This document shows, piece after piece, positions 1-64,000 of a DNA stretch of 64,000 bases. Each line of letters starts with the position of its first letter. Position 1 is the stretch's first letter. Below the pieces are notes generated by a model. It had not been told where the DNA came from, ran no database searches, and was given only the letters and a program-made list of their open reading frames with translations. Source of the stretch: Azolla caroliniana (taxonomy: Eukaryota; Plantae; Polypodiophyta); the NCBI GenBank assembly GCA_043228905.1, contig JBHGNT010000012.1, positions 9,486,001 through 9,550,000 of the forward strand. Reading direction: 5' to 3'. Position numbers and translations under genes: made by a program.

Positions 1-824
1 CTGTCGGTTGGTGGTGACCATTCCTGACGCCTTTCTCGTCGTCGCCAACCCTGTCCAGCCGGCCTCCAGTCGCATGGCCGCTCTGTTCAGTCGTCACTAT
101 CCGAGCATTCTTCTGGCCTCCGTTTTGGCCACGGTTCGACTGTGTCTAACCGTTTTGGTCTTTGGCTCTGTTCGGTCCTTCTGGCCGTACGACCATCACT
201 TTCTTTCGGGCCCTTCAATCATCTCTATTTGGTTGTGCGTTTATTTCTCCGTCCTTCCCTGTCTTTGTCAACGAAGCATAATTGCACGAACCACACATCA
301 TTTCATGTTCATATTCGCCTTCATCATGATCATCATCTTCTCCCTCTTCGTTAAGAATGATCAAGGTGGATATGATGATGATGATTGAAATGGTGATAAT
401 GAGGAGACACATTTGTGCTTTAACTTGTAAACTGTGGACAAATTTGTCTCTACTTTAATACACATAAGAGGATATATTTGTCTCTGCTTATGACTAAACA
501 TGGATGAGGGATGCTTAACACTTCTTTGTCGATTCATCAATTCCTTGTTTTGTGACGAATACATTGTCAATCTTCAATTTCTCACTCACTTGTACAGTTC
601 CTACACATCATCGCCATCATTTGTTGCTTTTCTTGCATCGTCGTGTATCATTCTTGGACTCCGTCTCCAAAGGGGGGTCGCCTTAGTGGTCGCCAAAAAG
701 TGTTGTAGGATTTTAGGGTTAGGGTTAAGGACGATGATGATGATGAATGATAACTATGATGATTGGTAATGAAGATAGACATGGTGATGGAGAGTATGAT
801 GGTGAGAGAGATCATGTAGAGAAG
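1..824 (-). mobile_element. Probable internal non-coding region of a non-autonomous LTR element (low complexity)
   Basis: GAT/CAT-rich low-complexity DNA with a telobox-like TTTAGGGTTTAGGG at 711-724, compositionally like the interior of element 46488-49351. It adjoins a related LTR. No PBS seen. Confidence 0.3.
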
Positions 825-1219
825 CATTGCGGGGTGGGGGGTGGTGCCTAGAATGGCTCCACCCCCCTCCCAAGGGGTTCAACATTAAAGGGGAGAGAGA
901 GAGGGAGAGAGAGATGACAAGAGAGGGAGAGAGAGATTAAGAGAGAAATGTTCATTCATGTTTCATTCATTCCCCATAAGGGGTTAAATAGTAAAAGAGG
1001 GGGTAGATACATAGGGGTGTAAGCCCCCTCGAGCATTCATACTGGACACTCACTCACACCTCCTCGTATCCATCCACATGCACATACGTGTGCATGTGTT
1101 CACATACGTATAGACTCACAATTATATTTATGCCCCCTACACATACACAACCACATCATGATAACATTCGACCCTCGCTAATCACACTTGACTCTCCGTA
1201 CATCTCGTACGGGGTAACA
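825..1219 (-). repeat. LTR related to the LTRs at 46488-46829 and 49010-49351
   Basis: Shares GGGGTGGGGGGTG..GCCTAGAATGGC..CACCCCC.TCCCAAGGGG, CCCCATAAGGGGTT and the terminus GGGTAACA with those LTRs. Confidence 0.75.
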
Positions 1220-1221
1220 GT

Positions 1222-2751
1222 TTGATTCCGGTAGTTCTCACAATTTTCTTAATGATAACTTGGTGCAGCAAATGCAAATCTTTTGATGTTATTGAAGTTC
1301 ATACCAACCAATTAAGTTCATGTGAATGCACTTTTCCTTCACATTTACTTGGACCTAATGATTTACTCCGAGGAGTGGGTTATATCAATGGAACACAAGC
1401 ACATTTCTTGTTTGATTCCGGTAGTTCTCACAATTTTCTTAATGATCACTTGGTGCAGCAAATGAAAATCCACATAAATGCAAGTGATCATACCTATCAA
1501 GTTCACATGGCAAATGGAGGCATTCAATACATCAATGGCATTGTTTGTCAATTGCCAATTCAAATAGATACCTATCTGGAGAAGCTTGACTTTGAACATG
1601 TTATGAAACTACAATCCGTAGATGTCATTTTAGATACCCTTGGTTTTTTAATAAAAACCCTTCTTTTCTATTGATTGGGTTAATCACTCAATCGCATTTG
1701 AACTTAATAATTGTAAACATTTTATTCAATGTTCCAAACTTCGTTCTCGTTCACTTGTGTCTTATAAATCTTTAAGTGAGTATTCTAGTTCATTAATTTA
1801 TTCGTGTGTAATTGATCCCGCGATTCAATTTTATTATTTTAATATTGACGCCACACAATTACCACATTATGAACGACAATTACTCGACTCTATTTTAGAC
1901 GATTTTCAAAACGTGTTTCCTAACGAATTACCGCTTACTTTAGCACTAAAACGTAATGTGGACCATCAAATTGAACTCATCTCTGGTGTTGCTACTATGA
2001 GCATTCCACCTTATCAACTTAGTCGATTAGAAGAGGATGAGATTAATAAATAACTTAAGGAATACTTGAGTATGGGCCAAATTAGGTATAGTAAATCACC
2101 TTGGGGTGCACCAATTCTATTAGTTAAGAAGAAGGTTCATCGCGAATGTGTATCAATTATCGTCATTTGAATAAAATGACAATAAAAAATGCAAATCGGT
2201 TACCTCGTGCTGATGATTTGATTGATCGTTTGCATGGGCCCCGATATTTTATGAAAATTGACTTACGAACAGGTTATCATCAAATTCACATTGCCGAAGA
2301 TGATACTCCTAAAACAGCTTTTCGTACACGTTATGGCCATTATGAGTTTTTAGTCATGCCTTTCGATTGACTAATGTGCCAACCACATTCCAACAAGCGA
2401 TGAATGATTTTTTCCAAGATCAACTCGGTGATTTTGTTGTTGTCTTCTTGGATGATATTCTCATATATACCCGCGCCTTGCAAGATCATATTCAACATGT
2501 TCGCACCTATGCAAAACATTCGAAAATGTGATTTTTTCCAAAAATCCATTGTGTACCTAGGTCATTAAATTATGGAAAATGGTGTTGAAATTGAACCTTC
2601 TCATATTGAAAAGGTTAAACATTGGCCCATTCATCGTAATATTAGTGAACTTCGATCATTCTTAGCATTTGTTGGATTTTTACGAAAATCAATTTGTAAC
2701 TAGTACAAATTGACCACACCATTAACTGACCTTTTAAAAGGTCATCCACGC
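1222..2751 (+). pseudogene. H1 pol part 1: aspartic protease and RT (degenerate)
   Basis: FLFDSGSSHNF; MCINYRHLN; [11 protein letters not shown]; YEFLVMPF; FLDDILIY. Contains stops and frameshifts. Confidence 0.9.
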
Positions 2752-3451
2752 TGTCGTAGTGTGAATCACACACTACGTGAAATATGTAAAACACTATATC
2801 TGATTTAGAGTACGTATAATAAATAAAAAATAAAATATTAAAAATATTTATTACGTGCATAGGGCAAGATTAGAACCCTGTACCTCCACATAGACAAACC
2901 CCAACCTTACCACTATACTAGCATACTATAAATTTTAAAGTTATACTAAACTTTGTCCCATGTAAATATTCTAGATATGCATGGTACAAAAAGTTATTGA
3001 TGCATACACACTCGAGTTAAAAGAAAAGATGGGACAGAAAGCTAATCATGCACATGTAGAGTGCATGAAAACTAAAGTAAAGCTAATCATGCACATGTAG
3101 TGTGCATGAAAACTAAAGTTAGGAAAAGCATGATGCTTGCATGTGATAAACTTAGACTCTTCCAACACTATATAAGGAAGAGAGAAAGATGTATAGGGTT
3201 GTTGCTTATTTTACAAGGGTGGATTAATATAATATAATCGTGGGATTCACGAATTTGCTAACTATTTTTCTCTCTTAATCTGAGTACTCACTAATACACT
3301 ATACTCATGGGATTCACGAGTTTTTCATATCTTTCTTTCTTACAACATATTTCATATTCTTCATTGCCTTAGAATTTTCTTTTCTCCTAGTCCAAAACCT
3401 CAGTGGTTCCCGCCCGACTCACGCAACGATCGGGAGCCGAAAGGCACAACA
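2752..3451 (+). repeat. 5' LTR of element A
   Basis: Near-identical to 8342-8999 except for a ~41-bp internal duplication at ~3038-3119. Confidence 0.95.
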
Positions 3452-3455
3452 CAAT

Positions 3456-3473
3456 TGGTGAACCCGACGTGAA
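3456..3473 (+). promoter_or_regulatory. Primer-binding site, tRNA-Trp
   Basis: TGGTGAACCCGACGTGAA is the complement of the plant tRNA-Trp 3' end, 4 nt after the LTR. Confidence 0.9.
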
Positions 3474-3488
3474 CACGGGTGGCAAGGA

Positions 3489-5532
3489 GATGGAAAATCA
3501 ACCGGAGACTAACAACATGATGATGATGTTCGAGCGGATGCTTCAAGAACAACGTGTGATGTCGGAGATAGCAGCGGCAGTAGAGCGGCTCGTGCAACGG
3601 ATCGGGCAATTTAACGGAAAGGACGTATCACGCTATCTTCGGGACTACAAGGCGGAAATGATACGGTGCGGGATTTCGGAAGGACTGCAAGTGACATCCT
3701 TCAACCGGGTGGCTACCGACGGGCTTCAAGCAAGTATCCACGGGCTACGACAACAAAATCCGACGTGGGAAGCGTTTGAAGAGGCACTAAAGACCACGTT
3801 CGCTATTGAGGACTCCTCCAAGGCAATGTGGAGAGGATTCGAGGATTGGGTGGAAACGCCGGACAAGGGGATGAAGGTCCTCGATGTGTTTTCGGCATTC
3901 GAAAGTCGGTTCGCGAGGTTGTCTGCGAGAGATCAAGCTATCCTTGCACCGGACAAAGTTATCATGTTCTTACGAGCCGTAGACGTCCGGGACCGAAAGG
4001 ATCTTGGAGTGCTTCTAGAGGACACGACTACTGAGAGTGGCCTCACCGAAACATGGGAAAGCGTGCGGGATATCGTCGCGCGATAGACAAAGAGGGGGCA
4101 ATGGCTTGCCAACGAAGAAAAGAGGGTTTCGGAACCGATTCCGAAACCAAGATCCGGATAGGAAGACCATCAACCGCGGGCTCGGGAGACTACGACCGAG
4201 AAGGGAATCGACGCAACCACGGTGGAGCAATTGCTAAAGGAGATGGAGAATCTGAAAATTGTGATGGTGAAGAAGACGGAAGACCGTCCCATAAGTTCCA
4301 AGTACATGGACCGTCGATGCATATGGTGCAATAGCACCGAACATGATCGGAGAGATTGCGACGAGCACAAGGAGGCGCTACGACGAGATCTTATCTACTA
4401 CGAGGGAAATCAGATTAATTCGATGGATTCTTGGAAGCTACTCCGACCGAACTTCCGGAAAGGCAGCATGAAGAAGGTCCTAGAGGAGGAGATCGTGGCG
4501 AAAGACAATTATGCGACAACCGTGGGAATACGCGTGGGGGAGTCATCTACAACAAAGGCGTCTTTTTGGCCGGAAGTGTTAGAAATTTCGAAGAAAGCCG
4601 ACCATGATGAAATCCGAAGCGCCGCGGAATGTATCCGGGAAGGTACGGGATGGGAGTGCCATGTAGATAAGAATAGAGTACATGTGCTATGTCAATTGCA
4701 TGAAGTGTATGTAGACGAGAAACGACGGCGCACGGATGATGCGGCCGGATCATCGAAGACGCCGGAAAGTTGGAACTCCAGAGGGAAGGGAAAAGAAAAG
4801 AAGATTCCGGCATTCAAGCTCACCTCGGACATCGAACAACAAACGAACTTGAAAAAGGTGTTTGAGGAGAGAATTCTCGATAGTCGGGTAGAATTTTCGT
4901 TTCGGGAATTACTCGGAATAGCGAAGAAGGAGTTCCACGATCTTCTTGTGAATCTCGTGAAGAGAAAAAGACAAAGTACGGAGGAAAATGCTCCAAGGGT
5001 GAATGCAAATACCGTCTTAATGAATGACACCGAAGTGGAGGACGAAATACCGAACTCCCACTACACAAGGCCACACTGGGCACGTGCAACTACGGAGACT
5101 CCGGTCCGAATCGGCAACATCAAAGAGCCCGTGCTAGCATTGATTGATCACGGATTGGAGATCAATTTGATGTTTAAGGATTTCTACCGGAAGGGGAAGT
5201 GGCCTATTAACACCAATCATGGATGGAAGATCCCGGTGGCCACTAAAGCAACGGAAGATCTATTTGCTGCTTGTCGGGATGTGACGGTGAAAATCGGGGA
5301 TGTCGAGATCGACAAAAATTTCTTCGTACAAGACGTGGTCTCACACTCCGTGATCCTCGGGCAACCCTTTATCACGGTTTCATGGATGGAGACAAAGGTG
5401 CTCGATAGCGGTGCGGCTTTCGCACGAATTCGGAGCCAAAGCGGAGGGAAATCCGTCCAATTCCTAACTGTGCCGGCAAATCATGAAAGGAACAAGAGAG
5501 AGCTCTTGTCCCAAACAAGGATTGATTTTTAG
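3489..5532 (+). pseudogene. Element A gag-protease (one premature stop)
   Basis: ORFs 3403-4086 and 4222-5532 are in the same frame. Zn knuckle CIWCNSTEHDRRDC; protease LIDHGLEINLM...VILGQPF. Confidence 0.85.
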
Positions 5533-5666
5533 AGCGGACTGTTGCGGAGTGGGGAAGTGATAGTCCAAGAAGCCTTGATACCCCACACAGGAAGAAAACC
5601 CTCTGAGCAAAACAAGTACGAATCGGTCCAGATGGGGCATCTACGTACACGGCCGTAACTAGAGGA

Positions 5667-8285
5667 ATGAAGAAAGAATACCAAAAAGTAGAGGATAAGT
5701 TGTGGTCGGCATCAATAATAAAAGAAGACGAAGAAATCGTGGGGGTAGTCGAAGAAGTGTTCTATGGGAACACGCTACAACGGCTTGAAGAGCTTGTGGA
5801 GGATAAAAGCCAAGGAGACCGGGTAGTCCCGGTGGAATCGGTGGAGATGTACGAGATCATTGCAAAAATGGGGTTGGATGCGCTCCGCAAAGAAGAAGTA
5901 ATGGTAAGAACGAAATACAAGACCATGGAGAAGAAAGTGAAACCGGCCGCGGGACCATTACCCGCCGATAGCGAGCAAAAGAGGAAAGAAGTCTCGGGAG
6001 ACCCGACACTTCGAAAGTCCGTGGATATCGGACATGCCTTCACGGATGAGACCCGGAAGGTGGTTTCCTTTTACAAAATGAAGAAGAACAATTCCGTGGG
6101 ATGTTGGAACAACATGGGAAAGCATTTGCATTCACATCGAAGGAGATAGGGTGCGTTGATCCGAAGATAGTGGAGCCGATGGTGATCTTCACGATTGACC
6201 ATGTGTCGTGGAACCTGAAGCCGATTCCGGTGCCGCGGGCGCATATTCCCAAAATCATCGACTTGCTCAAGGAGAAGGTGGCGATGGGGATTCTAGAGCC
6301 ATCAAACGTTCTGTACTCAAATCGATGGTTTACGGTTCTGAAGAAGAATGGGTCACTCTGATTTATCCAAGACTTGCAACTGGTGAACAAAGTCATGATC
6401 CGAAATTCCGGAGTCGGTCCGATAGTGGACGAATTTGCGGAAGCATTTGCCGATCGTGCGATATATTCCATCAAAGACCTATACTCGGGGTATGACCAAT
6501 TCCAACTACGGTGTTGCATGATACCGGATGTGGCTATGCTAAGGTGGATTGCATATATTAAGCCACTTAATCCGGAGGTACGACACATCTCCGGAAAAGA
6601 CAACGCGGTAGCGGATATGCTATCAAGGGCGCGGTTCGGAGATGACATAACCGAATCCGATAATGAAGAAGTTTCCGAAGACTACTTTGCTTCGGAGCCA
6701 TATGCCGGGTGAACGTAATTCGAGAATTCCGGGAAGAAGAATACGAGGGAGAAAGCTTGTTGATTGGGAAAGTGCTACAAGAAATCGAGGAATCATCGGA
6801 CAATAAAGAGAAGAGAGCCAAGATCCGAAGTAAGAAGCGGCAAGTCCGAAAGTTCTTCTTGAAAAATGGATTAATATGGAAGGAGCCGAAAAGACCAGAT
6901 GACATACCACTTCGGGTAGTCGGGACGAAAGAGCAACGAAACCGGATAATGTCTGAGTTTCACGAATCCGATTGGGCTGGACATCGAGGAACATGGGCAA
7001 CTTTTGTGAAAATCAAACAAAAATATTGGTGGAAGAATATGTACAAAGATATAGCGGAGTTCACGGAAAGCTGTGAGAAGTGTCAAATCTACTCCGGAGT
7101 TCGACATCGAAGAACATGGGCAACTTTTGTGAAAATCAAACAAAAATATTGGTGGAAGAATATGTACAAAGATATAGCGGAGTTCACGGAAAGCTGTGAG
7201 AAGTGTCAAATCTACTCCGGAGTTCGACACCGAGATGAGTTACATCCGACATTCTCACCGACAATCAACTTCAAATGGATGGTCGATATTGTAGCCATGC
7301 CAACCGGGATCAGACAAAAGAAGTACTTGGTGTTAGCTCAGGAAGATCTCACAAACCAAGTAGGGTCAGGTGCTACGAAGGAAAACGTGTTCTGCGGTAT
7401 GCCAATTTCTTTTGGAGGAGGTGTTTTGCAGGTACGGGTGCGTAGGACAAGTGATTGCGGATCGGGGAGAACTCGACTTTGATAAAGCTAAGGAATTCTT
7501 CACCAAACATGGAGTTCGGTTAACACTAACAACGGCATACAATGCGAAGGCCAACGGGAAAATCGAATGACGACATAGTCCGATCGTCAAAGCACTTGCC
7601 AAAGCATGTGACGGAAGGGTGAAGGATTGACCGTAGATGCTCCCGTATGCACTATGGGCGGATTGGACGACGCATAGCTCCTTAACCGGTTACATGTTGG
7701 TAGAACTCATGACCGGACAAGCACCGTAATGCCAACGGAAACCGCGATCGCAACATGGACAATGCTACCGTAGAAGGAAGAGATGAGCCGGGAAGAACTA
7801 CTAGCGGTCCGGATACGACAACTAGAGGGAAGACCGGAAGACACAGCGGAAGCAATATGCCAACAACAAGAAGTGCGATTCCGGAATAAAAGCCGGTTCG
7901 ACACAAAGCACTGACTACGACCGCGGAAGATTGAAGAAGGAGATTGGGTGATTGTCTACGACAGTAGTTTGGATCATCAACATACAATGATTGGAAGTTC
8001 TCAAAAAGGTGGTTCGGGCCATACGAGGTTCGGAAAGTTTTCGACAACGGAACTTACCGACTATGCGAGTTGGGTGGAACGATACTACGAGTGCCTATAG
8101 CCGGGAAACGGGTGAAGATTTTCAAAAAGCGGATTGATGAAGAACCCTATGTGATCCTAGATAAGACCAACAAGGAGGAGCAATCAGACGAAGATCGCGG
8201 TGATGCGGAAAGCGAAGAAAGTGGATTACAACTCATAGTCGACTTAAGGGGAGAATCGGAGGAAGATTCAGATGAAGGTGAATAG
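5667..8285 (+). pseudogene. Element A pol remnant (RT N-terminus, RH C-terminus, integrase)
   Basis: DLYSGYDQFQL is joined directly to AMLRWIAYIK...HISGKDNAVADMLSR. Integrase motifs HESDWAGHRG, KWMVDIV, ADRGE, ANGKIE. Confidence 0.85.
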
Positions 8286-8341
8286 CAAACATCGAGGACT
8301 TCGGCACATACCGGAGGATGTGCAGGTTCGGAGGGGGCGAG

Positions 8342-8999
8342 TGTCGTAGTGTGAATCACACACTACGTGAAATATGTAAAACACTATATCCGATTTAGAG
8401 TACGTATAATAAATAAAAAATAAAATATTAAAAATATTTATTACGTGTATACGGCAGGATTAGAACCCTGTACCTCCACGTAGACAAACCCTAGCCTTAC
8501 CACTATACTAGCATACTATAAATTTTAAAGTTATACTAAACTTTGTCCCATGTAAATATTCTAGATATGCATGGTACAAAAAGTTATTGATGCATACACA
8601 CTCGAGTTAAAAGAAAAGATGGGATAGAAAGCTAATCATGCACATGTAGCGTGCATGAAAACTAAAGTTAGGAAAAGCATGATGCTTGCATGTGATAAAC
8701 TTAGACTCTTCCAACACTATATAAGAGGAGAGAAAGATGTATAGGGTTGTTGCTTATTTTACAAGGGTGGATTAATATAATATAATCGTGGGATTCACGA
8801 ATTTGCTAACTATTTTTCTCTCTTAATCTGAGTACTCACTAATACACTATACTCGTGGGATTCACGAGTTTTTCATATCTTTCTTTCTTACAACATATTT
8901 CATATTCTTCATTGTCTTAGAATTTTCTTTTCTCCTAGTCCAAAACCTCAGTGGTTCCCGCCCGACTCACGCAACGATCCGGAGCCGAAAGGCACGACA
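8342..8999 (+). repeat. 3' LTR of element A
   Basis: Direct repeat of 2752-3451, followed by TSD ACGC. Confidence 0.95.
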
Positions 9000-9003
9000 A
9001 CGC

Positions 9004-10353
9004 AAGTCAGTCAAAACAATTTCTTGGAATGACAAACTTGACACATCATTGCAGACACTCAAAGAGCATGTGTGTCAAGCTCCCACTCTTACATTACCGG
9101 ACCCTTCCAAGCCTTTCTCAATCGGAACTGATGCTAGTGATTATGTTATTGGTGTCGTCCTTTATCAAGGCGGTCACCCTATTATGGTTATAATGAACCA
9201 TCAATCTGTGAAGTATTTTTATGACTAGCCAGATCTTGTTGTTCGTAAAGGCCATTGGGCTGACCTTATGCAAGATTTTGATTTTTCCATACGATATCAC
9301 AAACGGTTTGTTCTACCATAGTGAAAAGGTTAGTGTTTGAGATTTACCAAACGTAAAACAGAAAATTCTTCATGAATGTCATGATGCACCATCAGTTGGT
9401 CATCCTAGAATACAACGCACACTCATTCTCATCTCAAGTATTTTTTTCTGGCCTAAGATGGGCTCTGACTTGCAGAAATACGTGACTCAATGCTTAGAAT
9501 GTCAGATTAATAAGTCGGAAAGACTTAAAGCTATTGGTATTTTACATCCCTTATATATTCCCAACAACAAATGGGAAAGTATCTCGATGGATTTTATTGT
9601 TAGTTTACCTCGTACACAAAGGGGTCACGATACCATTTGGGTTGTCGTTGACCTACTAACAAAATTGGCTAGATTTATTCCTACAAAAACCATGGTAACC
9701 ACTGAACAATTGGCTTATCAATTTGTTGATGAGTTATTTCGTTTTTATGGATTACCGATGGGTATTGTTAGTGATTGAGATTCCAAGTTTACTAGTGACT
9801 TTTGGACTCAGGTCTTTAAGAAACTAGAAACTACGTTCAGCATGAGTTCCGTAGATCATCCTCAGTCTAATGGAAAAACTGAACGAGTTAATCAAATTAT
9901 CGAGGACATGTTTCGAGCTTATGTAGCAAAAACCCCTTCTAAGTGGGAGAAATACCTTCCTATCTTAGAATTTGCCTATAATAGCTCTAAATATACATCC
10001 ACTTGATATAGTCCTTTTATGTTCATGTATGGTGTTTAGCCACGTGCCCCAATCGATGTCACCATTCATCGTGATACACTAGACAATACACACATTTTTT
10101 TGCAAGACATGAACCAAATGTTGCAAATTGCCAAAGAAAATGTTTGGACAACTCATGATTGTGCTCAATTTATGCTGATAAGGATAGATGTCCTTGTGCA
10201 TTTACTATTGGTCAAAAAGTTTTTTTACGTGTCCCTATTGACTCTACGTCATTGTCTACGGGCAAGTGCGCTAAGTTAGCCTGATGATATTGTGGCCCAT
10301 TTGAAATCCTTAAGCAATTTGGGTCATCTGCTTATCACCTTGCCTTATGCCAT
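9004..10353 (+). pseudogene. H1 pol part 2: RNase H remnant and integrase
   Basis: ETDASDY; HDAPSVGHP; WESISMDFIVSLPRT...WVVVDLLTKLARFIP. Confidence 0.9.
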
Positions 10354-10592
10354 TGTCGTGTGAATTTTCACACACTATGTAAAAAAATAATGAAATAATT
10401 ATTTTAGATTAGATTAGTAGCTTGTTATGGGGAAAATAGAGCTATAATTTATCCCACATAGATAGGAAATTTAAGGCCCTGGCTATATAAGCACATTGAG
10501 ATCCCTTATTTTTCATTTGTGCTAAGAGCACTTTGGCCACTTTGTCAAGATTGATGAATGTGGCCAAGTTCACAAAAACCGATTGACATAAA

Positions 10593-10830
10593 ATGGAACC
10601 GTCCGGTAATGGAACTGAAACCAGCTAGTAATGGAACCAGAACCAGTCGGTAAGCAAACCTGAACTTGCCGGTAATCAAAATGGAACCAGCGGGTAAGCG
10701 ATTCGGAACCAGCAAGTAAGCAATCTGGAACCGATCGGTAAGCAAACCGGAACTTGTTGGTAATCAAAATGGAACCAACCGGTAAGCAATCCTGAACCGG
10801 CCAGTAATTAAATCAGAACCGGTGAAACCA
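10593..10830 (+). repeat. ~21-bp tandem minisatellite inside the LTR of E (also ~19160-19350)
   Basis: Repeated GGAACCGGCCGGTAAGCAAAC / GGAACTTG..GGTAATCAAAAT units. Confidence 0.85.
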
Positions 10831-11570
10831 ACAATCGGATGGAGTCGGAAACCGGGCGAAGCTTGCAACCGGAAACCGGCGATCGGACGAGGCTGGACAC
10901 GGGCCGAATGGATTGGATGGGCGGCGATCAAGACGAACGGATGATAGGATCATGTGGCAAATTAAAGTAAAGTAAAAGAGACTAAAGTAAAGGCCATGTG
11001 GATGGTCGCATGCAACTAAAAGAAAAAAGACATGCAACTAAAAATGGATGCAACTAAAAGTAGAGACCATCCAACTAAAACTAGACATGCAAAGTAACAT
11101 GGATGACTATGATCAACGGAGAACTCCATATAAAATTCCATTTGTTTTCCTACACTAACACTCTCTTCATTTTTTATTTATTTTTCTTTTCCTTCTTAGC
11201 TCTCTTATCTTGTCGAAGCTATAACACTCAAAACCCTAATTTTCCGTACGGAAGCCATAACACTGAAAAACCCTAATTTTCCCTATGGAAGCCATATCTC
11301 TCAAAACCCCTAATTTTTCTTTTCTATTAATCTCAGTAAACCTAAAACTTATGAATCCCAATCTTGGGACATATCGTAATTTCTTTTCCTTTGCTAAAGA
11401 AAAATTATTAGATTTCTTCTTTCCATTAATTGTTAAAAGTATAAACCCACGAATGTGATATCCTCCGGTCGGAGGCCCCGGGGTCCTGCCTCAAGTTCAC
11501 GTATCCTCGTCGTATTTTCGCGACATCTTTGGTGAACCCGACGTGAAACGAGGCAGCAAGAGGATATCTC

Positions 11571-12026
11571 ATGGAGGCATATAGATACAAAGAGCCGAAG
11601 AGATGTGGCCTATACGAATTCGACCAATGGGTATCATCATTAAAGACCCACCAAACTGCCATGCATGCTTTCGTTGAGTTCGAGTGTCGCTTTGCACAAC
11701 TCTCGGAGCGGGATCAAAGATTGGTGGGGGTGGATAAAGTCTTAATGTTTGTGAAATCGATCGATTGGAATGAAAGGAATGCAATTGAAATCCGACTTGA
11801 GGATGACGATGGTGCAAATGGCCTCACAGAAGATTGGACTAAAGTGGAAAGAGTATGTCGACTTCACGATAAGAGGAAGACAAGATTCTCATCGGCAATA
11901 ACACAACCCATGACGGATGGTGAAATGAGGATAGGTAGCAACAACAAACTACCACCTAAAGAAGAGAGCTTGAAGAGGGAAGGTTCGATGTTACTCGACA
12001 TAGAGGCCTTCATAACGAGGCATATG
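11571..12026 (+). pseudogene. Gag-like fragment of E; continues at 17778-18840 as an acidic low-complexity ORF
   Basis: FECRFAQLSERDQRLVGVDKVLMFVKSID resembles element A gag FESRFARLSARDQAILAPDKVIMFLRAVD. Confidence 0.75.
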
Positions 12027-12357
12027 TGTTGAGTGGCAAGCTCAACCGGATCTGGATTGGTTGAATAAGCTTGAGCCGGATCGGCATCCGGAAGGATGAA
12101 GCCGGATCGGCGAGCCAGTGAGCAAGCAAGTCGGTGAGCTGGGGAGCCGGTTAGTCGGATCCATCAGTAATCGGTACTTCTAGGGAGTTAGACTACTAGG
12201 GAGTTAATAGTCTCCTAGTTAGTGTCAGACTCTCGAGTGAGCATTGAAGTACGCGGTACTTCTGTCAGTCCTCTCAGGACTTGTATAAATAGTGCTATTG
12301 AGCACGTTTCATGTACAGAGAACTATTATTGTTTTGTAATAGATCCAAAAACGTTCT

Positions 12358-12397
<40 letters not shown>

Positions 12398-15300
12398 GCG
12401 TATACTCTGTGTGTTATTCTCTCTCTCTGCTGCTACGCAGCCAAGCTGTTGTCTTACGCTTCCACACATACGTTTCTACATGGTATCAGAGCGCGAGGGT
12501 TGAAGACCTCTGCAACCGACATTTGCTTTCGCAAGACAAACCCTACAGGATGTGAGAACAGAACAGTAGACAGAGAAAAAATATGGACAGAGGTATGGCG
12601 AGTTCACTTCCTACAGAGAAGCTCGACTGGAGCAACTACGCGTCTTGGTCATACAAAATGCACCAGTACCTACTGGGGCATGGGTATTGGAGTTTCGTGG
12701 AGGGAATGAATGAGGTAGCACCAGAGCCTGGACACAAGGACTTCCCGGTATGGGAGCAAGGAGCGAGCCGAGTATTATACTGCCTTGCGTCCTGTGTGCA
12801 CGACCAGATGCTCTGCTACATCAGGGTTGCAAAGACGCTGAAGGAGGACTGGGAAAATCTGCGTAAGATTTTCGCCGCAAGTACCACAACCCGTAAGTTG
12901 CAGCTCCGGCAGGAGCTGAACAACATCCGACGAAGAGATATGTCGGTTACGGACTACACCACCAAAATAAAGGAGATTTGCGACACGCTCGGGTCTATCA
13001 ACGTGCCGGTAGACAAAGACGAAATGGTGCAAATCTGCCTTGGTGGTGTAACGTAGAGGTACGGGCCAATCCAGACAACGATCTGCACCCGGGAGAAACC
13101 ACTGACCTTCTTCGACTTGCAATCGATGCTAATGGTCGAAGAAAACCACCCGAGTGGGTGTCCAGGATCACTCAATCGGACAACCGGATGCTGTACACGG
13201 AGGCGGATAGGCCCCGTGGGCGTGGGGGACGAGGTGGGTCGGCATGCACTAGAGGAGGTCGGCAAGAGCAGGAAAGAAGGCATAGAGAACGTGCCGACAA
13301 CAGTTCCGGAACTTCCACAAGCAGGGGGAGTCAAGGCGGCGCCGGAGGCTGACAAGACAAATCCGCCACGGAATGCTGGTACTGTGGGAAAAAGGGCCAC
13401 AGAGAAAGCGAGTGCTGGAAGAAACGCGCCGATTCGGATAGATTTGAATCCGGAAAAACCAGTTCGGAGAACCGGCAAAGCTCGCACTACGCACAAGGAT
13501 CGAAAGGATCTGGAACCGGGAAGACCGGTAAGGGGCCATCCTTGGTGATGAAGCATGAGGCAAATTCGATGAAGAAGACCTCTTCCAAATCGGAGGAAGT
13601 ATGGTATGTTGATTCTGGTGTGTCGTACCACATGATGAGCCATGAAGAAGTCCCTTTGAGCCACGTCGGACAGAGGGGGAAGCTGATGAACGTATTACAC
13701 GTTCCGACTATCACGAAGAACCTGGTGTCGGTTGGACAGATTGTTGACCAGGGGATGCAGGTGCGGTTTACGCACCTCGGGTGCTTCATCGAGGAAGAGG
13801 GCCAAATCATTGCGCAAGGCGCAGAGACGGGAGGATGTTCATCCTCAACACCAATGACGTCGGCACCGCGTTGTTCGCCAAAGGACAGAAGATTGAATCG
13901 GATATTGATCTTTGGCACAAGCGGATCGGCCATGTCAATTACCGGCGGCTTCAAGACTTGCAATCGAAACAAGTTGTTTTCAGTTTGCTGAAGTTTAGTG
14001 GCAGGATGCCCATATATGTGAAGCCTGCCAACTCGGGAAGCAACACCGGCTTCCATTCCCCACCGAATGAAACCGTAGCCGTAACAAGCTTGACCTTCTT
14101 CATTTGGATGTATGGGGACCGGCACAAAACGTGAGTCTTAGCGGGAGTCAATATTTTGTCTCCTTCATCGACGACTACAACCGATACACATGGATCTACC
14201 TCATTGAGCAAAAGAGAGAAGTCTTCGACTTTTTCCGGAACCTCCAAAGCATGGTGGAGCGGGAATCCGAGAGAAAGATCAAGTGCCTGCGGTCGGATGG
14301 TGGAAAAGAATATTTTTCCGGCCAATTCAACAATTATCTAGAACAAACAGGAATTTGACGTGACTTCAGCCGCAGATACACACCGGAACAGAACGATGTG
14401 GCCGAGAGGAAGAACCGGTTGCTTATCAACGCGGCAAGGGCAATGCTGGCAGAGAAGAGCATGCCCCATTTCTACTGGGCGGAGGCGGTCCGGACGGCCA
14501 TCTATATCCAAAACCGGATTAGTGACAAGGTGTCTGCGCATGAGCTGTATTTTGGGTGCAAGCCGAATTTGCGACACCTTCGGATATTCGGCAGCATAGC
14601 ATATGTGCATGTGCCGGATGAGAAGCGGAGGAAGTTGGATGCAAAGTTGGAGAAATGCATCCTCGTCGGCTACTCACATGAGCAAAAGGGGTATAAGTGT
14701 TATAACCCCTAGATGAAGCAGGTCCAAGTTAGCCGTGATGTTGAGTTTGATGAAACGACATCATGGTATTCCTTACCAACTCCGACTTCCGACCCCGACC
14801 CGATGCCGAAGGATGAGGCTAGTGAGCCTGAACCGGCCCAGGTAGAAGATGATGAATACGGGACTCAAGAAGAGAGTCCAGAATCGTTTCGGTTGAGTGG
14901 GCCGAATGAGAGACTAGGTCAATCCGACCAGTCTGATGAGGAACCGACAAGTAGTGAAGACTCTGCCGTGCTCTCCCTACACAAGGAACCGAGGAGATGG
15001 TTCACGCGCAAAGAGAAGGGGAAGAAGAAGATTCCAGATTATGAAACCGGTAATGATGAGTCGGATCAGAGCGGATCCGACTCCGGAAAAGATGAAGGCG
15101 GATCTTCAGGAACGAAGTCCAACCTGGCCAAGAAGGGCCCCAAACCGGGTAATACCAAGTTACGCCGATCTTCCCACCAGAAGAACCCCGTGACGCGGTA
15201 CGTGTACAATGAGTACGTGGCGCATAACTATGCGTACATGACCAAGGTGGCGGAAGTGCGTGAGACGGAGAGCTACACAGAAGCGGCAAAGGACGCACAT

Positions 15301-17772
15301 TGGCGTGCCATTATGGAGGAATAGATGTGGGCACTTGATGCCAACGACACATGAGACCTAGTTGACCCTCCCCGATGTTGTAAACCGATCTGATGTAAGT
15401 GGGTGTACAAGATAAAGTACAATGCCGACGGTTTGGTTAACCGATACAAGGCCCGGCTAGTGGCGAAGGGATACGTGTAGACCCACGGAATCGACTACGA
15501 CGAGACCTTCGCTTCGGTACCGAAGATGACGACGGTTCGTGTGGTGCTAGCGGTTGCTACGGCAAGGCGGTGGCATCTTCACCAAATGGACGTGAAGAAT
15601 GCATTTCTTCAAGGAGATCTTGAAGAAGAGGTCTTTAGGACCGAACCTCGATTTTCAGTCGGAGATAAACAAGTCGGCGGTATGTCGGCTGAAGAAGTCA
15701 CTTTATGGTCTGAAGCAAGCCCCCCGAGCTTAGAATGCGAAGATTACGCACCGGTTGCGTAAGATGGGGTTTGTGGCCTCCAAGTCCGACTCTTCATTGT
15801 TCATCCGGCAAGGTCTGGACGGTCTGGTCTATATCTTGCTGTATGTTGATGATCTAGTCATTACCGGACCTGGACTCGATGAAATCAGCCGAGTCAAGTC
15901 CCAGTTGTCGGACACATTTGAGATGAAGGACTTGGGGGACCTTCACTATTTCCTTGGGATTGAGGTGATCTGAACCCCAGACAACATATTGCTCTCACAA
16001 AGACACTATGTTTTGAATATGCTGTACAAGTTCGGCATGACGGATTGTTGACTGATCTCCACACCCCTGGACCGGAATCAAAAGCTCTGTCCCGACTCCA
16101 GACCGGCCTGCGATGAGAAGCGGTTCTGACAAATCATCAGAAGCCTTATATATTTGACAATCACCCGACCCGACATCAACTATCCAGTCAACGTGATTAG
16201 CCAATATATGCAGAAGCCGACCGTGGAGCACCTTCTATGCGTGCATCGAATTTTGCGATATGTGAGCGGCACGAAGGAACGAGGACTGTTATACCGGCAT
16301 GGTATAACCGAAGAGCTAGTCGGCTACACCGATGCCGACTGGGCCGATGATGCATCGGATCACCGATCCACCTCTGGTTACATGTTTTCCCTAGGTGGCA
16401 CGGTTGAGGCACTGAGGCTGAGTATCAGGGCGCTACCGTCGCCACCTGTGAAGCCATTTGGCTTTGGCGACTGCTGCAAGACCTGCGGATCGAGGTGCCG
16501 ACCCCGATCCTGATCTACTGTGACAACACAAGCAGCATGCAGCTCGCCAAGAACCCATATTGCATGCTTGCACAAAGCACATAGAAGTGCACTACGACTT
16601 CGTGCGTGAGTGTGTCCTGAGCGGTGAAGTCGAACATCGGTATGTTCATACGGATCGGACAAGTTGCATCACTTCATTGAAATGCTTGGGGTTCGGCATC
16701 TCGACATGCCACACTTGAGGGGGAGAACGGGCAAAGGCAAAGAGACTGCCGATTGCGCCGGTAAGGGAAGAACCGACAAAGGGGGAGATAAGAAGAAGAA
16801 AGGAGTCGAGTCGACAAAGGAAGTTGACCCATCCGAACAAGTCGGAACAAGCGGCTGCGGCGGCAGAGTCAAGAAGGATAGAGCCGACCGGAAGGAGAAG
16901 GCCAAGACCTAGACATGGTGCAATGTGGTAAAGGGCCTAGAACCGGAAGACGAGTTGGAGAATACCGATTCAGACAAGAGCGGGAATGAATCAGAGACAG
17001 CTGATTCGGTTCAAGAGTTGGATTCAGAGGAGCCGGATCAACTAAAGGCCAAGCAGACACGAACGCAGCGGAAGTTGATGCCATCGCGGAGGAGCCGACG
17101 GATCGGCAAGTGTCAGAGTCGCAGCAGCGAGGGAGCTGAATTGGGCATGTTGATCAGACAAGCCGATCGAGGAGGTCAAGGTGCGCAGAACCAGAGGGGT
17201 CGCGGAAAACAGGACCGGACCGGACGAGGAGCACGAGCGAGGCGGAGTGACGCCAGAAGGAGCCGGGTGGAAGGACAACTGCCATGGAGACTGACTCTAC
17301 GATCCGACCTCAAGTTGAGCTTGAGGGGGAGTGTTGAGAGGCAAGCTCAACCGGATCCGGATCGTCTGAATAAGCCTAAGCCAGATCGACATCAGGAAGG
17401 ATGAAGCCGGATCAGCGAGCCAGTGAGCAAATGAGCCGGTGAGCTGGGGAGCCGGTTAGCCGGATCCATCAGTAACCAGAAGCCTAGTAGCAGCTAGACT
17501 ACTAGGGAGTTAATAGTCTCGTAGTTAGTGTCAGACGCTCGAGTGAGCATTGAAGTACGCGGTACTTTTGTCAGTCCTTTTAGGACTTGTATAAATAGTG
17601 CTATTGAGCACGTTTCATGTACAGAGAACTATTATTGTTTTGTAATAGATCCAAAAACGTTCTGCTCTCTCTCTCTCTCTGTCTCTCCCGCGTACACTCT
17701 GTGTGTTATTCTCTCTCTCTGTTGCTATGCAACCAAGCTGTTGTCTTACGCTTCCGCACATACGTTTCTACA
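12027..17772 (+). mobile_element. Ty1/copia element I (full-length, degenerate)
   Basis: LTRs 12027-12480 and 17332-17772, TSD ATATG, tRNA-iMet PBS TGGTATCAGAGC 12481-12492, PPT GAGGGGGAG. Confidence 0.95.
12583..16912 (+). pseudogene. Copia I gag-pol
   Basis: Gag (NYASWS), CWYCGKKGH knuckle, WYVDSG protease, LWHKRIGH, integrase [28 protein letters not shown] and LYVDD, RH YTDADWA. Confidence 0.92.
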
Positions 17773-20056
17773 ATATGAGAAATTAAAGGTGCAAGTCAAG
17801 ACCAAAGAGAATCTTATAATGGAACCAAAACCAATTAAAATGGTTATCAAGGAAGAAGAGACCTCCCAACAAAGGTGGAGTCATGATATGACCAATATGA
17901 AGGCCCAAGTTCGGTACGATAGCACCACGGGAGAAAGTGTGGAACAAGACACCTTCTCGCCTTGCAAAGAAATAATGATGAAGAATGAAACAAATGAATT
18001 GAGGGTGGCGAATGCCACTTCAAGCGAAGACAAATGTTTCGAAACACGCATCGTGTCTGAAACATCAAGTGATGAAGGTGCAAGCATGAGCAAAGCTTCC
18101 ATGATCGAGGGAGATAAAAAGTGTGAGGCCGACATGATTGAGGAGATAGCCACGAAAAATGACATCGAGTCAGAGATGGCTATGAATGAGTCAATGGCGG
18201 ATCGCCATGTCGAGACTTTCTCCACACTTGTTCCAGAGACTTGGGCAGATACGTCGGAAAGCAAACGTGAGACCCAAGAGACGGAAGGTGGCAGCGAGGA
18301 AGTGAAGGCCGAAGCTAACACATGCGAAGAACAGGGAGACGTGAAGATGAAGAGGGTAGATGATGATCATGAAGAGACTTTCCCCACAAAAGTTCTTGAG
18401 ACTTGGGCATTAACCGATGTAAGACCCAAGAGATGGAAGGTGGCGGTGAAGAAACAAAGGTCAAAACCAATGCGGACAACCATAAGGTGGATGCAGCTAA
18501 GGGTAGCACGACAAAGGCAATGCCAAACTACAAAATTCCTCCACACTCATTTGAGAGACTTGGGCATTAACTGATGTAAGACCCAAGCGAAGGATGGCGG
18601 CGGCGAGGAAGCAAGGGTTAAAACCAATGTGTGCAACAAGGACGTAAAGCAAAGCAAAATGACGAAAGTCCATGCGTGCGACAAAGAGGTCAACCAAAGC
18701 ACGAAGACAAAAGCTAATGTGTGCGACAAAGAGACCAAACAAAGAGGCAAAGAGAGCCATGACAATTGGTCATGGAAATGCAAAGAGTGGATGAAGAATA
18801 TGGTGGATCAGATGGCAATGGCGGTTCGGGTACATCGATGAAAAAGTAAAGTAATCAAAAGTGGAGCCTCACCAAAATTTGCACATACCGATGGATGTGC
18901 AGGTTTGGTGGGGGCGAATGTCGTGTGAATTTTCACACACTATGTTAAAAAAATAAAAAAATAAAAATTTTAGATTAGATTAGTAGCTTGTTATGGGGAA
19001 AATAGAACTATGATTTATCCCACATAGGGAGAAAATTTAAGGCCCTGGCTATATAAGCACATTGAGATCCCTTATTTTTCATTTGTATTAAGAGCACTTT
19101 GGCCACTTTGTTTAGATGGATGAATGTGGCCAAGTTCCCAAAAACTGACTGGCAATAAAATGGAACCGGAACCGGTTGGTAAGCAAACCGGAACTTGTCG
19201 GTAATCAAACCGGAACCGGCCGGTAAGCAAACCGGAACCCATCAATAAGCAATTTGGAACGGATTGGTAAGCTAACTGGAACTTGCTGGTAATCAAAATG
19301 GAATCGGTCGGTAAGCAAACCGGAACCGACCGGTAAGCAATCCAGAACCGGCAAAACTGGCAATCGGATGGAGTCGGAAACCGGGCGAAGCCGGCAACCA
19401 GAAACCGGCGACCGGACGAAGCTGGACGTGGGCCGGACGGATTGGATGGGTGGCGATCGAGACGGATGGATGATAGGATCATGTGGCAAATTAAAGTAAA
19501 GTAAAAGAGACTAAAGTAAAGGCCATGTGGACGGTCGCATGCAACTAAAAGAAAAAAGCCATGTAACTAAAAATGGATGCAACTAAAAGTAGAGGCCGTG
19601 CAACTAAAAGTGGACATACAAAGTAACATGGATGGCTATGATCAACGGAGAACTCCATATAAAATTCCATTTTTTTTTCCTACACTAACTCTCTCCATTT
19701 ATTTATATTTTCTTTTCCTTCTTAGCTCTCTTATCTTGTCGAAGCCATAACACTCAAAAACCCTAATTTTCCGCACGGAAGCCATAACACTGAAAAACCC
19801 TAATTTTCCCTATGGAAGCCATATCTCTCAAAACCCCTAATTTTTCTTTTCTATTAATCTTAGTAAACCTAAAACTTATGAATCCCAATCTTGGGACATA
19901 TTATAATTTCTTTTCCTTTGCTAATGAAAAATTATTAAATTTCTTCTTTCCATGAATTGTTAAAAGTATAAACCAACGAATGTGATATCCTCCGGTCGGA
20001 GGCCCCGGGGTCCTACCTCAAGTTCACGTATCCTCGTCGTATTTTCGCGACACCAT

Positions 20057-20340
20057 AACGTTGGTATTCATCCCATTTTTCACATCAGTCGTCTAAAACC
20101 ATTTTTAGGCTCTGGTGATAACACCATCACAATCCAAGATCTTGTAACATTAGAGGATTTTTCTTACAAACCTCAGGTTCCTTAACGAATTATTGATTCT
20201 CATACTAAACGTTTACGTTCCAAAGAGATTCGGCTCTTCAAGATAAAATGGAGGGATAAACCTATTGATAATGCCACATAGGAACGCGGGCATACTCTTA
20301 AGGCACAATTTCCTCATTTTATATTGCAAGAGTGAAATAT
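20057..20340 (+). pseudogene. H1 pol part 3: integrase tail and type II chromodomain
   Basis: IHPIFHISRLKPFLG followed by degenerate IKW...NAT*E...FP. Confidence 0.75.
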
Positions 20341-20357
20341 TTTGAAGTAGGGGAGTA

Positions 20358-20766
20358 TGTTATGTACACATAATGTAGGTGAGGGTGGACGTAATATAAT
20401 AAAATATCAGCTCTTATAGAAAACAACGCGATGTAGCAAGGAGGAAATGAATAGGTCACGTGTGGTACAAACAACGGGAGCACATCGCGAGGTGCTTCCA
20501 CCACGAGAAGGAGGTCGACTGCGGATCAACCACACACTTCATCTGTGGTTGGACCGTATATGCGTGCAGGGGAGTCCGGTGCACTCCCCCATCTTTCACC
20601 TCATCTATGTGATGAGCAAGTCGACCTTGTGTTGTTAGAGTAGAATAAAATCACAGTTTTGGGTGAGGTACACCTCGTAGAAGCTTTTACCTTGGTAGTG
20701 CGAGATTGAATAGAACGAAACTCCGTCATACCTTATACGCTGCTTTCTCGTAGGAAGCGGATAACA
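20358..20766 (+). repeat. 3' LTR of H1
   Basis: Follows the PPT, has termini TGTTAT...ATAACA, and LINE sequence begins directly after it. Confidence 0.7.
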
Positions 20767-21013
20767 TTCTCGACATTCAATTCATGTCTCGAGGATGTTA
20801 CCATGTGGAGTTTGCAGGTGAGGAGTCTGTCACAAAACTATTGGCGATTAGGAGTTGGGCATGGAAGGTGTGTGGTTATCATTTCATAAATAGTCGCATA
20901 ATGTTAAGGTAGATTACATATTGTAGGATCAGGAGTCTAATATGGTTTTTACGGCGACATTCCCTGGATTGAGGAAAGAAATGGAAGAATGTTCTTGCTT
21001 GTATTGGGGCTTT

Positions 21014-21446
21014 CATAAAAGAATACGTGCAGAAGCTTAACAGACACAATGGGGTAACAACAGATAAAAGACACAAGACAAGGAAGATAAGGAAGGTTTA
21101 CTAGAAAGCTTAATCAACACATCGTATGCGGGAGAGACAAAGAGAGCAGAACACACAAAACTCTATTCCAAAACAATACTCTAAAACTCTGTACATAGCA
21201 TGTGCTCAGAGAGCACTTTTATATAGGTCCATACGGACTGACAGATGTACTGAAACGTACTTCAATGCTCATCAATAAGCCCTTACACTAACTCCCAAAA
21301 TATATTCCTCCGCAGCATATCTATCCAACGACCTCCCGGTTTATGAACCGCTATGGCCTCTCGTTGCGCACCTGCTTTCCGCAGCCAGTCTACGCACTGG
21401 TTTACACACCGGTTTACGCACCCAATGTTGAGCTTGTATCTCAACA
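21014..21446 (-). mobile_element. Solo copia LTR (relative of copia I/II)
   Basis: Reverse complement starts TGTTGAG..CAAGCTCAAC and contains GAGCATTGAAGTAC and CAGTCCGTATGGAC. TSD GCTTT/ACTTT. Confidence 0.8.
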
Positions 21447-21474
21447 ACTTTGTTAGGTAAGGTTATTGCTACAT

Positions 21475-23673
21475 GTGGCTCACTCCACACCCTCTCCAGT
21501 GGTACCACCGTACCGTGTTCCCGGCCTCTTTGTAGGCCTGCCTCTTGCTCCCTTCCGGATCGGTTATCCGGAAGTCCGCTCTGCCCGGTTCTCATCCGGG
21601 TCTGACTGTTACTTCGCATTGCCGGGTCCCGTTCTCCTGCCGCCACCGTCAGTATCTTGGTCTTACGTCGGATCCGATGCCGACCGCTGAAGTCTCAAGC
21701 CCGGTGTGAGGTAACCCATAGGACCGGTCTTCGTTTCTCCGCCGAAGTCTCAAGCCCGGTGTGAGGTAACCCATAAGACTGGTCTTCGCTTCTCCGCCTT
21801 GGCTTCCCATGCTCTCTCGCGGTAGAGCGTTCCTCCATCCCGACATCCGTGTCGGTGTACCCCACTTCGGCGTCCTTTGCGGCTCTCGTTACCACTTTGT
21901 CTCAATTTGCGCCCTCTTGGCCCGCTTCGCCTTGCATGCCCTCCGGAAAGTTGCGCTTCCTCTTCCCGACATGTAGCCCTTTGTTTTCTGCGCACCTCGT
22001 CCGGTTTCCAAGACACGTCCTTCCGTTCACGCCATCCATCCGTCGATCCCGGCACCTCACCGCTCTGTCCTCCATCCCGTAGGCATATTCCTCCGTAAGT
22101 TGAAAAGGTGACTTGTTCCACACCTTCCCTGTAATGGCACCATCGTACCGAACCCGGACCCCTACACGACCTCATCATTATTCCGCATCCGTCGAGAAGG
22201 CGGCTTCCTTCTCGACCTCTATTTGCCTCTTCGACCACCCATGCCCGTTCACCTTCGATAACTTCTCTTGAAGGACCCCAACCCATGACCTTCTTGAAGC
22301 TCTTTGTCCTCTTCATGCCATACGGCTACCACCACCCGGCAACACTTTAGCCTCGTTGCCTCTCATACATCTCCTCTTTGCCTCTCAATCCGAGCATTGT
22401 GGACTTTAAAATTTTTGGGACCCCATCCCCACTCCAATGGTCGACTTCTTCGACCACACTCTCAACGACTTCCAAACTGTTTCTTGTCCACCCTTCTTCC
22501 GTATATGTTCATCATCGCCTTCGACATTGCCCTCACCATGAAGCCTTCTTCAACCACCTCCATTCTCCCTTTCCGCCTTTTCACGTCGAGTTCACCAAAG
22601 ATGTCGTGATATTCCGTGGGTACGTGTTACTAGGATCTTAGGCGGGACCGCGGGGGTCTTGGACTAGGGAGACAGATGGTGGAGTCCTTAAGCTTTGTAG
22701 GCTTCGGTCCGGAACCGGCTTCCGACTCCAACGAATGTAGGGTTTCACAAAAAGACAGCTCACTGCGAATGTGGACCGGACTCAAATATGTTACAAGGAA
22801 GATAGATATACACTAACATGAATATATACTACAAGAGTTTACAACAAGACGGTTATATGCCCCGAATCCGATGGCTATTACAAACAATCAGCTAATACAT
22901 CAAGATAAGAATGGGGGACCGGTGAAGGCGAGTCAAGTGGGCCGCTAGGACCGCAACTTCCATCGCTGGTCACGCCCCGAAGATGATGGAGTGTTCCCAT
23001 GCCACTTCGCCCTCCCTTCTCGAACCGGCCGCCATGTGAAATGCTCTCCAATGAGAAGAGGAAACCGAACCTCCAAGTGCCGCCGCCGGAATACTGAAAA
23101 ACCGTTGTTGTAGAAACCCCAAACCAAAACACTAACTCGACCAAGAAGAAGGTAAACCCAAACCCCAAGCTTATGAAACCTAGATCACATAAAGAAACTC
23201 AAAACCCTAAATTCCCCCCATAATCTCTCACAAGATGAAGAACGAGACGAAGTACTAAACCTCCACTCAAGAAGAAGGAATCAAACCCATAAGACAAGGA
23301 AGAAGAAAACCCAAAATGAAACCCTAAACGAAATAGGGAGGAAGACCAAAGTAGAAACCCTAAGAATAAGATGAAGAGGAAGAACACTACCAAACCCTAG
23401 ACCTAAGCGGTATACCCTCCTAACTCAAAATGGGCAACAACTTTACAAAGGGCGCTCCCTTCCTTTTATAGAACAAGGAGAGGGATGCGTAACAATGTGG
23501 GATAAATCCCTTATTACATGGGATCCTCTGTCCCGAATTAACTAATGTCCGACGCCATGATGGTGCCCCTATCATTTACACGATTTGTACAAGGGTGAGT
23601 GCACATGCTCCACCCTGCCGATTCCTTCGATATTCCCCCGGTTTTCCCACCATGGCCCGGAATCTTCACGACA
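21475..23673 (-). mobile_element. Truncated third tRNA-Trp-primed gypsy element (5' LTR 22602-23673, PBS 22580-22597)
   Basis: LTR termini TGTCGTGA...TCACGACA. The minus strand reads TGGTGAACTCGACGTGAA 4 nt beyond the LTR. Confidence 0.8.
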
Positions 23674-25702
23674 ACAGTTAATCCAATGTTATTACTTGAA
23701 GCTAATATGTATCAATCTTTGCAGGGAGTGGAAACGAAGTGAGGAGTAGTAAAGTGGATGGCGGTTTTTCCCTCCCAATTTTTATAACGGAACATTGAGT
23801 GGAACATAATTTGCAAGACAAACTCTTCAAGGTACAAACGGTAGAATCTATTTCAAAGGTTAATAATCAATTTAGTAAGGATAAACAATTGGTTTTACAT
23901 AAAGTACAACAAGTTGATAGGCCCATAGCTTTGAACGAGTTTACAACAAATGAAGTGGTCAAGGTAGACCTAGCACATGCTGACATGGATTGTGGCAATA
24001 TAGTGGCTTTTACAACTGCTAAGTTTTCTGATAGGGTTTCTATAGTAGATAAATATTTGCCATTGCATGCCCATAAGTTGTCTGGGAAAGACATTTGGTC
24101 AAATAAGAGACAAGTAAGGGTTGCGGAGGATGGAATGAAGGGTAGAAAAGGTGTAGTAGCCGAAAGGAGATTAGGAGGGCAAAACATGAATGATTGATTG
24201 GTTAAATATAATTTCATGGAATGTACGGGGATTAGGAGGTAGACATTGTTGTAACTTGTAAGGTAACGACTGTTTTCCGTCGTCAGTTAAGGAAGTATTT
24301 GATAGGTAGGATTGATGTTCTTCTTATTCAAGAGCATCATTTAAATGAACAAAGGATTCAAAAATATGGAAATTCGTTGCTAGGCCAGTGGAGACAGTTC
24401 TAGGTGTCTGCAACTGGGGATATTAGTTTGAAAGCAGGTCTTTGCATTGTAATAAAGGATATTTGGCGGTCTTCTCTCTTACATTACGGTGTTTTGACTT
24501 GTGGTAGAGGTCATTATATAATTCTTCAAATTGGTTTAAAGAAGTGGGGTCTGTTGAATATTTATGCACCAAATCATGCGAGAGATAGAATGACATTATG
24601 GAAGAGCATAATGCCATAGCTATCGGTTGTTGACCACTAGGAAATTGCGGGTGACTTTAATATGTTGGAGGATGGGTGTGATACGTTACGAGGCACATCA
24701 CAAACATTATCTAGTTCATAATTATATGAATGGGAATGTTTGATTTTTTCTTTAGGTTTAATGGACTTGTGGCATGTGTCTTCTTTTGTAAGGATACAGG
24801 ATTCCTTAGCTTATTCAAGATCGCATAAAAGACAGTCACATACCAATTTGTCTAGGTTAGATAGAGTTTATGTTGATAAGTTTTTATGGGACAAAGGAGG
24901 TTCAATTAGAATCTTACCATCTTTTTCTTTTTCGAATCATGCACTACTTCGTTTAGATATAGACTTGCAGGAGTATCATCAAAATTCTAGGTTTAGAATT
25001 TCAAATCATGTCTTTCTTAGCCAAGATTGTGTTCCTATTGTGCAAAATATTTGGAATAAATATGACTATTCAGATGATTATGTAATATGCGCTATCTAGT
25101 GTTCACAAGGCTATTAGCGAAACACAACAATTTTTTCACTATAAAGCTAAACAAGTATTTTATGAGTCATGTACTAAAATAGGAAGCCTTCGGAGGGGAT
25201 TGAGATACTTGCAACATTTGCAAGAGAGAAGACCATATTCGAGGTATATAAGTTCCCGAGTGGTACAATTAGGCATTAAGATATTGGAATTACAAAAGAT
25301 TTCAGCGGATTTTAATTATCATAATATACCGTCTACATGAGCAGAGTCGGGAGATAAAGTCAATAAACTGTTCTTTGTAGTGGATAATTATCATAAGACA
25401 GCTGCCAGGATGTCTCCGAAAGGGCGTGGGTTCAAATCCCACAATTGTCATTAGCGAATTAAAATAATATAGCATTACGAAAAATTTCATGAAATAACTA
25501 GTACGTTATTCTTGTACAAAATAGGGCCTTAGAAAACATTAAACATATTCCTTCTTAGATCTAGTGCTTGCATTGCACATTAATATGCTTAACATTGTTG
25601 CACAGTGAGCTAAATTGACACCACTGAAAAAATATCACTCTCTTTTTTAACACTCGTTTGCCACTTTATCGTGTACACTTCCTTTGATGTCGTCAACCCG
25701 TT

Positions 25703-25782
25703 GACAATTTGACTAAGTGGTCTAAGGCATTGAATTTAGGCTCCAATTCGTAAGGGCGTGGTATCAAATCCCACAGTTGTCA
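25703..25782 (+). pseudogene. tRNA-Leu(UAG) pseudogene
   Basis: 80-nt homologue with a damaged B box (GTATCAAATC). Confidence 0.85.
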
Positions 25783-26034
25783 TTAGAGAATTGAAATAAT
25801 CAAGTGTTACCAAACATTTCATGAAATAACTACTACGTTATCCTTGCACAAAACAGGGCCATAAAAAATTGTAATTGTGTCTTTTCTTCGACCTAGTGCC
25901 TGTATTGCACATTGATGTGCTTAACATTGTTGCCCAGCCACCGAAATTGACACCATTTAAAATATCACTCTCTTTTTTAACAGTCATTTGAAACTTTATC
26001 AAGTGTGCACTTGTTTTGATGTCATCAACTCAAT

Positions 26035-26114
26035 GACAATTTGGTTGAGTGGTCTAAGGCATTGGATTTAGGTTCCAATTCGAAAGGGTGCGAGTTCAAA
26101 TCCCACAATTGTCA
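26035..26114 (+). pseudogene. tRNA-Leu(UAG) copy, degenerate
   Basis: GACAATTTGG...GATTTAGG...GTTCAAATCCCACAATTGTCA with T-stem mismatches. Confidence 0.85.
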
Positions 26115-27341
26115 TTAGCGAATTCAAAAAATCTAGCATTATCAAACTTTTCATGAAATAACAACTATGTTATTCTTGTACAAAAAAGGGCCATATAAAA
26201 TTGTAAGCACGTCCTTTCTTCAATCTAATACTTGCATTGCACATTGATGTGCTGAACATTGTTGCCCATTGACCTAAATTGACACCACTTAAAATATGAC
26301 TCTCTCTTCTTCTTTTTGCAAAAAGAACACTACTTCCCATTAGTTAGCAAACAAAGTACATCAAAGTTCAGCCATAATCAACAAAACTCACACTACTCCA
26401 CACAATACCAAGCATAATCCCCACCCTACTATTTAAAACGAAAGTATCCCACTAACTCTTTTTACATGGTAACCACATAATTACATCTTCTGTCCACTAA
26501 TGTATGCCAATGACGGAAACAACCATCTTGGTGCTTGGTAGTTCCATTTAGGCCCTGATGCTTAATTTACCATCATAGGAGAACGATCCCATTTGAGCAA
26601 AAACTTTGACCGAGCCCTTTCTGCTTCATCCGAGTTCCCTTCAATTCAGTTGTATCGTCTGCGCTGCCAAGATACTAGCTCAAACCAAATGTTTAGCAAC
26701 ACTTGACCGCTTGGGAGTTTTCGTTGCTGAAAAACAAACATACATCGTCTGGTCCAAATGTGCCAGACCGAGACGCATCCCACCAATATCCATATCTCCT
26801 CAAAAAAACCAGAGTTTATACCAGGTATTAGAGATATGATCTAATGGAAGCGTATGATAAGGAGAAAAGAATGATAGATAGATAGATAGAAAGGAGAGAG
26901 AGAAAGTGTCAGGAATAGTACTAAAGTAGAGATGGAATTAGTACTAAGAAGAGTAGTACTATTAGTACTAAGAGGACGGGACTGCGTAAGATTCCCGAGA
27001 GAGAGGAAGTGAGAAGAGGAGAGAGAGAGATAGGATGATGACATCAGCTCTTATATTATATGAAAGATAAGTACAAATCGGCTAAGAGGCTTAAGACTAG
27101 TGTTGAACCAATTTGGTTCAAAACAATGCCTTGTGCCTCCTTTTATAGTGTTTTTAGGAATAATCCTGAAGCTTCTAGAATGTTCCAGGGAGATCTGGAA
27201 TATACATCAATTTTCTATGATAAAGCATAAATGAAAATAATATTCTACAAATTACAATTCATAGTCTAATGGTAGGAGCTCGACCCATGTAGCATAAGGT
27301 CATGGGTTCGAGTCTTGCCCTATCATGACACTATCTCCCTT

Positions 27342-30300
27342 TTAAAGACGACGAGTGGAACGAGTCGGCGCTAATTGCGGACCGGGTTTGTCCGGATACT
27401 TTCGGTGGAAATCAGCAAGAAGATCCTGTGCATTGGCAACATGATCGACGGGTTCCCAAGTACGTTCGCTCAGACTATAACCGAGCCAATCGACCAAGTA
27501 ATAAAGTTTGTTGCGAACAAGTTTGGAATCGAGGATGGCAGCAACTTCATACTCCGGGCTGGCGTCCAACTCCAGCGGGGGCGGCGGTGGTGTCACACGA
27601 TCGGGAATGGTGTTTTCTTTATAAGGTTCAAGAAGAGAAAAAATGGAAAACCGGATGTATCTGAAGCTGCGGAGGGAGATCAAGGCGGAAGGTGACATCA
27701 TTAATCTTACCCGTAATACGGAAAGGACCGAGTCGTCGATAATCCAACTTGTCGCACGGTCGAGTAGTCTTGATGTGACGACGTAAGAGCCATACTCGAT
27801 CTCCGATGGCAAAAGAGGAGGGAATCCGATGACGATCCGCATAAGTCTTCTGTGTGTGTTGAGCATGACGAAGGTGAGTAGAGAGATCCATCTGGATCTT
27901 GCGTAGCCTCTCCAAATGATCCTCGGCACGAGGGTTGGTAGGTAGCTCCGGAGTGTCGATCACCGACCAACGAGGATGGAAACCGGTATAAGCGAAAAAT
28001 GGGGAGACCCGAGTCGAGGAGTGAATAGCATTATTATACGCAAACTCCGCAAAGTGGAGAATCTCGGCCCAATTGTCCTGTTCATAACTCAGGAAACACC
28101 GGAGATATTGCTCTAGCGTTTGGTTTGTTCGTTCCGCCTGCCCATCGGTCTGAGGATGGTAGCCGGAGGAGAGGTTGCAGGAGACCTTGAGCATCTTGAA
28201 GAGATGCTGCCAAAATTTGGAGACAAATTGCGGGCCTCGATCACTGATAATACTGTCTGGGAGGCCATGATGCCGAAATACCTCACGCATAACAAGAGCG
28301 GCGGTTTCCTCGCTAGTGATGGCTTTAGTACACGGCACAAAATGTGCCATCTTCGTAAATTGATCGACGACGGTTAGGATAGCATCGAACCCCTTCGAGA
28401 CCGGCAGATCTGTGATAAAATCAAGACAAATAGACTGCCACGGCTTACTTGGAATCAGTAAGGGTTCCAACAAGCCATATGGATGGTGTTGTGGCATCTT
28501 TGCTCGGCAGCAAGCATCACAGGTCCGAACGTAGTCGTCGACAAAACGACGCATGTGGGGCCACCAAAAAGATCGCTGCACTAGCTCCAACGTCTTAGTA
28601 CTACCGAAATGTCCCGCCGTATGGGTGTCATGACAATGTTGGACGATTTGAAGGCGACAGGAGCAATCGGGGACATATACGTGTTTTTTAAAGAATAACA
28701 TACCATCATGATATTCGAATTGTCGGTAGTCAATACCTGGTTGTTGAGACTGAGAACAGGATGCCCGAGAAGTATCAATGTGCGCCGGGATGTCTTGAGC
28801 AAAACTATCGGTCTTCAAGGTTGCATGCATGTCATCGGTAATCCGTGAATCCGTCGGGGTGTGAAAAATCCGCGTCGTGTGCAATCGTGTTGGTTCCAAG
28901 ATTACTTGCTTTTGATTATCAAATGTTGCGTCACCAAGCCGTCGATTTAGTACGCGAGCGTTCTGAAAATAAGCAAGATTTTTATGATCGCTAAAGACAA
29001 TGACCTGATGTGGAGAGCCCTCTAAGAAATGCCACCATTGTACAAATGAATCCACGATGGCTAATAACTCCTTGTCATGTATTTCGTAGTTGATTTCTGC
29101 GACATCGAATTTGCGCGAATGGAAAGCCACTGGATGCAACTCTTCTTTATCGCCTTGTTGAGAAAGGATGCTACCGAGGGCGAAATCTGATGCGTCGGCC
29201 TCCATGATGAATGGTTTGCTTGTATCCACATGAGCTAGAATTGGTGCTGATGTAAAGGCTTTCTTAAGATGCCGAAAAGCCATATCTGCTTCTATGGACC
29301 AAAGAAATGCTTGGCCCTTCTTCGTAAGTTGTGTGAGAGGTAAAATAATCTTCGAGTAATCCTGTATAAACTTACGGTAGAAGTTAGCAAAACCTAGAAA
29401 ACGTTGCCCTTTGAGGAGATGACGTAGCCTAGAAATTCCACTTGCTTGCAGTCAAAGCTACATTTTTCTAGCTTGGCATAAAGACCATTCTCGCGGAGTC
29501 TCTTTAGTACTAATAGTACATGAGAATCGTGCTCTTCCTGGGTCTTCGAATAAATCAATAGATCATCCAGATAAATGATCAAACAGATATCCAAGAGGTC
29601 TCTGAATATATCATTTGCCATGTGTTGGAAGACTGTGGGTGCATTGGTTAGGCCAAACGACATAACAGTATACTCGAAATGCCCATACCGCGTGCGAAAG
29701 ACGGTCTTCCACTCATCTCCCAGTCAGATCCGCACGAGGTTATACGCTCCTCGTAGGTCGATTTTAGTAAAACACTTGGCACCATTAACTCGCTCTAAAA
29801 GACTTGATATAAGAGGAAGTGCATACCTATTCCGGATGGTGACTTTATTCAATCCGCAGTAATCAACGACAAGACGAAGTGAGCCATCTTTCTTCTTGAC
29901 AAAGAAGATGGGTGCACCGGCCAGAGATTTCGAATGGCGGATGAACCCGCTTGCCAAGTTCTCCTCTATGTAGGCTCGAAGGACTTCTAACTCGGTGGGT
30001 GACAAGTTGTAAATTGGTCCCCATGGTGGCTCGGTTCCTGGTTGTAAATCGATGGGACAGTCATAGGGATGGTGATGAGGAAGGGTACCGGCTTTTACCT
30101 TGTCAAATACATCGGCATAAGGATGATATTTTGCTGGAAGTTGTACTGAGTCCTGCTTAATAGTGTTGGAAGGATGTACTGATATTGCAAATAGGAACAT
30201 TGCCTCCTTGGGTCCTTCTTCGCGTAGTTGATGGAGTGAAATGGTCGAAACTTGGTGAGTTGATTCTTGGGGTAGTCGATATTGGACTTCTCTTGTTCTC

Positions 30301-30728
30301 CAATCTATGGCTGGATTATGTAATTCAAACCAAGGTAATCCTAGGACAATGGGATGCTCTGGACTACTAATTATATTAAATGATATTACACACACAAAAC
30401 TACCTAGGAAAACTTGAATGGGTTCTGATTCTTCTACAATATTCCCGGAAGCAATGGGACGACCATCAATGACTACTATAGATGCGGGACAAGGAAGTTT
30501 TCTTAAGGATATCTGAGAAGCTTGGGCAAAATTTCGATCCATGAAACAGGAATTAGCTCCGGAATCTAAAAGTGCTAGGACGGGTACTGGGGGAGTACTT
30601 TTAGTACTAACAATGACTTGGGCTAGGAACACATTGCTAACTTGCTTGGAAGGAATGGAACCACTAATGGGCTGTACAGATCTAGGGTTGTTGTCCAACC
30701 AAACGGCTCCTATTTTGGCTGGACTCAA
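27342..30728 (-). pseudogene. F pol: PR-RT-RH-INT with type I chromodomain
   Basis: LLDSGANSCF; KIDLRGAYNLVRI; YLDDLLIYS; EADASDFALG; LDFITDLP; EYEVAAILDS...YLVDWLGY...TWEP. A few stops and frameshifts. Confidence 0.93.
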
Positions 30729-30946
30729 TCGTTTAACTCTTCATCTAATTGACTAAGGATTTCAAATTTATTTGAGATACTTGGGCTATTAGTACTATGA
30801 ATACTATCAAACACTCTATTAGTACTATTAATACTATCAAACACTCCTAAGGGAAGAATTGACTCGGGTTTAGTATAGGCTACAATTTGATTTACCTGTC
30901 TTCTTGGCCTATGGGGACAATTGATTGCGATATGCCTTGGTCCACC

Positions 30947-31882
30947 TCAATAAAGACATAATCTATTTGCACGTCGTCGTTGCTTTTCTTCTTCCGATAA
31001 CAGGCCGCGTCGACACATGGTATCGATCTCCATCAGTGTCGAAGTATTTGCTTGAGGTATGTCTCGTGCAAACGGTCTAGCCACGACTGCGGCATAAGTG
31101 GGCTCCGGCCTAGCGCGTGGTATCTGTAATTGACGTTCTGAACGCCGTTCGAAGAGGCGGTTGTCACATCGGACCGCTCGACTAATTGCCTCCGTAAGAG
31201 ACTTTGGTTCTTCGGGGAAGGTTAGAAGTAGATCTTTGACATCATTTCGCAGGCCATAGCGAAACTGCTCCATTAGTGCTTGATCATCCCAGGGTATGTC
31301 GGAAGCGAGTAGGCGGAAATCCGCCGCGTAGGCAGAGGCTAGACGATCGCCTTGACGCAATCGCCGGATCTTGTTGATCGTCGTCCTGATGCTGTCGGTG
31401 TCTCCAAAGCAGGCTTTGAACTCACTAATAAAATCTTCGAAGTTATTAAGCAAGGGCAATTGTTTTTCTAGAAGCGGAGCGAACCATGCTAAGGCTGAGC
31501 CGCTAAGCAACGTGCCTATTAAGCCGACTCGGGATGCATCAGTGGGGTATCGGGAAGGATGCATTTGGAGGACTAATTGTACCTGATTAAGGAATCCCCT
31601 GAATTGCGATCGCGTTCCATCAAATTTCACAGGAAGTCCAATCTTCGGCTCTTTATGAAATCCTTGGGGACTTGATCCTTGTTGTTGTAATGCCGCTTCG
31701 AGTTGTTGCACCCGTAACGCTAACTCCCCATGCTGTTGCTGCGTTTGTTGCTTTTCTAGAGTGATTTGTTGTAGATCCCCTATCAGCCGTTGGTTTTCTT
31801 GTTCCAGGGCAACAAACTTTTCTTTTAGGCACTGTAACTTGGAGAAAACGGATTGATATTCTTGGGCGCTAACAGTAGCCAT
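30947..31882 (-). CDS. F Gag (sushi/PEG10-like)
   Basis: 311-aa ORF with an N-terminal coiled coil, PVKFDG...FLNQ, LSGSALAW and LRQG; it stops within the Zn knuckle (RLCLY*). Confidence 0.85.
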   Translation of the reverse strand: MATVSAQEYQSVFSKLQCLKEKFVALEQENQRLIGDLQQITLEKQQTQQQHGELALRVQQLEAALQQQGSSPQGFHKEPKIGLPVKFDGTRSQFRGFLNQVQLVLQMHPSRYPTDASRVGLIGTLLSGSALAWFAPLLEKQLPLLNNFEDFISEFKACFGDTDSIRTTINKIRRLRQGDRLASAYAADFRLLASDIPWDDQALMEQFRYGLRNDVKDLLLTFPEEPKSLTEAISRAVRCDNRLFERRSERQLQIPRARPEPTYAAVVARPFARDIPQANTSTLMEIDTMCRRGLLSEEEKQRRRANRLCLY

Positions 31883-34800
31883 AGTAGAGGGAAAAGGGTA
31901 GGAGGATGAGGGAGAACGACAAGTAGGCTGGAGGAAAGAGACCCAAATTGGTTCAAATTGTCAGGAATAGTACTAAAGCAGAGATGGAATTAGTACTAAG
32001 AAGAGTAGTACTATTAGTACTAAGAGGACGGGATTGCGTAAGATTCCCGAGAGAGAGGAAGTGAGAAGAGGAGAGAGAGAGATAGGATGATGACAACAGC
32101 TCTTATATTATATGAAAGATAAGTACAACTCGGCTAAGAGGCTTAAGACTGGTGTTGAACCAATTTGGTTCAAAACAATGCCTTGTGCCTCCTTTTATAG
32201 TGTTTTTAGGAATAATCCTGAAGCTTCTAGAATGTTCCAGAGAGATCTGGAATATACATCAATTTTCTATGATAAAGCATAAATGAAAATAATATCCTAC
32301 AAATTACAATTCATAGTTTAATGGTAAGAGCTCGACCCATGTAGCATAAGGTCATGAGTTCGAGTCTTGCCATATCATGATAGAAAGAAGGGTGCCGACC
32401 ACCCCCGAGCGAAGGGATCGAGACGGACTCAAGCCTCGTTCGGCGTCCCATACCACCGTCGTGGTGTTGAGTCGTACCTTGTGTTGGCACGCTCGCTACA
32501 ACAGTTGAACCACCACGAAACAAAATCTCAACGTAGTCAAAAGATGATGAAATGAGGGTAGCTAGGCCTCTTATTTATAGCGATACCCAAGGTCCCCAAG
32601 CAAGTTCACACTTGGCCTAATGGGTTGTCTCAATCCCGAGGATTAAAAGTAATCCTCCCTTTCTTTACACTCTCGTTTAACCCTCACACTTATCCACATG
32701 TATAGAATACTGTGGTGAGAATTATGGTAAATTCTCACCACGGAATATTATATGGTCATGCTCGTAACATACTCCCCCCTCTTTAAAACATTGCACTCTT
32801 GCAATGGAAAGTTAGGGAAGCTAGTTCTGAGAGTATTTTCGCGTTCCCATGTGGCATCTTTTATTGATTTATCCATCCATTTTATTTTAAATTCTCGGAT
32901 TTCTTTAGTACGTAATTGTTTTGTTTTAACATCAAGAATTCTTTCTGGTACATGTGGTTTAGAAGATAATTCTTCAGAAGTAACCAGAGTTTCAGTTGTA
33001 ACTGTATTGTCACTAGAACCTAGAAGTTCTTTTAGACGGCTCACATGAAAAACTGGATGAATTTCAACACCATCGGGAAGAGCGAGACGATAGGCTGATG
33101 ACCAATGCGTTTGAGGACTGTAAAAGGTCCACAACCGTGGGGCTAACTTAGCGCACTTACCCTGAGACAATGTCTTAGAATTGTGAGGTACACGTAAAAA
33201 TACCTTCTGTCCAGGATTGAATACACCAGGTTGCCTATGATGATCGACATAAAAACGCGCCTCTCTAGCAGGAAATTTTCCTCGCTAGAAGACTATGTTC
33301 ACCATGCTAGAAACCAAATCCAAAACTCGGGTCTAGAAGGAGACAATTGGTTAATAGCTTGTTTTATCAATGGCATTCCCAATTCGGACTATCACTGGAT
33401 AGTGCACGATAAGGATCCAAAATCCTTCGAAGAGGCCGTTGAAATAGTTCTTCGCTATCAATGCACTTCAAAGAAGGACCACAACAAACCCAACGAAGCG
33501 CCCGGGACTAAGTAGTTGCAATTCGCTGGGAAACGCAAGACACCCAACGAATTCATGGATCGCGACTGTATGCGACAACATCCTTTTTGGGTATTCTCGA
33601 AAATGAAGGGTCATACAAAAGAGCAATGTCGAAAGCTCCAACAGAATGAGCATGACAGCAAAGCTAAAGTTGCAGACCATAAAGGTAAGAGTCCTAATGT
33701 CCTTCAGATCTATACACATCATTTAAGTAAATGTCAATGTGCTTTCCCTCACTATGTATTGGGTCCCAATGATTTACTACGTGCAAACGGGTATATCAAT
33801 GGATCTCCCGTACAATTTTTGTTTGATTTGGGAAGCTCACACAACTTTGTGAATGATCGTTTGGTTCAAATATGGGGAATCCAACCCACCGTAAGTGATC
33901 ACACCTATACAGTGCACTTGGCTGATAGAAGAGCACAATACATCAACAAGGCGATTCATTCATAAGGAATTTCTATTGATACTTATATAGAGGAAGTAGA
34001 CTTCCATGTAATGAATCTTTGTACCACTAATGTAATACTGGGTTATCTCTGGTTCTATAATAAAAACTCTTCTTTGTCTATTGATTGGGTTCATCATTCA
34101 ATAACATTTATACTGAACGATTATACTCATTTTATTCAATGTGTAAAAAAACTATCCCTCTTGATTGTTTCCTCTCCATCAATATCCGAGTTGTCTTGTT
34201 CTACTCTATTTTATTGTGTACTTGATCCAGACATTCACGTTTACAATATTGATAATATCTCGGTTCAATTGACATATTTTGAACAACAACTTGATGAAAT
34301 CTTAAATGATTTTCGTGATGTTTTTCCGAGTGAACTACCAGATGGGTTACCTCCTAAACGTAATATAGACCATCGTATAGATATTGTACTTGGCGTTGCA
34401 CCAATAAGTATACCTCCTTATCTCTTAAGTCGATCCAAAGAGGATGAGGTATCTAATCAACTCAAGGACTATTTACGAAGGATTCAAAATCCTTCGAAGA
34501 GGCTGTTGAAATAGTTCTTCGCTGTCAATGCACTTTGAAGAAGGACCACAACAAACCCAACGAAGCGCCCGGGACTAAGCAGTCGCAATTCGCTGGGAAA
34601 TGCAAGACACCCCAACGAATTCATGGATCGCGATTGTAAGTGACAACATCCTTTCTGCATATTCTCCAAAAAGAAGGTTCATACAAAAGGACAATGTCGA
34701 ATGTCGAAAGCTCCAACGGAAAGAGCACGACAACAAAGCTAAAGTTGCAGACCATAAAGGTCAGTTTCCTAATGTCCTTCAGGTCTATACACATCATTTA

Positions 34801-36209
34801 AGTAATTGTCAATGTTCTTTCTGTCACTATGTATTGGGTCCCAATTATTTACTACACGCAAACGGGTATATCAATGGATCTCCCGTACAATTTTCATTTG
34901 ATTCAAGAAGCTCACACAACTTTGTGAATGATCGTTTGGTTCAGATATGGCGAATCCAACCCACCATAAGTGATCACACCTATACAGTGCACTTGGCTGA
35001 TGGAAGAGTACAATACATCAACGGGTTGATTCATTCATTAGGAATTTCTATTGATACTTATATAGAGGAAGTAGACTTCCATGTAATGAATCTTTGTACC
35101 ACTGATGTAATACTGGGTTATCTCTGGTTCTATAATAAAAACTCTTCTTTGTCTATTGATTGAGTTCATCATTCAATAACATTTATACTGAACGATTATA
35201 CTCATTTTATTCAATGTGTAAAAAAACTATCCCTCTTGATTGTTTCCTCTCCATCAATATCCGAGTTGTCTTGTTCTACTCTATTTTATTGTGTACTTGA
35301 TCCAGACATTCACGTTTACAATATTGATAATATCTCGGTTCAATTGACATATTTTGAACAACAACTTGATGAAATCTTAAATGATTTTCGTGATGTTTTT
35401 CCGAGTGAACTACCAGATGGGTTACCTCCTAAACGTAATATAGACCATTGTATAGATATTGTACTTGGTGTTGCACCAATAAGTATACCTCCTTATCGCT
35501 TAAGTCGATCCAAAGAGGATGAGGTATCTAAGCAACTCAAGGACTATTTACGAATGGGTTATATACGTTATAGTAAATCTCCATGGGGTGCACCAGTTCT
35601 CTTGGTTAAAAAGAAAGAGGGCACATGACATGTGTATTAATTACCGACGCTTGAATAAAGTGACGATCAAGAATTCGTATCCATTGCCCCGGCCTGACGA
35701 TCTAATTGACCGTCTCTAGGGAGCTCGGTATTTTACGAAACTTGATCTTCGTACTGGCTACCATCGAATTCGTATAAGTGAGGACGATGTTCGTAAAACG
35801 ACATTTCATACGCGATATGGCCATTATGAGTTTTTGGTTATGCCTTTTGGTTTGACCAATGCTCTGGCTACATTTCAACAAGAAATGAATGACATTTTCC
35901 GAGAACAACTTGGAAAATTTGTCATTATTTTCTTGGATGATATTTTAGTTTATAGCCGTACATTACAAGAACATGCTAAACATGTCCCCTTTGTTTTACA
36001 AACATTGTGTGACAAATAGTTTTATGCGAAGATCTCAAAATGTGAGTTCTTCAAGAAATCAATTACTTATCTTGGACATCTCATAACCGAACGAGGATCA
36101 TGAGATCCATGGATCATCCTCAATCCGATGGATAGACAGAACAAGTAAATCAAATTATTGAGGACATGCTTCGAGCATACGGTAGTACAAAACCAACAAA
36201 ATGGGAACG

Positions 36210-39200
36210 TGTGGAGCGGCAAGCTCATCGGCTTAAGAAGCCTGAGCCGGATCGACATCTAGAAGGATGAGCCGGATCGGTTTGACGGTGAGTTGGGGAG
36301 CCGGTTAGCCGGATCAAGCAGTAACCAGAAGCCAAGTAGCAGCTAGACTACTAGGTAGTTAAGGTCTTGTAGTTAGTGTCAGATGCTCGTGTGAGCATTG
36401 AAGTACACTGTACTTCTGTGAGTCCGTATGGACTTGTATAGAAGTGTTCACTAAACACATATGATGTACAAAATATTACAGAGTTTTAGAGTTATTATTT
36501 AATAGAGTTTATGTTCTGCTCTTACTCTCCCTCTCTGTCTCTCCCGCGTACTGTGTATATTCAAGCTCTCCATAAAACCTAAGTTTCTGTGTTTTCGGTT
36601 TTCTATTATTTTCGTACACTATTCTTTCACATGGTAACAGAGCGTGAGGGTTGAGAACCTCTGCAGCCGACATCAGCATCTGAAGACAAACCCTAAGAAC
36701 AGAAAGAGAAGTAATGGACAGAGGAATGGCTAGCTCGCTCCCGACGGAGAAGCTCGACAGAAACAACTACGCATCTTGGTCCTACAAGATGTACCAATAC
36801 CTGCTCGGGCATGGCTACTGGAGCTATGTCGACGGAGCAAATGACACAACACCTGAATCGACACATAGAGATTTCTCGGTGTGGGAACAGTCGGCGAGCA
36901 GAGTATTGTACTGCTTCGCGTCCTATGTGGGCGAACAGCTCCTAAGCTACATTCGGGATGCAAAGACGCTGAAAGATGATTGGGGAAATCTGAAGAAGAT
37001 TTTCGCCGCAAGCACTACAGCCAGGAAGCTTCAACTCCGACAGGAGCTGAGCAACCTACGACAACGCAAGTTGTCGGTGGCAAACTACACCTCCAAAATC
37101 ATGGACATTTGCGACTCTCTGGCCTCCGTGAATGTGAATATCGAAGAAGCCGATATGGTGCAAATCTGTCTCGGAGATTTTGCGTCAAAGTTCCGAATTG
37201 CTGTGTGTACAAGGGAGAATACGCAATCATTTTTCGACTTACAATCGATGCTCCTTGAAGAGGAGAACCACGCCGGTGCGTTAAAAAGTGCACCCACCGA
37301 CAGCCGGATGCTGTACACGGAGGCAGATCGGCCTCGTGGGTGTGGTGGAAGATCGAAATGGTAGCGGTCGACAAGAGCAGGATCGAAGGCACAGAGAACG
37401 TGCCGACAGCAGTTTCGGACCCTCCACAAGCAGGGGGAGTCAAGGCGGCGCTGGAGGCCGGCAAGCAAAGGCCGACACGGAATGTTGGTACTGTGGTAAA
37501 AAGGGCCACAGAGAAAGCGAGTGTTGGAAGAAGCGCGTTGATTTGGACAGATTCGGATCCGGCAAGGCTGGTAGAGAGAACCGTCAATACTTGCACTACG
37601 CAGAAGGATCGGGAGGATCCAAAACCGGGAAAGCTGGTAAAGGGCCAGCCTTGGTGATGAAACATGAGGCTAACTAGATGAAGAAGACCACTTCCAAATT
37701 GGAGGAAGTGTGGTACGTTGATTCCGGTGTGTCAAATCACATGATGAGCCACGAAGAGTGGTTCTCTTTCTTGGAGAAACCGGAACAACTAGGAGTTGTG
37801 GAAACCGGAGACGACACTCCACACCCAATCGTGCATGTCGGAGAAGTCCCTTTGAGCCATGTCGGATAGAGGGGGAAGCTAATGAACGTATTACACGTTC
37901 CGACTATCATGAAGAACCTGGTGTCAGTCGATCAGATCGTTGACCAGGGGATGTAAGTGTGGTTTACGCACCTTGGGTGCTTCATAGAGGAAGAGGGCCA
38001 GATTATTGCGCAAGGGTGCAGAGACGGGAGGATGTTTATCCTCGACACCAATGACGTCGACACCACTTTGTTCGCCAAAGGACAGAAGATTGAATCGAAT
38101 ATTGATCTTTGGCACAAGCGGATCGGTCACATCAACTACCGGAGGCTTCAAGACTTGCAAACGAAACGAGTTATTTTCGGTTTGCCGAAGTTTAGTGGCC
38201 GGAAGGCCCATGTATGTGAAGCCTACCAACTCGGGAAGTAACACCGGCTTCCATTCCCCATCGACCGAAACCATAGCCGTAACAAGCTTGACCTTATCCA
38301 TTTGGATGTATGGGAGCCAGCACAGAATGTTAGTCTTGGCAGGAGTCGGTATTTCGTTTCCGTCATCGACGACTACAAAGCCTGATTGAACGGAAGAGCG
38401 AATTCTTCGAGTGTTTTGGGAACCTACAAAGCCTGATTGAATGGGAAATGGAGAGGAAGATCAAGTGCCTGCGGTCGGATGGTGGAAAAGAATATTTTTC
38501 CGGCTAATTCAACAGTTATCTGTAGCAAAAAGGATTTTGGAGAGAGTTCAGCTGCAGATACATACCGGAGTAAATCAGTGTGGCTGAAAGGAAGAACCAG
38601 TCGATTGTCGACATGGCAAGGGCAATGTTGGAGGAGAAGAGCATGCCCCATTTCTACTGGGTGGAGGCGGTACGGACGACCGTCTACATCCAAAACCGGA
38701 TCTGTGACAAGGTGTCCTCACATGAGCTATATTTCGGGCACAAGCCGAATTTGAGACAACTTCGCATATTCGGTAGCATTGCATATATGCATGTGCCAGA
38801 TGAGAAGCGGAGGAAGTTGGATGCAAAGTCAAAGAAATGCATCCTGGTCGGAGAACTGGTCCAGATAGAAGATGAAGACCTCGACACTCTAGAAGAGAGT
38901 CCGACCTCATTTCGGTTAAGTGGACCGAATGAGCGACTGAGTCGGGATGACGAGTCAGATGATGAACCGGCGAGTAATGGAGACTCTGTCGTGCTCTCCC
39001 CGCGCAAGGAACTGAGGAGACGGTTCACGCGCAAAGAGAAGGGGAAGAAGACGATGTCGGAATACGAAACCGGCAACGTTGAGTCGGATCGGGGCGAATC
39101 CGACTCCGGAAAGGATGAGGGCGAATCTTCGGCAACAAAGACCACACCGGTCAAGAAGGGCCTCAAACCGGGTAACGATAAGTTACGCCGATCTCCCCGT

Positions 39201-41911
39201 CAGAAGAATCCCGTAAAGCGGTACGGGTACAATGAGTACATGGTGCATCACTATGCGTACATGACCAAGGTGGCGGAAGTGCGTGAGCCGGAGTGCTATG
39301 CAGAAGCGGCAAAGGACGCAAATTGGCGTGCCACTATGGAGGAAGACATGCGGGCACTTGATGCCAATGACACATGGGACCTAGTTGACCCTCCCCGATG
39401 CTCTAAACTGATCGAATGTAAGTGGGTATACAAGGTAAAGTACAATGCCGACAATTCGGTTAACCGGTACAAGACCCGGTTAGTGGCAAAGGGATACGCG
39501 TAGACCCACGGAATCGACTAATTCGCGACCTTCGCTCCAGTAGCGAAGATGACGACAGTTCGTGTGGTGCTGGCGGTTGCTATGGTAAGGGAGTGGCATC
39601 TTCACCAAATGGACGTCAAGAATGCATTTCTTCAAGGCGATCTTGAAGAAGAGGCCTTTATGACCCAACCTCCCAGTTTCCAGACGGAGATGAACAAGCC
39701 GATAGTATGCCACCTGAAGAAGTCACTTTATGGCTTGAAGCAAGCCCCCTGAGCTTGGAATGCGAAGATCATGCACCGGTTGCATAAGATGGGGTTTGTG
39801 ACCTCCAATTCCGACTCTTCATTGTTCATCCGGCAAGGTACAAACAGTCTAGTTTACATCTTATTGTACGTTGATGATCTAGTCATCATTGGACCTAGAC
39901 TTGATGAAATCAGTCGAGTCAAGTCCCAGCTGTCGGACGCATTTGAAATGAAGGACCTGGGGGACCTTCACTATTTCCTTGGGAACGAGGTGATCCGAAC
40001 CCCCGACGGCATATTGCTCTCACAAAGACACTATGTGTTGAATATGTTGTACAAGTTCGGCATGACGGAATGCCGACCGATCTCCACACCCCTGGACCGG
40101 AATTAGAAGCTCCGTCCCGACTCCAGACCAGCCAGCGATGAGAAGCAGTTCTGACAAATCATCAGAAGCCTTATATATTTGACAATCACCCGACCCGAAA
40201 TCAGCTATCCAGTCAGCGTGATCAACCAATATATGCAGAAGCCGACCGTGGAGCACCTTTTGTGTGCGCATCAAATTTTGCGATATGTGAGCGGCACAAA
40301 GGAACGGGGACTGTTATACCGGCATAGTATAACTGAAGAGCTAGTCGGCTACACCGATGCCGAGTGGGCCGGCAATGTATCGGATCGCCGATCCACCTCT
40401 GGCTATATGTTTTCCCTTGGTAGCGCGGCTATAGCATGGAGTAGCAAAAAGGTGCCAACAGTGGCCCTTTTGAGCATTGAGGCTGAATACCGGGGCGCTT
40501 CCATTGCCACCTGTGAAGGCATTTGGCTTCGGCGACTACTGCAAGACTTGTGGATCGAGGTGCCGACCCCGATCCTGATCTACTATGACAACATAAGCAG
40601 CATGCATCTCGCCAAGAACCCCGTATTCCATGCTCGCACAAAGCACATAAAAGTGCACTACCACTTTGTGCGTGAGCGTGTCCTGAGCAGTGAAGTCAAA
40701 CTTTGGTATGTTCATACGGATCGGCAAGTTGCCGATATCTTCACCAAACTGCTCGGATCGGACAAGCTGCAGCACTTCACCGAAATGCTTGGTGTTTAAC
40801 ATCTCGTCGTGCCACACTTGAGGGGGAGAACGGGCAAAGACACCGGAATGGGCAAAGGCAAAGAAATTGTTGATTGCACTGGTGATGGAAGATTCGACAA
40901 TGGGAGAAACAAGAAGAAGAAAGGAGCCGATTCAGAAAAGGAAGTTGACACATCCGAACAAGTCGGAACAGGTGGCAATGGCGGTAAAGTCAAGAAGGAC
41001 AGAGCCGGTCGGAAGAAGAAGGCCAAGACCCGGACATGGTCCGATGTGGTGAAGGGCCTGGAACCGGAAGTTGAATCGGGAGCGACTGATTCGGACAAGA
41101 GCTAGAACGAATCGGAGAAAGCCGATTCGGTTCAACAGACGAATTCGGAAGAACCGGATCGATTCAAGGCCAAGAGGACAAGAAGGCAGCGAAAGTCGAC
41201 GCCAACACGAAGGAATCGGCAAATCGGCAAGCGCCAAAGTCACAGCAGCGATGGAGCTGAAATGGACCTGTTGAGCGGACAAGCCGACCCAGGAGGTCGA
41301 GGTGTGCAACAACAGAAGGGTCGCGGCAAACGGGACCAGACCGGACGAGGAGCGTGAGCGAGGCGGAGTGACGCCAGAAGGAGCCAGATGGAAGGACCGG
41401 CTGCCATGGAGACTGACACTATGATCCGACCTCAAGTGGAGCTTGATGGTGAGTGTTGAGCACCAAGTTGAACCGGATCCGGATCGGCTGAAGAAGCCTG
41501 AGCCGGATTGGCATCTGGAAGGATGAGCCGGATTGGTTAGACGGTGAGCAAGTGAGCAAGTGAGCCGGTGAGCTGGGGAGCCGGTTAGCCGGATCAAGTA
41601 GTAACCGGAAGCCAAGTAGCAGCTAGACTACTAGATAGTTAAGGTCTTGTAATTAGTGTCAGATGCTCGTGTGAGCATTGAAGTACACCTTAATTCTGTT
41701 AGTTCGTATGGACTTGTATAAAAGTGTTCACTGAACACATACGATGTATAGAGTATTCCACACTTTTAGAGTTATTTTTGAATAGAGTTTATGTTTTGCT
41801 CTTACTCTCCCTCTCTATCTCTTCTGCATAATGTGTATATTCAAGCTCTCCATTAAACTTGTGTTTCTGTGTTTTCAGTTTTCTATTGATTCCGCACACT
41901 ATTCTTTCACA
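36210..41911 (+). mobile_element. Ty1/copia element II (same family group as I)
   Basis: LTRs 36210-36631 and 41454-41911, TSD GAACG, PBS TGGTAACAGAGC 36632-36643. Confidence 0.95.
36714..41105 (+). pseudogene. Copia II gag-pol
   Basis: Same motifs as copia I: [46 protein letters not shown]. Confidence 0.92.
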
Positions 41912-43128
41912 GAACGTTATCTCCCAAATTTGGAATTTGCTTACAACAGCTCCAAGCATACGTCGATTGGATATAGTCCTTTTATGTTGATGTATGGTTT
42001 TCAGCCACGAGTCCCGATTGATGTTAATATACATTATGATGAGTTGCGAAGTATGCAAAACTTTCTTCGGGATATGCCAGATATGTTGCATATTGCACGA
42101 GATAATTTAAAAATAGCTCAAGATAGAGCGCGTTTTTATGCCGATCATAATCGGCAAGCTCGTGTATTCAACCCTGGACAGAAGGTAGGTTTAAGTGTAC
42201 CTCACAATTCTAAGACATTGTCTAAGGGAAAGTGCGCTACGTTAGCCCCATGGTTTTGTGGACCTTTTACATTCCTCAAACGCATTGGGTCATCAGCCTA
42301 TCGTCTTGCTCTTCTCGATGGTGTTGAAATTCATCTAGTTTTTCATGTGAGTCGTCTAAAAGACCTTCTAGGTTCTGGTGACAATATTGTTACAACTGAA
42401 ACTCTGGTTACTTCTGAAGAATTATATCTTCTAAACCACATGCACCAGAAAGAATTCTCGATATTAAAACAAAAAAATTACGTATTAAAGAAATACAAGA
42501 ATTTAAAATAAAATGGATGGATAAATCAATAAAAGATGCCACATGGGAATGCGAAAATACTCTCAGAACTAACTTCCCTAACTTTCTATTGGAAGAGTGC
42601 AATGTTTTAAAGAGGGAGAGTATGTTACGGGCATGACCATATAATATCCCGTGGTGAGAATTTACCGTAGTATTCTATACACGTGGATAAGTGTGAGGGT
42701 TAAATGAGAGTGTAAAGAAGGGGAGGATTACTTTTAGTCCACAGGATTGAGACAACCCATTAGGCCAAGTGTGAACTTGCTTGGGGGCCTTGGGTATCGT
42801 TATAAATAAGAGGCCTAGCTACTCCTTGTATTGGACATTGATGTGCTTAACATTGTTCCCGAGGCACCGAAATTGACACCACTGAAAATATAACTCTCTT
42901 TTTAAACACTCTTTTGAAACTTTATCAAGTGTGCACTTGTTTTGATGTCATCGACTCAATGACAATTTGGCTGAGTGGTCTACGGCGCTGGATTTAGGCT
43001 CCAATCCAAAAGGGCATTTTAACACTCTCCATTTGAACATTGTCGCCCAATGAAAATGTCACTCTCTTTTTTAACACTCTTTTGCAACTGTATCCAGTGT
43101 GCACTACTTTTAATGTCATCAACCCATC

Positions 43129-43208
43129 GACAATTTGGTCGAGTGGTCTAAGGCGTTGGATTTAGGCTCCAATACAAAAGGGCGTGGGTTCAAATTCCAC
43201 GGTTGTCA
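43129..43208 (+). tRNA. tRNA-Leu(UAG) copy, near-intact
   Basis: A and B boxes are present and the acceptor and anticodon stems pair; the variable arm has mismatches. Confidence 0.5.
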
Positions 43209-43459
43209 TTACTGGATTGAAACAATCTACCAATACCAAACTTTTCATGGAACACCTATTATGTTATTCTTCTCCAAAACAAGGCCGTAGAAAACATTAA
43301 ACATATTCTTTCTTTGACCTAGTGTTTGCATTACACATTCTGTGCTTATCATTGTTGCCCACCCACTGAAATTGACACCACTTCAAATATTACTGCCTTT
43401 TTTTACACTCTTATGCAATTTTATCAATGATGTATTTCTTTAGATGGCATAAATACATT

Positions 43460-43539
43460 GACAATGTGTCCCAGTGGTTTAAGGCATTGGATTTAGGCTC
43501 TATTTTGAAATGGCGATGGTTCAAATCCCACGGTTGTCA
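43460..43539 (+). pseudogene. tRNA-Leu(UAG) pseudogene
   Basis: 80-nt homologue with many stem mismatches. Confidence 0.8.
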
Positions 43540-43998
43540 TTAGCTAATTGAGATAACCTAGCATTTCATGAAATTACTACTACGTTATTCTTGTACAAAA
43601 TAGGGCGCTATAAAACTTTGAACGTATTCCTTGTTAGACGTAGTGCTTGCATTGCACATTGATCTGCTTAAAAATTTTGCACAACAACCTAAATTGACAA
43701 CACTTAAAGTATCACTTTCTGTTTTAACACTATTTTGCAGTTTTATCAAGTGTGCAATTCAAGCATTGGATTTAGGCTACAATTCGAATGGGTGTGGGTT
43801 CAAATCCCGCAGTTGTCATTAGTGGATTGAAGCAATTTAGAATTTCCAAACTTTTCATGGAACAATTATTACGTTATTCTTCTCAAAATCAAGGCCGTAG
43901 AAAACTTTAAACATATTTTTTCTTCGACCTAGTGCTTGCATTACATGCCTTGGGTCAACCTCGACTATTTACCCTCACATCGACTTGACCGCTTCACT

Positions 43999-44700
43999 TG
44001 CTGTTCCAGTTCTTGGTGAGGGCCACATGGTCCCTCACGTCCGTTCATGTTCTAGTTCTCGTTGAGGGCCGCATGGTCACTCACGCTCGTTCGTGTTCAG
44101 TTCTCGGTGAGGACCGCATGGTCACTCATGTCCGTTCGTGTTCTGTTCTCGGTGAGGGTCACATGGTCACTCATGCCCTTTCGTGTTTTTGATGAGGACC
44201 GCAGATAGTCGCTCACATCCAGTTCTTGATGAGGGCCACACAAGGTCGCTCACGTCCGCTCGTGTTCCAGTTCTCAATGAGGGCTACATGGTCGCTCACA
44301 TCCGTTTGTGTTCAGTTCTCGGTGAGGGCCGCATGGTCACTTATGCCCTTTCGTGTTTTCGATGAGGACCGCAGATGGTCGCTCACGTTCTAGTTCCATA
44401 TGAGGGCCACACATGGTCACTCATCGTCGTTCGTGTTTAGTTCTCCGTGAGGGCTGCATGGTTGCTCACATCCATTGGAGTTCGTGTTCCAACTATCAGT
44501 GAGGAACGACATGGTCGCTCATGCCCGTTGGTGTTCGTGTTCCCTGTGAGGACCACACATGGTCACTCATGCTCGTTGGTATTCGTGTTCAAGTCTTCGG
44601 CGACGACCGCACATGGTCGCTCACTCCAGCTATTGTTCGTGTTCCAGATCCTGGCGAGGACCGACATGGTTGCTCATGCCTGCTGTTGTTCATGTTTCAA
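43999..44700 (+). repeat. ~45-bp GC-rich tandem repeat in the 3' UTR of truncated gypsy K
   Basis: GAGGGCCGCATGGTC(A/G)CTCA...GTTCGTGTTC units, e.g. at 44064, 44109 and 44154. Confidence 0.9.
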
Positions 44701-44753
44701 TTCCCATCCACCCCTACACCACGCTTTTCCGGGGGATGTAAAGGGCAAGATAA

Positions 44754-45253
44754 TGTCACGACACAACGAATCTCTTAAATACGTAGTTAGTGAGGATTGA
44801 ACCTGTAACCTAAGAGCTACAAGATGTCATGTTGAACCATTTTGACATGAGCATGCATTTGTATATAATGGTTTAGTATTCTATAGTCTAGCATATAATA
44901 CAATTCAAAATCATAATATTCTAGAAATATTGTACGACATATTCTAGACGAGTATATTGTAGAGATATTTCTCCAGTATATTCTAGAGATATTCAATCTC
45001 GGAACATGTATAAATATTTGTAACCGCCTTGGTCCCTTTCAAGGGATTCAACACCAGTCATTGACACATCAATCTAGTATTCGCGTTTCGCCTCATCTTT
45101 GTCTCCTTGATCTTTATTTCTGTCTTCATGCCCTCATGTCCCTCACAACATCTAGAGTTCCTAACCTCGTCACATGTAGCTCCAAGTTCATCCGTCACTC
45201 GTAGCCCCATCATATGTGCTTCATCCTAGTCCGCGCTTGGTTTGTCCATGACA
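44754..45253 (+). repeat. 3' LTR of truncated gypsy K (Tcn1-like)
   Basis: Termini TGTCA...TGACA, purine tract upstream, and TATA followed by ...TTCAACACC as in F. Confidence 0.7.
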
Positions 45254-45283
45254 ATACCGGAACCCATCTTACGCAACCGGTTC

Positions 45284-46395
45284 TGTTGGGAGACAGGTTC
45301 CTCCGGATGGGAAGGGAGGAGAACAGTGCTGATGAACAAACTCCGGGTATGTAATGACATATGTAGGGGGAGCTATTTCGTGGCAGTTGAGGTTGCAGAA
45401 GATGGTTGCATTGTCAACCACAAAGGCGGAGTACATGGCGGCTTTGGAAGCCGGCAAGGAAATATTATGGATGAAGGACTTCATCGGAGAGCTCGGTATC
45501 CGGCAAGATGAATACCGACTCTATTGCGATAGTCAAAGTGCCATCCATCTTGCTAAGAATGCGGCCTACCATTCCACGACGAAGCATATCCAGCGAAGAT
45601 ATCACTAGATCCGGGAAAGAGTAGATGACCAGGAGTTCGCACTGACGAAGATCCACACGGCCGAGAACGGGTCAGATATGTTGACCAAAGTGCTGATACC
45701 CGACAAGCTAGACGCATGTCGGAAGAGGATCGGACTAGTAAGACACCCCATGTCGGAGTGAAGGGGGAGTTTGTTGGGAGACATGTCCCTCCGGATGGGA
45801 AGGGAGGAGAACAGTGTTGATGAACAAACTCGGCCGAGGCCGGAACCGGATGAGGAGTACCCGGCTAGGGAGAGCCGGATGGTGCAGACCCGGTGGGAAC
45901 CGGATGAGGAGTACCCGGCTACGGAGAGCCGGATGGTGAAGACCGGGTGAGGAGTGCTCACCGGATGAAGAGACATATTCGTAAATATGTTTTTGAGAGT
46001 CCATAGAGGCTATATTTGTAAATAGCCGAAAAGTCATATTAGTATAAATATGACTTAGGGCAAACTTTTAGTAGTTGTTGTCGTTTTTTGCTTTTGCACA
46101 AGAATATAGCGCGTAACAGTGTACAGAGAGAAAGAGAGAGTCTGTTGTAACCACCGCCTGTGGCGAAGATCGTGAGCACGAGGTCATCCAGGAACTCACT
46201 GTTGTACATTCTAGCATAGTGATAGTTTGTAGCCTGTGGGCTCCCGTGGTTTTTCCCTAGTTTGGGTTTTCCACGTAAACATCCTGTGTACTCTTCTTTT
46301 CTTTGTGTCGTGCGTTTCATTTCCCGTTTTCTGTGTATGATTCTAAGCTCGGTTGAGGCCGAGCGTTGCGTATAGGGAGCGTGCAGTTCCCGTCA
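45284..46395 (+). mobile_element. Internally deleted copia D (Tork/Tnt1-like)
   Basis: TSD GGTTC. A 5' LTR stub 45284-~45345 is fused to RNase H (VALSTTKAEY...CDSQSAIHLAKN...TKHI), then PPT AAGGGGGAG and 3' LTR 45772-46395. Confidence 0.9.
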
Positions 46396-46831
46396 GGTTC
46401 GTGATTTTTGAATTCCAAGTGAAGGGGGCTTGCTTAAGTCGACGGAGTGTCAACTTGTTCATCTCTGACTGAAACCCGGGGGGCTGGTGTTGTTGGGATG
46501 GGGGCTGAAGCCTAGAATGGCGTCACCCCCATCCCAAGGGGGGTTATGATAAAGAGAGCTAAAGAGAAAGACAAATAGAAAATGACACAAAATGAGATGG
46601 GAAAAATGTATATCCATTACTTGCCCCATAAGGGGTTTATATAATACATAATGTAACGGTAAATAATGACCATTACAAAAGAGACGACCGTTACACTCTT
46701 GTCACATGCACATAATTGTGCATGTGCTCACACATACTCATGCTCACACTCATATACATTACACATACTGAACAACCCCTTTAACGTGTTTCACCCTTAT
46801 ACCGCACCGTACAACTCCTACGGGTAACACA

Positions 46832-46848
46832 TGGCACACCTGTGGGAC
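46832..46848 (+). promoter_or_regulatory. Inverted tRNA-Arg PBS-like site at the PPT position of B
   Basis: TGGCACACCTGTGGGAC, 2 nt from the LTR. Confidence 0.75.
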
Positions 46849-48987
46849 AGTGCATCGCATGGTGAACCCACTCGCCCTGGCAACTATTAACGACCAGAAC
46901 CCCATCGGTCGTCTCAACGGTCAGAAATCCATCGACCAGATTATAGCTTTACAATCGATAACTTCGATCGAAGCATTGCTTGACTCGAACCTTCTCGTTC
47001 GGTCAGCATGTCGCTCAATTGGATCCCACACCAATTGGCTCATCTATTGCGGCTTGGGTCTTTTCATGATTTTGTTACATGTATCTGTATTTTCGGTTTC
47101 GTCATGTGAATTGAGCTTTGTATATTTTTACCCTTGGTCTCGAAGAAATTTTTACCCTCAAAATTTTTGATTTTTTTTTTTTTATGCCCTTCAGTTCTCG
47201 AAATTTCTTCTTCTGCCCTCAAGCTTCTAAAATTCCGTACTCCTTGCGCTTTTGAAATTTTGTCTTCTCTGCCCTTATGTTTCTAAAATTTCTCTTCATA
47301 TCCCTCTTCTCTCTCTTCGTTTCCTTCTGTCTCCTCTTTTTCTTCTTTCTTTTCTTCTTGTGCGATCTTCTCTTCTTCTGCTTCTTCTTCCTCCTCTTCG
47401 TTTCTACCATCTTCTTGTTGTTTGTCTTCGCTTACTTCCTTGCCTTCTTTTTGTCGCTGTCCTCCTCTCATTTCTTCCTTTTCTGTCTCCTCTTGGCGCC
47501 ATCTCTGTCCATCATCCGTCTCTCTTTGCCGACTATCGGCTTGCTATCTGTCTTGCTCTATCCGCTGGCTGCTGGCTGCCGGTTGTCCTACCATTTGTCG
47601 GACATCGGTTCAACCGTTGTTGTTCGGCCGCCTGCTATCTGTGGCCAACAGAGACAATGGCGACCGGCTTCCTGTCTGGCCGCCTCTACGTCGGTTGTAG
47701 CCGTTTGTCGGTCATCGGCGGCGGCGGCGGCGGCCGGCCGATGTCTCTGTTCGCCATCGCTGTCACCGTCAGCTTCTTCGCCGTTCGCTGGTCGTTTCTG
47801 TATGGTCGCCGCTGTCTCTGTCGGCTGCCTGCCCACTGGCCCACTCTCTACCGGCCAGTCGTTCGGCTGTCTCCGTTGCCGCCCGAATGGCTCTATCAGA
47901 CGGACGTCAATTGTCCCCCCAAGCACCACTCATCGACCTCTTCCTAGAAAGTATTGTGGCCACTGAAGATTCTTCTTGCCTTTGCATTGGTTGTTGCCTC
48001 ATCTGCTGATTATGAAGAGCACCTTCAGGCTTCATTGCAATGCTCCTCTCACAAGATACTGGCCTCTGCTAAACCCTAAGCCCTAAACCGTTCAGGCTTG
48101 GGGGATGCGCTGCACTGACCATATGTTGTTGGCGACTGTGTCTAGATCTTTCTTGTGGCAGAGGGTACCATTCCCCTCATCTCACCCGCTCTTCTTGGCT
48201 AAATCTGAGTTTCTTGAGAATCCCATTGACAGTATTCCCTTTCTTCACGAGAAACTCATGGTCCCATGTCTTTATACTCTGATGATTTTCAGTATGACAT
48301 CTCTCCATCTCCGAAGGGTTGTATAATAGAACTTGAAACCAGTTCTCTACAACAATTTTGGGTGATTCTTTCATCAGTCCCTTCAGCTTCTCCTCGGCTA
48401 GATCACAAATCTTTCTTTGAGACTCAAATCTTGGTTTATTCTTGCTTGTTCCTTGTATATGCTATACATTGTTGCATAGTGTCTCTAATCGTCTTCTCAA
48501 GGCATACTCCATATCGAGACTTTGATTCCAACCATTTCTTTTGCTTGTCAAGCTTCATAGGCAGTATTGAGATCTCCATTGCTGGCTGGCTCCCACACAG
48601 ACAGTACACGCACAAAACCACACTCTTTTCACACAAAGATTGGTTGACACAGAGAGAGGGAAAGAGAGAGAGATTAGTGATGGAGAGGGAAAGTGAGAGA
48701 GGGGGAGTGTATCCAACAACAGAAAGACACAAAGAGAGAGAGAGAGAGAGAGATAGTTCCTCTCAATCACACGCTTGTCACTGTTACCATGGCCAGTTGT
48801 TGTGGACTTTCCCGCATCAGCCATGGCCAAAAGCAACATCTCTTATATGTATCTTCTCCTTCGCCATGACTGCAAATACCAACAAATAGTAGAACAAGGC
48901 AGATTGAGAGAGACACAGACACACACACATATTTAGAAACACAGAGACGTAGTCAGGGAGGGAGTGACTTCCTCTCAAAGGAGGGTC

Positions 48988-49005
48988 GTCCCACCGGGCA
49001 TCCCA
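48988..49005 (-). promoter_or_regulatory. PBS of B (tRNA-Arg UCU-like)
   Basis: Minus strand TGGGATGCCCGGTGGGAC, 4 nt (GTTT) from the LTR. Confidence 0.75.
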
Positions 49006-50056
49006 AAACTCTTGTTGGGGTGGGGGGTGAAGCCTAGAATGGCTTCACCCCCATCCCAAGGGGGGTTACGATAAAGAGAGCTAAAGCATAAGACAAATAC
49101 AAAATGACACAAAATGAGAGGGGAAAAATGTATATCCATTACTTGCCCCATAAGGGGTTTATATAATACATAATGTAACGGTAAATAATGACTGTTACAA
49201 AAGAAACGACCGTTACACTCTTGTCACATGCACATAATTGTGCATGTGCTCACACATACTCATCCCCACACTCATATACATTACACATACCGAATAACCC
49301 CTTTAACGTGTTTTACGCTTATACTGCACCGTACAACTGCTACGGGTAACAGTTGGATCATCTAAACCCGCTCTTCGAGGTCACTATTGTCCGCCGGAAT
49401 AGTTACCGACAGACAAGAGCGCAGTAATATGGAATAGAATAATATTGTAACGCATGTAATGGTTCACGCAGGAAGCGTGAACGGCTAAAAAACCTTGCGT
49501 ATATAAAGGGCAGAAAACCTCTAATAGAGGTAGCGTATAATTTTGAATGTAGAAGGCATATCTTAATAGAGTTCTATCTTCTCTGATATGTGTGCGTATT
49601 TGTGGTTAATCTACTGTCTGTCTGTAATCTTTAGGAGCGTAGGCGTGAGTAACAGTGTGTGCGCTAGCCCACTGTCTAAGGAGCTCAGTTGTGGCTGTAT
49701 CCCTTATACGTTGCTAGGTTACGGGAGGTATCCCACTAAGTATTACGCATAGACGCTACCATTCGTTGTCACACAGTCACTTTGAGGTCTAGGTCGAGGG
49801 ACTAACCATAGACCGTGTTACTAATCGGTAACACTTTTGGCATGCTTGGTGATGTGTCTTCTAACAGAAGAACAACGACGAATGGAGGTTTAGCCGCAGA
49901 CGCCCTAGAGAACCAACACGACAAGACCGGCCAATCACAAGGTCCATCACGCGCCAGGCAGAGGAACGCGCACAACGAAAGCCTCGCATCAGTGACCTCA
50001 GTACTACCTATCGGGACAACAAAGACGATTTCCCACTCTCCAAATACCTCGGCGAT

Positions 50057-53000
50057 ATGCGGGAAGCGCGCTCACCGCAGAAGCACTGTGGTCTTTCCCT
50101 GCCCGCCGTAGCACCCAGCATGGCCTTTGCCTATCCCCGCTTCAACGGCGAAACCGACGCCGCAACCCACATCCGCCTGTTCCTCAATGTCTGGAATGCA
50201 AACCACATGGCGCACAACCTTTCCGAGGGACTTGCGCACCAGTCCAAAATGACGGAGTTCGGATTAACCTTGGATGGGAAAACGACGTTTTGGCATTAGT
50301 AGATGGATCTGCCAGCAATCACGACCTTCGACCAGCTCCAGTCAGCCTTTCTGCGGTTTTTTCATCGGAGGGTGCCGCAATGCGAAATCCTCGGGCAATT
50401 CTACACAATTAAATAGTTGGTGACCTAGACGATCGCGGATTTCAGCCTATGTTTCCAAAATCTATAGCGGAAATTAGAACGGGGGCCGAAGGAGGACAAG
50501 GCTAGGGAGACATTTTGGCAGCATTACGCCGACCCATACAGAAATGACCGATATGGTCATAGAAAGAGCGGTACAACTCGAGCTGGACGAAGAAGAGGAA
50601 AGGTTTTCCATGTCCTCATTACGGCAAGCGTTACCTCAGGACGAGGAAAGACATTATCGTCAAGCGATCCAGTGCACGATTTGCTTGAATTTGGGGCATT
50701 CCGCAATGGAATGCAACATGCGAATCCACTGTCCAATCTGTCACTCAAAAGCTCACACAGTTGAGCAGTGGGAGTACAATATGTTGAACAGAGCCACGCC
50801 CACAGTACGCAGCGTGGACACACAACGTCCCCCACGCCGTAATGAACAAAGGCGGCAAGAAGACCGACCACGGTATATGGATCGCAATCCACGCGATGAT
50901 CGGCACTACCGGAATCGTCGGAATCACAACTATTCCGAGGAAGATGAGCCGGAGGATGAAGACTACCGTGGCCACCTCTAAAATACTAAAGGGCGCCGAC
51001 GCTCTGAGAATTACCGTTCGACAAACAAACATGCTGGACCTCTTGGAAAGCATCGGCAATATCGGGACCACCGGCGGTATGACGAAAGTTCGGACAATGA
51101 CCGACACCAAGAACCACGCTGGGACCAACAACAACCACCGCGTACGCTCCGACGAACGAATCAGGACTGGGAGGAGCAAGTCACACATGGGGATTGGCAC
51201 ACACCACCAGGGACCGAGAAGGGCGAATCTAGCATCCATTGTTTTGTTTGTCAACAGCCCGAACATTATGCCACACAATGCCCAGTACGCAAGGGCAAGG
51301 GGCCCGCCGTCAATATGATTACGACGGAAGTACAAGTCATGACACGCCAACAAAAAAAAACTGTTGATTGGGTCACGCAAGATGAGATACGGTGAACAAC
51401 CCAAGCATGGGTTGAAAAAGCAAACGTGACAAATACGGAGCACATGCAGAAGGAGTCTGCAAACACGGTGGACCTATTGGAGGACGAGGGACCATCCCTA
51501 TACCCCATATGGCAAGCATTGACAAGCTGCGAGATAACATTAACCATGGAGAAGCTGCTGCAACTAGTCCCACGATTCCGCCAAGCCGTGGAAGAGCGGG
51601 TGACGGGCAGACCTGGGGTAAGCATCGCCGCGAATTTTAGGAACATTAGTGACAGACCGACAGTAGTGGATCACCACAACCCAGCTTTTAAGTTGATATT
51701 ACACGGTCAGGAAATCCCAGGATGTGCAATTGATGGTGACTCGAGCGTTAATGTAATTAGTGCGAAGACATGAGAACAATTGGGAATTTTAGAATGGGAA
51801 GCTTGCCCGTTCTGGCTCCGCATGGGTTGATACGCAAGGTAGGCATTATCGTGGGAAGACATTGCTTCGAAATCTCGACGATAGTTCTCGCCCTTGACGC
51901 CCCAGGGGCATATCCTATGTTGTTGGGCCGACCGTGGCTTCGTTCAGCGAATATCAAGCAGAGCTAGCAACACAAGTGTTTCAGCTTTCGACGCAGACGC
52001 ACCAAGGTCCGCGTACCGACAGAGGAAATGGCGACACAACCCAAGGGCATAACACCATTATACGCGGAGGATATAAATATGATGGGTGTGGTGGTTGATA
52101 CAGAATTAGAGACATACCTAGACGAGCACCCTCTGATTATTCTGCTGTTCGAAATCGACGTCGTAGAAACCACGACGGAATATGCCACGCCCAGTACACT
52201 CCACGACGAGGCTTACGAACGAAACCCGGAGTCAATATTAGAACTAAGCAGAGCACGGGCAGCGTTCGAGAGGGAAATGGAAATTTTGCGGTATATGGGA
52301 GAACAATCGACCATTTTACGCATCTACAACTATGCCTAGAACGTTGCCACACCGCACGCTTAAGCCTGAATCCCGCCAAATGTGCCTTCGGCGTTACCAG
52401 CGGGGCTCTCCTCGGCCATATAGTCAGCAAGGAAGGGATAGTGGTCGATCCGAATAAAATCTCTGCCATTACCCAAGCGAAAACGCCGACAAACGCGAAA
52501 TCACTCAGCCGTTTTTTAGGACAAATTCGATGGCACAATCGGATGATACGCTATCTGGCGGACTTCGCCACGCCATTACATGCCGCTGTTCATCGGACTC
52601 CCTTCCAATGGAAAACGACCGAAGAAAAGGCATATGATGCGCTAAAGGTAATGCTAACGCAGGCACCCGTCGTACAACCACCAGTTTGGGCGAAGCCATT
52701 CCACGTGTTCATAGATGCCTCGGACATAGCAATAGGAAGTGCGCTAATGCAGCTCACAGAGCCGAATTGGTACCGGCCGGTGTACTACGCTAGTCGGAAA
52801 TTATCAACGGCGGAGCGTAACTATTCCACAACGGAAGGTGAGGCGTTGGGGATGATCTACAACATCAATAAGTTTCGGCATTATCTGTTAGGGAGGAAAT
52901 TCATGTTTCACGTGGATCATTCGGCACTGCTGTATTTGGTGGAGAAACAAGCGCTGACGGGGAAATTGGCAAGATGGATCCTACGGCTTCAAGAATTCGA

Positions 53001-54476
53001 CTTTGTAATTCAGCACCGCACGGGTATGCAACACGCAGTGGTAGATTTATTTAGCAGACTCGATAATGGAGAAATGGCGTAGAGGTATGATGACGACTTT
53101 CCGGATGTAGACATTCTGCGGGTAGCAGCACTTGTAGAAAGAACGGAAAAGACCTTCCCGGACCGGTGGCTCGTGGAAATGACCTACTTCCTGACCATGG
53201 GGTTACCGCCACCTCAATTATGGTTGGATGAGAAAAAAGGCTGGCCGTCCGCAGTCGGAATTTCTGTTTAGTGGAAAATATACTATACCACAAGGGCAGT
53301 AACGACATCTGGAGGTGCGGAATACCGTAGGATGAGAAGCCCCCGGTTATACGCGAAGCCCATTGTGGTACGGTGCGAGGACATTAAGCGGGCGATGTTA
53401 CGGCTCGGAAAATTTGGCAAGCAGGACTGTGGTGGCCGACGACGCAAAAGGACGCGTATGAATATTGCAGGTAGTGCGATTTATGCCAACGACTGGGCCA
53501 ACCCACAGAAATCGCAAGAATGCCACATCAATCAGTGTTGCCACTAGATCCGTTCCAAAAGTGGGGGTTAGATTTCGTGGGACCTTTTACTCCGGCGGCC
53601 GCTCGAAAAGGCAATAAGGACATCCTGGTGGCTACGGATTACTACACGAAGTGGGTAGAAGCGAAACCACTAAGCGAGAATACTGCGGCAGTCACAACGA
53701 AATTCCTGTACGAACACATCTGGTGTCGTTTCGGCTGCCCTATCGAGCTCATTAATGACCAAGGGAGTCACTTTCTGTTTACGGTCATCAGCGAACTGAC
53801 CCAACATTACGCGGTGGTGCACAAGAAAAGTATGCCGTATTACCCGCAGGCAAATGGCTTGGCGGAATCCACGAACAAAACCCTTCAAAATATCCTCAAA
53901 AAGATAGTCAATGAGAATAGGACGGATTGAGACACCAAGTTGCATAGTGCGTTATGGGCATACCGTACCAGCTATATGAGCATAATACAATCAACACCGT
54001 TCAGGCTAGCATTTGGTTTGGAGGTCGTGATGCCAGTTGAATTCCAGATACCCAATCTACGGATCCAAATACGAGCCCGGCTACTAGAGGGCAAATCCGC
54101 ACAAATACGGCTACAGAAACTACTAGAGCTAGGAGAAACAAGGGTACGCAGTATGGCCATATTAGAGCAGGAATAGCGGCGGCGCAAAGCATTCGTTGAC
54201 CGACACTGGCACGGGCGTGAAAAAGATTTAACGGTTGGAAGAGCGGTATTAGTTTTCCAAACCCGCATGGGACATATGCCAGGAAAATTACGATTCCGTT
54301 GGACAGGCCCGTACTGGATAGTAGGAGCAGAACAAGGAACGTTTCAATTGGGCACGCTAGTCGGGGAAGTGTTACGACCGAAAGTGAATGGGTTTCGCCT
54401 TAAACCTTATCTGGGACCTACGCCACCTAACACGTTCCCCATCGGACACGACAAAGCCGGAGAATCCACGGAGTAA
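50057..54476 (+). pseudogene. C gag-pol (most of RT deleted at ~52280)
   Basis: Gag YPRFNGETD and CCHC knuckles; protease AIDGDSSVNV...LLGRPW; RH FIDASDIAIG; integrase KWGLDFVGP, NDQGSHF, ANGLAE; WTGPY. Confidence 0.9.
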
Positions 54477-54633
54477 GTAGACGGCCCCACTTGTATTATA
54501 TTGTAAAAATAGTCTTGTATGTAACCGTTACGGAAAAAAAAAGAAAAAAAGAAAAAGAAAGAGAAGATAGCGACACTATTAAAAGGACTTAAGGCATGCA
54601 CAGACTTCTAGACCAAGAACACGTGGCACCACG

Positions 54634-57528
54634 ATGGCTCACCGACCAATGAACCCTAGGCCACAAAAAGAAGGAAATAGAAGGTTTTCTGTACAATACA
54701 AAAATCAACCTTCTAACTCTCAGCGCTCTCATCGCTCCCCTTCCTCACCTTCTTCTCCATCCTATCACAGAGCTCAACCCCACCGCAACCAACAGTCTTC
54801 ATCCCCTAGCCACGAGCCTATTCTGACTATGCTGATATTCATCTTTACCGCCTTGCGTCAATGGCTCATGGAGAAATGCTTGGATGGGTACATCAGGGTC
54901 GCGGAGGCACCTCCACACCTTGATGCATTGGACATCGCTAGAAAGCTCAACATCGACACAATCACCAACTCATCCATCCGGAAAAAGTTGGACCTGTCAT
55001 CACTGGGTGAAAGGCATTTCGAAATCCCTCTTGCGGAGTCCTTGCAGAGATATTTCAACACATATTCGTCATCCACCAAGGCATATAGAACGAAGGAGAT
55101 CCCAGATCCCTTTTTCCGCAAAATTGCCAAGTTCCTCTTGGAGGTGGGATGCGTACATGTAAACGCATATGGGATCCCAAGCAGAAGGAAGGTATCATCA
55201 TTGATACCTTTGAAGGGCGTACGGTTGATTGGGGGGTCATCACGGAGCCGGCGTTAAGGGAAGGCCTACATGCGTATCAAGGAGGCAAAAAACTCAGGAC
55301 TATCATACAACAGTACCTGACGGTACTATTCCCACCCCGAGGCATGCCGGCACCGCAACCCAGGAAGCCCACACCGCCGCCTCCATCCACGAAGCGAAGG
55401 TTAGCGGAGTTAGCCACCATAGAGTGGGAGTATGAACCCCAACCCGACGGGCCGAACACGTGAACAATGCAGGAAGAGCAAGCTGCGCGCACCGAGGAAG
55501 CGGCAACGGAGCCGGAAGTCGAACCACGACAGGAAAGCCTAAGGCCGAAATGGCGGAGACTGGACAGGAAAGATGGGCGCGGGATAGTTAAAGACGCACT
55601 CACGGCTACGGAGACAACGATCGTGGGCGACCGCTCCGCAGCTACGGAGCCCAACACCACCTTCGAAGTAATCCGGGAACCATGAACGATCATTACGGCC
55701 CAGTCACAGCGAGCGAAAGTCGTATTGACGGCTGAAAACGAGGTCCTGGTGTATCCGGACATTCCGCAAATGGCCCATGAGTTCGGCGCATTATTACAGC
55801 TCGGAACCTCTTTTGATCTCATGGAATATTTGGCAACGCAACAGATAAAAGTCTCACAACGAATGGCCGAGGAGCACGCGGAGCACCAAATGATCGAGCG
55901 TGCATAAACACAAACGACGGAAAGCGACGATGAGGATCACTGAGCCAGAGTCGGTAGGCAGAGGAACGCCGGTATACGCCGAATGGGGATGGAACTACCC
56001 CCATTAAACGCGACCCTTGTCGAAGCTCATAGGGAACTGGCAAAGATCAGTATGGGCGCCAAGGATATGGCGATTAAAAATAAAAATGTCTAGAAAAAGG
56101 TTAAACTGACCCAAGCCGAGCTACAAAAGGCCAATGAATGCATCACGGAGTTGGAAAATACCGTGACTACGCCGCAATAGGCAGCTCCACCAACAAACAT
56201 CGCCGTCGACGCCCTCAGGGAAGAGATTGAGGCTCAGACCACCATTGCCTCAAAAGCAAAACGGGCCGTACAACTAGCGGAATCAGAGATTGACCACCTC
56301 CATGCTGAACTTCGCCAGTCCTCGGACAGAGAAAAGGACATCTAGACCAACGGCCGAAAGGCAGTGAAGACCCTTGAAGAGAAACTCGCAGCAGAGACAG
56401 CACAACACGCCCGGACGAAAGAAGAAAATGTCCAATTACGGGAGGAAGCAAAAAAATCAGAAGTGGTAATCGTGGGACTCCGGGCCTTATTGGAGAAGAA
56501 GAAAGCATGGTTTGATGAGCAGTTGGTGGGAGAATAGGAGAGAAGGAATCAGCTCGAAATCCGCTTGAACAATGAAATGGGAAAACTGGAAGAACTACAT
56601 GCAAAGGAATCCCAGCTTTGGGCAGGCATGAGGAGCACGTATGAGGAAGCGATGACAGTTAATCAGCAAGAAATTGCAAGCCTCAAGAAATCTGTTGAAG
56701 AAGCGCGCAACCGTTGCCAAGCCATAACAGACAACGTGCATATCCTTCTGCAAACGAATCGGGAGAGCTTTACGGCGCAATTAAAAACGGCGCTAGACAA
56801 AGGATAGATGGCATGGGCTGCACAAGCGGCGGAATTGCATACTTATCAAGCGGACTGGGAGAACCGGAGGAAAGCATTGCGGTAGTACGTGAGGACCTAG
56901 CGCAGGACTATCGCACGCTAGCGGACCAACATTCCGAGGAACTCGCGTAGCTACTAGATGATTTTGGCGAAAGTCAAGAGGACCTGTTTCACCAGATCAC
57001 GCAAGCCAGCAGCACGCGAACAAACTAGGAATCCATCGCGACACCAATTCCGGATACTGCCGAACAAGAGGAACCTCAGGCCATGCCACCAGAAATTACC
57101 ACTATGGTGAACAGCACGGAATGATGAGCAGAGTCCCCCACAATACCAGACAGCGAAACCACCAACCAATAGGAACCCCATCCACCGGAGCATACGCTTA
57201 CGACCGACTGCACGGAGAAAATTCCGGACCAAGAGGAATCACAGCCCCACTCCCAGAGCGTACAACGATGACCGACATCACGGAGGAAGTGACGGATGAA
57301 ATAGAGCCGCGACCTACCGCAAGCCCGCGGAAGGCTGAACCAAACTCCCTAGCCCAAGAAGAGCCCGCAGAACCCAGACTGCCCACACAGGACGACAACG
57401 ACACCATGAGAAGCCCTCCCGACCAAGCAGGGGAACCAAACAACGACGGGCCTACGGGCCCTAGGCCCTCCTCGGATACGGACACCGTAGCAGAACCAAA
57501 CAGCAGGGCCATTTTGGAGGAAGATTAA
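54634..57528 (+). pseudogene. C extra 3' ORF (sense, env-position), fragmented
   Basis: A chain of + strand ORF fragments between integrase and the 3' LTR: a globular part (VDWGVI...QYLTVLF), a coiled coil, and a P/E/T-rich tail. Confidence 0.6.
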
Positions 57529-57551
57529 AGGGATGGGTTCGATTTGCCATG

Positions 57552-57573
57552 GCACTGTCCCACAGGTGTGCCA
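57552..57573 (-). promoter_or_regulatory. Inverted tRNA-Arg PBS-like site at the PPT position of C
   Basis: GCACTGTCCCACAGGTGTGCCA-GG-LTR; the identical 22-mer occurs in B. Confidence 0.8.
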
Positions 57574-59482
57574 GGTGTTGTTCGCCGGAATAGTAACCGA
57601 CGGACAAGAGCACAGTAATATGGAATAGAATAATATTGTAACGCATGTAATGGTTCACCCGGGAAGCGTGAACGGCTAAAAAACCCTGCGTATATAAAGG
57701 GTAGAAAACCTCTGATAGAGGTAGCATATAATTTTGAATGTAACTGGCCTATCTGAATACAGTTCTATCTTCTCTGATATCTATGTGTATTTGTAGTTAA
57801 TCTACTGTGTGTCTGTAATGCTTAAGGGCGTAGGCGTGAGTAAGGGTGTGTGCGCTAGCCCACTGTCTAAGGAGCTCAGTTGTAGCCGTCTCCCTTATAT
57901 GCTGCTAGGTTACGGGAGGTATCCCACTAAGTATTACGCACAGACACTACCATTCGTTGTCACACAGTCACTTTGAGGTCTAGGTCGAATGACTGACCAT
58001 AGACCGTGTTCCTAATCGGTAACACTTTTGGCACGCTTGGTGATCTGTGTCTTCTCACAGACGAACAACGAAGAATGGATGTTTAGCCGAAGACGCCCCA
58101 GAGAACCAACACGACAAGACCGGCCAATCACAAGGTCCATCACATGCCAGGCAGAGGAATGCGCACGGCGAAAGCGTCGCATCAGTGACCTCAGTACTAC
58201 CTCTCGGGACCACAAAGATGATGTCTCGCTCTCCAAATACCTTGGCGATACGCAGAAAGCGCGCTCACCACAAAAGCATTGTGGTCTTTCCCTGCCCATC
58301 GTAGCACCCAACATGGCCTTTGCCTATCCCTGCTTCAACGGCGAAACCGACGCCGCAACCCACATCCACATGTTCCTCAATGTCTGGAATGCAAACCACA
58401 TGGCACAGAACCTTTCAGAGACAGTAGCGCACCAGTCCAAAATGGCGTGAGTAACGGTGTGTGCGCTAGTCCACTGTCTAAGGAGCTCTGTTGTAGCCGT
58501 CTCGCTTATACGCTACTAGGTTACGGGAGGTATCCCACTAAGCATTATGCACGAACACTACCATTTGTTGTCACACAGTCACTTTGAGGTCTAGGTCGAA
58601 GGACTGACCATAGACCGTGTTCCTAATCGGTAACAGTCACCTTGAAGAAATGCATTCTTCACATCCATCTCGTGAAGATGCCACCCCGTTGGGACAACAA
58701 CCGCCACCACCACACGAACTGTCATCATCTTCGCTATTGGAGCAAAGGTCTCGTCATAGTCAATTTCGTGGGTGTACGTGAATTTCTTGGCCACTAACTG
58801 GGCCTTGTACCAGTTGACCGAACCGTCAACATTATACGTCACCTTTTACACCCACTTGAAAGCGATTGGTTTGCAATGTCAGGGAGGGTCAACCAGGTCC
58901 CATGTGTCATTGGCATCGAGTGCCTGCATCTCTTCCTCCATTGCGACACGCCAATTCGCGGCTTTTTCTACCTCTGCGTAGCTCTCCGGCTCACACACTC
59001 CGCCATCTTTCACATGTACGCATAATGATGCACCATGTACTCATTATACCCATACCATTTGACGGGGTCCTTCTAGCGGGTTGATCAATGTAATTGCTCG
59101 TTTCCCGATTTTAAGGCTCTCTTTGCCGACTCGGACCTCGTAACAGAAGGTCTGTCTTCTTTCCTTCCGGAGTCAGATTCCCTCCGATTCGACTAGTCTC
59201 TACAAATCTGTCATCTTCTTCCTAACTTTTTCTTTGCACATGAACCATCACCTCAGTTCCTTACATGGGGAAAGCGCGGCCAACTCTCCATTACTTGCCA
59301 GCTCTTCATCTCACTGGTCGATCCTACCCAATCGCTCGTTCAGCCCAGTTAGCCAGAATGAAATCAAACACTCATCGAGAGTCCAAGACTCTTCTTCTTT
59401 GTCTGCTCGGATCGTTTCAAGCTCACTGGCCTCATCCTCTATAATCGGAGTCGGACATCAGTGTCGACAAAGAGTACTACTT

Positions 59483-60698
59483 CTACACTCTATATAACAT
59501 ATTAGGGAAGTCTCCATAAAGGCATCCATAAATATGGAATTCTAATCACTAAGACTTGACTTCCTATGTGGCGTGAATAAGTTCATGTACACAATCTATA
59601 TGACATATGAGGCAAGTCTTGATAAAGCCATGTAAAAATACATGTGCACATTCTATACAAAATATGACACAAGATTGCACTCGTGAAGTTATTGTGCAAT
59701 GTGATAAAGGAAAACTAATGATATGCCAACTTCATACGTAATATGGGTTAAGGCCCTCCGACAATAATGGATAATGCCAAGCTGATTGTTTGTTGAGCGT
59801 AGGTCTCCATGACCATAATTGGACTTCTAACCATTAAAGTATAACCATCAAATGCTCTTCAATTGAAAACAATCTTGGTTGACACGAACAGTAGAAAGGA
59901 ACCTTTGTTGGGGATGGTTGATCGTAGCTTTTTGCTCAAATTAAATTGTTATGGTTCTTGGTATTTCCAACCTACTTCCTATCTCAAATCCATTGGGATT
60001 TGAATCATCTTTAAAAGTTGATATAGACTCACTTTAGGTGTGGTCGGTGGGATTTGAGCCAAGGTATCCACAACCGCAACGTGGAATTCTAACCACTAAA
60101 CTAGAACCACCGAGTTTGTATTGCAAAATTGGAAGTAAGTCTTCACAACCACAACATTGACTTGTAATCACTAAGTACTGCCTTCAAATGTTGCATGCAT
60201 AAATTCATAGCTACACTCTATATAACATATTAGGCAAGTCTCCATAAAGGCATCCATAAATATGGAATTCTAATCACTAAGATTTGACTTCCTATGTGGC
60301 GTGACTAAACTCATGTACACAATCTATATGACATATGAGGCAAGTCTCCATAAAGCCATGAACAAATTCATGTGCACATTCTATATGAAATAGAAGCCAT
60401 GATTACACTTTTGAAAACATTGTGCAATGTGGAAAATGAAAACCAATGATATGCCAACTTCATACCCTGCCGAATTCAAAATTTTACAATTTTCGCACGT
60501 GAATGTACACTGAATTTCAGGGTTCCGAATGCGATTCATGGGCAAGTCTCGACTGCGACGACCTCAATTTTTAACCATTGAGTTGATTTTTTTGCTCAAA
60601 TTAATTATTGTGGTTGTTTGCATTTGCAAACACAAATCCATGTACACATTCAATACGTAATATGGGTCAAGGCCCTTTGACAACAATGTATAATGCCA
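59483..60698 (-). repeat. tRNA-His-containing satellite (~728-bp period)
   Basis: 59483-59735 repeats at 60211-60465, with a ~106-bp subrepeat and dispersed tRNA-His D-arm fragments. Confidence 0.8.
60039..60110 (-). pseudogene. tRNA-His-derived pseudogene (anticodon GUG>GCG)
   Basis: Minus strand GTGGTTCTAGTTTAGTGGTTAGAATTCCACGTTGCGGTTGTGGATACCTTGGCTCAAATCCCACCGACCACA matches plant cytosolic tRNA-His. Confidence 0.85.
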
Positions 60699-60949
60699 TT
60701 AGAGAATTCAAATAATGTAGCATTATCAAACATTTAATGAAATAACTACTACGTTATCCTTGTATAAAAGAGGGCCATAAAATTTTTAAATTGTGTCCTT
60801 TCTTCGACCTAGTGCTTGCATTGCACATTGATGTGCTTAAGATTGTTGCCCAGACACCGAAATTGACACCACTTAAAATATCACTCTCCTTTTTAACACT
60901 CTTTGAAACTTTACCAAGTGTGTAGTTGTTTTGATATCATTGACACAAT

Positions 60950-61033
60950 GACAATTTGGCCGAGTGGTCTAAGGCGTTGGATTTAGGCTCCAATTTGGCC
61001 GAGAGGGTGTGGGTTCAAATCCCACAAATGTCA
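60950..61033 (+). pseudogene. tRNA-Leu(UAG) copy with a 4-nt insertion
   Basis: 84-nt homologue with A and B boxes intact. Confidence 0.75.
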
Positions 61034-61349
61034 TTAGCAAATTAAAATAATATAGCATTACCAAAAGTTTCATGAAATAACCACCACGTTATCCTTGTAG
61101 AAAATAGGGCGCTAGAAAACATTAAACATATTCCTTCTTAGATCTAGTGCTTGTTATCCTTGTAGAAAATAGGGCGCTAGAAAACATTAAACATATTCCT
61201 TCTTAGATCTAGTGCTTGCATTGCACGTTGATGTGCTGAACATTGTTGCACAATGACTTAAATTGACACCACTTAAAAGATAAGTCTCTTTTTAACATTA
61301 TTTTGCAATTTTATCAATGGTGTACTACTTTTAATGTCATCAAGACATC

Positions 61350-61429
61350 GACAATTTGGCTGAGTGGTCTAAGGCGTTGGATTTAGGCTCCAATCCGAAA
61401 GGGCGTGGGTTCAAATCCCACAGTTGTCA
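61350..61429 (+). tRNA. trnL-UAG: tRNA-Leu(UAG), structurally intact copy
   Basis: All stems pair (GACAATT/AGTTGTC, GCT/GGC, TTGGA/TCCAA, GTGGG/CCCAC); loop TTTAGGC; CAA upstream. Confidence 0.7.
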
Positions 61430-61705
61430 TTAGCGAATTAAAATATCTAGCATTACCAAACATTTCATGAAATAACTCCTACGTTATTCTTGTACAAAAT
61501 AGGGCGCTAGAAAACATTAAACAAATTCTATTCATCTACAAAATAGGGCGCTAGAAAACATTAAACACATTCCCTCTTAGATCTAGTGCTTACATTGCAC
61601 ATTGATATGCTGAACATTGTTGCCAAGTGAAAATGTCACACTCTATTTTAACACTCTTTTACAGCTTTATCAAGTGTGCACTTCTCTTGATGTCGTCAAC
61701 CCATC

Positions 61706-61785
61706 AAGAAATTGGCCGAGTGGTCCAAGGTGTTGGATTTAGGCTCCAATACAAAAGTGTGTGGGTTCAAATCCCACGGTTGTCA
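61706..61785 (+). pseudogene. tRNA-Leu(UAG) pseudogene
   Basis: Acceptor stem broken (AAGAAAT). Confidence 0.8.
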
Positions 61786-62092
61786 TCAGTGGATTAAAAA
61801 AATCTAGCAATACCAAACTTTTCATGGAACAACTATTATGTTATTCTTCTCCAAAAAATCTAGCAATACCAAACTTTTCATGGAACAACTATTATGTTAT
61901 TCTTCTCCAAAACAAGGCCGTAGAGAATATTAAACATATTCTTTCTTTGACATAGTCCTTGCATTACACATTGTGTGCTTAACATTGTTGCCCACCCGAT
62001 GAAATTGACACCACTTCTAATATCACACTCTTTCTTTACACTCTTATGCAAATTTATGAATGATGTACTTCTTTTGATGTCATCACCTTAAT

Positions 62093-62172
62093 GACAAATT
62101 AACCGAGTGGTTTAAGGCGTTGGATTAAGGCTCCAATCTGAGAGGGCATGGGTTCAAATCGCATAGTTGTCA
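62093..62172 (+). pseudogene. tRNA-Leu copy with AAG anticodon
   Basis: Loop TTAAGGC; D- and T-stem mismatches. Confidence 0.8.
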
Positions 62173-62354
62173 TTAGTGAATTGAAAAAATCTAGCATTAC
62201 CAAACTTTTCATGTAATGACAACTATGTTAAAATCTTGTACAAAAGAGGGCCATAAAAAATTGATGTGCTGAACATTGTTGCCCATTGACCTAAATTGTC
62301 ACCACTTAATATATAATTTTATTTTTTAACACAATTTGATGTCATCAACAGATC

Positions 62355-62434
62355 GACAATTTGCCTGAGTGATCTAAGGTGTTGGATTTAGGCTCCAATT
62401 TGAAAGGACGTGGGTTCAAATCCCATAGTTGTCA
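62355..62434 (+). pseudogene. tRNA-Leu(UAG) pseudogene
   Basis: A box damaged (TGCCTGAGTGA). Confidence 0.8.
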
Positions 62435-62682
62435 TTAGTGAATTAAAATAATCTAGCATTACAAGAAATTTCATTACATAACTAATACGTTATTCTTGTA
62501 CAAAATAGGGCGCCACAAAAATTTCAGCATATTCCTTCTTAGATCTAGTGCTTGCATTGCACATTGATATTCTTAACAATGTTGCAGAGTGACCGCAATT
62601 GACACGACTGAAAATATCACTCTCTTTTTTAATACTCTTTTGCCACTTTATTTAAGTGTACACTTCCTTTGATATCATCAAC

Positions 62683-62762
62683 GACAATTTGGCTAAGTGG
62701 TCAAAGGCGTTGGATGTATGCTCCAATCCGTAAGGGCGTGGTATCAAATTCCTCAGTTGTCA
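62683..62762 (+). pseudogene. tRNA-Leu pseudogene
   Basis: Loop TGTATGC and damaged B box GTATCAAAT. Confidence 0.8.
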
Positions 62763-62995
62763 TTAGAGAATTCAAACATTTAATGAAATAACTGCTACGT
62801 TATCCTTGTACAAAAGAGGGCCATAAATTTTTTTAATTGTGTCCTTTCTTCGACCTAGTGCTTGCATTGCACATTGATGTGCTTAACATTGTTGCCCAGA
62901 CACTGAAATTGACAACACTTAAAATATCACTCTGTTTTTTAACACTGTTTGAAACTTTATCAAGTGTGTACTTGTTTTGATATTATCGACACAAT

Positions 62996-63075
62996 GATAA
63001 ATTGGCCAATTGGTCTAAGGCGTTGGATTAAGGCTCTATGCCGAGAGGGCGTGGGTACAAATCCCACAGTTGTCA
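62996..63075 (+). pseudogene. tRNA-Leu copy with AAG anticodon
   Basis: Loop TTAAGGC; B box mutated to GGTACAAATC. Confidence 0.8.
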
Positions 63076-63190
63076 TTAGCGAATTAAAATAATATAGCAT
63101 GACCAAAAGTTTCCTGAAATAACAACTACGTTATCCTTGTAGAAAATAGGGCGTTACCTAAATTGACACCACTGAAAATATCACTCTCTT

Positions 63191-64000
63191 TGGTACGGGC
63201 ATGATCATATAATATCCCTTTGGTACGGGCATGACCATATAATATCCCGTGGTGAGAATTTACCATAGTATTCTATACACGTCGATAAGTGTGAGGGTTA
63301 AACGAGAGTGTAAAGAATGGGAGGATTACTTTCAATCCTCGGGATTGAGACAACCCATTAGGCCAATTGTGAACTTGCATGGGTGCCTTGGGTATCGCTA
63401 TAAATAAGAGGTTTAGCTACCCTCATTTGATCATATTGTTGACTACTTCGAGACTCTGTTTTGTGGTGGGTCAACTCTTGTAGCGAGTGCGCCAACACCA
63501 GGTACGACTTGACGCCACGACGGTGGTATGGGACGCCGATCGAGGATCGAGTCCGTCTCGATCCCTTCGCTCGGGGGTGGTCGGGTGGATAGGCACCCTT
63601 CTTTCTCTCTCCTTTCTATCTATTTATCTATATTCTATCTTTATCTAATGCTTATATTAGTTCATGTCTCTAATAGTTGGTATCAGAGCGTATGTTCTAA
63701 TGTTTCTTTTGTTGGTTTTGTCTTCTTGATGAATGGCAATCGATCAATGTGTAGTCGACTTTGTTCCAAAAAACAATGAACAAAGGAACTTCGGTAATCT
63801 TTTTTTTTTTTTCTATTCTTTCTTCTCCCAATTTAATCATGTGTATGGTTAATATGTAATTTTTTATTATATAAATTCAATGATGTTGTAGTGGTAATTA
63901 ATTGGTTATATAAAACATTTACATATGTGCACGGGGTCAATACCTCATTTGACATATAAATAATATGTGATTAGTGTTATATGCGTACAAGGTTAATACC
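63191..64000 (+). mobile_element. Chromovirus family G, copy G3: 5' LTR (63191-63675) and iMet PBS (63678-63689)
   Basis: Matches 42623-42822; a 30-bp duplication at the LTR start; TGGTATCAGAGC. Confidence 0.88.

What the first reader, a model, noticed from the sequence alone, without database searches (positions are those of the whole stretch)
46830..49009. A non-autonomous element with unrelated LTRs keeps the same two opposed tRNA-Arg sites
Seen: B has TGGCACACCTGTGGGACAGTGC 2 nt inside its left LTR and, on the opposite strand, TGGGATGCCCGGTGGGAC 4 nt inside its right LTR. Neither side has a PPT. The 22-mer is the exact reverse complement of 57552-57573 in C, and the spacers match too (2 nt; 4 nt xTTT), although the LTRs and interiors of B and C show no other visible similarity. 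Inference: conservation of only these signals implies function, with B mobilised in trans by C-type elements. This independently supports the dual-primer model.
Basis: partly seen in the sequence, partly recalled or inferred. Interest (0 to 1): 0.8.

Follow-up and report, generated by a model that had tools for sequence, protein, structure and literature searches.

The report
Gene-less retrotransposon keeps tRNA-for-PPT swap
A 2.9-kb plant jumping element with no genes of its own lacks the purine tract that normally starts the second DNA strand and carries in its place the same copy of an arginine tRNA's 3' end as unrelated gene-bearing elements, so this site is likely a required copying signal, most likely a docking site for a second tRNA primer.

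Summary
Observation confirmed. B (46488-49351, read on the minus strand) is a separate insertion with its own LTRs and 5-bp TSD, no gag/pol trace and no PPT. Its 22-mer is the exact reverse complement of C 57552-57573 (longest shared word 22; at most 16 in 100 shuffles). The shared part is larger than reported: a 40-46-nt module made of tRNA-Arg(TCT) bases 49-56/58, a mini-hairpin, then bases 59-76 minus one base, ending in CCA 2 nt before the 3' LTR. It adjoins four unrelated LTR types (B, C, L002, L003). Only the 3' sites are identical; the 5' PBSs differ. B's odd letters at its 5' site are private to this copy, and a second B-like copy (L001) holds both sites. B is not derived from C. This C copy is broken, so the helper element is unidentified. 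Best reading: a second tRNA primes the plus strand (about 0.5); rival: the element's own tRNA-like RNA does (0.27). No priming was shown. Ten paper searches found no description. The scan noted this site many times before on other DNA of this genome; new here is its retention in a gene-less element.

The parts
46483..46487 (.). B target-site duplication, left (GCTGG; right copy GTTGG at 49352-49356)
   Evidence: empty-site joints 46478>49357 and 46485>49356 in runs X1 and X2
46488..46829 (-). B 3' LTR (342 nt; TATA box at position 187 and a pyrimidine-rich part on the minus strand)
   Evidence: K2P distance to the other LTR 0.064
46832..46848 (-). B 3' site: copy of tRNA-Arg(TCT) bases 59-76 with one base missing, ending in CCA, 2 nt before the 3' LTR, at the place of the PPT
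   Evidence: compared by eye with plant tRNA-Arg(TCT) rows in the PMC8662596 supplement
46850..46860 (-). mini-hairpin (3-4 bp stem, 3-4 nt loop) inserted between the two tRNA-like blocks
   Evidence: alignment A2; pair counts: 78.6% of cells paired, one change on both sides
46864..46871 (-). second tRNA-like block GTGGGTTC = tRNA bases 49-56 (T-stem 5' strand and T-loop)
   Evidence: present in 5 of 6 informative copies, absent in L002; L003 is cut here by another insertion
46872..48987 (-). B interior: no gag/pol; about 250 nt next to the 3' site are shared with many other copies, the rest with few
   Evidence: Pfam none above cut-off in 23 frames scanned; tblastn of 120 homologues 0 hits; depth table
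48988..49005 (-). B 5' PBS for tRNA-Arg(TCT), 16 of 18 matching in this copy; at both mismatched places other copies mostly show the tRNA's letter
49010..49351 (-). B 5' LTR
49385..49833 (+). C 5' LTR (TSD GTCAC at 49380-49384 and 58636-58640)
49838..49851 (+). C 5' PBS, 14 nt pairing with tRNA-Arg(TCT) with G-U wobbles, after a CTTT spacer
   Evidence: comparison by eye
49913..54437 (+). C gag-pol, broken: many stops and frameshifts, about 230 aa of RT absent
57533..57573 (+). C 3' module: tRNA bases 50-58, hairpin, bases 59-76 minus one, 2 nt before the 3' LTR; follows a broken extra ORF
57576..58024 (+). C 3' LTR; followed by a second PBS (58029), 430 nt of gag start and a partial third LTR (58444-58635): remnant of a tandem unit
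   Evidence: K2P 0.093

Best explanation
B is a gene-less LTR element with no polypurine tract that likely borrows Gag, RT and integrase from a gene-bearing element of C's lineage and likely uses a host tRNA-Arg to start both DNA strands. Shown: anatomy, own TSD, lack of coding traces, the two opposed sites, the shared 40-46-nt module, its presence beside four unrelated LTR types. Inferred steps: (1) RNA is made from the minus strand of the window; tRNA-Arg(TCT) binds the 5' PBS and primes the first strand as usual. (2) Once RT has copied the 3' module and RNase H has removed the RNA, the new single-stranded DNA offers a split PBS: 17 nt for tRNA bases 59-76 and 8-10 nt for bases 49-58, with the mini-hairpin looped out. 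(3) A second tRNA binds there and its CCA end is extended: two spacer bases, then the TGT of the LTR, the spacing normally set by a PPT. (4) The site is inherited from the template, not recopied from the primer, which fits the one-base gap fixed in all copies. The helper is not this C copy.
For: Exact 22-mer between otherwise unrelated elements. Site ends in CCA, stops at tRNA base 59 and resumes with bases 49-58 beyond a hairpin. In C and L004 it follows coding sequence and precedes the 3' LTR, so it holds the PPT position. All 4 of 4 metagenome hits to the 24-letter pattern are retroelement junctions, two with LTRs unrelated to B or C; 0 of 12 prokaryote hits to the bare site were followed by NN-TGT. 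The hairpin has one change on both sides, 18 of 500 shuffles reach its score: weak, but it points to a single-stranded state. The T-stem fold in the element's own RNA shows no compensation and none of the 6 3' modules folded does better than shuffles. A split PBS with a small loop is known for Ty1 on the first strand (PMC5371799, passages). Non-autonomous elements are expected to keep only priming signals and need no LTR homology to their helper (PMC10886601, passages).
Against: No priming, cDNA end or RNA was observed. One tRNA base is missing in 7 of 7 copies, and against the angiosperm tRNA-Arg(TCT) form seen in all five caryophyll species of the supplement the site has an A-C mismatch; host tRNAs were not seen. 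The upstream block is absent in L002 and has mismatches in B, L001a and L004. A tRNA paired to DNA should be cut by RNase H (established knowledge). L001a, L002, L003, L004 were found by an exact pattern, so their identity in the core is by construction; the one copy found otherwise (L001b) differs at 2 of 22. No autonomous element with a B-type LTR was found.
Confidence: 0.5

Rival explanations
1. The element's own RNA at the 3' site stays on the first strand, is cut after CCA and primes the second strand: a tRNA-shaped replacement for the PPT, with no second host tRNA.
For: Same position and spacing as a PPT. It tolerates the fixed one-base gap and the A-C mismatch, and explains conservation of the non-tRNA flank GCACT by enzyme recognition. 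It needs no new step beyond altered RNase H specificity; Ty3 RT and its PPT are fitted to each other (PMC5371799, passages).
Against: In a full RNA-DNA hybrid neither the hairpin nor the separate block for tRNA bases 49-58 has an obvious use, yet both persist in 5 of 6 informative copies. No tRNA-like fold is supported.
Confidence: 0.27
2. The 3' site pairs with the 5' PBS inside the genomic RNA (closing the RNA into a loop for packaging or strand transfer), and the second strand is primed in some other, unseen way.
For: The two sites are complementary: predicted duplex -23.5 (B), -17.7 and -19.9 (C), -19.5 kcal/mol (L001b) (no shuffled control). 5'-3' bridging is known for Ty3 and Drosophila Gypsy. 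L001 shows the two cores swapped relative to B.
Against: Complementarity follows from both matching one tRNA. The blocks for bases 49-58 and, in C, 59-62 have no partner at the 5' end. It leaves the exact 2-nt spacing and the lack of a PPT unexplained.
Confidence: 0.12
3. The module is a functionless relic spread by template switching between co-packaged RNAs, or B is a rearranged piece of C.
For: One origin of the module is likely; B and C lie 28 bp apart; L001 shows rearranged junctions.
Against: B and C have separate TSDs in one Copia RT frame, an empty B site exists, homology ends sharply after 46 nt on both sides, and without it the elements have no second-strand signal at all.
Confidence: 0.06

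Closest known systems
Non-autonomous LTR elements (TRIM, LARD, SMART, Cassandra, Helenus, Ajax; PMC10886601 abstract and passages, PMC7215508 passages)
   Same: Two LTRs, 5-bp TSD, PBS, no protein; LTRs need not resemble those of the helper.
   Different: They are described with a PBS and a PPT. B has no PPT; its tRNA-like piece is outside the LTR, covers only the 3' third of the tRNA and its B box is split by a hairpin, so it is not the Pol III promoter of Helenus. At 2864 nt B exceeds the TRIM limit of 1000.
Plant non-chromovirus Ty3/gypsy, OTA superclade, nearest Athila (PMC6317226 passages and Additional file 5; ATHILAfinder preprint 10.64898/2026.03.20.713144 passages)
   Same: C: gag-PR-RT-RH-IN order, no chromodomain, no archaeal RNase H, 5-bp TSD, extra ORF after pol, 3-6 nt AT-rich spacer before the PBS.
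   Different: Athila uses tRNA-Asp/Asn and has a conserved PPT junction; C uses tRNA-Arg and has none. C groups with fern, liverwort and unnamed metagenome proteins, sister to an angiosperm clade.
Bipartite PBS of Ty1, Ty3 and Drosophila Gypsy (PMC5371799 passages; PMC1635307 abstract and section 19)
   Same: A tRNA site near the 3' end of the genome; a PBS split by a small loop (Ty1).
   Different: Those sites are complementary to the tRNA on the genomic RNA, bind other parts of the first-strand primer and coexist with a PPT. Here the 3' site has the tRNA's own sense, includes CCA and takes the PPT's place.
Alternative first-strand priming: Tf1 self-priming, half-tRNA of copia and Ty5 (PMC5371799, PMC6317226 passages)
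   Same: Shows that LTR elements have changed primers in evolution.
   Different: All concern the first strand; the second strand stays PPT-primed.

Membership tests
Non-autonomous LTR retrotransposon (B) | two direct LTRs TG..CA with TSD | tested here: met
   342-nt LTRs, K2P 0.064, TSD GCTGG/GTTGG with one mismatch, empty site seen
Non-autonomous LTR retrotransposon (B) | no gag/pol coding capacity | tested here: met
   Pfam nothing above cut-off in 23 interior frames; tblastn of 120 homologues 0 hits while C gives E down to 1e-175
Non-autonomous LTR retrotransposon (B) | 5' PBS | tested here: met
   16 of 18 to plant tRNA-Arg(TCT)
TRIM / LARD (B) | PPT before the 3' LTR | tested here: not met
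   longest purine run 3 in 22 nt, 4 in 60 nt
TRIM (B) | shorter than 1000 bp | tested here: not met
   2864 nt; limit from PMC10886601
Non-autonomous LTR retrotransposon (B) | mobilised in trans by an identified helper | not testable with these tools
   no genome held; C copy broken
Helenus / TRIMp3 (B) | tRNA-derived Pol III promoter inside the LTR | tested here: not met
   ARAGORN and Rfam find no tRNA in B; the tRNA-like piece lies outside the LTR
Athila (C) | non-chromovirus pol without aRH, 5-bp TSD | tested here: met
   PF13456 in 0 of the 8 closest homologues; table
Athila (C) | PBS for tRNA-Asp/Asn and a PPT | tested here: not met
   PBS matches tRNA-Arg(TCT); no PPT
Athila (C) | falls inside the Athila clade of RT-RH trees | tested here: inconclusive
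   quick tree of 63 rows, 256 columns, no REXdb references; C in a 37-row non-seed-plant clade (SH-aLRT 95), sister to 11 mostly angiosperm rows
Tat / Ogre / Retand (C) | archaeal RNase H domain | tested here: not met
Phygy / Selgy (C) | 4-bp TSD, tRNA-Trp or tRNA-Ala PBS, no extra ORF | tested here: not met
   5-bp TSD, Arg PBS, 3 kb extra region

The most novel reading that the evidence does not exclude
A lineage of non-seed-plant Ty3/gypsy elements, with its gene-less passengers, primes both DNA strands with host tRNA and has dispensed with the PPT; because both ends then carry the same tRNA core, interiors can flip or swap cores between the LTRs (as in L001), and any RNA flanked by the two sites and two LTRs, captured host genes included, can be copied.
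Probability: 0.45. Interest if true: 0.88.

Novelty: new variant of a known kind. Interest (0 to 1): 0.7.

Why it matters
Second-strand priming from a polypurine tract is treated as universal for LTR retroelements (PMC5371799, PMC10886601), and annotation tools seed on it (ATHILAfinder). A lineage that has replaced it shows the step can be rewired. Gene-less elements keep only what copying needs, so B is the cleanest sign that the 3' module is such a signal and marks its minimal extent (about 40 nt). Whichever primer is used, host tRNA or a tRNA-like piece of the element's RNA, it is a route not found in the searches here, and a short-oligo priming assay can decide it.

Tried and rejected
No genome is held, so the genome-wide co-occurrence test could not be run. 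No RNA holder was listed among sequencing runs; this says nothing on expression. Viral contigs gave no relative by protein, none by site pattern and one non-tRNA chance hit. The 12 GTDB hits are chance. Rfam finds no family at C's module (one hit at E 7 elsewhere). The window's tRNA-Arg(GCG) call at 60037-60110 is degenerate and unrelated to the sites. Host tRNA-Arg was not obtained; supplements of PMC6317226 and PMC7544208 held no matching sequence, and the per-element table of PMC6317226 was not among the files held. Folding of the 3' modules is no better than shuffles (z -0.47 to 0.87 in 6 of 6). One search used a structure string off by one to three columns and is void; one search is the correct one. 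A displaced PPT was rejected: B has no purine run over 4 nt within 60 nt of its 3' LTR. A Pol III promoter was rejected: the B box is split and no A box was seen. The reading that B's full 18-nt 5' PBS was recopied from tRNA is left open, since Ty1 and Ty3 do not recopy it. The careful tree did not finish; the quick tree is used. Look-ups of earlier findings near the locus, by sequence, by words and in relatives gave nothing.

Full report
Setting. The window is nested plant retroelement DNA: several Ty3/gypsy and Copia elements and three tRNA-Leu tandem arrays. The nearest named relatives of C's RT-RH are from a fern (Adiantum, 53-54%) and a liverwort (Riccia, 42%); eight unnamed metagenome proteins reach 73-81%. 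The host is probably a non-seed plant; that is inference. No genome is held.

Observation. Every coordinate of the finding holds. B has 342-nt LTRs at 46488-46829 and 49010-49351 (K2P 0.064), TSD GCTGG/GTTGG. C has LTRs at 49385-49833 and 57576-58024 (K2P 0.093, left LTR taken one base too long), a partial third LTR and TSD GTCAC. The 22-mer is an exact reverse complement. The longest word shared by B and C is 22; 100 triplet-shuffles gave 11 to 16. The LTRs are unrelated by local score, and blastn finds one significant hit only: 46 nt, 85%, E 8e-8. Neither element has a PPT; four other elements in the window have purine runs of 8, 5, 7 and 10 in the same 22 nt against 3 for B and C.

B is its own insertion. 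B and C sit 28 bp apart in one Copia RT frame on the minus strand, each with its TSD. Contigs of runs X1 and X2 join across the B site (one contig each per joint), and 32, 21 and 35 contigs in X1, X2, X5 run on from 46487 into the host sequence. B has no gag/pol trace: nothing above cut-off in Pfam for 23 frames (3, 20; of 33 listed), and 0 tblastn hits from 120 homologues, which hit C at E down to 1e-175. The first refutation (B as a product of C) fails.

Orientation. In C and in L004 the hairpin-type site follows coding sequence and precedes the 3' LTR. By homology B reads on the minus strand: 5' LTR 49351-49010, PBS, interior, 3' site, 3' LTR. Its LTR has TATATAAA at position 187 on that strand, though a TATA-like word exists on the other strand too.

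What the sites are. Plant nuclear tRNA-Arg(TCT) sequences were read from the supplement of PMC8662596 (rows shown only) and compared by eye. B's 5' site matches the last 18 bases at 16 places. In four runs (three samples) laid on this junction, 97-99% of depth at 49002 and 48-73% at 49000 shows the tRNA's letter, and about 98-99% at 49009 shows the letter that makes the spacer equal to C's CTTT (depth of contigs, no copy count). So B's oddities are private. The distal seven bases vary: 26-42% of depth differs at 48993-48994, and loose ends and L001 show a shorter, 10-11-nt match. C's 5' site pairs for 14 nt with G-U wobbles. The 3' site equals tRNA bases 59-76 less one base, with CCA; it gives 15 Watson-Crick pairs, one wobble and one mismatch with the form found in all five caryophyll species, 16 plus a wobble with a second form, 17 with a low-scoring third. 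Upstream, past a mini-hairpin, lies a block equal to tRNA bases 49-56 (B) or 50-58 (C). Tool results do not number tRNA bases or place m1A58; that numbering is from general knowledge.

Spread. A 24-letter pattern (site, two free bases, TGT) found 4 metagenome contigs, all retroelement junctions: L001 is B-like (70-80%), L004 C-like, L002 and L003 have LTRs unrelated to B, C or each other. Their identity in the core is by construction; what counts is that it recurs beside four unrelated LTR types. L001 also holds a second B-like copy not picked by the pattern, with another interior (an HSP70 fragment, E 2e-13) and both sites: a 5' site with an 11-nt match and a 3' module differing at 2 of 22. 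The second refutation (other copies lack a site) is not met in the one further copy where both ends were seen; this is n = 1 on a contig of coverage 2.3 with rearranged LTRs. The bin holding B's 3' site is the deepest of B's bins in three of four runs, and the 250 nt inside it are about ten to fifty times deeper than the interior: the B LTR family is larger than B.

Helper. This C copy cannot be the helper as it stands: many stops, and about 230 aa of RT missing (P0005 914-1145 unmatched). Trans-mobilisation by the lineage is plausible, as LTR homology is not required (PMC10886601), but the partner may be any family with this module, including an unseen one with B-type LTRs.

Mechanism. Both live models put the second-strand start at the CCA, 2 nt before the LTR. 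For a host tRNA: the split match with a looped-out hairpin makes sense on single-stranded first-strand DNA; the hairpin has one compensated pair (18 of 500 shuffles reach the score, 136 of 500 the count, seven related rows, weak); the T-stem that the element's RNA could form has only unpaired departures and folding is not better than shuffles. Against: the fixed gap, the mismatch, L002, and RNase H attack on a tRNA-DNA hybrid. For the element's own RNA: it needs no new step and tolerates gap and mismatch, but leaves hairpin and upstream block idle. I put them at 0.5 and 0.27; 5'-3' pairing alone 0.12; relic 0.06. B argues that the module is needed; it does not choose between the first two.

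Comparison and novelty. B works like a TRIM/LARD-type passenger but fails the PPT test and the TRIM size test. C is an aRH-less non-chromovirus near Athila but fails Athila's PBS and PPT features; the quick tree places it in a non-seed-plant clade. The two-site cases in print (Ty1, Ty3, Gypsy) bind the first-strand primer on the RNA. Ten full-text searches showed no tRNA-primed second strand; I saw listings for most hits, passages of PMC6317226, the ATHILAfinder preprint, PMC10085805, PMC7215508, PMC5371799 and PMC10886601, abstract and section 19 of PMC1635307, and supplement rows of PMC6317226 and PMC8662596. The library lacks most subscription journals, and bioRxiv supplements are closed, so absence from print is not proven. 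The scan has noted the same module many times on other pieces of this genome (45 notes fit; more); these are unchecked and not independent support.

Verdict. Real feature; first reading partly supported; new variant of a known kind, with a possibly new priming route. Interest 0.7.

Noticed in passing
window 655-1219: End of a third element with a B-related LTR (701-1219; shared 47-nt hairpin, 85-91%) and a B-like leader, but its 5'-type site reads TGGCGACCAC, matching the 3' end of plant tRNA-Arg(TCG), after a 5-nt spacer: the family switches Arg isoacceptors. Its other end is outside the window.
   Followed up: partly
L001 2640-3214 and 1567-1588: A B-type 5' leader joined to an LTR in the opposite orientation, 1-nt spacer, core of the 3'-site type; the same element's 3' site has the 5'-type core. 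Could be inversion through the two opposed sites, or an assembly chimera (coverage 2.3).
   Followed up: partly
L001 1840-2346 (minus): 5' fragment of an HSP70 gene inside a B-like gene-less element (Pfam E 1.9e-13): gene capture.
   Followed up: partly
L001 688-1889: Two B-like 3' ends back to back, 75% alike, joined near LTR position 270-300.
   Followed up: no
window 46488-46829 vs 57576-58024: LTR termini are crosswise: B (sense) begins TGTTACC and ends AACAACA, C begins TGTTGTT and ends GGTAACA. Chance, shared att sites, or an old flip.
   Followed up: no
window 57576-58635: C ends in LTR, PBS, 430 nt of gag start and a partial LTR within one TSD: collapsed tandem unit.
   Followed up: partly
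window 25300-26300, 42800-43900, 60500-63200: Three tandem arrays of about 330-nt units each holding a tRNA-Leu-like gene (ARAGORN 6, Rfam 9 hits; units 60-90% alike): tRNA gene arrays or a tRNA-derived satellite.
   Followed up: no
window 2752-8999 and 10354-20052: Two other gypsy elements with PBS TGGTGAACCCGACGTG (tRNA-Trp by recall) and ordinary purine tracts; they served as controls.
   Followed up: partly
window 43981-44700: Minisatellite of about 45-nt units.
   Followed up: no
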